Below are positions 1-64,000 of a DNA stretch of 64,000 nt, piece by piece. Within the stretch, counting starts at the first letter, position 1; each line of letters opens with the position of its first letter. The stretch is from the NCBI GenBank assembly GCA_030390025.1, contig CM059432.1, forward strand, positions 55,182,001 through 55,246,000, written 5' to 3'. The stretch comes from Squalus acanthias. Lineage: Eukaryota. The translations under genes were made by a program, and so were the position numbers. Below the pieces are notes generated by a model. That model was not told the DNA's origin and did not search any database. It saw nothing but the letters and a program-made list of their open reading frames with translations.

Positions 1-1725
1 CTTGCATGACAGCAAGCTGAGCTTTCACTGCAGCACTCAGACATTGGGTGGCTTCTGCTTGTGCTGCAATGGAAGCTGAGACGTTGGCCATTAGACGCGG
101 CATCATGGTTGGATCCACAAGTGTGCTAATGGATTTGCCCACCACATCCACGCTGGAAAGGATGGGCTCCAAGCTCTGTGCAAAGCCCTGTGCAAGGTTG
201 TTGCTGGACTCGTCCATGCTCCTTGACATTACATTCAGGCTTTCTGGCAGGCCTGCCAATGCACCAAGCATTTCACTGTGCATACCGATCGGCATTCTTC
301 TGTAGGCCGCCCCATCGAAGTCCTCATCTGAGTCCTCTGCACCAGAACTCGTGTGCGACCTTGCCCTCCGGTGAGCTGGCACCCGCGCTACCCTTACCCC
401 CTGCACTGGCTGCAGGACACTCGTGTCCAGTGACTCACCACGTGCAGATCCCGCCTCTATGCTACCCTCTAAATGACGCGCAGTGTCAGTATCTGAGCTG
501 GTGGCTGCAAGTGTGAAATTCAGTGATGGTGCTGTGTCTTCAGCATCACTGCCTTCTTCCTCTTGCAGTTCCTGCTCCTCCACCACTGTCTACCCAGATT
601 GGAGTTCTTGGCTATCTGAAAGGAGAAAGGCACAAGGGTAAGGTTGTGGTGAGGGGAGGGGAGGAAAGCAAGAGATGCATGCTTACACCATGTGCAGCTT
701 GTAAATCAGAAGAGATTGTGGGATGAGGGGCATGTGGAATGTGAGAAGGAGGATTAGGTATGAGTATACCATCATCTTCAATGGTTTCAGCTCCGCCATT
801 GGCCACGGCCTCAGTCACGGCCGCTCCAATAATGGCCAGCACTGTCTCCTCCATCGGGGTTAGGACATGCCAGCGCGCCTGTCCCCCTCTGGTTAGCTGC
901 TGCTGCCTGCGGTTGTATGCCACCTTGTCCTACAAGAGAGAGGGAAGTGCATCAGTGAGTTTGGTTCACTGTGTTTGGCTGGTGTGGCTGTCATGGTTGA
1001 ATAGCTGGTAGTGTGGGCAAGCTGTGGGATGTGGGTGTAAGGCTTGTAGCAGTGCTATGTGTGTGAGGGTGAGGTGGAGCATATGAATGTGAGGTATGAG
1101 TCGTGATTGATGGTAGGTGAGTGATGGGTGTGTGGTACATTAAACAGTGTTTGAGGCTAGTGGTGCAGTTGGTGGGATATAACATTTGACGATGCATTCA
1201 CTGACTTTGACCACTTGTGTGAGGTCATTGAACTTCTTTCAGCACTGCATCCAGGTCCTCGGGCAACAATGCTGGTATTGACCTCCATGGCTATCTGCTC
1301 CCACTGCCTTCACAGTGTCTGTCTGGAGGGCCTCCTGGCCCCCTGTGGATACAGAACCTCTCTCCTCCTGTCCACCTCCTGCACTAAGGCCTCCAGTGCT
1401 ACGTCGGAGAACCTTGCAGCCCGCTCTCTGGCATGTTGCGCCATTCCTGTGTCTTTCCCAGGTTAAACTCACTTCTGGAATGACTTCCAGCACCTGCTCA
1501 TGTCAAACTGCACCTCCTCTTTAAGAGGTGCAGGCTGGCTTTAAGAAGTGCAGGCTAGCTTTAATTGATGCTAGCCCTGCATGAACCAAGACCCCCTGCT
1601 GAGCATGTAAGCCACAATCATTCTAATTAGCAGGCAGAACGAAGTTTGCATGTAAGAACGGGCACGGGTTGATCCTGCATTGCGATCCCCGCGACCGTTT
1701 TTGGGGGCAATTGAATTCTTAGCCC
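1..1725 (-). mobile_element. End of a third Harbinger family carrying a degenerate 3-exon Myb/SANT gene (exons 1444-1206, 929-770, 615 to window start)
   Basis: Minus strand reads MAQHARERAARFSDVALEALVQEVDRRREVLYP..., with a stop and a frameshift. Exon 2 DKVAYNRRQQQLTRGGQ and exon 3 MHSEMLGALAGLPESL are homologous to the other two elements. TIR-like end gaattcttagccc at 1713-1725. Confidence 0.8.
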
Positions 1726-1913
1726 TCTTAATATTTTTAATAAAACTTTTGCTGTTAGCTTTGATATGCCTTGCAAGTTTTTTTTATATTCCCTTTTTGT
1801 ACCTCTTATTACATTCTTTGTATCCCTTTTTTTATTTTTATAGCTCTCCCAGTCTGCTGGATTCCTACTTTTCCTTACATTTGCATAAGCCTTTTCATTT
1901 AGCTTGATACTGT

Positions 1914-2605
1914 GGGCTCGATTTTGTCATTGGGGTGGGCTGGAGTCGTGTCATCCGCTTTTCGTGTTAGCCACCCGACTCCAATTCGATGTGGGAGAAT
2001 TATTCGATTTTCCCCTAATTGGGCAATTGAGTTCCAGCATGTGGGAACCCATGACCCAATTAGTTTTTTCAGTCTGAAAGTCGCCTCTGATGATGTCATC
2101 ATTGCTGCTGCATTTAAGGTCTGCAAAGACTGGGAAGCTTTTGGCCTTTGCTGTGAGAGGGACCTGGAGGCAAAATGTCCACCACTCCTCCTCCTCCTCC
2201 TCCTCCTCCTCCTCCTCCAAAGTTCCACAACAATGGTTATGACTGCTAAAAGTTCCCCGATAATGATGACCGATCAAATCTCCTTCTTAATGGTGGACCT
2301 GCGGCTGATAGTCAGTAATCCAAGTGTGCTACCGCCAGGTTTCACCCTCATATTTCAGAGGAGGCGTGCATCACGTCGGAAAAGTCTTAAAATCAGAAAG
2401 GCCTCTCAAAATGGGATTATAGAGGCAATTAAGTGGTTGTTAAGGACCTATCCCGCCTCTTGGAGGCGGGACAGAGATGGGATCAGAAACCACGTATTTG
2501 GGAAAATTGCTCGGAGGCGGGGTCGGGCCCACCCGCCATTATTTGCAATTTTAACACCCCACACGCCTCCATTCCCACCTCCTCGGGCCTGGCAAAATCG
2601 AGCCC
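1914..2605. mobile_element. Harbinger-type MITE (692 bp) with an internal (CCT)n tract
   Basis: Perfect 13-bp TIR GGGCTCGATTTTG / CAAAATCGAGCCC. TSD TGT/TGT. Confidence 0.88.
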
Positions 2606-3516
2606 TGTGTCTTACCTCATAGTTGTTTAACTACATAAGAGGAGCCTTTACCTTTTAGGGGTATGTACTGGTTTTGCATCGTACCAAATACTTCTTTGAA
2701 TACTTCTTACTGTTTGTCTGTGAGTTAACCCATTAACAGTTAAGCCCAGTATACTGGTATCACGTTATCACTACTTCCGAAGGTAATTCTACTTCGCTTT
2801 TCCACTTTTTAAAATTGATGATGTTCTGCACTGTGGGAATTGACTCTTCACCTTGGTTGCTCATTGATTATGTGGGTTATTTTCCATATTTTAAGTAATC
2901 CCAACATATTAGCTTATGTAAAAATATTGCTCATATAGATTGGGAACTCCATGACATTATTTTTTAATGAGGTCATGTATTCTATTTATCCAAGTTATTC
3001 CCCCCAAAACTCACTTTTGTGGTCTCTCTAAGCTGTGTACTAACTGCATACAAGAATATAGCTAGGCAAGCACTGCCAGACCACCACCCGCCACCACCCA
3101 CATCTCCCCCGTCCCCTTATTATTCCTCAGCCAGACAATAGGAAATATGTGATATTAGCATGATGACTTAGCCTGTGCTCACTGCCTCCCTACAGCTGCA
3201 TGGAGGAAACTGGTAACCTTCTGGTTTTCGGAACTGCACAGTAGCTTTCCTGAGAGGCTTGCAGTTGGTCTCATTTCTTCCCCGAATCTTCGGTGCAAGG
3301 CCCAGCCAGGGGTAGGCCTGTGTCTGGTGGCCCCCAGGCCTTGCAAATCGTCTGGGGGAGGAAAACATAGAATCATGGAATCATAGAATCGTTACAGCAG
3401 AGTAGGAGGCCATTCGGCCCGTCAAGCCCGTGCCGGCTCTCTGCAAGAGCACTTCTGCTAGTCCCAATCCCCCGCCCTGTCTCCGTAGCCTTGCAAATGT
3501 TTTTTTCTTTAAGGTA

Positions 3517-4134
3517 CAGGAAACTCTCGTTTAAATGGCACCTAAATATCCGGAATTCTCTATTAACTGGCAAAATTCAGGAGTAGGTTCAGGTAAGTTT
3601 TACTGTATATTAGTGGCCGTGTAACCGGGGTTCCTGCACCTGTTGCCGTGTAACAGGGACTCCTGGATCTGTGGCCGTGTAACCGGGACTCCTGCACAAG
3701 TGGCCGTGTAACCGGGGCTCCTGCACTTGTGGCCGTGTAACCGGGGCTCCAGCACTTGTGGCCGTATAACCGGGGCTCCAGCACTTGTGGCCGTGTAACC
3801 GGGGCTCCTGCACTTGTGGCCGTGTAACCGGGGCTCCAGCACTTGTGGCCGTGTAACCGTGGCTCCAGCACTTGTGGCCGTGTAACCGGGGCTCCAGCAC
3901 TTGTGGCCGTGTAACCGGGGCTCCAGCACTTGTGGCCGTGTAACCGGGGCTCCAGCACTTGTGGCCGTGTAACCGGGGCTCCAGCACTTGTGGCCGTGTA
4001 ACCGGGGCTCCTGCACTTGTGGCTGTGTAACGGGGCTCTCGTACCTTGGTAGGTATACATCTCCGTTATCCGGAATTTTTAATAAACCGGCACCATCCCA
4101 GTCCCGTAGGTGCCGGATACCAAAGAGTTTCCTG
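3517..4134. mobile_element. Tc1/mariner-superfamily (pogo/Tigger-like) MITE
   Basis: ~28-bp imperfect TIRs beginning CAGGAAACTCT, with a TA duplication on both sides. Confidence 0.8.
3613..4040. repeat. 29-bp minisatellite (~15 copies) inside the Tigger-like MITE
   Basis: Unit gtggccgtgtaaccggggctccagcactt in head-to-tail array with no spacers. Confidence 0.92.
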
Positions 4135-5533
4135 TACTTATCTAATTCCCTTTTGAAAGCCACAATTGAATCTGCCTCCACCACCCTTTCAGGCAGTGCA
4201 TTCCAGATCATAACCACTTGCTGCATAAAAAAGTTTTTCCTCATGTCGCCTTTGGACCTTCTACCAATCACTTTAAATCTATGTCCTCTGGTTCTCGACC
4301 CTTCTGCCAATGGGAACAGTTTCTCTCTACTCTGTCTAGACTCCTCATGATTTTGAACACCTCTATCAAATCTCCTCTCAATCTTCTCTGCTCTAAGAAC
4401 AACCCCAGTTTCTCCAGTCTATCCACGCAACTGAAGTCCCTCATCCCTGGAACCATTCTTGTAAATCTTTTCTGCACCCTCTCTAAAGCCTTCACATCCT
4501 TCCTAAAGTGCGGTGCCCAGAATTGGACACAATACTCCAGTTGTGGCTGAACCAGTGTTTTATAAAGGTTCATCATAACTTCCTTGCTTTCGTACTCTAT
4601 GCCTCTATTTATAAAGCCCAGAATCCTGTATGCTTTTTTAAACGCTTTCTCAACCTGTCCTGCCACCTTCAATGAATTGTGCACATATACCCCCAGGTCT
4701 CTCTGTTCCTGCACCCCCTTTAGAATTACATCCTTTAATTTATATTGCCTCTCCTCGTTCTTCCTACAAAAATGTATTCCTGCACTAAACTTCATCTGCC
4801 ATGTGTCCGCCCATTCCAACAGACTGTCTATATCCTCTTGAAGTCTATCCCTATCCGCCTCACTGTTCATTATACTTCCAAGTTTTGTGTCATCTGCAAA
4901 TTTTGAAATTGTGCCCTGTACACCTAAGTCCAAATCATTAATATGTATCTAGTACCGACCCCTGGGGAACACCAGTGTATACCTCCCTCCAGTCTGAAAA
5001 CAACCTGTTCAGCACTACTCTCATTTTCCTGTCACTTAGCCAATTTCGTATCCATGCTGCCACTGTCCCTTTTATTCCATGGGCTTCAACTTTGCTGGCA
5101 AGCCTATTATGTGGCACTTTATCAAATGCCTTTTGGACATGGGCAGTTGGTTCCTCACAGGTGCATTACAACTCAAGTGCACTGTGCCTTAATAGGCATC
5201 CAATGGACACTCTAAAAGGAAAATGTACCATGTGCGAGTTTCAATACATATCCCACCTAGGGTTCCCAACCCTCCTGCTTTAAGCGGGAGTCTACCAGAA
5301 TGAGCGATTGGTCTCCTGAGCGCTGCTGCACGCGTTTTGGGAGAAACGGTCCCTGTTTGTGCGGTTCACACATGCGCAGTACCCTGGCTGTCGTGGCTTG
5401 CAACCAAACTGCGTTGTCTGAGTCCTGCTGGTCTTCCTGCTATTTGGAAATACCGCTTCATTGCTAACTGTGAGGATGACAACATCGGGGCCAACGAAAA
5501 TCGCCTGGAAACTCCGTGAGTCCTGAGAAAGCA

Positions 5534-5816
5534 ACTGGGGGAGGAAGAGAGAAACACACACTGGGGAGGGAGAAAGAAATACACACTGGGGGAGGGAGAG
5601 AGAGAGAAACACATACTGGGGGAGGGAGAGAGAGAGAAACACACACTGGGGGAGGGAAAGAGAGAGAAACACATACTGGGGGAGGGAGAGAGAGAGAAAC
5701 ACATACTGGGGGAGGGAGAGAGAGAAACACTGGGGAGGGAGAGAGAGAAACACATACTGGGGGAGAGAGAGAGAAACACAAACTGGGGAGGGCGGGAGAG
5801 AGAAACACATACTGGG
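5534..5816. repeat. Purine-rich ~30-bp minisatellite inside the hAT element
   Basis: Unit ctgggggagggagagagagagaaacacata with variable GA length. A further unit resumes at ~6545, after the CR1 insertion. Confidence 0.88.
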
Positions 5817-5817
5817 A

Positions 5818-6537
5818 AAGAACATAAGAACATAAAAAATAAGAGCAGGAGTAGGCCATACGGCCCCTCGAGCCTGCTCCGCCATTCAATAAGATCATGG
5901 CTGATCCTCGACCTCAACTCCACTTTCCCGCCCGATCTCCATATCCCTTGATTCTCCTAGAGTCCAAAAATCTATCTATCTCAGCCTTGAATATACTCAA
6001 AAACTCAGTATTCACAGCCCTCTGGGGCAGAGAATTCCAAAGATTCACAACCCGCTGAGTAAAGAAATTCCTTCTCATCTCAGTCTTAAATGGCCTACTG
6101 CTTATCCTGAGACTATGCCCCCTAGTTCTAGACACTCCAGCCAGGGGAAACAACCTCTCAGCATCTACCCTGTCAATCCCCTTCAGAATCTTGTATGTTT
6201 CAATGAGATCACCTCTCATTCTTCTAAACTCCAGAGAGTATAGGCCCATTCTACACAATCTCTCATCATAGCACAGCCCTCTCACCCCAGGAATCAATCT
6301 AGTGAACCTTCGTTGCACCGCCTCCAAGGCAAGTATATCCTTCCTTAGATAAGGAGACCAAAACTGTGCACAGTATTCCAGGTGTGGTCTCACCAAGGCC
6401 CTGTACAATTGTAGGAAGACTTCCTTACTCTTATACTTCAACCCCCTTGCAATAAAGGCCAACATGCCATTTGCCTTTCTTAATGTTTGCTGTACCTGCA
6501 TGTTAGCTTTCTGTGTTTCTTGGACGAGGACACCCTC
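5818..6537 (-). mobile_element. CR1 LINE 3' fragment
   Basis: ORF 5914-6558 with RPHLEYCAQFWSP and RRMRGDLIE. aagaacat tail. Confidence 0.9.
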
Positions 6538-7537
6538 GGAGAAGGGAGTGAGAAACACAAACTTGGGAGGGAAGGAGTGTTCATCGGCCTGTGATGTTGT
6601 ATAATGTGTTTTGTTCTGGGAGTCAGGCAGCTTTGGTGCTTCTCTCTGAGGACTGCACCTCTTCTCCCTGAAGCTGGGTTTCCGCAGTGGGGTGTAGTAG
6701 TCAGCGAATGAATAGGTTTGGTTTTGGTTTTATTTATTATTTTTATAACTTGCTGTGTATTGTAAAAAGTCATAAAATTGTATGAAAACTTTAGTTAGAA
6801 GTTACTTATATCGATGGTGTTTTGTTGAATCAGTGGTATTTACTTGATGTTTCTTATTGCAGTCGATACTGTAGAAACTTCACAGAAGTAGTTTTTATTT
6901 AAACATTATTTATCCTTAAATCTTTCTATTCTTTTGTGTTCTTTCTTTGATAAATTATGCTATTCATCTCACTATAAAACAAAAAGTCAAATATTTTATT
7001 TGGGGCTTGGTGATGAGACACTCAAGGTAAATGATCAAATGTTGTGATTAAGCCTCACATGAGAGGTGTCACCTGATCGAATGCCATGTGACTTGATCAA
7101 ATATCTACCTTAGTTGAGTGTCTCATCACCAAGCCCCAAATAAACATTATTTATCCTTAAATCTTTCTATTCTTTTGTGTTATTTGATCATGTCACATGG
7201 CATTCGATCAGGTGACACCTCTCATGTGAGGCTTAATCACAACATTTGATCACGTTGTGGCGGATCGCCACCTAAACGGGCGCAATCCACTTTTCCGTCC
7301 ATAGACAATAAATCGGGCACCTTGCCTTTAAGGCGCATGCTGCCTTTAAGGCATGAAAAAAGGACTGGGCGTCACCCTCAGTGTGAACTTAAAAAGAGCA
7401 GGTGTCGCCCTCAACCAGCAGTAAGGTTTTGCAGAGAGAAGTTGTAGCAGCCATTTTGCCAAGGAGTCTGTAATTAAAAGCCATGTGCTCCACATATTGA
7501 CTCGGCCTCAATTCGTGCTTCGCGGCAGCCACAATAT

Positions 7538-7551
7538 TGGTGACCCCGACG
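7538..7551 (+). promoter_or_regulatory. Primer-binding site complementary to the tRNA-Trp 3' end
   Basis: TGGTGACCCCGACG lies immediately after the 5' LTR and is the reverse complement of the ...CGTCGGGGTCACCA end of eukaryotic tRNA-Trp. Confidence 0.85.
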
Positions 7552-7576
7552 CTCAGAACGTATTCCGAGCACTGCA

Positions 7577-10500
7577 ATGGCGGACACGAACGCAGTTTCC
7601 ATGAAACTGCCGGAGTTTTGGGAAAACCAGCCCGAAGCCTGGTTCCTCCAAGCCGAGTCCCGATTCCGGCTGCGACACATCACCACAGATGGGACGAAGT
7701 ACGACTACCTTGTCACATCACTCGGTAGCTCCACAGTTACGAAGGTCTGGACAGCGCTGCAGAACCCACCAGAGGAGGGCAAGTATGTACATCTTAAGGC
7801 CGCGCTCCTTAAAAAATTTACGGCCTCGACATACCAGCGAAACTGCTACCTCCTCGACCTTCCAGGCCTCAGTGATGCCTCACCGTCAGACCTCCTCTCC
7901 CACATGCTCTCCCTCACCGACGAGAGCCCACCCGGATTCCTCTTCCGCACGCTGTTCATCCGCCAGCTACCTCTCAGCATCCGCCCACCGATCGTGGCAT
8001 CTGGCCTCATGGACCTGGAAGCCCTGGCCGATGAGGCCGACAAGCTGCTGTCCGCTCACTCCAGCCGTGACGTCACTCCGGACCTGGCAGCCACTGCCTG
8101 GGCGCGCCCCTCACCGGCCACCACGTGGCCACAAGGCCCAGCCACCGGGCTCACGGGGCCTTCGCGCCCCACTAACCCGGGCCACTGTTACTACCACGCA
8201 CGGTTCGGCGCCAGGGCACAATGGTGCACACCTCCCTGCTCTTTCAAGTCCGCCCCCGCACCAGCCCCCACAATGGCCGTGGGCCACACGGGCTCCCTGC
8301 TGTACGTCACGGATGACAAAACCGGCCGCCGGTTCCTGTGTGACACTGGAGCTCAGCACAGCATCATCCCGGCCTCCTCCCTCGACATCCAAAAGGGCAA
8401 ACGAGGACCGGCGCTGGCTGCTGCTAACGGCTCGGACATCCGGACGTACGGCACCCGCAGAGTCACCCTCGACCTCGCTGGTCGCCGCTACCGATGGGTG
8501 TTCATCACTGCCAAGGTGCTCTCCCCTCTCATCGGCGCAGATTTCCTGTGCGCCCACGGCCTACTTGTAGACATCCCTCGACACCGCCTCGTAGACATGA
8601 ACACCATGTCCCCCATCCTGGGCGCCATGGCCCCCCATCAACCCGCCGACATGGCGTCACAGTGCCACGCCCGGGCCACGGATGACTACTCGGCACTCCT
8701 GGCCGAATTCCCGGCCCTTACCAATCCGACCTTCTCTGCGGAGGCCGCCAAACACGGGGTGGAACACTTCATCCCCACCACAGGCTCCCCAGTGTACGCC
8801 CACGCCCGCAGGCTGGACCCGGCCAAACTGGAGATCGCGCGGACCGAGTTTGCCACCATGGAACAGCTCGGCATCATCCGCCGCTCCAACAGTCCCTGGG
8901 CCTCCCCACTCCACATCGCCCCCAAACCAGGCGGAGGTTGGCGCCCCTGCGGGGATTACCGCCGCCTCAACGACGCCACCACCCCTGATCGGTACCCCGT
9001 GCCGCACATCCAGGACTTCTCGGCTAGACTGGCCGGCCGCTCAGTCTTTTCCAAGGTCGACCTGGTGCGCGGCTACCACCAAGTCCCCGTCCACCCCGCG
9101 GACGTCCCCAAGACGGCCGTAATTGACCCCCTCCGGCCTTTTTGAGTTCCTGCGGATGCCCTTCGGCCTCAAAAACGCGGCCCAGGCATTCCAACGGCTC
9201 ATGGACTCGGTCCTTTGGGACCTGAAGTTCCTGTTCGTCTACCTGGACGACATCCTGGTAGCCAGTTCCTCCAAGCAGGAACACCTCGAACACCTTCGCA
9301 TCCTGTTCGGGCGCCTCAGCGACCACGGGCTCATCCTCAGCCCAGCCAAATGCCAGTTTGGCCTGGACAAGATCGACTTCCTCGGCCACCACATCACCCA
9401 TGCTGGGGCCATTCCCCTGCCCACCAAGGTGCAGGCCGTCCAACAATTTCCCGCCCCACCACCATCAAAGGCCTCCAGGAGTTCCTCGGGATGGTGAATT
9501 TCTACAACCGCTTCATCCCCAAAGCGGCGTCCCTCATGAGGCCCCTGTATGAAGCCCTCCGGGGCAGGAGTGGCAAGATGGCGGTCGAATGGACGGCAGA
9601 CGCGTCAGCCGCCTTCGACTCCACCAAGATCGCGCTCGCCAACGCCACCCTGCTCGCGCACCCACGGCCCAATGCCAGGTAGCGCTCACCACAGACGCCT
9701 CCGACCACGCGGTCGGTGCCGTGTATGAGCAGTGGGTCGACGGCGCCTGGCAACCACTTGCCTTCTTCAGCCGCCAACTACGCCCCCCGGAGGTCAAGTA
9801 CAGCACCTTCGACCACGAGCTCCTTGCGCTGTTCCTGGCGGTCCGCCATTTTAGGTTTTTGCTGGAGGGCCACCCCTTCACTGCGTTTGTCGAAAACAAA
9901 CCCCTGACATTAGCAATGGCAAAAACAACCGACCCCTGGTCCGCCAGGCAGCAGCGCCAGCTCACGGCAGTGTCCGAGTTCACCACGGACATCCAACACG
10001 TCTCCGGCCGAGATAATATGGTAGCCGACTGCCTCTCCCGCCCCGCCATCCACACCGCACACCTGGCAGTCGACTACGCTCAACTCGCAGCAGACCAGAT
10101 CACCGACCCTGATCTGCTCCACGCACCTACCAACCTACCAGGGCTACGCCTGGCCGACGTTGCCTGTGGCCCGATCGCAGTCACAGTCAAGTACGACATA
10201 TCCCTATGTCAACCTCGGCCCGTCGTCCCAGCGTCCTGGCGCCGCCGGGTATTCGAGATTCTCCACAACCTCTCCCACCCCGGCGCCCGCGCATCCATCA
10301 AATTGGTAGCCAACCGCTTGGTCTGGCGCGACCTTCGCAAGGATGTGCGTACTTGGGCCAACTCCTGCCTAGCCTGCCAACGGGCCAAGGTTCAGCAACA
10401 CACGAAAGCACCCCTCGAGGAGTTTACCGTCACTTCGCGTAGATTCGACCACATCCATGTGGACATCGTCGGGCCCCTGCCGCCATCGCAAGGCCACACG

Positions 10501-11389
10501 CACTTGCTGACGATCGTTGACCGCACCACGCGCTGGCCCGAGGCAATTCCACTGACCTCTACCACCACCGCCGACATCGCCAGAGCCTTCGTCAGCACCT
10601 GGGTCGCACGGTTCGGCTTCCCCTCCGACATGACTTCGGACAGAGGTCCGCAATTTACCTCTGAACTCTGGACCGCCGTCGCACGCAATCTCGGGATGAC
10701 CATTCACCGCACCACAGCGTACCACCCCCAAGCCAACGGACTGTGTGAGCGGTTCCACAGATCCTTGAAGGCATCTCTTCGAGCCAGCCTCCAGGACGGC
10801 GCCTGGACCGACCGACTCCCGTGGGTCCTCCTCGGCCTGCGCACCGCGGTTAAAGAAGACCTCCACGCATCGGCAGCAGAGCTCGTGTATGGTCAGCCGC
10901 TGCGCGTACCCGGCGAGTTCCTGCCCACCACCACGACACCCTGGTCAGCCGACCAGCAACGCCATGACTTCGCCTCACCGGCGCTACAGTTCGCCCCGGT
11001 GCCCATTGCCCGACACGGCGAATCCACCTCACACGTCCCACTAAGCCTGCACCAGGCACGGTTCGTTTTCGTCCGGCACGACGCCCACCGCGGACCCCTT
11101 CAACCCCCGTACGACGGGCCCTACAAGGTGCTACAGGCTGGGGACAAATTTTTCACCCTGCAAGTGGGCAACAGGACCGAAAAAGTGTCGGTTGACCGAC
11201 TCAAGCCAGCACACTCGGATCCCGGTGAGCAGGTCCCTGTAGCTCATCCACCGCCACGCGGCCGACCTGCCCTCAAGCCAGTTCACCCGGCTGCTCCACG
11301 CCCGGCCGTTCCACGTCCACCGGCGTCCTACAAGAGCCGCTCCGGCCAGGCCCATCAGACCGCCGCACCGTCTCGTCCACATCTCCTAA
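7577..11389 (+). pseudogene. Gypsy gag-pol polyprotein with frameshifts near 9125, 9450, 9675 and probably 11347
   Basis: Gag KLPEFW and CYYHARFGARAQWCTPPC knuckle; protease FLCDTGA; RT RPCGDYRRLN, MPFGLKNA and YLDD; RNase H TTDASD; integrase HHCC plus HVD...SDRG...ERFH; GPY module. Correcting the last shift gives SRSGRPIRPPHRLVHIS followed by a stop. Confidence 0.9.
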
Positions 11390-12547
11390 GCGGATTCTGG
11401 GGGGAGCTGTGTGGCGGATCACCACCTAAACGGGCGCAATCCACTTTTCCGTCCGTGGACAATAAATCGGGCACCTTGCCTTTAAGGCACATGCTGCCTT
11501 TAAGGCATGAAAAAAGGAGTGGGCGTCGCCCTCAGTGTGAACTTAAAAAGAGCGGGCGTCGCCCTCAACCAGCAGTAAGGTTTTGCAGAGAGAAGTTGTA
11601 GCAGCCATTTTGCCAAGGAGTATGTAATTAAAAGCCATGTGTTCCACATATTGACTCGGCCTCAATTCGTGCTTCGCGGCAGCCGCAATAACATGACATT
11701 TGTCCACTGTTTGCAAATATCACATGATCAAATCTCCAGGAATATGTCAAGCCAGAGTTGGCAACCCTAATCCCACCAATCAATAGCATTGTGCTTTAAA
11801 ACACCAATATGCTGTGCTCCATGCTTCTGAGCATTTTCTCATGAGAAAGCTGATATTATACATGCTGATTGTAATCAGTGTGACTCTGAAGAGTCCACAG
11901 CTGCACTCCTTGGGGTGCGGGGGATGAAGGAGTGGTATAAACAACAGTGCAACTGCGTGTAGGACCGAACAAACAGTTTTACTGTGTTGAAGAAGCCCCT
12001 CCATTTGCTTGGGTTATTGTTTCTTTGGAAGCCTTGGTCTGTGAGTTTTACTTGATACGGTTAATGTTATGAATTGCCATGTGCAATATCTGAAAAATGA
12101 AAAGATTTGCAAAATAAATGACAATCAAGAGCGTCTCTTATGCTGCAGTTTGTGTGCCTGATAAGAACAGAAGAGCACAGCTCTAGGAGTAGTATTTCAA
12201 GTTCTGTAATTGGGAAATCCAGGGGTCATGACTGAAGGAGGCCAGACATAGGCCAGCTGCTACGACTAGCATTCTGTATAGAGAGTTAATAATGGCCACA
12301 GCGCAAGTCTCTACCTACTATTGACTCTTTGCCTTCTTGTGAGATAGGCCAACCTAGAAAACTACAAAATCCGACCAACAACTGCAAATGGGCTGACAAC
12401 TGAAAAAGAAAATATAAGCCTATGATGTGCGAAAACAAGCATTTAAACTAAAAATTAAGCGTGACGCAGATTCGTAACTTAAGCTGCGGTATACCCAACA
12501 TCCTATCATTTGTTTTGCAGGATAAAAGCCTAAAATACACAAACAAA

Positions 12548-13605
12548 GGGCTGGATTTTCAATGACCCATGGAGTCGGGTTTGGAGGCGGGGGGAAGGTT
12601 AAAGTTGCAGATTTTATGGGGTTATGGGGATAGGATGGGATATGTTAGGGGGAATTAAATACGTGGGGTTACGGGGGTAGGGTGGGATATGTGTACTGTG
12701 GGGATTAAAGCAGGGACAGGGTACTGGATTTGGATGATCAGCCATGATCGTATTGAATGGCGGAGCAGGCTCGACGGGCCGAATGGCCTACTCCTGCTCC
12801 TAGATTCTATGTTTCTATGTTTCTATTCGGGGGTCCCGACCCCATCCCGCCTCCAACCCGCCTCCATGCCAGTTTCTCTGGCGACGGGTACCCGACCTGT
12901 TCTTAGACCCGACTCCCCGAGGCGGGAAGGGATTAGTGACAATTAACTGCCTGTTAACAGGTAGTTAACAGGCAGTTTTTTGCATAATCCCTATTTTAAA
13001 AAGAAAAGTGTGGGCTTCCCGACAGGTGGCAACCACAGCAAGTTATCGGGGCGGGCCGTGGGTCTGCAGGGGTTGGAGGGGTCGATATGTCCGGTGGGCA
13101 GGTGAGTGATGGGTGCATGTGTGCAGAGGTAAGTGTGTAAGGTAAGTGCTAAGTGTTGGAAAAAGTTTTACTTACCTTAACTTCCTCCTGCAGGCATCAG
13201 CCCTTCAGTTCTCGGGAGTTAGAAATCTCACCGGCACAGAAAGCAGGAAAGCCGTGGTTCTGTCAAAAATGGCAGCCTTCTGTTTTCTGTGCTGGAATGA
13301 TTTCTAACTCAGCCTGAGAGGAAGGACTGAAGTTAGAAATCATATTGTGAGTGTTTGACAGCTTCACAAAGCTGTCAAACGCTGATATTTCATCTGTCAA
13401 AAGCTCTTGACAGATGAAATGTCAGTCTGTGACGTCACCTGTTGCCGGGTGGCCCTTAATTGGCCTGCTGAGCCCACTGGGCGGGCTCAACAAGGTCAAT
13501 CAAGGGAAAATACAGTGGGTTGGCCACATCTCGATGGAGGCGGGTTCACAAGCCAGAATGTGTGATTCCCGACCCCAACCCGACCCCAGTTTCAAAATTC
13601 AGCCC
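12548..13605. mobile_element. Harbinger-type MITE with a CR1 3'-tail insertion (~12611-12826)
   Basis: TIRs GGGCTGGATTTT / AAAATTCAGCCC, flanks AAA/AGA. Internally homologous to 31127-31927 (shared ttaactgcctgttaacaggtagttaaca and tttgacagcttcaca...ctgtcaaa palindromes). Confidence 0.8.
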
Positions 13606-15112
13606 AGAGTGTTTGATTGTGAGTGTTGGATGTGCAAGATTACATGATTTATACCCTAAGGAAGGGAGGAAGTAGGGGAATGTCTCACCCCAGAAAAAAA
13701 ATATTCTTTAGTGTACTTCCAATATTTAAGACGACTGTAATTCTGCCTTTCAAGCTAAAATAATTTATTACATAGAATTACATAGAACGTCCAACACAGA
13801 AACAGGCCATTCAGCCCAACTGGTCCATTCCAATGCCTATGCCCCACACGAGCCTCCTCCCACCCCTCTTCATCTAACCCTATCAGCATAACCTTCTATT
13901 CCTTTCTCCCTCATGTGTTTATCTAGCTTCCCCTTAAATGCATCTATACTATTCACCTCAACCACTCCTTTTGGTCGTGAGTTCCACATTCTCACCACTC
14001 TCTGGGTTAAGAAGTCTCTCCTGAATTCCCTGTTGGATTTATTAGTGACTATCTTATATTTATGGCCCCTAGTTTTGGTCTCCCCCATGAGTGGAAGCAC
14101 CTTCTCTACGTCTGCCCTATCAAACCCTTTCATTATTTTCAAGACCTCTATCAGGTCACCTCTCAGCCTTCTCTTTTCCAGAGAAAAGAGCCCCAGCCTG
14201 TTCAATCTTTCTTGATAGGTATAACCTCTCTGTTCTGGTATCATCCTTGTAAATCTGTTTTGCACCTTCACCAATACCATAAATCTTTTTTATAATATGG
14301 AGACCAGAACTATGCACAGTGTGGTCTAACCAACGTTCTGTACAAGTTTAACATAACCTCTCTGCTTTTCAATTATCTCCCCCTGGAAATGAACCCCAGT
14401 GCTTTGTTTGCGTCACTACTTTTAGTGATTTGTGTATCTGTACCCAGAGATCCCTTTACTCCTCTACCCCAGTTAGACTATTCTCTCAAAATGCACCACC
14501 TCACACTTACCTATATTTAGATTAATTTGCCATTTACACGCCCATTTTATTAATGTCTTCCTCTATTTTGTCGCAATCTTCCTCAGTATTAGCTATACCC
14601 CCCAATTTGGTGTCATCTGCAAATTTTGAACTGTACTTCTCATTTACATAAATGGTGAACAACAGTAGTCCCAGCAGCGAATATTAAATATTGGTCTTCC
14701 CAATAATGAATGTAGAATTAGGTCAACCCACAGAGGCTTCAACTTTCCTTTATTATGGAGCAGACCTTTCTTTTTGTCTCCTGTGTTAACAAAGTACAGG
14801 CTGTCATCTGTCCTTTCAGACACAATTGGAGGAAATTTTGGCTCATCCAATCTGAGTAACTACCCTTAACCCCTACTCTCTTTTCTATTTTGTAGCCAGC
14901 TTGCTATCCATTTTGCTGCTTGTCCCCTGACTCCACAAGCTCTGACCATAATCATGTGTCTACTATGTGGTACCTTTTCAAAGGCCTTTTGAAAATCCAA
15001 ATATGTCTACTACATTACTCTTTCTGTTACTTATTCAATGAATTCAATAAGGCTGGTCAAACATGACCTTCCCTTTTGAAATCCATGCTGATTATTCTTT
15101 ATTATAGTTTTG

Positions 15113-15844
15113 GAGGGAAAAATTGGGTTGCTTTGCGCCTCCCGTTAGAGCCCCCGGGGGGTGCTAAAAGGGCGCAAAACCCCTAGCGGCCAGGCACGGC
15201 GCCGCTAACACCTCCCGCGAAATTCAGCGGGAGGTTAGCGGCAGATGTAGCCGGCAGCGCCCCATGGCACTGCGCCGCCAGTGATGATGTCATCACCGTG
15301 CGCAGCACCCCGCTCGCGCCCCAGCCGCAAACTTGGGTAGTTGCCCCCTGACCTATCGCTGGTCAATATGTCCGACAGGGTCAGGATGGCGTTTTTGCAG
15401 CCGCGGTGGCGATAGTTAAAGGCCAGGTGTCGGGTGGACATTTTTTTTTGGCCGACTGCCAGCACCTGCCCCTTCCCCTTTTTTATTCAGGGTGCCAGCC
15501 GTGATCGCTCAACCCAGCATTCCTCTTGAGTGCCGGGCTGCTTTCCCAGCATGCCGCTCCCCGGTGGTCCAGCAGGACCCCGGTGCACGCAGCACTAGGC
15601 CCCTCCCCTTTAATCAGGGAAGGGAGGCTTGCAATACGTGCTGCTACGTGCCGACACGCGTGGCGCTGTTGCACGTAGCGTTGCAATATTCAGTTGTAGC
15701 GCCCCAGGAAGGAGGCGGAGTGCTTCCAGTAGCGCCCCGCCTGCTGCTTGGGGCACTACCACTGAATTTACGGCGCAGGGGCGCTAACTTTAGTGCCCTG
15801 GTGAAGTTAGTGCCCCAAAGGGGGTGCCACTGAATTTCTCCCCC
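15113..15844. mobile_element. Harbinger-type MITE (732 bp)
   Basis: TIRs GAGGGAAAAATT / AATTTCTCCCCC, TSD TTG/TTG, TAGCGCC-rich. Interrupts an old CR1 RT frame. Confidence 0.85.
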
Positions 15845-15879
15845 TTGGTTTCTAGATGTTTTTCTATTACATCTTTCAG

Positions 15880-18800
15880 CAATTGTAACTGGGTGTGGCT
15901 CCAAAGGTATAAAAGTAAACAGTATTTGCTGACACACAGAGTGGTCAGCACAGAGTGTCTTAAACAGAGTGCACTTAAACAGAGTGTTGAAACTTGGGAA
16001 TTTGGAGAGAGTGGGAATTCGGAGCAGAGGGGGAAGGAGGTGCTGCTTTTTGCCTCCAATACTTGTAGTGCTTTGTGTTACAGGCAAATATTTAATTTCA
16101 TCTACCTATAACTTAAACTAGATCTGGTAGGTAATTACTTAAAAACTAAACTGTAAGCTAAGTTAATTAAATACATAGGGGTAAAAATTCACTTGGTTGC
16201 GCCTCCCGTTAGCGCCTTAAGAGGGCGCTAATGGGGCGCAAAGCCGCTAACGCCCGGGCGCAGCAATGTTTGCGCCGCTCGAGAACTTAACTTGAGATTG
16301 TGCGGCGGCGCTAAAACTTACCGCTGCGACCACCTGCGCGCGCAGATTGTGACGTCATTCCATGGTGCAACGCCCTTGGGGCGCCCCGTAGCGGAAATTG
16401 AGTGGCGCCCCCTGCCTTACCGCCTGGCGCTTCCAACGACCAGAAGACTGGAACGCTATCAATCGCTGTGGGGCTGGGGGGGGCGCTATTTAAAGGGGGC
16501 CTCTTCCTGTCTTTTATTGTTGGTGGCATTTTTGAACTACGCATTCTGAGAGAGAGAGGGAGAGACTTCTGGAGAGATTCAACGTTGTGTGAAGGAGTTT
16601 TGGGTACTGAGCAGCACTTTGCAGGTTCATTTTGATTTGCCATTCCTTGTATCGATTTAGCAGAGACTGTGGGAGCTGCACTCTGAGCTCTTTGCCTGGT
16701 ACTTTCCATTGTTCTTTCCAGCACATTTGATGTGCAAGTCTCTCCAGGCCGAGATTCAAGGCAGCAATGAACAGGATGTGGATGGAAAGCAAGATTAACC
16801 ATCCCCTTTAAGAACTGGCCCGTGCCATTGTGTGTGTGTTCCATTGCTGACTGACATTACATGAGCTTCGCCAGCGCTCCGAGTTAGTGCCTCACTGCTC
16901 GGCCTTTGCGCCTTAAGAGAGGTGTGCAGCGCCTGCTTTAGCGCTCCACTCACCTCCCGGGGCGGTAAATGTGAAGTTTCCTGTCAGTGCCGATAATTAG
17001 CGCCAGGCGCTAATATTTGCGTCCGGACGATATTTGCGCCCCAAATGGGGCGCGACCTAATTTCTACCCCATAAACTTTAATTAACGAAATAATTGAAAC
17101 AAGGTTATAAAGGGATGGCAGTGCAGGTGGTGGGCCCTGACTGCAGCATGTGGGAGTTTGTGGAGAGCATTGCGATCCCGGATGACCATGTCTGCAGTAA
17201 GTGTCTGCAACTCAAGGAACATCAGCTCAGCGTTGTTGAGCTGGATTCCGAGGTGCAGACATTGCGGGGCATCAGGGAGGAGGAGAGTTATCTGGACACT
17301 TTGAGCCAGGAGGCAGTCACACCCCTTAGGTTAGGTAGTAGTACAGGTCTGGTTAGTGGTCAGGGACAGGAGGGTGTGACTGCAACTCAAGCAGGTAAGG
17401 GGCAGTGCTGGAGGAGCCTCAGCCTTTGCCCTTATCCAACAGGTATGAGGTTCTTGCTGCCTGTGTGGATGAGGGCAAAATCTGCAGGGTGGATGAGCAA
17501 ACTGACCATGGCACTGTGGTACAGTGGGGGGAGTGAAAAGGAATGTTGTAGTGGTAGGGGACAGTATATTCAGGAATATAGATACTGTTCTGTGCAGCCG
17601 CGATCGGGAGTTTCGAAAGCTATGTTGCCTGCCTGGGTTAAGGATATCTCCTCGTGGCTGGAGAAGAATTTGGAGTGGGAGGGGAAGGATCCAGTTGTCG
17701 TGGTCCACATAGGAACCAACAACATAGGTAGAACTAGGAATGAGATTCTAGTTTGAGGAGCTAGGGTCCAAATTAAAAAGCAAAACCTCAAAGGTAATAA
17801 TCTCTGGATTGTTACCTGAGCCACGTGCAAATTGGCATAGGGACAAGCAGATCAGAGAGTTAAATGCGTGGCTCAAACAGTGGTGCAGGAGGAAGGGGTT
17901 TTGATTCATGGGGCACTGGCAGCAGTACTGGAGAAAGGGAGAGCTGTTCCATTGGGACATTCTCCACTTAAACCAGGCTGGGACCAGTGTCCTGGCAAAT
18001 CAAATAACTCAGGGTGTAGATAGGGCGTCAAACTAAAAAGGTGGGGGGGGGGCGGGGCGGGGAGGCGGGGGCAGTCAGGTGAGGGGAAATTTAGAAATAG
18101 AATCATAGCATCATAGAATGGTTACAGCATAGAAGGAGGCCGTTTGGCCCGTCGAGCCCGTGCCGGCTCTCTGCAAGACTCCCACTCCCCTGCCCTTTCC
18201 CCGTAGCCCGGCAATTTCCTTTCTTTCAGGTACTTAATAGAATCATAGAATGGTTACAAATCTAAAGAGAAAAGTGAAGGCAATGGAGCAGTGTAGCGAT
18301 TTGGGTAAAGATAAGCAGAGTGTGACAGGAAGGGACAGAGAGTTTAAAGGTAATCATGCATCAGCGAATAAGATGAAAGCAGGGAATAATGGTAAAAGGT
18401 TAAAACTAAAGGCTCTTTACCTGAATGCACGAAGCATTCGTAACAAGGTAGAACGAATTAGTGGCACAGATAGTGATAAATGTATATGATCTAATAGCCA
18501 TTACAGAGACATGGTTGCAAGGTGACCAGAGTTGGGAACTAAGTATTCCAGGGTACTTGATTTATCGAAAAGACAGGCAGACTGGAACAGGAGTGGGGTG
18601 GGGGGGGGGGGGGCGGGGGGCAGTAGCCCTGATAATTAAGTATGACATAAGGACAGTAGTGAGAAAGGATCTTGGCTCAGAAGATCAGGAAGTAGAATCA
18701 GTATGGGTGGAGATAAGAAATAACAAGGGGCAGAAAACAGTGGTGGGAGTAGTTTATAGGCCCCCTAACAATAGCTATACAATTGGACAGAGTATTAATC

Positions 18801-21126
18801 AAGAAATAATAGGAGCTTGTAACAAAGGTAATGCAATAATCATGGGGGACTTTAATCTGCATGTAGACTGGGCAAATCAAATTGGCAAGGGTAGTCTGGA
18901 GGACAAGTTCATGGAATGTATTCGAGACAGTTTCCTAAAACAATATATCATGGAACCAACCAAGGAACAGGCTATTTTAGATCTTGTTTCATGTAATTCA
19001 ATGAGGTTAATTAGTAAACTTATAGTAAAGGATCCTCTAGGAAAGAGTGATCATACTATGATAGAATTTCACATCGAGTTTGAAAGTGACATTCTTAAGT
19101 CCGACACTAGAGTCTTAAACTTAAACAAAGCCAATTACATAGATATGAGGGGCGAGTTGGCTAAGGTAGATTGGGAAATTAGATTAAAAGGTATGACAGT
19201 AGATAAGCAGTGGCAAACATTTAAAGAAATATTCCAAAATTCTCAACTAATATACATTCCATTGAGAAATAAAACCTCTAGGGGAAAGTGATCCATCTGT
19301 GGCTAACTAAAGAAGTTAAGTATAGTATTAGATTAAAGAGGTGTATAATGTTGCAAAGAATAGTAGTAATAGGGGGAGCTTTAGAAACCAGCAAAGGATG
19401 ACCAAAAAATTGATAAAAGGGAGAAAATAGAACATGAGAGTAAATTAGCAGGAAATATAAAAACAGATTGTAAGAGCTTCTACAAGTATGTAAAAAGGAA
19501 GAGAGTAGCAAAAGTAAGCATTGGTCCCTTAGAGGCTGAGACAGGAGAAATTATATTGGAGAACAAGGAAATGGCAGAGGCTTTAAACAAATATTTTGTA
19601 TCTTTCTTCACAGTAGAAGACACAAAAAGTATAGCAAAAATAGTGGGGAAGCCAAGGGGCTAATGACAGCGAGGAACTTAAACTAATTAATATCAGCAGA
19701 GAAAAAATACTTGAGAAACTAATGGAACTAAAAGCCAACAAATCCCCTGGACCTGATGGCCTACATCCTAGGGTTCTAAAAGAGGTGGCTGTCGAGATAG
19801 TGAATGCATTGGTTGTGATCTTCCAAAATTTCCTAGATTCAGGAAAGGTCCCAGCGGATTGGAAGTTAGCAAATGTAGCCCCACTATTTAAGAAAGGAGG
19901 GAGAGAGAAACCGGGAACTGCAGGCCAGTTAGCCTGACATCAGTCATCGGGAAAATGCTGGAATCCATTATTAAGGAAGTAGTACAGGGTACTTAGAAAA
20001 TCATAGTATGATTCAGCAGAGTCAGCATGGTTTTATGAAAGGTAAATCGTGTTTGACAAATTTATTAGAGTTTTTTGAGGATGTAACTAGCAGGGTAGAT
20101 AAAGTGGAACCAGTGGATGCAGTATATTTGGATTTCCAAAGGGCATCCGATAAGGCGCCACATAACAGGTTGTTAAGCAAGATAAGGGCACATGGGGTTG
20201 GTGGTAATATTTTAGCATGCATAGAGGATTGGTTAAAGGACAGAAAACAGAGTAGGAATAAATGGGTCATTTTCAGGTTGGCAGGCTGTAACTAGTAGGG
20301 TGCCGCAAGGATCAGTGCTTGGGCCTCAGTTATTTACAATCTATATTAATGACATAGATGAAAGGACCGAGTGCAATGTATCCAAGTTTGCTGACGATAC
20401 AAAGCTAGGTGGAAAAGTAAGATGTGAGGAGGACACAAAGAGCCTGCAAAGGGATATAGACAGGTTAAGTGAGTGGGCAATAAAGTGGCAGATGTAGTAT
20501 AATGTGGGGAAATGTGAGGTTATTCACTTTGGTAGGAAGAATAGAAAAACAGAATATTTTTTAAAGGGTGAGAAATTATTAAAGGTTGGTATTCAGAGAG
20601 ATTTGGGTATCTTAGTACAAGAAACACAGAGAGCTAGCATGCAGGTACAGCAAGTGGCAAATGAGAGGGTTGTCCTATGAGGAGAGATTGAGTAGATTGG
20701 GCCTATACACTCTGGAGTTTAGAAGAATGAGAGGTGATCTCATTGAAACATATAGGATTCTGAGCGGGATTGACAGGGTAGATGCTGAGAGATTGTTTCC
20801 CCTGGCTGGAGAGTTTAGAACTAGGGGGCATAGTCTCAAGATAAGGTGCCGGCCTTTTAAGACTGAGATGAGGAGGAATTTCTTCACTTAAAGGGTTGTG
20901 AACCTTTGGAATTCTCTGCCCCAAAGTGCTGTGGATGCTGAGTCATTGAGTATATTCAAGGCTGAGATAGATAGATTTTTGGACTCTAGAGGAATTAATG
21001 GATATGGGGATAGGGCAGGAAAGTGGAGTTGAGGTCGAGGATCAGCCATGATCTTATTCAATGGCGGAGCAGGCTCAAGGGGCCGTATGGCCTACTTCTC
21101 CCCCTAATTCTTATGTTCTTATGTTA
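15880..21126 (+). mobile_element. Near-full-length, degenerate CR1 LINE inserted into an older CR1
   Basis: ORF1 relic ~17114-18035 and ORF2 relic ~18400-21030 with many stops and shifts. ttcttatg tail at ~21107-21125. The flanks rejoin as the old CR1 frame GKIMESLL|KDVIEKHLE. Confidence 0.9.
16178..17070. mobile_element. Non-autonomous Harbinger deletion derivative (893 bp) of the 32547 family
   Basis: The left ~370 bp and right ~330 bp are nearly identical to the ends of 32547-36716. TSD ATA/ATA. Sits in the 5' UTR of a CR1. Confidence 0.92.
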
Positions 21127-24100
21127 AGTAAAGATTCCATTATCTTTCCTACCACCAATGTTAAGCTAACTGGTCTATAATTCCCTGGTGCCAGTCCTCT
21201 GGCACAATTCCCTTTTCTAATGAATTTTTATATTATCTGTATAAATATATATATAATAGTGCCTCTGCTATCTCTTACCTAACTTCTTTTAATATGCGCG
21301 GATGCAATCCATCCGAACCAGGGGTTTTAACTTCTCTTAAGTTTGATTAGTTTACCAATTATCTCCTCCCTTTCTATCCTAAATCTTTTCATAGCTTTTT
21401 GATCTCTTCTTCTAATGTCATGTCACCTTGTTAGTCTCCCTGGTAACTACTGAGGAAAAGTAACTGTTCACTATTTCTGCTATTTTTCTATCATTACCTG
21501 TGAGTTTATCTTGTGCATCTCTTAGTGGCCCTATATTCTGGAAGGGTTGTAGATATTTTAAATATGAAAATAAAGTAGTTAGATTTCAATACAACTTTAC
21601 AGGATCCAGTCCTTTCCATGGGAATTTAATCATTATCAATTCTGAATTTGGTCCAGACATAGTTACATAAGAACATAAGAAATAGGAGCAGGAATAGGCC
21701 ACTTGGCCCCTCGAGCCTGCTCCGCCATTCAATAAGATCATGGCTGAACTAAGGCTCAAAGCCACTTCCCCGCCCGCTCCCCATAACCTTTCATTCCCTT
21801 ATCTTGCAAAAATTTGTCTATCTCCACTTTAAATGTATTTAATGACCCAGCCTCCACAACTCTCTGGGGCAGAGAATTCCACAAATTTACGACCCTCTGA
21901 GAGAAGAAGTTCCTCCTCATCTCAGTTCTAAAAGGGCGACCCTTTATTCTGAGACTGTGCCCCCGAGTTCTAGATTTTCCCATGAGGGGAACCATCCTCT
22001 CTGCATCTACCCTGTCGAGCCCCCTCAGTATCTTATATGTTTCGATAAGATCACCTCTCATTCTTCTAAATTCCAATGAGTATAGGCCCAGCCTGCTCAA
22101 CCTTTCCTCATAAGTCAAACCCCTCATCTCTGGAATTAACCTAGTGAATCGTCTCTGAACTGCCTCCAATGCAAGTATATCCTTCCTTAAATAAGGAGAC
22201 CAAAACTGTACACAGTACTCAAGGTGTGGTCTCACCAATACCTTGTACAGTTGTAGCAGGACTTCCCTGCTTTTATACTCCAACCCCCTTGAAATAAAGG
22301 CCAACATTCCATTTGCCTTTTTGATGACTTGCTGTACCTGCATGCTAACTTTTTGTGTTTCATGCACAAGTACCCCCAGGTCCCTCTGAACTGTAGCATT
22401 TTGTAATCTCCATTTAAATAATAGTTTGCTTTTTTATTTTTCTTGCCAAAGTGGATAACCTCGCACTTTCCCACATTATACTCCATCTGCCAAATGTTTG
22501 CCCACTCACTTAACCTGTCTATATCCCTTTGGAGATTCTTTGAGTCCTCTGCACAACTTGCTTTCCCACCCATCTTTGTGTCATCCGCAAACTTGGCTAC
22601 ATTACACTCGATTCCTTCATCCATGTCATTAATGTAGATTGTAAATAGTTGGGGCCCCAGCACCGATCCTTGTGGCACCCCACTAGTTACCGTTTGCCAA
22701 CCAGAAAATGACCCATTTATCCCGACTCTCTGCTTTCTGTTAGTTAGCCAATTCTCTATCCATGCTAATATATTACCCCCAACTCCATGAGCTCCTATCT
22801 TATGCAGTAACCTTTTATGTGGCACCTTATCAAATGCCTTCTGGAAATCCAAATACACCACATCCACTGGCTCACCCTTGTCCACCCTGCTTGTTACATC
22901 CTCAAAGAATTCCAGCAAATTTGTTAAACATGATTTTCCTTTCCTAAAACCATGCTGACTCTGTTTGACTGCAGTATGTTTTTCTAAATGCCCTGCTACT
23001 GCTTCCTTAATGAAGGACTCCAGCATTTTCCCAAAGACAGATGTTAGGCTAACTGGTCTATAGTTTCCTGCTTTCTGTCTCCCTCCTTTCTTAAATAGGG
23101 GTGTTACATTAGCGGTTTTCCAATCCGCTGGGACCTCTCCAGAGTCCAGGGAATTTTGGTATATTGCAACCAATGCATCCACTATCTCTGCAGCCACTTC
23201 TTTTAAGACCCTGGGATGCAGGCCATCTGGTCCAGGGGACTTATCGTCTTTTAGTCCCATTATTTTACCGAGTATTATTTCCTTAGTGATAGTGATTGTC
23301 TTTAGTTCCCTACTCCCTGTGGCCCCTTGATTATCCATTATTGGGATGTTGTTACTGTCTTCTACAGTGAAGACAGATGCAAAATATTTGTTCAGAGTCT
23401 CTGCCATTTCCCCGTTCCCCATTATTAATTCCCCAATCTCATCCTCTAAGGGACCAATGTTTACTTTAGCTATCCTCTTCCTTTTTATATACCTGTAGAA
23501 GCTCTTACTATCTGTTTTAATGTTTCTTGCCAGCTTACTCTCATAATTCATCTTCTCTCTCTTTATTATTTTTTTAGTCATCCTTTGCTGGTTTTTAAAA
23601 TTTCCCAATCCTCTGGTCTCCCACCAATCTTGGCAACATTGTATGCCTTCGTTTTCAATTTGATACCATCCTTTACTTCCTTAGTTAGCCACGGATGGTG
23701 CTCCCTTCTCTTAAAATCTTTCTTTCTCGCTGGAATATATTTTTGTTGAGAGTTATGAAATATCTCCTTAAATGTCCACCACTGCATTTCAACTTTCTTA
23801 CCGTTTAATTTGTTTTTCCAGTCCACTTTAGCCAGTTCTGCCCTCATGCCATTATAATTGCCTTTGTTTATGATCAGGACACTGGTTTGGGATACAACTT
23901 TCTCACCCTCCAACTGAATTTGAAATTCAACCATGCTATGATCACTCTTTCCTAAAGGATCCTTTACTATGAGATCATTTATTAATTCTGTCTCATTACA
24001 TAGTACCAGATCCAAGATAGCCTGCTCCCTGGTTGGTTCCATTACATACTGTTCTAGGAAAACATCCCAGGTGCACTCTATGAACTCCTCCTCCAGGCTA

Positions 24101-25519
24101 CCATGGCCAATTTGATTTGTCCAATCAATATGGAGATTAAAATCGCCCATGATTATTACCGTACCTTTTTTTATAGGCCTCCATTATTTGTTGATTTATA
24201 CTCTGTCCAACGGCATTGCTACTGTTCGGAGGCCTGTATTCTACGCCCACCAGAGACTTTTTCCCCTTATTATTTTTTATCTCCACCCAAACCGATTCTA
24301 CATCTTGATCTTCTGAGCCAATATCACTTCTCACCACTGCACTGATCAGATCTTTTACCAACAAAGCCACCCCACCTCCCTTTCCTTTCTGTCTATCCTT
24401 CCGTATTATCATATACCCTGGAATATTCAGTTCCCAGCCCTGGTCGCCTTGCAACCACGTCTCTGTATTGGCGATCAGATCATACCCATTTGTATCTATT
24501 TGTGCCGTCAACTCATTTATCTTGTTACGAATGCTGCGTGCATTCAGATATAGAGCTTTTAACTTTGCCTTTTTACCATTTTTCCTTGTTTTGGCCTTTT
24601 TTTCTGTTACACTCTTATTTTTAAACATTCTGTCCCTTCCTGCCACACTCTGGTTATTATTTCCCCCATCTCTAGCCTGCTCTATTGCTTTCTCATTTCT
24701 CATTGACTTTTTATTTTCCCACTCACCTGGATCCTCCCCCCCACTATTTAGTTTAAAGCACTCTCTACAGCCCTAGTTATTCGATTTGCCAGGGCTCTAG
24801 CCCCAGCATGGTTCAAGTGAAGCCCGTCCAAACGGAACAGCTCCCTCTTATCCCAGTACTGGTGCCAGTGCCCCACAAATCGAAACCCATTTCTCCCACA
24901 CCAGTCTTTGAGCCACTCGTTCATTTCTCTGATCTTTTTTACCCTATGTAATTTCGCTCGTGGCTCAGGTAGTAATCCAGAGATTATTACCTTTGTGGTT
25001 CTGCTTTTTAATTTAGCCCCTAGCTGCTCATACTCTCTCAGCAGAACCTCTTTCTTTGTCCTACCTATGTCATTGGTACCTACGTGGACCATGACAACTG
25101 GATCTTCCCCCTCCCACTCCAAGTTTCTCTCCAGCCCAGAGGAGATGTCCTTAACCCTGGCACCGGGCAGGCAACACAGCCTTCGGGACTCACGCTCTTG
25201 GCTGCAGACAACAGTATCTATCCCCCTCACTATACTGTCCCCAATCACTACAACATTTCTTTTTGCTCCCCCCACTTGAATGGCTCCCTGTACCATGGTG
25301 TTGTGGTCAGTTTGCTCATCCTCCCTGTAGTCCCTGGCCTCATCCACACAGGGAGCAAGAATCTCGTACCTGTTGGACAAGGCCAAGGGCTGAGGCTCCT
25401 CCACCACTACCTCCTGGATCCCAGTACCTGCCTTGCTTGTAGTCACACCCTCCTGTCCCTGACCATGGGCCAAATTGGAATTAATTATTCTAGTGGGTGT
25501 GACTGCCTCCTGGAACATA

Positions 25520-26416
25520 GGGGGAGAAATTCAGTCTCGCCCCATTTGGGGCGCAATTATCGGCCAGGCGCAAAGATTAGCGCCTGGCGCTAATTATCGC
25601 CACCGACTGCAAACTTGACTTTTATCGACCCTGGAGGTGATTGGAGCGCTAAATCAGGCGCTTCACACCTGTCTTAAGGCGCAAAGGCCGAGGAGCGAGG
25701 CGCTACCTTAGAGCGCTTTCGAAGCTCATGTAATGTCAGTCAGCAATGGAACACACACACAATGGCACGGGCCAGTTCTTAAAGGGGATGGTTAATCTTG
25801 CTTTCCATCCACATCCTGCTCATTGCAGCCTTGAATCTCGGCCTGGAGAGACCTGCACATCAAATCTGCTGGAAAGAACAATGGAGAGTACGAGGCAAAG
25901 AGCTCAGAGTGCAGCCCCCACAGTCTCTTCTAAATCGATACAAGGAATGGCAAATCAAAATGAACCTGCAAAGTGCTGCTCAGTACCCAAAATTCCTTCA
26001 CACAACGTTGAATCTCTCCAGAAGTCTCTCTCTCTCTCTCTCTCTCAGAATGCGTAGTTCAAAAATGGCACCAACAATAAAAGGCAGGAAGCGGTCACCT
26101 TTAAATAGCGCTCCCCCTTTCCCTTCATGACTGCAGAACGCTCCCCTCAACCTGTCGTTGCTAGCGTCAGGTGGTAAGGCAGGGGGCGCCACTCAATATC
26201 CGCTCCGGGGCGATACCGGGGCGTTGCGCACTCGACTGACGTCACGATCTGCCGGCGCAGGAGATCGTGGCGGTAGTGTTTAGCGCTGCCGCAAAATGTC
26301 TAGTTAATTTTGCGAGCGGCGCAAACTTCGCCGCGCCTGGGCGCTAGATGCTTTGCGCCCCATTAGCGCCCTCTTAAGGCGCTAACGGGAGGCGCAACCA
26401 ACTGAATTTTCCCCCC
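25520..26416. mobile_element. Non-autonomous Harbinger (897 bp), same family as 16178-17070 in the opposite orientation
   Basis: TIRs GGGGGAGAAATTCAG / CTGAATTTTCCCCCC. TSD ATA/ATA. Splits CR1 ORF1 at ...YLDT|MFQE... Confidence 0.92.
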
Positions 26417-26810
26417 ATAGTGTCCAGGTAACGCTCCCCCTCCCTAATGTGTCGCAGTGTCTGAAGCTCGGACTCCAGCTCATCAACTCTGAGCTGAAGT
26501 TCCTCGAGCAGCCAAAATTTGCTGCAGATGTGGTCGCCCTGGACCTCAATGGTGTCCACGAGCTCCCACATGCAACAACAACAACACATTGCCTGGTCTC
26601 CCATCTCGACTAATTAATTAGTTTTAAAATTTGGAACACTTATATCTTTTAATCTACACCAAGGCACTTAAATTTAGATGCTCAAGTTTGGAAAAAAAGC
26701 GAGAAATAGAGAAATACTCACCAACCAATCACTCTACCTGCTTTCTGCTGACGTCACACTTCGATTACTTTTTACTTCTTTACACTCACCGGTCCTTTGT
26801 ATCTCAGCTG

Positions 26811-27204
26811 CTCCCACTGCTTTTGAACTCTCCCGGGTTTTAGCGCTCTCGCTCTGCTCCCGCTGCTTTTGAACTCTCCCGGGTTTTGGCGCTCTCGCTC
26901 TGCTCCCACTGCTTTTGAACTCTCCCGGGTTTTGGCGCTCTCGCTCTGCTCCCACTGCTTTTGAACTCTCCCGGGTTTTGGCGCTCTCGCTCTGCTCCCG
27001 CTGCTTTTGAACTCTCCCGGGTTTTGGCGCTCTCGCTCTGCTCCCGCTGCTTTTGAACTCTCCCGGGTTTTGGCGCTTTCGCTCTGCTCCCGCTGCTTTT
27101 GAACTCTCCCGGGTTTTGGCGCTCTCGCTCTGCTCCCACTGCTTTTGAACTCTCCCGGGTTTTGGCGCTCTCGCTCTGCTCCCACTGCTTTTGAACTCTC
27201 CCGG
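26811..27204. repeat. 46-bp tandem array (~8.5 copies) forming the 5' end of the full-length CR1
   Basis: Unit ctcccgctgcttttgaactctcccgggttttggcgctctcgctctg. The array ends at the putative TSD. Confidence 0.92.
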
Positions 27205-27332
27205 GTTACATCATTACAACTAGTATCATTTTATTATTTTCATGATTGGTTCTCAGCTTCTGTTTTTGTTCATCACAACCAGTTGAAGATAACAGCATGC
27301 TTCTGGATTTGATTACACTGACAACCAAATAA

Positions 27333-27427
27333 GATGAAGGGTCCCAGACCTGAAACGTTAACTCTGTTTCTCTCTCCACGGATGCTGCCTGGCCTGCTGA
27401 GTGTTTCCAGCATTTTCTGTTGTTATT
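27333..27427 (+). mobile_element. Penelope-like element terminal fragment
   Basis: gatgaagggtcccagacctgaaacgttaactctgtttctctctccacggatgctgcctggcctgctgag resembles the end of vertebrate Penelope-like repeats (recognised from memory). Confidence 0.55.
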
Positions 27428-27879
27428 TAAGAAGAATTCTCATCCACTTCAGGGCCAATTTTCTAATTGCAAGCTCATTGCACAGCCTTAACCGCTGAGA
27501 GCACATATTGGGAAATCATTGGTGTGCTCCCCATGATTTCTCACTCATTAGCTTTAATGGACACAAAATCGTGGGGAGAGTGCCTGCAATTTCCTGATGC
27601 ATTACCAGAGGGCAAGGCTTTACACTGGGTGAGAACATTTCTGCTCCACTCTCCAGATAGCATAGAAATTAGAGTACAACATTAACATAAGCAGAAATTC
27701 TCCTGTGTGCTATTTTTAAACCTATTGATTATCATATGAGATTTCTGTCATTAATTGAGTTTTTTAAAAAGCTACTAGAAATTAAGACAGGTGTGTAGCT
27801 TGCATATGCAAATAATATCGAAAAGGCTGAAGAAAGTTAGCTAAAGGTGAAGCAATGGTGGACTGGGAGACCTGGAGAC

Positions 27880-28026
27880 CAATGTTCCCATTAAGCTGCG
27901 GTCTGGATCTCCCGTGCAGGCCGCTCAGTGGCTTTTAAATGGAAAAACCGCGCATGCACGGAAATTTGAATGGCCCACCAGCCCATTAAAGGGGCCACGT
28001 ACCCCCCAAAAAAAGAGGGAACATTG
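27880..28026. mobile_element. 147-bp hAT MITE
   Basis: TIR CAATGTTCCC / GGGAACATTG. Perfect 8-bp TSD CTGGAGAC. Confidence 0.88.
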
Positions 28027-28715
28027 CTGGAGACCTTCTCAAAAGGGTGACCATTAAAGGAATGAGCGAAAGCAATACTGGAGTCTGAGGAATCTCTTTC
28101 ATCACTGCTACAGAGAGGTACTCTTGCCCCTACAACAACTGCAGGAATGGGGAAAGCAACAGTCTGTAGAGGCTAAGGAAGCTTTACCTGAGAGTGAGAC
28201 AAAGAGGTTGCAAGATTGGATTCATGGATTTACTTTATGGCTGGTGATGGTTGCGGGAGAGGTGAATGTTGGGGAAATGCAGTAAGTGCAGTTTCTGATC
28301 TGTGGATGAGCACTGAATTCAAAACATACTTCAGGACTAACCAGAAATTGAGAAAATTAATTTGGACAAATCTGAATTAATTCCATTTTAATTACATTTG
28401 GATTGGGGTAAAGCAGTAGTTTGCACTTTAATTCAAATGTTCAGTTCTCACTAAAAGTTATAATTGCTCCATCTAAGAGTCTCGTGGGAATGTGGAAGAA
28501 TGTCATTCAACCCACACGTAAAGGCTGAAACTAGAAAATACCATTAAAATGGAAAATGATTAGATTCACATAATCTGGTTGTATAAAGCAAAATGATCGT
28601 ACCTCAGGCTTCTCTTTGAAAAAACTGTGACTCAGTCAGTACACTTCATGGAGCTGATTTTCGTAGCCCCAACACCCTCTATGACCAGGTCACCACTCTG
28701 TTTGTATATGACACA

Positions 28716-29480
28716 TAGGGAGAAATTCCCCTCGAGCCCCGTTTGGGGCACTAAATCAGAAAAGCTGGAAAAGTTAGTGCCAGGCGCTAACCTCTTCCAG
28801 CCACTCTGAAATTCCCATTTTTTGCTCCAAGAGGGAAGTGGAGCACTAAATCAAGTGCTCCACTTCCTTCTTGGAGCGCAAGAGGAGGGGAAGTTCATGA
28901 TCCAGGGCGCACCCGGGGCGACGTGCTCAGCAACACCATGAGTGACCAAGCGTGGTGCTGATGCATTGCAGGGGCTCTTCCCTGAATTAAAGGGAAGGGC
29001 CCCACGCTGCGAACTCTGCTGTTTTTTAAAAACTTATCTGGACCACCGGGGAGCGGGGGTGCCGTGCGATCAGCCCGGCATTCAAGCAGAGTGCCGGGCT
29101 GACCAATCGTGGCACGGACCCCGCGTCCGGAGGCGCAAAAAAAAAAGTTTTAAAAAAATCAGACTTTTTTTCAGGGCGGCCGGCCACCTCACCTTTAACT
29201 TCCGCCCCGCTAGCGACCGGCTGCCCTGATTGCATCCCCTGCAGCAGTCGCTGCCATCACCCGGCGCTGCTGCAGGGGGCGAAGGGGAATTTTTGTGCCG
29301 GGCGATGCGCCCAGAGATGACGTCACGATCTCCTAGCACATGAGATCGGGGCGATACCCAGTAGCACCGCCGCTAACCTCCTGCGGAATTTGGCGGGAGG
29401 CGCAGACAGCGCCGCGCCTGGGCGAAAAGGCCTTTGCGTTCCATTAGCGCCCCCCCACGGGAGGTGCAAAGGAGGGGAAT
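28716..29480. mobile_element. Degenerate Harbinger-type MITE, apparently inside a smaller MITE (~28650-29537)
   Basis: Left end gggagaaattcccc, right end ggaggggaat with a clipped TIR. TAGCGCC/GGCGCTA-rich and resembles the reverse complement of 15113-15844. Confidence 0.6.
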
Positions 29481-30859
29481 GTGTGCAAAAAGTGCACCGC
29501 CCTACTCATGCTGGGGCAAGGGGGAGGAAATCAGCCCTGTTTATCTTTAATTCAGAATGAAACGAGCTGTAATGAATAAGATGCTGTTGCTCCCAGAATC
29601 CTTCTCTGTTGCCAGTGGAGCATCAGACCACAGTCTGCAGGTCTGGCAGAAGCTTTCATTTAAATCAGACTAACGCTCCAACAGTTTCGATCATTGCACT
29701 TTTGGCTGGTACTGAAAACACATGTCAGAGTATCAGCAATTTTGTTTTGATCTCCCCTTCTGTACCAATGAATGGAAGGTTCTAGTGTTTGCTGCAACTG
29801 CAAAACAGAAAATCACATGACATTTTTGAAATGCTCCCTTTGCCACCAGATGAGGACACCTGGGTGAGGACATCAAACATCTGTTTCCATTTTGCTTAGG
29901 AGGAATGCCAAATGTGTGAGCTATTACAGGAATAGCAACCTTCCATTACACAGACTGTTAGTTCTGGACCACTGTCAGCTCGCCTTCATGTTTTTTTTGT
30001 AGGGTTTTTGGCATCTCCAGAGTTCTGCCACACAGCAAGAAAAATGATTCTTACGACAGCCAGGCTTCTGGAAAAAAGAGAAATGATCGGCTGGAATCGA
30101 CCCATTACTGTTGTTATGATACCCATGACTCGCCAACATGTTTCACAGAAACAAAACAAATAAATCAGGCAGAATAGCTGGGTCTGGAGCACAGGTGGTC
30201 GAGTAATATAGTAATGTAATAATCTGTGGCATGCAAGAAACACATGCGTCAGCTTGTCAGAAGAAAAAATACTTCAGTTAAATGATAGCTTGCACAATGT
30301 AACTCAAAAATAATTTCACTAATTTCACTCACAGTCTGCACTTATAAATATTTAGTGGGAACTAAAATCAGAACTATATTGTTCAAAAAAAATTAAAATC
30401 TGTATTTTACCCATTTTTACTTGGGACTGGGGGGGGCGGTTTATGAAATCATTGTAAAATAGAGATTCAACTGAGTGAGAAACCAAAGCACTAATAAAAT
30501 TGTCCCACAACGAATACTACTACTCATTCATTCAATCTAAGTCTTTGTTTTGTGTATTTTTTAGACAATTACATCACCTTCCTTAGAATTATTTCCATCT
30601 TGAGTTTAGCACTTCATTTTTAATCATCATACTGAATGTACTCTGGATAAGAAAAGGCCATCATGCCCACACACGCTTGCCTCACTTCTTCCAGGACACA
30701 TCACCAAACCCTGACCCCCCACCCCCCCGCATAGGATCAGTAGCCAATGCAGGAAATCTGTCAAATATTCCTGTCCACACCTCAGAGGCAATCAGACAAG
30801 CCCCAGGAGGCCTCAATCCATTGGTTGTTACCCAAAATCTTACCTTCTTTCCGCTGCAA

Positions 30860-32440
30860 TACCATAGTTTTCCAAAAATGCGTTAAAAATGTTCCTAAAG
30901 GACTGCAAGAAGTCATTCCTAAATACCACCTCGGGAATGCTATTCCACAATTCAATCACTCTCTGACAAAAATAAATCTTCCACACATTCAACCTCACTA
31001 CCTGCTTCCTCAGTTTAAATATATGGCCCCTTGTTCTACCCAGCTCCATCATCTCAAACAATCTATCCACTTGTATGTTATTGATGCCCTTAATAACTTT
31101 AAAGACCTGAATTAGATCGTCTCTAAGGGGGCGATTTTGCCAGCCCTGGGGAGGCGGATATGGAGGCGAGACTGCCGGGAAAATGGTAAAATTTGGGGGT
31201 GGGTGCCCAACCCGCCTCCATGCCATCTTCCCAGGAGGCGGGTAGCCGTCCCGCACCAGGTCCCGTCTCCTTGGAGGCGGGAAGGGATTAAAGCCTATTA
31301 ACTGCCTGTTAACAGGTAGTTAACAAGCAGAAAATAGGATTATCCCCTTTTTGCCCTCACAAGTGCGGGCTTCCCGAAGGCTCCGAAACCCGCCAGCTCA
31401 GCGAGGCGAGTACTGGGTCTGTGGGGGTCGGGGGGGTGCCAAAGTGTGGTGTGAAGGTAAGTGATGGGTGCAAGAGCGGAAAGGTGAGTATCTGAGGTAA
31501 GTGCAAAGTGTTAGTAAAAGAGTACTTACCTTTGTTTGTCCCTGCAGGCTTCAGTCGGTTTGTATGCGAAGAGTCTCGGACCTCCGCGTTGCAGATGAGA
31601 GATGGCCATTGCATTCTCAGATGCAACAACCATCTCATTTCTGTAAAAGAAAGAAGGTTGATGAGGTCTTGAATTCAAGACCTCATCAAACTACAGAGAA
31701 TGTCACTGTTTGACAGCTTCACAGAGCTGTCAAATGATGACAATTCATCTGTCAAAAATTTTTGACAGATGAAATGTCATACGTTGGCGTTCTCTGCAAC
31801 CAGCTTTCCCTTAATTGGCCAATCAAGGGAAAATACCGTGGGTTGGCCACAAATTGATGGAGGCGGGACATCGACCCGCCAAGCGGCAGTCCCGCCTCCA
31901 ACGCGCCCCCATTAACAAAATCGCCCCTAAGTCACACTTCTCCAGCGATTCCAAACCCAAAGCACAAAGGTCTATCGCCATAACTCAATGCACCTAGGCC
32001 AAACCATCCTCATTACCCTTGTTTGCACCTTCTCTAGAGCCACAATATCCTCGGTGAGGTGGAGGGACCAAAAAGGTACACAATCCTCCAGATGAGGTCT
32101 CACCAAACCATTATATAGCCCTACAATCGGCCCTGTGCACAAATTGGCTGCTGCGTTTCCTACATTACAACAGTGACTACACTTCAAAAAGTAGTTCATT
32201 GACTGTAAAGCACTTTGGGACGTAAGGTGGTCGTGAAAGGTGCTATATAAATGCAAGTCTTTTCTTTCTAGTTTAATACTGAACAGTCTAGGCAATATGG
32301 CTTTGGCCGCAGCCATCTGAAACTGCCCATGAATCTTTAGGGAGCAGTCAATGACCACTCCCAACTCTCTCCCTTTTGGTCACCTTTAACCTGCACCCAC
32401 TCATGTTATACTCTGTACCTGAATTCTGCACAACTATATG
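30860..32440 (-). mobile_element. Old CR1 3' fragment interrupted by a MITE and a SINE/L2 tail (~32130-32265)
   Basis: DLIQVFK...RTRGH...FCQRVIELWNS and LVRPHLEDCVPFWS motifs. Confidence 0.75.
31127..31927. mobile_element. Harbinger-type MITE inserted into a CR1 fragment
   Basis: TIRs GGGGCGATTTTG / CAAAATCGCCCC. TSD TAA/TAA. Confidence 0.85.
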
Positions 32441-33063
32441 CATAACAATGATCAGCGCCTTTATCCACTGAATCTGTGAAGGGAGACCCACTAAGAAAAG
32501 GACAGCTTCTGTTGAATTTGTGAGCCTTGCTTTGTGGAGTGTTTTAGGGGTAAAAATTCAGTTGGTTGCGCCTCCCGTTAGCGCCTTAAGAGGGCGCTAA
32601 TGGGGCGCAAAGCCGCTAACGCCCGGGCGCAGCGATGTTTGCGCCGCTCGGGAACTTAACTAGAGATTGTGCGGCGGCGCTAAAACTTACCGCTGCGACC
32701 ACCTGCGCGCACAGATTGTGACGTCATTCCATGGTGCAACGCCCTTGTGGCGCCCCGGAGCGGAAATTGAGTGGTGCCCCCTGCCTTACCGCCTGGCGCA
32801 TCCAACGACCGGAAGACTGGAACGCTATCAATCGCTGTGGGGCTGGGGGGGGCGCTATTTAAAGGGGGCCTCTTCCTGTCTTTTTCTGTGGTCGACATTT
32901 TTGCACCACTCGTTCTGAGAGAGAGAGAGAGAGAGAGATTCGGAGAGAGAGAAAGAGAGACTTCTGCATTGACTCAACGCTTTGTGAGGTAGTTTTGCCG
33001 ACTGATCCTAACTTCGCTGGTACTTTAGTTGCTGTCCTTCATTACTTTGCTTGCAAAGAGAAT

Positions 33064-34224
33064 ATGGGGGCTGCACTGATTGGGGGCGTCGTCCTGCTCC
33101 AGCTGAATCGGAGGATACAGAGACGCAGAGAGAGAGTGGCAATGATGGCCAGACGGAGGAGGGCCAACAGGCGTATGTACAGGAGAGCTTACCCTCCCAG
33201 GGTATATCGTGAACAGCTCTCCTACATTCATATGTCTGAGGAGCTGTGTTTGCGAAGGCTGCGATTCAGCAAGGAGGTGGTCACTGAGCTCTGCCACCTG
33301 CTGCAGCCAGATCTGCAGCCTCAACTGAGGTCCAGGACATCTCTGTCGGTGGCAGTGAAGGTCACAGTGGCTCTCAACTTTTACGCTACTGGCTCATTTC
33401 AAGCTGCTGCTGGGGACCTCGCCAATATCTCCCAGTTCGCGGTGCATTGCTGCATCCGGCAGGTCACAAATGCCCTCTTTAAAAGGAGACGAGAGTTCAT
33501 CTCTTTCCCCATGACCCCAGACAAGCAGCGTGACCGCGCTCTGGGCTTTGCGAGGGTAGCGGGCTTCCCCATGGTGCAGGGCGCCATTGACTGCACGCAT
33601 GTGGCTTTGCGTGCTCCGCATCAGAATGCCGAGGAATTCCGGAACAGAAAGGGGTTCCATTCCTTGAATGTTCAGTTGGTCTGTGACCACAGACAGCTGA
33701 TACTCGCTGTCAATGCCCACTATCCTGGCAGCTGCCACGATGCTTTTATTCTGCGCCAGACTACTGTGGCAGAACTTTTCGAGGCACCGCATCAGCCAGT
33801 CGGTTGGCTTCTCGGGGACAAGGGGTATGCATTGAGCACCTGGCTGATGACACCGCTCCGTACGCCCAACACCCCTGCTGAGCTGCGGTACAATGAGAGC
33901 CATCAAGCTACCAGGAACATAATTGAGCGCACAATCGGCGTGCTGAAGCAACGGTTCCGCTGTCTCGACCATTCTGGAGGAGCCCTGCAGTACTCGCCTG
34001 AGCGAGTATCCAACTTCGTAGTCGTGTGCTGCATGTTGCATAACATGGCAATCCTCAGGACCCAGCCAATGCCACCAGGCCTTGGAGCACCACCAGAGGA
34101 GGAGGAGGAAGAGGAGGAAGAGGACGAGGAGGATGATCATCAGCAGCACCAAGGCGGGAGGGCGGCCCACAATGGTCAAACTGCAAGGGCCGTCCATCAA
34201 CGGCTAATAGCAAGCCGCTTCTAG
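33064..34224 (+). CDS. Harbinger DDE transposase (HARBI1-like), intact, 386 aa from the first ATG
   Basis: Uninterrupted ORF with an HTH region (VTVALNFYATGSFQ) and the catalytic motifs GAIDCTHV, LLGDKGY and IERTIGVLKQRFRCL, followed by CCMLHN and an acidic tail. Confidence 0.93.
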   Translation: MGAALIGGVVLLQLNRRIQRRRERVAMMARRRRANRRMYRRAYPPRVYREQLSYIHMSEELCLRRLRFSKEVVTELCHLLQPDLQPQLRSRTSLSVAVKVTVALNFYATGSFQAAAGDLANISQFAVHCCIRQVTNALFKRRREFISFPMTPDKQRDRALGFARVAGFPMVQGAIDCTHVALRAPHQNAEEFRNRKGFHSLNVQLVCDHRQLILAVNAHYPGSCHDAFILRQTTVAELFEAPHQPVGWLLGDKGYALSTWLMTPLRTPNTPAELRYNESHQATRNIIERTIGVLKQRFRCLDHSGGALQYSPERVSNFVVVCCMLHNMAILRTQPMPPGLGAPPEEEEEEEEEDEEDDHQQHQGGRAAHNGQTARAVHQRLIASRF

Positions 34225-34536
34225 GGCCCCTGCTGTGGAAATGGCTTCTGCCATTGCTAACAACATTAATGAACCCAGCACGCAACCCCTAAGCCGGCCA
34301 AGGCACCAATAATTCCAACCACCAACCATGTATATTTTGAATACAGAAACTTATTTATTTTACAAACTCTGTGTGTGTCAATTCCTCATGACAAACTCAT
34401 AGAAATAAACACAAAAAAACAGTCAATAACATAACTGGTTCTCACAACCTGGAGATAATGTCCAAAACACTAAACAAAAGTTGGACCATGAACCTCGACC
34501 TTTAATAAAAAAATGACCAGCATTTTGTCACACCTC

Positions 34537-36356
34537 CTACTTTTTGCCCTTCGAGGGTGATCTCCTTCCCTTGCGCACTTCCCCCCTTCTAACCCTACTG
34601 CTCCTCCGTAATGGGACCTCAGTGGCTGCAGCAAGGCTGGTGGAAGGCTGCTGCTCGTCAGACCCTGACACTGCAGATGCCCCTGAAGGACGGCCTCGAC
34701 CAGTTCTGGGCCTGGAGGGCCCGGCTGCAGACTGCACCAACTCTGCATGGGCGGCAGCAGTCTGTCCTACAGGCGGTGGCAAGTGCAGTGGAGAAGTGAC
34801 AGTGTTGGCAGCAGGAATGCTGTCATCGTGAGAGAGGACAGCAACTCCCTGCTCGCCCGACACACTGGCACTCCCACGGGGCAGCACTTCAGCATCCGGA
34901 GCAATCTGCTGGAGAACAGATTGCTGGCCTGCTGCGGCGCGGTGACAGCTCCGGGGACATGTGCACGAACCATCGAGGTTGGCAGCAGTCTGTGCTTGCG
35001 TGGCCTCAATCTGAGTCTGCATGAGAGCAGTCAGAGATGGGATCACGGCAGCCAGTGACTGAATTGCAGCACTAAGCGTTAGTGTGGCATCCGCCTGTGC
35101 TACAGCGAAGTGCTCCACACTCCTTGCCAGTGACTCAATGCATTCGGGCACCCTTCCCACTGCACCCATGAGCTCAGTGTGCATGCCCACCGCCTGGGTG
35201 TTCATTTCTGCGATCAGCCGCTCCTCCTCTGCGTCCATTGCAGTAGGAGTGTCTGGCATACTCTCCCTCTGGGGAGAAGGCCCCCGTTCTTCCCTACCCC
35301 CATGGCGTTGCTGCAGCCCGCTGGGTCCTGGAGCTTCACCCTCATCAGACCCTTCCTCCCTGCTCCCCTCCAGGGAAGGCGTGTTCCCAGTGTGGGCATG
35401 GGCTTCCTCGGGAGAGGGTGGCACTGATGCTCCGGCTTCCTCTTCCTCCTCGGCTGCAGCATCACTCCCAGTGGCAGCTTCAGGGCCCGTCTCCTCAGCT
35501 GGTGAATCACCATCTGAAAGCAGGGAGGTACAAGAGTGGCTTTAGCGTGAGGACAGGGTGGCAGTAAGGGAGGAATAAGTGCAGCGAGTTAGCAAGTTGG
35601 ATTGAAAGTGTCAAAGGCTGGTGTTGTGAGGGACAAGTGGAAGGACAGAGGACAAAAAGGTGATGACCTTACCATTGCTGTCCACAACGGGGTCGGCGTC
35701 TCCAGTGGCGACGGGACCGATCACCCGGCTTGCCACAATCCTGTGGACGCGCTCCTCAAGATCGCTGAGGGGTTGCAGCTGAGGCCGCCCTCCACCTGTC
35801 CGTTGCTGCTGTCTCCTATTATGCGCCAGCTTGGCCTGCAAGAAAAAGGACAGCATCTGAGTAAATATACAGCCATGGTCTTGCCTGATGTGCCTCCCAT
35901 AGGTGAATAGCCCTTACTGTATGCAGCCATGGTCTTGCCTGATGTGCCTCCCATAGGTGAATAGCCCTTACTGTATGCAAAGTGTGGAATGTGTGTGTGT
36001 GTTTCATGAAAGGGCCATAGGTGTTGGATGAGTGTTGTGCATTGGGGTTTTAAGACCCTCTGGCCATAGAGTGAGGTTGAGATGGAGGGATGGAGAGGTA
36101 TTGAGAAAAAGCCACTCACCCTGACGACCCGAGTGAGGTCGTTGAACTTTTTGCGGCATTGAGTATGGGTCCTGGGCACCATGCTCCTGGAGGAGACGCT
36201 CTGAGCCACCTCCCTCCACACTCTTCTGAACTCGCGTGGCAAAGGCCTCCTGCCACTCTCAGGGAAGAGCATACATCTTCTGCGCTCCACCGCGCCAACC
36301 AGAGCATCCAAGGCCCGCTCGGTGAAGCGATGAGCTCGTTCTCTCACCTTCTCCAT
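34537..36356 (-). CDS. Harbinger Myb/SANT-like DNA-binding partner protein, 3 exons (36356-36120, 35835-35673, 35513-34537), predicted 458 aa
   Basis: Exon 1 MEKVRERAHRFTERALDALV...WREVAQSV...RTHTQCRKKFNDLTRVVR is a NAIF1/MSANTD-type Myb domain. Canonical gtgagt/ttgcag and gtaagg/tttcag junctions. Exon lengths 237+163+977=1377 nt give one open frame to TAG. Exon 2 carries the family TGGG motif. Confidence 0.85.
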
Positions 36357-38342
36357 CCTTGGCAGCAAAATGGATTCACAGGTCTCTCCAGGCCGAGATT
36401 CAAGGCTGCAATGAGCAGGGTGTGGCTGGGGAGCAAGTTGGCCCCCCCCCGCTTTAAGAAGTGGCCGGCGCCAGTGTGTCTGTGTTCCCTCGCTAACTGG
36501 CAGCAGCTGTGCTGCGCTCGCGCGCTGAGTTAGCGCCTCACTGCTCGGCCTTTGCGCCTTAAGACAGGTGTGCAGCGCCTGATTTAGCGCCCCACTCACC
36601 TCCCGGGGCGGTAAAAGTGAAGTTTCCAGTCAGTGCCGATAATTAGCGCCAGGCGCTAATATTTGCGTCCAGACGATATTTGCGCCCCAAATGGGGCGCG
36701 ACCTAATTTTTCCCCCTTAGTGTTTGGAGAGGATGATGATCAAGCAAAGTTTTGCACATGTGACCTGAGAGTTGCTTAATTAGAAATTGTAATATTTCAA
36801 ATGTAACATTAAGGTACCAAATGTACTGAGTGTAACAATCTATGATCCATCCAAAAGAAGGCACCTGGAGTAATGGAAAAGGTCCTCTGTTTACGACCAG
36901 GACGTATCTCTTATCTCTGCCTTGCCTATATAAGCCCTAGTTCCATGTCCTGATTCTACAAAAATACAAATGGGCCTCTGCTGGCCTGGGCTTGCCCCCT
37001 CGGCTTTGCCTTCTCTCCCAGGACCTACCTGTAGGCTGGCTCGGGGCTGAGATTCGTCAGACCGTGATCGGTGCGTTGCATCAGAGCGCCTGTTTGGTGC
37101 CCGCAGCTCACCACTTTTATTCAAATAAAGCCCAAGACCAAATTTGGCTTGGGCTTCAGGCCGGCATGGACCGGCACCGCTCTGTCTTGCCACCCATTTT
37201 GAGGAGAAGTCTAATTTCTCCCCTGCAGTATTTGATTAACCTTTCTACCATGCCCTTGCCGTCATCTATAATTCTGTCTAAGTCACCTTACAATGGTCCA
37301 TTTGTTCTCTGACCAACCTCTGTCTCCTAACAGAAGCAAAAAATACTTCCCCATTATTTTCACCAGGTTCAATTACCCTCCATACTAGATTCATTTTAGC
37401 TTACCTAATGTTTTTTCTGTTAATTCCTTTTTATAACTTTCTCCATCCAAAATGCAATTCAAATAAATTTTTTTGAATGTAAGGCTGGTAATTTCCTTGG
37501 AGCCGCTCCCGCTCCGCCGCCGTAACTTCACTGGACCACCACACTTCCGCCAATGTTATAGTGGTGGAGCAGGAGCACCTCTGAGGAAATTCCCGGCGTA
37601 AGTTGCCTAACTAAGTTCCTATAAGGCCAGTCTGGCTTTTCCTTATCACAAACTCTTCTCCTCATAGGGATATATATGACTTCACAACATCGCAGGATTC
37701 CTTTGCGTGCTGCAATAATCCTCACCCAGCTCCCTCTCCCATGATTTGTCTATCTTTATTTCTGTAGAATGAAAGCGAACAGCAGCCTGGCAGCATCAGT
37801 TTCAGAGATTACTGTGCCTGTACAATCATTCCTTTGATAAGTCAGATCTGTCAATTTGTTGTAAGTCTTTCCAATCTCTTTAATTGAGAAAGACAAATAA
37901 AGTTAAGGCCCATAATGCAAGGCTCCCATGAAGGCTGAAAAGAATAGAAGAGAAGGCAAGATAAATCAGGAAATACTGATTAGGTAACAACATGCTTGGA
38001 TTTTAGAAGCCTGTTGATTATTAGGGAAGGAAAGACTGAAGGAGCTAACTAGTTCCATAGTTTTCAGGCCCAAGGCAAACAATGAGTTAAAGCTACTGAA
38101 CTACATCTCTCAGGTGTTGCAGGAAATGTGCCTCCTGTTATTGAGTGACAGAAAGACACTGGTTTTGGAAGTCACAGGGAAACATATGAGCTGTTCACTC
38201 ATTCCGCCTGTTAGCGATTCATAAGGTAAGGAGCCGAGTGATGGAACAAATAAACAAGACGTAAAAACATCTGATGAAGGTCAATAATGTGCTTGTTGTG
38301 GTGTGACACATTTACTCATTCTGCCTTCCTTGATTGTTCCAG

Positions 38343-38441
38343 TTGTACAGAGAATGGACACAGTGACCGAAGGAATGGAAACATCGCAAAAAAGTTATAC
38401 GGAAAAACTAACTGCCGTCGAGACTGACCTGAAGAAATTAG
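38343..38441 (+). CDS. COLEC12: Collectin-12 internal exon (99 nt, juxtamembrane start of the coiled coil)
   Basis: ttgttccag acceptor and gtaaac donor. Encodes (V)VQRMDTVTEGMETSQKSYTEKLTAVETDLKKL, matching the remembered COLEC12 segment VVEKMDNVTGGMETSRQTYDDKLTAVESDLKKL. Phase 1/1, compatible with the next exon. Confidence 0.92.
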
Positions 38442-39329
38442 GTAAACTCTACAACATTTTTTGTGCCAGAAAGAAAAATAAATTGAACATTCATTAATCA
38501 ATTGCAGCAAATGATATTCCAGCATCAAAATTAACTGAAGCCTAGAAATTACTCTTTGCAATATTAATATGTGAACACTGAATGTGTACACTATGACTTC
38601 TCTTTACCTGCTTTTTTTAAACAGAGGTGCTAACATATTTAAAGACACTGTATTTCTGCCTCTGTTAAAATGATAAATGAAGGAATGTCATAGAGATATT
38701 AAACATTCATATGTTAATAACACAAACAGTAACTTCTTTGGTTAAAGATCTGTTTCATAACAAAATAATGGATATCCAGAATAGTTTCTGTTTTCACAAC
38801 CCACCTAGCTGTAGGTTTAAGTGGTACAATTTCAGTATTATTTTGCTTTCTCTCTGGAGACTGATCGAAAGCAAAACAATGTTGTGGAAGCACGAGTATC
38901 TCAAAGTTCATGGTACCAGTGAAAGCCCTGTATTAAATTTATGGGCTTATAATTTTAATAGGGGACAGTCCCTGGTGCTATGAATGCTAGCAAAGCCAGG
39001 ATTTACTGGCATAGTGTAGGTCAGAGACCACGATCCTCAGGAAGGAGGGCATGAGATTGCAATTTCCAGTGTGAGACTCAAATGCAGGAAAGTTGGTGGT
39101 TCTGTGTACAAAATGAGTAAATGCATATTGTTGCTATGGTAGTCAGACCACCTGGAAGAAATGATTTTTGTGCGAGAAGCCGTGTACATTGACTGCAGTG
39201 TAAAATCAGTTAGTACAAAGCACCATCAAAAAGGTACATTTTCAAGTAAAAAGAAACTGTGGCCCACTGTATCATTTTTAATCATTGAAAGAAGCTGCCT
39301 GTGTCTTCAGCTCTTTAAAATGATTATAT

Positions 39330-40866
39330 CTTTTTTTTTTATTCGTTCATGGGATGTGGACGTCGCTGGCAAGGCCAGCATTTATTGCCCATCCCTAATT
39401 GCCCTTGAGAAGGTGGTGGTGAGCCGCCTTCTTGAACCGCTGCAGTCCGTGTGGTGAAGGTACTCCCACAGTGTTGTTAGGGAGGGAGTCCCAGGATTTT
39501 GACCCAGTGACGATGAAGGAACAGCGATATACTTCCAAGTCAGGATGGTGTGTGACTTGGAGGGGAACTTGTAGGTGGTGGTGTTCCAACGCACCTGCTG
39601 CCCTTGTCCTTCTAGGTGGTAGAGGTCGCGGGTTTGGGAGGTGCTGCCGAAGAAGCCTTGGCGAGTTGCTGCTGTGCATCTTGTAGATGGTGCACACTGC
39701 AGCCACGGTACGCTGGTGGTGGAGGGAGTGAATGTTTAAGGTGGTGGATGGGGTGCCAATCAAATTTGTTTTGGATGGTGTCGAGCTTCTTGAGTGCTTT
39801 TGGAGCTGCACTCATCCAGGCAAGTGGAGAGTATTCCATCACACTCCTGACTTGTGCCTTTTAGATGGTGGAAAGGCTTTGGGGAGTCAGGAGGTGAGAC
39901 ACTCGCCGCAGAATACCCAGCCTCTGACCTGCTCTTGTTGCCACAATGTTTATGTGGCTGGCCCAGTTAAGTATCTGGTCAGTAGTGACCCCCAGGATGT
40001 TGATGGTGGGGGATTCAGCGATGGTAATGCCGTTGAATGTCAAGGGGCGGTGGTTAGATGCTCACTTGTTGGAGATAGTCATTGCCTGGCACTTCTGTGG
40101 CGCGAATGTTACCTGCCACTTATCAACCCAAGCCTGAATGTCATCCAGGTCTTGTTGCATGTGGGCATGGACTGCTTCATTATCTGAGGAGTTGCGAATG
40201 GCACTGTGCAGTCATCAGCGAACATCCCCACTTCTGACCTTATGTTGGAGGGAAGGTCATTGATGAAGCAGCTGAAGATGGTTGGGCCTAGGACACTGCC
40301 CTGAGGAACTCCTGCAGCAATGTCCTAGGGCTGTGATGATTGACCTCCAACCACCACAACCGTCTTCCTTTGTGCTAGGCATGACTCTAGCCAGTGGAGA
40401 GTGTTCCTCCCGATTCCCATTGGCATCAGTTTTACTAGGGCTCCTTGTTGCCACACTGGGTCAAATGCTGCCTTGATGTCAAGAGCAGTCACTCTCACCT
40501 CACCTCTGGAATTCAGCTCCTTTGTCCATGTTTGGACCAAGGCTGTAATGAGGTCGGGAGCCGAGTGGTCCTGACGAAACCCAAACTGGGCATCAGTGAG
40601 CAGGTTGTTGGTGAGTAAGTGCCAGCTTGATAGCACTGTCGACGACACCTTCCATCACTTTGCTGATGATTGAGAGTAGACTGATGGGGCAGTAATTGGC
40701 CGGATTGGATTTGTCCTGCTTTCTGTGGACAGGACATACCTGGGCAGTTTTCCACATTGATATCACGTGGAGTGAATCAAATTGGCTGAAGACTGGCTTC
40801 TGTGATGGTGGGGTCCTCAGGAGGAGGCTGGCATGGATCATCCACTCAGCACTTCTGGCTGAAGAT
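39330..40866 (-). mobile_element. 5'-truncated non-LTR retrotransposon of a second CR1-group family
   Basis: RT motifs NPANYCPISLLS, DAQFGFRQDHS, ALDIKAAFD and MEYSPLAW. Shares its 3' end with 63122-63700 and 47173-47283. Confidence 0.85.
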
Positions 40867-40981
40867 GTGTCATAGGATCCTGATTTTGATCTGCCACCAA
40901 CAGTGGGATAAATCTGCTACGTGTCCCCGCATCAGCAGAGGTATAACTGCAGGTAAACTGAAAAAATACCAGAAAATATAT

Positions 40982-41982
40982 AGCCCCGATTTTAACCCCC
41001 CCCCCTGCGCCTGATAAGAACAGGGTGCCCACGACCAATTTAACTCCTGGGTTTCAGGAGATGTGGGAGGTGCTCCCCGGAGACAGATGAGGGCCTCAAA
41101 ATATGCAAAATTAGGATCCTATGATGTAAATAGGACCTTGATGTGATTTTAATGTGCAGTTGCGTGACTCGCTCCGTGCCAGACCTGCCAGAGGAATCTG
41201 GCGGCAAGCAGGATTGGGGACAGTAGAGGCCCAGGAGGTTAAGTTTCTTTCATTTTTGAAGGTTTCCCTGTGGGCCAGGAGGAGCAGGGGTGCTGCCTCC
41301 CAGGCCCCACAAGGAAAACGTGGGCCTCCCCAGCCCCAGGATTCCCCTGATCAGGATCATCTCTGGACCACTTATTGACTGCCAGGGACCATTCCCTTGG
41401 GTTCCCGGCAACGGCCTCCTGCCGCCCAAAATCCCTCCACTGACTCCGGCCAAGTTCGGGTGTGAGCCTCACTTCCAAAATGGAAATGAGTCCTGGGAGT
41501 TAAAATGGGACATGCCATGGACCCAAGGGAACAGACCCCAGCATGAAGTTCCTGCTGGGGAACAGGGGATTTGACAGCAGAGGCCAACGCTGCGAGGGAG
41601 AGGCAAGGCTGGGAAGGCGCAAGGACTCCTTGACGGGCCTGGGCGAGCTCTCCTGCTCCACCTGGCCAAAAAGAATCCTCCGAAAAGGAATCCTTACCGT
41701 GGCCTCTTCTGGCTACTCCACTGACTCCCATCAGGTCCTGCTCTCGATTTAGGCCCCTACTGGCCTCCCACATTTTTAAGTCACAATGGCGTTGCGGTGC
41801 CATTTAGATCATCGGCCCGCGACTTTTCACAGCCTGCCTCGGGTGGGTGGCCCTCCTGTGTCTGTTTTGAGGTGAGTTAACATGGCGAGGGGAAACATGT
41901 CAGGGTGACGCTGTGACCCCGCCATTTTAACCCACCTGCCCACATCATTCCCGCTGGGTGTTGAGGGGATTAAAATTGACCC
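40982..41982. mobile_element. Old MITE-like element, probably Harbinger type
   Basis: Degenerate ends cccgattttaac / ttaaaattgacccc with a GC-rich interior. No clean TSD. Confidence 0.45.
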
Positions 41983-42359
41983 CTTTGTCTTTTCTGTTTT
42001 CTTTTTACATTTTGGGTGGGAGTTTAGTGCTGGGTACTGGTGCAGAGAGCATGCATGAGTCAGGGTTGGGCTGAGGAGGCCAGACAGCAAGCCCAGTAAA
42101 GAGACTGTGGTATGGGCATATGTCATGATCACAACTGGAACCATGGTGCCAGGATGCAGGGAAGAAAGCAAATAGGTTGGAGCAAGGACTTGATGACAAA
42201 CTGGAGTGGAAGGTGGGAATGGGCAGGATAAGGCTGAGGGATGGTGTCAGCAGCAACCAGAAGGAGAGGACGAACACTGCACTCAATGGCAAGAGAATGG
42301 AAGAAAGCAGTAAGCAGGACTGTGAACAGGCGGGTGAGGCTGAGGGAGGGCAGCAGGGG

Positions 42360-42790
42360 CTGTGATACAGCTATCTCCTCCCAGGGCCTTCTCCAAGTGG
42401 TCTTGGATGGCTTCCTGTCACCCTGCAGGGAACAGTACAGCCCACCTTCGTTGAACGGTCACCACCAAGGCCTCCAGTGCAGCATCCGAGAACCATCGTG
42501 CTCACTCCCTTGCTGAGCCATATCTTCAGCCAGACTGACAATGATGTGCTGTTGCAACAAAGCATCTCCCCTTTAAGTAGCGCACCCGATATTACCCCAC
42601 CCCCCCCCTCACCACCGTTGAGCGCTAAGCCAATCAGCAGTGCGTTTAGTGCTGAGATCAGCGCTCCAATCATTATAATGAGCAGGCAGCATGAATTTTG
42701 CATGCTGTCTGGACCACTTTCAACGGGCGCAGGCAAATAGCGCTGGCCCTTGACACGGCCCGTTTTCAGGCCTAATCCAATTTCTAGGCC
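42360..42790 (-). mobile_element. Harbinger end fragment with a relic of Myb exon 1
   Basis: Minus strand reads ...RWFSDAALEALVVTVQRRW... TIR-like aatttctaggcc at ~42779-42790. Confidence 0.6.
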
Positions 42791-43479
42791 AGAGTATCTT
42801 GGGTCGGGACTGCAGTAGAGATCAAGGATGGGTAGCAAGGCCAGTGAAGAAAAAGTGGGCAGACCCGAGTCAGGGTTGGCTCACCAAGCAGGAGCACGAG
42901 ATGGAAGAAAGACCAGTGTGGGTCGTGGACAGGGCAGCAGTTGGGGCCTTGATGGAGAATGCAACGCAGAAGTGGGCTGATGATGATGGACAGTTGCGCT
43001 GGAGCCCATTAGTTGGGGAGGGGGGCAGGAGTGCTAACTAAAACCAACACGATGCAGGGCGAGGGAATGGGCCGGGTTGTAAGCAGGACCGGGTGCAGGT
43101 GGGCTGAGGCCGAGTGCGGGTGGCAGGGATTGTAAGATTTCTCCATCCCCGCCACACTACCTCCAGTAACCAGCAGGTTTTTTCCTAAAGCATTTACACA
43201 CTAGAAGTAGATGATAGCACGAGAAGAACTTTCAAAACAAATTATGCTTCACAGCTTAGTGCTGGAATTGGTGGATTAGTGCAGGACACAAAGAAAGATC
43301 TGGGTCGGGGCCAGCAACAAGTTCATGAAGAAAAGTGCTGGTCAGTGTAGGGATCTGGGTTGTGGCAGTTGTTGGGAAGAGGAATGGGGATCCGTAGGCA
43401 AACCATAATAAAGGTGCAGGTTGGGGTCAGAATTGGCATCGCGGTTTGAGTTGGTGCTGAAGGCGCGAAGAGGAGCAAA

Positions 43480-43845
43480 AAGAAAGAAAGACTTACATTT
43501 ATATAGCGCCTTTCATGACCACCGGACGTCCCAAAGCACTTTACAGCCAATGAAGTACTTCTGGAAGTGTTGTCACTGTTGTAATGTAGGAAACGCGGCA
43601 GCCAATATGCACACAGCAAGCTCCCACAAACAGCAATGTGATAATGACCAGATAATGTTTTGTTTAGTGAAGTTGGTTGAGGGATAAATATTAGCCAGGA
43701 CACCGGGGATAACTCCCCTGCTCTTTTTCAAAATATTGCCATGGGATTTTTTACATCCACCTGAGAGAGCAGACAGGGTCTCGGTTTAACGTTTCCTCTG
43801 AAAGACGGCACCTCCGATAGTGCAGCACTCCCTCAGTACTGCACT
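43480..43845 (-). mobile_element. Deu-domain SINE (SacSINE1/AmnSINE-like) with an L2-type tail
   Basis: Minus strand gtgcagtactgagggagtgctgcact...ggtggatgtaaaaaatcccatggca...ggtgtcctggc resembles the Deu core. Tail gcgctatataaatgtaagtctttc. Confidence 0.7.
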
Positions 43846-44299
43846 TGAAGCAGGACAGAGGTAACGGCCTTGTGACAAGCTGGCAAAGGAAAGTATGGTT
43901 CGGATCTGGAGCCACAAAGAAAGATATGAGCCAGAGCCAGCATTGGGGTCCAAGATGGGGCAGCTGGCAGGAAGAGGGGTGGAGGCTGAGAAAGAAAGGT
44001 GCAGGTTAGGACCAGTGCTGTTGTCCAGGTCGGGGCAGTGGATGGGACTGGGGCCATGACGAGTAGGAGTAGGAGTCTGTGGGAGTGTGGCAGGGACTGT
44101 CAGAGAGGAGGAGCAAAGGGAGGGGGTGGTGAAAGCAGACATTTAAAGAAGGCAGAGGGGCAGGGGAATTACTGGGCTTTCGGTGTGATTACAAGGATCC
44201 AGCTGGGGAGATGAATTACATGCACAATGGTGCCACCTACTGTTAGGAGACTGAATGATAAGCAATGGTTTGGATAAAAGCATTCCTCGGAGTTTTAAA

Positions 44300-45229
44300 T
44301 GTTACATAGAATTCCATAGAATATAAAGAACAGGTTAGAAACTAAAGATGCCTAAAAATGTATATGGTTATACGATTAAAACTGTGACATGAAGAATGCT
44401 GTGTTTAAATGGTTATGGTTGAATTGCAGATGGAAAATCTCCTTGGGACAGATAAATGCTTAGAAGTGCTAATGTTTTGGTTTCCTACGGAGGTACAATC
44501 TCCTGTTGCTGAGCGATTATCTGTTGTTTTTAAGTTAAGACTTGAACCTTGTTTATGTATTTTATGTATAATGCTAAGGTAGGATTTGAAGTTAGCTTAA
44601 CAGAACTGCTTGCGAAGATAACGGAAGGAAGTTTGGGGAAGTTAACGTAAACATTTGCTACGTCATAAAGGAGGTAACACTCTGAAGCGAACAGGTTTCT
44701 AGTTGGGCCTCTTGAGATCAAAGAAGGATACGGACGAAAGAGATAAGACACGAATTCCACAGGAAGGAAACCTTGGGAAAATATAAACAGAGAAAGACAT
44801 GTGGCCAAAATCGTAAGACAACTTTAGGGCGGGTTTTGACACAAGAATCAAGACAAATAACTAGAAGTCCCATTGGATATTAAGGTTTATGGGGAACTTC
44901 TATAGATCAAAAAGTCTTGTCAATATCCAGGTTCAGGCCCACCCCTAAAAGTAGAATAAAAGTGACTTCCCAGAAGCTTGTACTCACAGAAGGAAGAGAA
45001 AGAGAGAGAGAGAGCTTGTAATCACAGACGAAAGGTAGAAGAGAATAGTTCACGTGTGTCAACCGTCTGTCCGATCGGATCGGTATCAGCTTCTTGTCAC
45101 GGTTGTATGTTTTTGCTGTATAACTAATGTGTTATATTCCGTCATAAACTCTGATTAAACACAATATACCCACCATATTGGTTTGCACTCAAACCTGATT
45201 AGTTAAAGTGACCAGAGATAGCTGTAACT
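44300..45229 (+). mobile_element. Possible solo LTR
   Basis: Starts TGTTACA and ends TGTAACT. Contains a GC box, aataaaag, a GA-rich leader and attaaa in U3-R-U5-like order. No TSD found. Confidence 0.3.
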
Positions 45230-45509
45230 TGGACACCACTGATTTTTAATAGTACAATAAAGAAATGTGAGAAAATCCTGACACTAGGCAGGATAAAATT
45301 GTGACACAGGAAGTAAGTGTAACAACTATGAAGTACACAAGACTTTTAATATATTAATTATATACTTATTATATATTAAATATATTAATTACATATTTCT
45401 TTTGTGGATCTATAATTCTTTTACTGGTGTAACCTTATATGGACTAGATTTTTTTGCCTATCGACTATGAATTTTAAACACAATACTTAGATCGTACATT
45501 AATACATTG

Positions 45510-46235
45510 CCACGTTGGCATCCTATTTGACCCTGAGATGAGCTTCCAACCATATATCCACTCCATCACCAAGACCGCCTACTTCCACCTGCGTAATATC
45601 ACCTGTCTCTGCTCCTGCCTCAACTCATCTGCTGCTGAAACCCTCATCCATGCTTTTGTTATCTGTAGACTAGACTATTCCAATGCTTTTCTGGTCAACC
45701 TCCCATCTTCCACCCTCCGTACACTTGAGCTGATCCAAAACTCTGTTGTCCGTGTCCTAACTCGCACCAAGTCCCGTTCACCATCAGCCCTGTGCTCGCT
45801 GACCGACATTGACTCCAGGCCCGGCAACACCTCAATTTTAAAATTCTCAACCTTGTTTTCAAATTCTTCCACGACCTCGCCCCTCCCTATCTCTGTAATC
45901 CTCCTCCAGCCCTACAACCCTTCGAGATCTCTGCGCTCCTCTAATTCTGGCCTCTTGCGCATCCCCGATGTAATTGCTCCACCATTGGCGGCCGTGCCTT
46001 CTGTTGCCTCGGCCCTAAGCTCTGGAATTCCCTCCCTAAACCTCTCCGCCTCTCTACCTCTCTTTCCTCCTTTAAGATGCTCCTTAAAACCTACCTCTTT
46101 GACCAAGCTTTTGATTACCTGTCCTAATGTCTCCTTATGTGGCTCAGTGTCAAATTTTATTAGATAATGCTCCAGTGAAGCGCCTTGGGACGTTTTACTG
46201 CATTAAAGGCGCTATAGAAATGCAAGTTGTAGTTG
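45510..46235 (+). mobile_element. L2 LINE 3' fragment
   Basis: AYFHLRNI...LIHAFVICRLDYSNA motif and tail gcgctatagaaatgcaagttgtagttg. Confidence 0.88.
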
Positions 46236-47119
46236 AAGTGTGATTGGTCATTCTACAGACATTGGCAGGTGTTACTTAACTATATTTTTTCTCTCTTAAA
46301 ATGTTGTGCTCATCAAGGTGAATTCTGGGGAATGGAACTCTGTTGACAGTATTAAGTGCTCCCAGTCAGGTAGACCACAACTAGATAAGGAGTATAACTG
46401 CCTCTACTCTGCCCCAATAACATGCCTCAACCCTAGCAGAACATCCCCACTGAATCATTGTGACAATTTTCCATTTCTTGCACCAACCATCCTTTAGCCT
46501 GTCTAAGAGAAGCTGTCAATTAGTGGCAAATTAGGGACAATTTTGTTTCATCTGCCTTTACCCACTCGGAATTGGATTGAGACTGCCTAAACTGATTTCA
46601 CATCGAATCGTTTTAGCCAGCAGACAGAAGAGACTTTGGGGGAGAAATTCGGTTGGTTAGTGCCTCCCGTTAGCGCCTCCAGGGGGCACTAACGACTTAC
46701 CGCCCGGGTGCGGCGATGTTAGCGTCACCGGCGAAATTCACCTGGCGGTTTGCGGTGGTGCTAAACACTACCGCCACGATCTCCTGCTCCCGGAGATCGT
46801 GATGTCATCCTGCCGCGCATCGCCCCGGTAGCACCCCGGACCAGAAATTCATTTTCGCCCCCTGCCTCAGCGCCTGCCATGAGGAACGACAGGTAGAGGA
46901 GGCGGTTTGCAGTCGGCTGGGAGCTGCAGGAGCGCTATTTAAAGGCGTGCACTTGCTGGGTTTTTTTGTCGGCAAACAATGCTGCCTTGTCACTTTGACA
47001 GAAGCAGACGGGCGTTTTGACCCATTTGAGGTTTTCCTGCTTGAAGGGGTTTTGCTCCTGACCAAAATTTATCAGGTTCATTTGTCTTACTTTTATTACT
47101 GCAACATTTCCAACACTTA

Positions 47120-48380
47120 ATGGGGGCTGTACTGGCACAGGACCTCGCTCTCCAGCTTCACCGTGGGAGGCGGTTCAAGAAGGGGGCTCACCACCCCCTT
47201 CTCAAGGGCAATTAGGGATGGGCAATAAATGCTGGCCTTGCCAGTGACACCCACATCCCATAAACAAATTTTTTAAAAAGGCAGCGGAGGCAGAGGGAAA
47301 GATTGGAAAACGTGGCCAGAGGGAGGAGGGCCAACAGGAGGTCTTACCCACCCAGGGTATACCGGGAGCAGTTCTCCTACATTCATCTCTCAGAGGAGCA
47401 GTGCCTTAGAAGGCTCCGCTTCAGCAAGGAGGTGGTCACAGAGCTCTGTCACATCCTGCAGCCAGACCTCCAGCCTCAACTCAGGACCAGGACGTCTCTC
47501 TCAGTGGCAGTGAAGGTCACAGTCGCTCTCAATTTCTACGCCAGCGGCTCCTTCCAAGCTTCAACGGGATATTGCAAACATTTCACAGATCGCCGTCCAT
47601 TGCTGCATCCGGGAGGTCACAGATGCTCTGTACAGAAGGAGAAGGGAGTACATCTCATTCCCCATGACCAGAGAGAAACAGCATGGACGCTCATGTGGCT
47701 TTGTAAGGATAGCGGGCTTCCCCATGGATCAGGGCGCCATTGACTGCACCCACGTGGCATTGCGAGCACCTCATCACAATGCAGAGGTATTCCGCAACCG
47801 TAAAGGCTACAACTCTCTGAACGTACAGTTGGTGTGTGACCACAGACAGTGCATCCTCGCCGTCAATGCCCGCTATCCTGGCAGCAGCCACGATGCATTC
47901 ATCCTGCGACAGACTGGTGTTCCAGCACTCTTCCAACCACCACATGAAGCTCGCAGCTAGGTGCTCAGAGACAAAGGTTATCCACTCGCCACCTGGCTAA
48001 TGACACCCCTCCGCAACCCCAACACTCCTGCTCAGCACGCATACAGTGAGAGCCATAGCGCCACCAGGAACCTGATCGAACAGACTATCGCTGTGCTAAA
48101 GCAACAGTTCCGCTGCCTTGACCGCTGTGGAGGAGCCCTGCAGTACTCCCCTGATCGAGTCTCTGTTTTGATTGTTGTGTGCTGCATGCTGCACAACCTG
48201 GCCATTCTGAGGGCCCATCCATTGGCACCAGGGATTGCAGGTCCACCTCAGGAGGAGGACGAGGCGGAGGAGGAGGAAGATAAAGAGGAGGAGGAGCAGC
48301 AGCAATGTAGGAGGGAGCCACTCAATGTTGCTTCTGCAAGGGTCGTTCGTGAGCGCCTCATTACAATGCGCTTACAATAA
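47120..48380 (+). pseudogene. Harbinger transposase pseudogene
   Basis: Closely similar to 33064-34224 but disrupted by a LINE-tail insertion (~47173-47283), a frameshift near 47570, an in-frame TAG at 47958-47960 and LGDKG changed to LRDKG. Confidence 0.9.
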
Positions 48381-48650
48381 ATGACAGAACACATGGCGTT
48401 TGTGCAGAACAACCACATCATTACAGCCAGCTTGCAGCCCCTATCTCAAATGAGAAACATCACAAAATTTACGACATCGAAATAAATATTTATTATTCTG
48501 CACAACTCTCTCTTACCAAACACAACCAATAATAAACAAACACAACAATTTATGAACAAACACAACTGGTTCTTAGCAAATGGAACAATATATTTATAAA
48601 AACATCAACTTCTGTACACACACTCCCCCCATTTGCTATTAACATTTTAT

Positions 48651-50578
48651 TTACTGGGCCTTCTTCAATGATTTCCCTCCCCTTTGCAGTTCCCCACTCC
48701 CAACCCTACTGCTCCTCTGTAATGTGGCCCCAGTGGCTGCAGCAAGGCTGGTGGAAGGCTGCTGAGTCTGGGAGCCAGAGACTGCAGATGGCCTTGCAGG
48801 ACACCCTCGACCAGCTCTGGGCCTGGAAGGCCAGGCTGCAGACTGCACCACCTCAGCATGGGCGGCAGCAGTCTGGGATGGCTGGGTTACAGGCTGCGGC
48901 AACTGCAATGGCGGAGTGGCAGTGGTGGGAGCAGGAATGCTGTCATCCTGAGAGAGGACAGCACTTTCCTGCTCGACCGACACACTGCCACTCCCCCGGG
49001 ACAGAACCTCAGCATCCGGAGCAATCTGCTCGAGCACAGATTGCTGGCCTGCTGCGGCACTGTGAGATCCCTGGTGAACAGTGGGCGACACAGCGATGAT
49101 GGCAGCAGTCAGCGCTTGCGTGGCATCAATCTGAGACTGCATGAGACCAGTCTGAGATTGGATGCCAGCAACCACTGACTCCGTTACAGCACTAAGCCGT
49201 TGCGTTGCCTCGGCCTGTGCTGCAATAGCTGCTGCCACCTCACCCGTGACACGTGGCATGAGGTCTGGGCCCCCACGGTCTCTGGGTCCCCACGGTCTCT
49301 CTGCGAGTCAGCCATCCTCTGCAAAATGCCAAGGATGGGCTCAAAGGTTTGCGCAGAGATGAGAGCAATGCTGGAGGTGGACTCCTCCATGCTCCTAGCC
49401 AGTGCACCCATGCTCTCAGGCACCCTTGCCATTGCACCCATGAGCTCAGTATGCATGCTCAGCGCCTGTGTGGTCATCGCCTCGACATCGAGGTCCTCAT
49501 CCAAGTCCTGTGCAACAGAACTTGTGCGCGCACTCACCCTCCGGGGGGATGGCCCTCGAGCTTCCCTTCCCCCATGTCATTGCTGCAGCCCGCTGGGTCC
49601 CGGAGCTTCACCCACGTCAGAGCCATTTCCTCTGCTCCCCTCCAGCGACTACGTGGTCCCATTATTGGACCTCTCGCCCTCGGGAGGCACAGGCAGTGAG
49701 GCTCCGGCTTGGTGTTCCTCCTCCTCCTCTCCCGCATCGCTGCCACTGGGAGGCTGAGGGACAGGCTGGTCAGATGGTGGCTGATTATCTGAAAGCATTG
49801 GGGCACAAGAGTGGGTTTAACATCAGGGGATGGGGCAGGAAGGGAGCAAGGAATGGAGACAGTATACTTAGATGGAAAGTGGGAAGGGCTTGTGTTGTGA
49901 GGGGGAAGTGGTATGAGAGAAGAGGGAGAGGTGATGAACATATCGTTGTTGTCCCCAGGGGGGTCAACCTCTCCGACTGCCACAGCGCCTACGATCTGGG
50001 CCCCAATGATGCGGCCCACTCGCTCCTCCAGCTGTGTAAGGGGATGCAGCTCTGCCTGACCTCCTCCCGTGCATTGTTGCCCCCTCCTGTTATGAGCAAG
50101 CTTGGCCTGCAAGAAAAAGGACAGCGTGTGAGTGAGTGTACAGCCATGTGTTTGGCAGATGTGCCTACCATAGTTGAATAGCTGTTAATGTATGCAAGGC
50201 GTGGGATGTGGATGTGACTTTTAGTAGATGGGCATAGTTGGTGGGTGAGTGTTGGGGATTTGGCGGTTTATACCATCTGTGCACAGAGTGAGGTTGAGAT
50301 GGTGGGATGTCGAGGTTTTTGAAGCATGTACTCACCCTGACCACCTGAGTGAGGTCGTTGAACTTCTTGCGGCACTGGGTGTGAGTACTTTGGACCACGC
50401 TTTTGGTCGAGACGTACTGGGCCACCTCCCTCCACATCCTTCTGAACTCCCGGGGCAATGGCCTCCTGCCAGTGTCTGGGAACAGCACTGCCCGTCGGGG
50501 TTCCACAGCCGCAAACAGAGCCTCCAATGCCTGGTCACTGAACCGGCGAGCTCTCTCCCTGGGCCTCTGATCAGCCAT
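48651..50578 (-). pseudogene. Harbinger Myb/SANT partner pseudogene (exons 50578-50336, 50106-49944, 49788-48651)
   Basis: MADQRPRERARRFSDQALEAL...QCRKKFNDLTQVVR. The exon-2 donor reads AT instead of GT. There is an early TAG in exon 3 and a frameshift at the short duplication near 49265-49300. Confidence 0.85.
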
Positions 50579-51194
50579 GAGATTTGTGGTTGATGAATTG
50601 CAGCTCCTTGCAGGCCCAGGTCACAAGCAGCAATGATCAGAGTGAGGCTGTGCAGCATGATGGAGCCTCTCCTTTAAGAACTGGAAGGCGCCAGTCTGTC
50701 TGAGTACTTGTAATTGACAGCGCCGGAACTTGAGTAGCGCTCTGCGGTAGCGCCCCGCTCCCCGACGTTAGCGCCCTAAGGGAAGTGTGTAGTGCTCCAC
50801 TTCCTTCTAGGGGTGCTAAAACTGAATTTCACTGGTGCTAAAGTTTGCGCCCGGGCAATGTTAGCGCCCCAAAATGGTCGATACTGAATTTTTCCCCCCT
50901 TTATTTTTCATTGCCTTGTTTTTAGGGGTCCATCAACACCCAGTGTCCTGAAAAATAATGTGGCTTCTGATTGGTCTGTAAAAGTTTCAGTTACCACTTT
51001 TCAAGCCAGATAGTGAATGTGCTGGGCTCTGTGTGGGAACTATTCCCACTAATGATTATTATACAAGCTTAGTGTCCATTAAACAGATAGGAGGGGAAAA
51101 TTGCATCAACCACATCTGCAAAACTGTTTCTCCTTTAATATCATTGTGATTACCCATTCTGTTATTGCCCATACATGTACCCTATCTTTTGTAG

Positions 51195-52241
51195 ATGACC
51201 AGTCTGGTGTGAAAGATCAAAGTACCACTACAGAGCTGTCCAAATTCAAAACTGATATCCAGTTCCTTCATAACCAGCTTGGTGACATTGCAGACAAAGC
51301 CTCCAAAAACAAAGTTGCACTGGACAAGCTACAAGAGACTGATCAATCAATGACAACCAACCATAACTCCCTGAAAAACTTGTTGGACAGCAACTCAAGA
51401 TCTATCAGAGACATAAACCAGACTTTATTGACATACAGTGGATACATTACCAACCTGGAGCAAAACACTGGTAAGCTGCAAAATGACGTACAAGGACAAG
51501 CCAAGTCTCAAAGCAATACAGTTATGAAGCTCAGTCAGTTAAATCAGACACAGATTCAGCAAAGGGATTTATACAGTGCACTGCAGAAATCTGTTGATGA
51601 TACCAGTCAGGCCATCCAGAAGATAAGGAACGATTGGCAGGCTCTCCAACAGACTGTGCTTCAAGCACGAAAGGACACTGACTGGCTAAAGGAGAAATTA
51701 CAATACCTACAGTTACAAGCAGTGAACAACTCAGTTATGGTGACTAGTAATAGTGACACTTTGGAGGATATGAATAATCAACTGAACTCTCTCAGTAGCC
51801 AGATGGCGAATATTAGTTTCACAGCTACCATTCATGAAGAGAGTCTCAAGCATCTACAGCAGTATCAAAAAGCTCATGAAAACAAAACGTCTGCCAGTTT
51901 TGAACAACTTGAAGTGCGCATGGATATAAATGAGAGAGACATCAGCAGTATTATTGGCAATATTAGTTGGACTGTGCAACATCTTCGATCACTGACAAAC
52001 AACTTGAATGGTATAAAAACCACTTGTACCAATACATTGAGTCAACATGCAGACAAGCTAGCCATCCTGACCACCAATATGGACAACATCCGTGTGGACA
52101 GCTCTCTCCTCAAAGCGCAGCAAAGTGTAATGGAGGCCAGGTTGGATATTGAGGTTGGCAACTTGTCCATGATCATGGAAGAAATGAAACTTGTAGACAC
52201 AAAGCATGCTCAGCTGATTCAAAACTTCACAATTCTTCAAG
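51195..52241 (+). CDS. COLEC12: Collectin-12 large coiled-coil exon (1047 nt)
   Basis: ttttgtag acceptor and gtaagc donor. Open frame (D)DQSGVK...RLDIEVGNLSMIMEEMKLVDTKHAQLIQNFTILQ with heptad character and many N-x-S/T sequons. The C-terminal part is characteristic of COLEC12. Confidence 0.95.
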
Positions 52242-52921
52242 GTAAGCATTTTCTGTGAATTGTTCAAAACTAAGGTGAAATTAATTTATTTTAAGCCTGG
52301 TCAATTCAATCTAGTTAAGGATATTAATTTTGAAATGTAAGGGAACTATTTGAAAGGAACTGCTTTCAAACTTTTGACCATATTCACACAGATATTTTAG
52401 TTTATATGTTAGTATGCTTCTTTATAGTATTTTACAGAATTACACGATGCAATAGCACAAACTGATGTTTTTTAAACCATTGAAATAATTTATTTTCCCA
52501 CAGGATAGTGGAACAGATTACCAGAAAAAAGTAATTAATTCTAGGTCAATTAAAAAGGACTGGATTGAGGCTTACAGAGATATCAATACATTTGTTTTAT
52601 TCATATAGGCATTGAGAAAAGTATGCAGCGATCTTGAGTGGGAGAGAGTCTATGATTGAAGCAGTTGTGTATAGACTGTGGAAGCGGAGGGCTTGGTGGG
52701 ACTAAGCTTTCTTAACATTCTGATCATTATTCTGACAAATAAAGGCCTTGAAATTCATGCGAGTCTAAATTTTTGGTGTGCGATTGGCACAGGGTTTCTC
52801 CCCTGCACCTGAATGGTGAGGCCCGAGGCTCCCTAATATTGGGCATCGGGCCTCATTTCAATGGAGCCGGCAGGACGATGAGAGCCCACCGGCGAAGAAG
52901 ATTGCAGATTAGGCTGCTGAG

Positions 52922-53102
52922 AGTGGCGCAGCGGCTCTCAGGTACATTGGTCTGGGGGTCGGGGCTGATCGTGGCGTAGCGGCTCTCAGGTACATTGGTC
53001 TGGGGGTCGGGGCTGATAGTGGCGTAGCGGCTCTCAGGTACATTGGTCTGGGGGTCGGGGCTGATAGTGGCGTAGCGGCTCTCAGGTACATTGGTCTGGG
53101 GG
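52922..53102. repeat. 48-bp tandem repeat (~3.8 copies)
   Basis: Unit gtggcgtagcggctctcaggtacattggtctgggggtcggggctgata. Confidence 0.9.
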
Positions 53103-53219
53103 TTGGGTCTGGGATTGGGTTTGTAGTCAGAGCATCGAGGTCGATGGAGTTCAGGATCGGGGTTGAGTCCGGGAATTGCAGGGGTGGGGAGGGAGATCTG
53201 GGGTTGGGGCTGGGAGCGG

Positions 53220-56200
53220 CGGCGATGGCGGGGGTGAGCGGCGGTGATGGAAGGGAGGAGCAGTGGCGATGGGGGAGGAGCGGTGATGGGGGAGCAGTGG
53301 CGATGGGGGAGGAGCGGTGATGGGGGAGGAGCGGTGATGGGGAGGAGCGGTGATGGGGAGCGACGGTGATGGGGGGAGGAGCGGTGATGGGGGGAGGAGC
53401 GGTGATGGGGGGGAGCGGTGATGGGGGAGGAGCGGTGATGGGGGGAGGAGCGGTGATGGGGAGGAGCGGTGATGGGGAGGAGCGGTGATGGGGAGGAGCG
53501 GTGATGGGGAGCGACGGTGATGGGGAGGAGCGGTGATGGGGGAGGAGCGGTGATGGGGGAGGAGCGGTGATGGGGGGAGGAGCGGTGATGGGGGGGAGCG
53601 GTGATGGGGGGAGGAGCGGTGATGGGGGGAGGAGCGGTGATGGGGAGGAGCGGTGATTCGAGGGGGGGGGAGAGCGGTGATGGGGGGAGGAGCGGTGATG
53701 GGGAGGAGCGGTGATGGGGAGGAGCGGTGATGGGGAGCGGTGATGGGGGGGGAGCGGTGATGGGGAGGAGCGGTGATGGGGGGGAGCGGTGATGGGGGGA
53801 GGAGCGGTGATGGGGAGCGACGGTGATGGGGAGGAGCGATGGGGAGGAGCGGTGATGGGGAGGAGCGGTGATGGGGGAGGAGCGGTGATGGGGAGGAGCG
53901 GTGATGGGGAGGAGCGGTGATGGGGAGGAGCGGTGATGGGGGTGAGCGGTGATGGGGAGGAGCGGTGATGGGAAGGAGCGGTGATGAGGAGGAGCGGTGA
54001 TGGGGGAGGAGCGGTGATGGGAGGAGCGGTGATGGGGAGGAGCGGTGATGGGAGGGGCGGTGATGGGGGGAGGAGCGGTGATGGGAGGAGCGGTGATGGG
54101 GAGGAGCGGTGATGGGGAGGAGCGGTGATGGGGGGGGAGTGGTGATGGGGGAGGAGCGGTGATGGGGGGAGGAGCGGTGATGGGGGGGGAGCGGTGATGG
54201 GGAGGAGCGGTGATGGGGAGCGACGGTGATGGGGGGGAGCGGTGATGGGGGGGAGCGGTGATGGGGGGAGGAGCGGTGATGGGGGGGAGCGGTGATCGGG
54301 GGAGGAGCGGTGATGGGGAGCGGTGATGGGGGGGAGCGGTGATGGGGGGGGAGCGGTGATGGGGAGGAGCGGTGATGGGGAGGAGCGGTGATGGGGAGGA
54401 GCGGTGATGGGGGGAGTAGCAGTGATGGGGGGGAGCGGTGATGGGGAGCGGTGATGGGGGAGGAGCGGTGATGGGGAGGAGCGGTGATGGGGGGGGGGAG
54501 CGGTGATGGGGGGAGTAGCGGTGATGGGGGGGGAGCGGTGATGGGGAGCGGTGATGGGGGAGGAGCGCTGATGGGGGAGGAGCGCTGATGGGGAGGAGCG
54601 ATGATGGGTAGCGACGGTGATGGGGGGGGAGCGTGATGGGGGGGGAGCGGTGATGGGGGGGAGCGGTGATGGGGGAGGAGCGGTGATGGGGAGGGGCGGT
54701 AATGGTGAGGAGCGGTGATGGGGAGGAGCGGTGATGGGGGAGGAGCGGTGATGGGGAGGGGCGGTAATGGTGAGGAGCGGTGATGGGGGGAGGAGCGGTG
54801 ATGGGGAGGAGCGATGGGGGAGGAGCGGTGATGGGGAGGAGCGATGGGGGAGGAGCGGTGATGGGTAGCGACGGTGATGGGGGGAGCGGTGATGGGGGAG
54901 GAGCGGTGATGGGGGGGAGCGGTGATGGGGGAGGAGCGGTGATGGGGGGAGCGGTGATGGGGAGGAGCGGTGATGGGGGGAGGAGCGGTGATGGGGAGGA
55001 GCGGTGATGGGGAGGAGCAGTGATGGGGGGAGGAGCGGTGATGGGGGGAGCGGTGATGGGGGAGGAGCGGTGATGGGGGAGGAGCGGTGATGGGGGAGGA
55101 GCGGTGATGGGGAGGAGCGGTGATGGGGGGGGGAGCGGTGATGGGGGGGAGCGGTGATGGGGAGGAGCGGTGATGGGGGGAGGAGCGGTGATGGGGAGGA
55201 GCGGTGATGGGGGAGGAGCAGTGATGGGGGGAGGAGCGGTGATGGGGGGGAGCGGTGATGGGGGAGGAGCGGTGATGGGGGAGGAGCGGTGATGGGGGGA
55301 GGAGCGGTGATGGGGGGAGGAGCGGTGATGGGGAGGCGGTGATGGGGAGGAGCAGTGATGGGAGGAGCGGTGATGGGGGGGAGCGGTGATGGGGGAGGAG
55401 CGGTGATGGGGGAGGAGCGGTGATGGGGGAGGAGCGGTGATGGGGGGAGGAGCGGTGATGGGGGGGAGCGGTGAAGGGGGGAGGAGCGGTGATGGGGAAT
55501 GGCGGTGATGGGGAGGAGCGGTGATGGGGGAGGAGCGGTGATGGGGAGGAGCGGTGATGGGGAGGAGCAGTGATGGGAGGAGCGGTGATGGGGAGGAGCG
55601 GTGATGGGGGAGGAGCGGTGATGGGGGAGGAGCGGTGATGGGGGGAGGAGCGGTGATGGGGGGAGGAGCGGTGATGAGGGGAGGAGCGGTGATGGGGGGA
55701 GGAGCGGTGATGGAGGGAGGAGCGGTGATGGGGGGAGGAGCGGTGATGGGGGGAGCGGTGATGGGGAGGAGCGGTGATGGGGGTGAGCGGTGATGGGGAG
55801 GAGCGGTGATGGGGGGAGGAGCGGTGATGGGAGGAGCGGTGATGGGAGGAGGAGCGGTGATGGGGAGGAGCGGTGATGGGGAGCGACGGCGATGGGGGGA
55901 GGAGCGGTGATGGTGGAGGAGCAGTGATGGGGGAGGAGCGGTGATGGGGGAGGAGCGGTGATGGGGGAGGAGCGGTGATGGGGAGGAGCGTTGATGGGGA
56001 GGAGCGGTGATGGGGGGAGCGGTGATGGGGGAGGAGCGGTGATGGGGAGGAGCGGTGATGGGGAGGAGCAGTGATGGGGAGGAGCGGTGATGGGGGAGGA
56101 GCGATGGGGGAGGAGCAGTGATGGGGGGGAGCGGTGATGGGGAGGAGCGGTGATGGGGAGGAGCGGTGATGGGAGGAGCGGTGATGGGAGGAGGAGTGAT

Positions 56201-56620
56201 GGGGGAGGAGCGGTGATGGGGGAGGAGCGGTGATGGGGGGAGGAGCGGTGATGGGGGGGAGCGGTGATGGGGGGAGGAGCGGTGATGGGGAGGAGCAGTG
56301 ATGGGGAGGAGCGGTGATGGGGGAGGAGCGATGGGGGAGGAGCAGTGATGGGGGGGAGCGGTGATGGGGAGGAGCGGTGATGGGGGAGGAGCGGTGATGG
56401 GGAGGAGCGGTGATGGGGAGGAGCGGTGATGGTGGAGGAGCAGTGATGGGGGAGGAGCGGTGATGGGGAGGAGCGGTGATGGGGGGGAGCGGTGATGGGG
56501 AGGAGCGGTGATGGGGAGGAGCGGTGATGGGGGGAATGGCGGTGATGGGGAGGAGCGGTGATGGGGGGAATGGCGGTGATAGGAGGGAACGACAGCGATG
56601 GGGGGGTGGGGTGTCGTGGT
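53220..56620. repeat. ~3.4-kb G-rich minisatellite with a 15-21-bp unit
   Basis: Unit (gagg)agcggtgat followed by a G-run of variable length. Confidence 0.97.
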
Positions 56621-56859
56621 GATGGGAGTCAAGGGAGCTGCGCCAATCGGTTACTTTAATGTGGGGCCTGGAGGAGCATTACCTGCTCCTCCCAGCTCAA
56701 CAATCAGATCAGTGGGCCTAACAGGCCTTTTCCTGAGTGCGGCCCGAGAAGGGCCAGTGAGAGCAAATTTTTTATATTTCCGGAGCCTCCAACAGCCCCA
56801 GTGATCTCTACAAACAGTTTGTCCACAGGCTGCCAGTGCATTTTGTGCCACCCAACTAG

Positions 56860-57489
<630 letters not shown>

Positions 57490-57518
57490 TAATTATGTGC
57501 TAAAATTGAAAACTCTCT

Positions 57519-57693
57519 GGGGTCGATATTAACTTTCACTGCTGGACAAAAAACTGTTATTAGTGGATCAGTCGCCTGATATACATCCTCACTGATTTTC
57601 CTTTCCATTGACTTCAATCGAGCAGGGTGTACAACATGCGGCCGATCTGCTACCACCAGTTTTCCACACGACAGTGAAGATTAAGATCTACCA
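57519..57693. mobile_element. Short hairpin MITE just downstream of the collagen exon
   Basis: Imperfect inverted ends ggggtcgatattaactttcactg / cagtgaagattaagatctaccac. Confidence 0.5.
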
Positions 57694-58388
57694 CTCCATT
57701 TCTCTAATTGCCTGGTTCCAGAAACATTACAAGAAACAATTTGCTATATATATGATAAAAAAAAGTGACTTTTCATGTTTATTTTTCAGATTTTGTGTTA
57801 AGTATTTTTTGTGTGTACATTTAGTACCAAGTTATAATTCCACATGAATTTAATTATATTAAAGAAGGTACGAATTCATTACTTATAAGACTAGTTTATT
57901 TAATATGAACATAACAAGAGCTCTTCTTTGCTCATATATGGAATGAAGTTCTTATTTTTGTTAATCTTAGTTAAAAAGGTCTACGTGAGTAAAGAGTGTT
58001 TCACCACTTTATGCTCCCATCTACTTAGAATCACAGAATTTTTCTGCAGGGAAAGAGGCTGTTCAGCCTTACGTGTCTGCACTGGGTCTCTGAAAGAGTT
58101 GTCCATCGGAACATAATAGTAGGCAATTCAGTCCCTCAAGCCTGTTCTGGTATTCAGTTAGATCATGGCTGATCTGTACCTTAACTCCATCTACCCACCT
58201 TGGTTCCATAACTCTTAATACCCTTGCCTAACAAAAATCCAATCAGTCCCATTTCCCTGCCCATTTGGTCAAGTGGGAAAATTGCACCTTTGGCTGCTTT
58301 TATCAGTTTTACTGCCATTCTGCATTTCCTGGTACAGATTCAACACAGCACTAATAAATAACACCAATAAACTGAAACCATTAATTTA

Positions 58389-58858
58389 GATAAGAACATA
58401 AGAAATAGGAGCAGGAGTAGGCCATTTGGCCCTTCGAACCTGCTCCGCCATTCAATAAGATCATGGCTGATCTTCGACCTCATCTCCACTTTCCTGCACT
58501 ATCCCCATATCCCTTGATTCCCTTAATATTCAAAAATCTATCGATCTCTGTCTTGAATATACTCAACGACTGAGCCTCCACAGCCCTCTGAGGTAGAGAA
58601 TTCCAAAGATTCACCACCCTCTGAGTGAAGAAATTTCTCCTCATCTCAGTCCTAAATGGCCGACCCCTTATTCTGAGACTGTGACCCCTGGTTCTAGACT
58701 CCCCAGCCAGGGGAAACATCCTCCCAACATCTACCCTGTCAAGCCTGTAAGAATTTTGTATGTTTCAATGAGATCACCTCTCATTCTTCTAAACTCTAGA
58801 GGATGTAGGCCTAGTCTACTCGATCTCTCCTCATAGGACAATCCCCCCATCCCAGGAT
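58389..58858 (-). mobile_element. CR1 3' fragment
   Basis: FPLAGESRTRGHSLRIRGRPFRTEMRRNFF and aagaacat tail. Confidence 0.9.
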
Positions 58859-59143
58859 TGGAAGTAGATCCCACAAATTCCGATTACTTACCCATTTTCA
58901 GGCATTTATCAGCTGGGTGTCTGGCATATGCAGAAACACATCACCTTATTTAAGGGTCTGTAAATCAAGCTCCTGAGAAATCTCCACAGGTAGAGTTTTG
59001 GTTTTCCCAAAATGGGGTATAAAGTCCCTCCTTGTAGGGACACACCACACTAAGTCTAAACGTTTAGGTGCAGGTTGGCAAAGCACAAGGCTCAATGACA
59101 CCTAAGTGCTCGTGTGGAGCATAAATGTCAGCATAGACCAGTT

Positions 59144-59948
59144 GGGCAGAATTTTAACTCCCAAAAACGGGTGGGTTGGGGTCAGGTGGGAGATTAAAGT
59201 GTTAAAAATCTGAATCCCGACCCTAACCTGCCCACTTCCGGGTTTAACGGAGGCGGGACAGGGGGGTGGGGTGGGCGGCCAACCCTCTCCCGGGAGGCGG
59301 TGGCAATTTACATTTTATAGTGAGGCTGCGTACCTCATTTTGAAGCTCCATTTTAAATTCAGCTTCGGCTGAAGGCCTCAGGAAACCCACCAATTAAAGG
59401 AAGGCAAGGACTGCTGGATCCAGGAGGCAAGTGCCTTTCCACTTACCTGCTGGATCCAGCGTTCCTGCCTCATCAATCCCCCGCAATCAGACAACACCCT
59501 ACCCTTCCGATCACCCCCTCCCCCCTCCCCTAGGCCTCTGATCCCTCCTCCAGCCTTCTGACCACCTCCACCCCCCCAGCCTCCGTTCCCCCTTCTGGCC
59601 TCCAATCCCTCTTCTGGACTCCGATCCCCCTCCGGCCTCCGATCCCTGGCCCCTGACGCCCCCTCCAACCTCCAGCCTTCCGACGATCTCCAGCCTGCCG
59701 ACCCCCTCCGATGATCTCCAGCCCTCCGTCTCCCTTCTCTCTGCGGCCTAGAGCCGCAGGCCTACTCGCCCGACAGCCAACCAGCCTCTTCATCTGGCTG
59801 GCTGTGGGCGAGAAACAAGAGAAGCAAAATGTTAATCAGGCCCAGCCGTTACATTCGGCAGGGCCTGAGGGAAACCCATTCTCCCGGGTTTTCCGACCAC
59901 ATTACAGCCCCCCTGGTCCCTACCTGCCTCCAAATTAAAATTCCGGCC
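59144..59948. mobile_element. MITE-like element with a C-rich degenerate repeat core
   Basis: Ends gggcagaattttaa / ttaaaattccggcc. No clear TSD. Confidence 0.55.
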
Positions 59949-61084
59949 TCATGTAAGTGTGTGCAGCACTATTAATGGAGTTTAACTAACTAAAGTCCCA
60001 CAGGCTGCCACTGCAGCCCACTGGTAAGATTGTTGCTTTAGGCCCAGCCAGGGTCAAGCTCCTCATTAGGGCATTGACTTGGAGGGTTACCTGAAGCGAA
60101 GTGAGAAGAATCTTAGCCCCCAGTGACAAATCTGCCCTTCCAAATTCCATTATTTATCAAGCTAGTTTGCTCAATCATTAACAGTGACCTGGAGAACTGG
60201 GGACCTGCCTGACTCAAGTACTGGATTACCTAATCTGCCACCGAGAGTGGACTTGGTACCAGACTTTCATTGCCGTGTGTGCCATCTTGGAGCCAACTCA
60301 ACTGCAAAGGGACTTTGATACAACCCATAATCCTCCCCCAAGAGGATAGTCTGAGTTGGTCATCAGACAGCTGTCAAATGAGGTTTCAACCCATGCTAGA
60401 TGGGCAGCTGGTATCAGGAGCTCTGCAAGGTGAGCAGCGCAACTGGCATCTAATGTGTAAGTGTATTTCCACCAACCTCTTGATCACAACATGGACACAC
60501 ACCATATCCTATTGAACAGTAATTCCACTAGTTGGAGGTGTGGAGCTTCAATAGCATCAGTTTGCTTTTCTGCAGCGAATCACAGTCGGAACCAAATCCC
60601 TTACACTAATAGCGTTGCACATCAACTTCAAGCCAGACCAAACCCGTACATTCTTTCATACATTCTCCATCACACTTTCTTTCACAAATGCCCTGACACT
60701 TTAAACACACTACCTCACACCTTCTCTGTATTCTTAATACAATCCTATTGGACTCCAAAGGTTAAATAGAAACTGTGCCAGCATAGAAATAAAGTTGCTG
60801 TGCAATCTAGAAAGTCCTAGAAGCTGACACCAATACAGCATCTGAACATAGGTATCAAAAATAGCAATTGGCTGGTGATACACAATACATTCCAAGTTAT
60901 GTAATAATTAGCAGTTCCTTACAACAAATGCAAGGTATGAACTATACAGTAGGAATAGCCAGATGGATTGTATAGTATTTTCTAGTGCTGTGTTCTAATT
61001 GTTAAATTTTAGATTTGTATTTGTAATTGCAAACTCCCGCCAACCTCCCTTTCAACTCAGGGTTCATTTTTGTCTAATTATGCT

Positions 61085-61640
61085 TCTGTGAAGCACCTTG
61101 GGATATTTTTCTACATTAAAGGCGCTATAGAACGGTAAGTTGGTTGTTGAATCAGACAAAAATCAATGCCGAGCCAAAGATGGAGATATTAGGAGGGGTG
61201 ACTAAAAGTTTGGTCAAAGAGATGGGTTGTAAAGAGGGTCTTAAAGGACGAAAGGGAGGCGGAGAGGTTTAGACAGAGAATTCCAGAGCTTACAGCCTAA
61301 ACGGTTGAAGGTACGACCACCAATGGTGTGGCAAAGGGAATGGGGGATGCACAAGAGGAACACAGAGTTGGAAGAACACAGAGTTTTCGGCAGGCTGGAG
61401 GAGATTACAAAGATAGAGAGAGGTGAGGCCAGGAAGGGATTTAAACGAAGGATGAGAATTTTAAATTTGAGGCGTTGGGGTCTGGGAGCCAATGTAGTTC
61501 AGCAAGCACAGGGGTGATGGGAATGGAAGCTCAGCTCGGGGCGAAATAGGTATTCGATGATAGAAACAGTCTATTTCAACTTGAGACGGTGGCCAGGGAG
61601 GGGGATGGAATTGGTCACAAGGGTACAATGGCTTTGGTCT
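61085..61640 (-). mobile_element. L2 fragments (a + strand tail at ~61085-61150 abutting a - strand 3' fragment)
   Basis: QRLKFKILIL...GGRTF...LWNSL on the minus strand. The L2 tail motif is shared with 46170-46235. Confidence 0.7.
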
Positions 61641-62491
61641 TCCCTATGTTTTATGTTTTCCTAAAAATGTATTACATAGAGCTGCAATTTGATAGATAGA
61701 ACTGCTGTTTTCACATTTCAATGATTTTCAAAGGATTATGTTTAAACATAATCAATATTAAAACATGTCCCTCTCATTGCCATAAAATATGAATTTGTAA
61801 GAAAATTCAAGATAATATATTTTCAAAAATGTCCTCTTATCTGACTTCATCAAAATAGCCCAGGAAGAAGACTGTCTTTTCAAGTGGCCTAATAAGCCAG
61901 TAGCACAGTGAATGTTGCCACAGTGACTAGGTGAAGTTAAACATGGTGGCACAGTAGATTAGAGACTAGCTTTTCACCTGTGGGACCTATGTTGAAATCT
62001 AGCTCAGACTGATGGGGTGAAAGTTTCCTGAGTCAGCTGGCTGTAAGGGTCTAATGTGAAATGAGTTTGGGTAGTTTCAATACACTTCCTAGTGGGCATT
62101 GGTCTACAATACAAACTGTCCCTAATCCGGCGCGAAATGGTAATTTCACTCAGGCTGGCTGATATGGAAAATGGAAAAAATGTTACACCAATGCAATAGG
62201 GGTGCTCCTCTGGGTTTTCTGTGGCTCTTCCGCCCATGAGCGGGAGAACCCCTGCAGTAAATATTGTTGGACAGAATAGAAGGAGTTTTACTCTTCAGTT
62301 AGCTGTGAAATACCTGGAAAATTTGGTGCTGATACTGGATGCCTTAAATGGAAAATGTTCCATTCCCCAGACTAAACCTTGCTCACTTGATGAGCACCAA
62401 ATGAAAATAAAATTCTTTAAAATATGTGTTATGTTTTCTTGTACTACTTAAATATGCCTTCAGTAATTTCCTTATCTGTGTTTTCTTAAAG

Positions 62492-62628
62492 GTTGTCCAC
62501 CTAAATGGAAGAATTTTAAGGATAAATGTTACTATTTCTCCGTTGATCTTGTTGAATTTGAAGAAGGAAAAAATCTGTGCAAAAACATGTCATCCAACAT
62601 GATTATAATTAATAACCGCGAAGAACAG
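62492..62628 (+). CDS. COLEC12: Collectin-12 first C-type lectin domain exon (137 nt; not in the ORF track)
   Basis: ttttcttaaag acceptor and gtacc donor. Encodes (G)CPPKWKNFKDKCYYFSVDLVEFEEGKNLCKNMSSNMIIINNREEQ, the typical long-form CTLD N-terminus. Confidence 0.95.
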
Positions 62629-63121
62629 GTACCAAAAAAAAATCAAAACTTAAAATACCTCAATATTATTTTACTCAAATTTGAAAAATTCTTATTTGCT
62701 TCAGAAATATCAAAAGTAAAGGACTAGAGGTTAAGGCACACTTGGTTTACAACATTTTTCTTTAACCTTTATAAATTGGGTTCAAATGGGGCCAAACAGA
62801 TACAAATGTCTTGTTCTCTGAAAACTATTCAATTTTATTATGCAGTATAAGAAATTAAGAAAGCATGGAATACGAAAAGGCTATTTGAACCATCAAGCCT
62901 ACTCTTTATAGACATTTTGCATGGGCTCTACCCAACCCATTTAATCTTTGTGGTTCTGCAATGTTTCTCCCTGGCTACCAAGTGTTACTTAAGCAAAACT
63001 CGAGAATATCTCATTAATCTTGCATTGTAATTGTTCATCTTTACTAATTGCCTTTCCTGATGGCATTACCAAGGTTCAGCAGTTCAGAAGCTGTTATATT
63101 CCTTCTCTCTCTGGACCTAAC

Positions 63122-63700
63122 TTTTTTTTAATTCATTTTTATGGGATGTGGGCGTCGCTGACAAGGCCAGCATTTATTGCCCATCCCTAATTGCCCTTGA
63201 GAAGGTGGTGGTGAGTCACCTTCTGGAACCGCTGCAGTCCGTGTGGTGAAGGTACTCCCACAGTGCTGTTAGGGAGGGAGTTCCAGGATTTTCACCCAGC
63301 GACGATGAAGGATCGGCGATATACTTTTAAGTCAGGATGGTGTGTGACTTGGAGGGGAACTTGGAGGTGGTGGTGTTCCTATGCGCCTGCTGCCCTTGTC
63401 CTTCTAGGTGGAAGAGGTCGCAGGTTTGGGAGGTGCTGCCAAAGAAGCCTTGGCGAGTTGCTGCAGTGCATCTTGTAGATGGTACACACTGCAGCCACGG
63501 TACGCCAGTGGTGGAGGGTGTGAATGTTTAAGGTGGTGGATGGGGTGCCAATCAAATGGGCTGCTTTGTCCTGGATGGTGTCAAGCTTCTTGAGTGTTGT
63601 TGCAGCTGCACTCATCCAGGCAAGTGGAGAGTATTCCATCACACTCCTTACTTGTGCCTTGTAGATGGTGGAAAGGCTTTGGGGAGTCAGGAGGTGACTC
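63122..63700 (-). mobile_element. 3' fragment of the same LINE family as 39330-40866
   Basis: Near-identical to 39330-39900 (MEYSPLAWMSAA..., HHLLKGN end). Confidence 0.88.
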
Positions 63701-64000
63701 TCAATCTCATTCCTAATCAGGTTTTAATAAACAAAATATCGATACGGTATTTTAATTGAACTTGAAACAATGGGACACGATCCTAGTGGTTAGAATGGGA
63801 TTGCACTTGCCAGTGCCTTCCAGTACTGACCCCACCAGAGTTTGCAGGTCAGAGGCAGGGCACCTAATTTGCATGGGGCAGGCAAGCACATCTCCAGCAC
63901 CTGCCTGCCTCATGCAACCAGAAAATCAGGCAGTTGCCTGCGATTGAGGGGGGCGCGTATGGCCAGGCCTCTTCCCCTCAGACCCCAACCATGTTAACTG

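Follow-up and report, generated by a model that had tools for sequence, protein, structure and literature searches.

A full-length, two-gene PIF/Harbinger element from a very abundant family in the shark Squalus acanthias

In zebrafish, Harbinger3_DR was rebuilt from a consensus and shown to transpose (PMC3016246, PMC2836001), and PMC3016246 gives AAACAC as the half-site of its target consensus. In sea kraits, Harbinger-Snek is ascribed to horizontal transfer, with 269 intact copies in L. colubrina and RNA over both genes of the intact copy in another sea krait (PMC8437027). Intact, transcribed vertebrate Harbingers are therefore already published, and the rarity that a preliminary description of the element studied here had implied is overstated. 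Published accounts put LatiHarb1-type Harbingers at 9.3% of the coelacanth genome (PMC3787270) and report a recent Harbinger burst with Myb/Harbi transcripts in the Pleurodeles newt (PMC5741667); the word ‘Harbinger’ is absent from the main text of a coelacanth insertion-polymorphism paper (PMC4255032). Among cartilaginous fish, a survey of fish Harbingers found none in the elephant shark and called for others to be examined (PMC9179366), and DNA transposons make up 1.58% of the grey reef shark genome (PMC12498223). Here, we describe a 4,170-bp element in a 64,000-nucleotide stretch of S. acanthias DNA (the window; GCA_030390025.1, contig CM059432.1, positions 55,182,001–55,246,000).

Ends, target sites and neighbouring elements

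The element occupies positions 32547–36716 on the forward strand and is delimited by its ends, by a 3-bp target duplication, by the two genes it contains and by steps in sequencing depth at both ends in the DNA runs. As first described, terminal inverted repeats begin at 32547 (to 32562, plus strand) and end at 36716 (from 36701, minus strand), with TTA on both sides (32544–32546 and 36717–36719). Both inverted ends and a 3-bp duplication are features of PIF/Harbinger elements, in which the repeats are usually 25–50 bp long (PMC9179366); here they are shorter and imperfect, with 11/12 and 13/16 bases paired, and nearly the same end recurs on an 893-bp MITE in the window. Inside the repeats lie a CpG-rich left region (32563–32846) and a right region (36467–36700), each with 10 GCGCC motifs, candidate sites for the Myb-like protein. 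Shuffled sequences average 3.1 and 2.1 motifs respectively and 0/200 reach 10 on either side, while the element interior shows no such enrichment (6 against 7.0 in shuffles). The CpG observed/expected ratio is 1.05 in the left 354 bp and 0.78 in the right 357 bp compared to 0.50 for the whole window, in agreement with the earlier view that the subterminal CpGs are largely undecayed.

The six bases after the right TTA read AAACAC on the minus strand, a 6/6 match to the Harbinger3_DR half-site. Four related insertions in the window, with duplications ATA, ATA, TTT and TTG, match it at 4/6 bases or better, so that 5/5 insertions reach this level against a background of 8% per site, in a small sample. 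Over these five sites there is thus an extended target preference beyond the duplication, as in other PIF/Harbinger elements. The relatives comprise three MITEs and a sister element. The 893-bp MITE (16178–17070, plus strand; ATA) has ends 95–98% identical to those of the 4,170-bp element, and its interior is 93–98% like the 897-bp MITE (25520–26416, minus strand; ATA), whose own ends are about 81% like the element; a 732-bp MITE (15113–15844, plus strand; TTG) is more distant. The 893-bp element is therefore a mosaic, and we rejected its origin as a plain deletion derivative, since its ends alone match the 4,170-bp element. Of the proposal that the element has MITE substrates nearby, the presence of non-autonomous elements with matching ends stands, and direct descent of the 893-bp element does not. 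Together with the depth ratios and MITE-type loose ends described below, the three MITEs show a dispersed repeat with non-autonomous derivatives. The sister element (46638–50899, plus strand; TTT) is full-length and about 75% identical in coding parts; it is decayed, with a frameshift and a stop in the transposase, a broken helper gene and the second splice donor lost.

A 99-bp AG...GT internal exon (38343–38441, plus strand), the first host exon in the window, follows 1.6 kb downstream of the element, which suggests that the element is intronic. Motifs in this COLEC12-like exon led us to assume that the host gene is COLEC12. The Atlas match is weak, to a cluster named SCARA3 in which 23% of members carry COLEC12 Pfam domains, and a short-motif search of the window found neither upstream host exons nor lectin exons. 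The earlier placement in a COLEC12 intron is thus upheld as regards the downstream exon, whereas the upstream side and the gene name are less secure.

Transposase and helper genes

The transposase gene (33064–34224, plus strand) encodes 386 aa without a stop, and matches Pfam DDE_Tnp_4 over profile positions 1–158 (136.7 bits, cut-off 24.8). In an alignment of 153 homologues the catalytic residues D176, D252 and E288 sit in conserved columns, bearing out the initial report of an uninterrupted frame with all three acidic residues, and the protein agrees with 56/57 columns conserved at ≥80%; at position 256 it has A (A256), whereas P is present in 64% of homologues. The ten best matches are all elasmobranch, and a tree places the transposase among those of sharks and rays (support 100/99 and 98/99). 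An exact-sequence look-up in a protein collection returned no match, and sequence searches of solved structures gave weak matches only (best E 0.014 and 0.073) and no convincing relative.

A separate second gene with a Myb/SANT-like domain, as is typical of PIF/Harbinger elements, runs convergently on the minus strand. Exon 1 (36120–36356) has 79 codons with F11, W47 and F71, and matches Pfam Myb_DNA-bind_5 (36.1 bits, cut-off 21.7); searching for it in longer proteins found one among 153. Predicted exons 2 (35673–35835) and 3 (34537–35513) would be joined to it across two GT-AG introns, 284 and 159 bp long, giving 1,377 nt, or 458 aa and a stop. The spliced product aligns gap-free with gene model P0007 over residues 5–113, while the read-through form ends at 79, and it also aligns across the first junction to P0253; the exon 2 acceptor is conserved in the sister copy. 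Intron 1 contains a 54-bp tandem duplication (35866–35979) that the sister lacks. Exon 3 is an open frame with an acidic linker, a helical segment and a basic C-terminus; it has no Pfam match and no homologue among 8,000 database candidates. We did not take the openness of the spliced frame as proof of this exon structure: alone it is weak evidence, because frames of >400 aa also resulted from many alternative GT/AG combinations. The three-exon, 458-aa gene originally proposed is thus borne out in its open joins and, through P0007, in its second exon, as a predicted model backed by homologues and purifying selection rather than by RNA.

Between the two genes lies a shared 3' interval (34225–34536) with AATAAA at 34404 and 34504 on the plus strand and at 34354–34359 on the minus strand. 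These motifs are putative poly(A) signals, and given their positions the 3' ends of the transposase and helper transcripts would overlap. Across the transposase and helper exons 1 and 2, dN/dS is 0.14–0.25 (0.19 for the transposase against the sister copy, 0.15 for exon 1 and 0.25 for exon 2), which we count as sequence evidence for a lineage that was functional in the past; the value for exon 3, about 0.67, comes from overlapping alignments.

Family size, age and the meaning of intact frames

Our sequencing evidence consists of Logan contigs rather than raw reads, from four of 23 listed runs: X1 and X2 (DNA, one organism), X8 (probable RNA) and X15 (labelled as another organism); joints or private letters missing from such contigs were not taken as absent. 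Median summed depth over the coding bins is 6.2e5 in X1 and 7.3e5 in X2, against 11–110 in four unique-flank bins. The ratios of 7e3 to 6.5e4 are roughly 10^4, and as summed depth is inflated by overlapping contigs and is no copy number, we take from it the order of magnitude alone. Because the coding parts are some 10^4 times deeper than the unique flank, the element belongs to a very abundant family with thousands of near-identical copies. The ends are 2.4–2.7 times deeper than the genes, with loose ends that match MITE interior.

Contigs at least 99% alike number 14,711/79,976 in X1, flank repeats included, and this copy differs from the listed dominant contigs at 21/2,207 letters in X15 and 19/1,816 in X8, a divergence of about 1% from the dominant family sequences. 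At seven positions among the 40 listed of 262, another letter holds at least 93% of the depth in both DNA runs; four of these replace a residue, giving at least four near-private amino-acid changes (Q187, K3, E186 and S322) and none at D176, D252 or E288. About three changes look strictly private to this copy. At the published shark mutation rate of 7e-10 per base per generation, from another shark lineage and with a tenfold confidence interval (PMC10587355), a divergence of 0.2–1% corresponds to millions of generations. In a neutral simulation with assumed indel rates, both frames and the splice sites survive in 52–68% of cases at 0.2% divergence, 19–40% at 0.5% and 5–16% at 1%, so a sizeable share of copies this divergent would be expected to keep both frames intact. 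Open frames are likely to be common in the family, because it is very abundant and the shark genome mutates slowly.

We therefore favour, with a probability of about 0.7, the explanation that this full-length copy belongs to a PIF/Harbinger family of very high abundance which spread by cut-and-paste in a shark lineage, and that its intactness reflects low divergence under a slow clock and not present activity. By analogy with Harbinger3_DR, the helper would bind to both subterminal GCGCC arrays and bring the transposase into the nucleus. The DDE transposase would then cut the short inverted ends and insert the element at an A/T-rich triplet beside an AAACAC-like half-site, duplicating 3 bp; such duplications and half-sites are seen at the five insertions. 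Elements of 0.7–0.9 kb with matching ends would have been moved in trans, and each copy would decay neutrally after insertion, this one so far without a stop or frameshift and its sister 10 kb away with both. Against this explanation are the many contigs at ≥99%, the intact subterminal CpGs and the scarcity of strictly private changes, so that this copy could be as young as ordinary allelic variation and its family might still be on the move.

The preliminary description had gone further and suggested a naturally competent element. A two-component Harbinger that is complete in structure and has near-identical relatives in the genome stands; competence is conjectural. One reading is that this copy encodes a working transposase and helper, that its family numbers some ten thousand full-length members and still transposes in the shark germ line, and that the copy mobilises the nearby MITEs. 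This would fit the two open frames, the intact catalytic triad and conserved columns, the MITE with closely matching ends and the contigs at ≥99% with few strictly private changes. We nevertheless consider it unlikely, since both frames are expected to be open by chance in many copies and this one carries the near-private replacements and A256. Neither splice joint (36120/35835 or 35673/35513) occurs among the 15 listed of 189 joints in X8, where depth does not drop as contigs pass from exon 1 to intron 1 and through intron 2. The X8 repeat profile is unlike DNA (the ratio of a flanking SINE-like repeat to the element is 65, compared to 2–5 in DNA), which allows some transcription of element sequence. 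Nor is there an empty-site joint across 32547–36719 among those listed for X1 and X2 (15 of 189), where joints at single-copy depth would be expected in the 174 rows further down.

Recent horizontal transfer into the shark lineage followed by a burst, as for Harbinger-Snek, could account for the low divergence within the family, and 59–67% of the element's sampled words occur in runs that carry the labels of five other organisms. We do not accept these runs as evidence of transfer: X15, the one examined, has a depth of about 40, no unique flank and a repeat ratio of 5.2 against 4.9 in shark DNA, and so reads as trace shark DNA. With the transposase nested among elasmobranch sequences and older sister families in the same window, we regard transfer as very improbable. 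Still less probable is an assembly artefact, in which the intact frames would be a consensus of many collapsed copies: mis-polishing can occur at very high copy number, yet letters nearly unique to this copy (for example 33622 and 36349) are unlike a consensus, and a contig of X2 at single-copy depth links unique flank to the right end, of which it covers 22 bases. Least probable of all is domestication of the pair under host selection, as with HARBI1 and NAIF1, an idea that draws on the open frames and on database relatives named ‘putative nuclease HARBI1’. The domesticated HARBI1, NAIF1 and MSANTD genes are single-copy and free of transposon ends, whereas this pair keeps intact inverted ends and a duplication at very high depth, with thousands of near-identical copies, and its private changes are replacements as often as silent (4/7).

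Comparison with known systems

We class the element as a new member, from a shark, of a known superfamily; its activity is putative, and it makes a fair candidate for assays. A large two-gene Harbinger family is thereby documented in a shark; the single copy alone adds little beyond a convenient template. If its proteins are active, they would offer a natural vertebrate PIF/Harbinger pair for work on mechanism and structure and a target-biased integration tool. If the copy works and its family still transposes, this would be a natural vertebrate Harbinger that needed no reconstruction, complete with MITE donors of its own and an extended target motif, and it would come from a lineage in which retrotransposons are described as driving the genomes.

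The closest sequences are elasmobranch proteins named ‘putative nuclease HARBI1’ (P0001, P0002, P0004 and others), at 71% over 79% of the length in Pristiophorus and 60% in Narcine and Mobula; the names are automated, many copies are truncated and none reaches 90% to the shark transposase. Set beside the coelacanth LatiHarb1 and newt Harbingers, which belong to other lineages and are likened here by published description, the family is again high-copy in a large, slowly evolving vertebrate genome. With Harbinger-Snek (PMC8437027) it shares a large vertebrate expansion, intact two-gene copies and short non-autonomous derivatives, and Harbinger-Snek insertions are often intronic; unlike Harbinger-Snek, which has RNA over both genes, the shark family nests among elasmobranchs and has no spliced contig listed. 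Like rice Ping/Pong and mPing (PMC2836001), it has a TTA/TAA-type duplication and would combine a two-protein requirement with MITEs moved in trans, whereas the rice system is from a plant, has a 9-bp target preference and is of proven natural activity. On the published outline of Harbinger3_DR and Harbinger3N_DR, the shark element has in common with them a DDE transposase, a Myb-like helper, a 3-bp duplication and the AAACAC extended target; it differs, in a comparison by description, as a natural copy known from sequence with duplications TTA/ATA/ATA/TTT/TTG in place of CWG.

Element anatomy and host locus

Every structural test applied places the 4,170-bp element (32547–36716) in the PIF/Harbinger superfamily. 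TTA flanks both ends, the terminal inverted repeats agree between ends at 11/12 and 13/16 bases, and the transposase (33064–34224, +) runs through 386 codons without interruption and scores 136.7 bits against the Pfam DDE_Tnp_4 profile, bearing out the anatomy of the preliminary description. The three catalytic acidic residues claimed there are also in place. Aligned with 153 homologues of 300–460 aa (from 252), the transposase agrees with 56 of the 57 columns conserved at ≥80%, D176 and D252 included, a lenient test because decay has also affected many of the homologues. At E288 it shares the majority residue (111/153), whereas Q51, S93, T233, A256 and H378 are non-majority. The best matches come from elasmobranchs and bear the name ‘putative nuclease HARBI1’, and a tree of 30 chosen top matches places the transposase inside a shark-and-ray clade (support 100/99; nearest set 98/99). 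Subterminal CpGs are, as described, largely undecayed, with ratios of 1.05 and 0.78 against 0.50 window-wide.

Placement in a COLEC12 intron is provisional. A 99-bp internal exon (38343–38441) lies 1.6 kb downstream of the element, followed by coiled-coil and collagen exons, and no host exon was found upstream within the 64-kb window; the element is therefore intronic if upstream exons lie beyond it. We tentatively label the host COLEC12 from sequence motifs and a weak Atlas match. A G-rich minisatellite with extreme GC skew (52900–56700; 16–18-bp unit, about 3.5 kb) lies inside a host intron. Elsewhere in the window are an LTR retrotransposon-like element (7256–11690; 281-bp terminal repeats 96% alike, long but frameshifted gag/pol-like frames) and two inverted LINE copies, about 75–85% alike (17100–25500), flanked by the two inverted MITEs of 893 and 897 bp described below.

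The helper gene and its transcripts

The two genes are convergent, with AATAAA signals between them on both strands. The helper carries a minus-strand Myb/SANT exon (Pfam, 36.1 bits), and its three predicted exons (36356–36120, 35835–35673 and 35513–34537) do join, once two GT-AG introns (284 and 159 bp) are removed, into the 458-aa open frame first proposed, although this is weak proof because many other donor/acceptor pairs likewise yield >400 aa. Homologues support the splicing better: residues 5–113 of the spliced model align without gaps to P0007, an automated Pristiophorus gene model, and the spliced form also aligns to residue 86 of a Narcine protein; alignment of the unspliced form ends at residue 79. 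A decayed sister element (46638–50899, +; 75% identical) keeps donor 1 and both acceptors, its donor 2 being mutated. Compared with this sister, the transposase has a dN/dS of 0.19, and helper exons 1 and 2 have values of 0.15 and 0.25; exon 3, for which two overlapping alignments were used, gives ~0.67. Neither a Pfam match nor a database homologue was found for exon 3, so the second junction is less secure than the first. The helper introns (35514–35672 and 35836–36119) are 73–76% identical to the sister (49780–50340), the silent sites of exons 1–2 only ~36–43%; constraint on the introns, or their conversion between subfamilies, may explain this. Leftovers of more distant helper genes lie at 2–1429 (−), which retains the same exon layout, and 42363–42510 (−).

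Contigs from 4 of 23 listed sequencing runs were placed on 32001–37400 at 90% likeness. One run, X8, is probably RNA because its flank-repeat/element ratio (65) departs from that of DNA (2–5). It covers the element evenly, introns too; one contig passes from 79 bases of exon 1 into 170 of intron 1, another crosses intron 2 without difference (<31 letters per side), and no splice joint appeared among the joints listed (15 of 189). The check for spliced transcripts returned intron-containing pieces, and a spliced form is thus not dominant in X8, where a minor one could be hidden; we infer that host-intron read-through accounts for the coverage.

Family size, age and mobile relatives

For organism A, two DNA runs give median summed depths of 6.2e5 and 7.3e5 over coding bins, against 11–110 in unique flank bins (ratios 7e3 to 6.5e4). 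Because overlapping contigs inflate summed depth, which is no copy number, we give family size as an order of magnitude: thousands to tens of thousands. Depth over the ends exceeds that over the genes by a factor of 2.4–2.7, which would fit MITEs being abundant too. The element differs by 0.95% (21/2,207) from the listed dominant contigs of X15, a run labelled organism F, and by 1.05% (19/1,816) from those of X8. We read X15 as trace shark DNA rather than a second host (depth about 40, no flank, flank-repeat/element ratio 5.2).

At ≥7 positions, among 40 listed of 262 variant rows, both DNA runs give another letter ≥93% of depth; three of the changes are silent and four are replacements (transposase Q187; helper K3, E186 and S322). 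P replaces transposase A256 in 77% and 37% of depth. The triad (D176/D252/E288) and helper F11/W47/F71 are untouched by these changes. The mutation rate of the epaulette shark, a different lineage, is published as 7e-10 per base per generation (interval 1.4–14.1e-10; PMC10587355); at that rate 0.2% divergence corresponds to about three million generations and 1% to about fourteen million. Since 0.2% equals epaulette shark nucleotide diversity, the insertion is possibly segregating. In a neutral simulation with assumed indel rates, the two reading frames, together with all eight splice bases, survived in 52–68% of copies at 0.2% divergence, 19–40% at 0.5%, 5–16% at 1% and 0–3% at 2%, so open copies should be numerous in this family. 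Taking competence of this copy and present family activity together, we consider them unlikely, at roughly one in five.

No empty-site joint occurred among the joints listed; one at single-copy depth would rank below those rows. An X2 contig (organism A DNA, depth 6.5) links the right flank to 22 bases of element, hinting at a filled allele in that sample, possibly the assembly's source. An X1 contig, also organism A DNA, joins a right end (36717) to a left end (32547) through 10 other letters, and represents two elements head to tail at some locus in the genome. At other loci, several contigs join the left end of the element to the 3' end of the 32133–32267 repeat, a high-copy, presumably SINE-like tail that may be a preferred insertion site.

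The 893-bp MITE (16178–17070), proposed as a derivative, is a mosaic by sequence: its ends are 95–98% like the element and of its subfamily, its interior 93–98% like the 897-bp MITE (25520–26416), of another subfamily, and about 65% like the element. That interior rules out a deletion product of this copy; the matching ends make it a plausible substrate. The pattern points to template switching or recombination among elements. At 12548–13605 and 59144–59949 lie more short elements whose GGGC...TTT inverted ends are related; comparison of their flanking triplets gave no matching duplication.

Comparison with known Harbinger systems

In a search of largely open-access literature, including the text of shark genome papers, we found no description of a two-gene shark Harbinger family, nor any assay in which a vertebrate Harbinger was used unmodified. 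A 2024 study reportedly surveyed many natural DNA transposons in human cells, and may bear on such assays. Intact vertebrate Harbingers are already in print: Laticauda colubrina has 269 intact Harbinger-Snek copies, and L. laticaudata has RNA over both genes of its one intact copy (PMC8437027). Published work also describes large expansions in the coelacanth and in a newt (PMC3787270, PMC5741667), Harbinger transcription in teleosts and, in a nematode, one spontaneous insertion.

By analogy with zebrafish Harbinger3_DR and Ping (PMC2836001), the helper would bind the element ends and bring the transposase into the nucleus, both proteins would be needed, and MITEs would move in trans. Each of the two subterminal regions holds 10 GCGCC motifs, where shuffled sequences average 3.1 and 2.1 (0/200 reach 10); the interior shows no excess. 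Five insertions carry 3-bp duplications, each adjoining a 4–6/6 match to AAACAC (background 8% per site). Harbinger3_DR targets AAACACCWGGTCTTT (PMC3016246), of which AAACAC forms the left half, and the insertion sites here share this AAACAC-like half-site with it.
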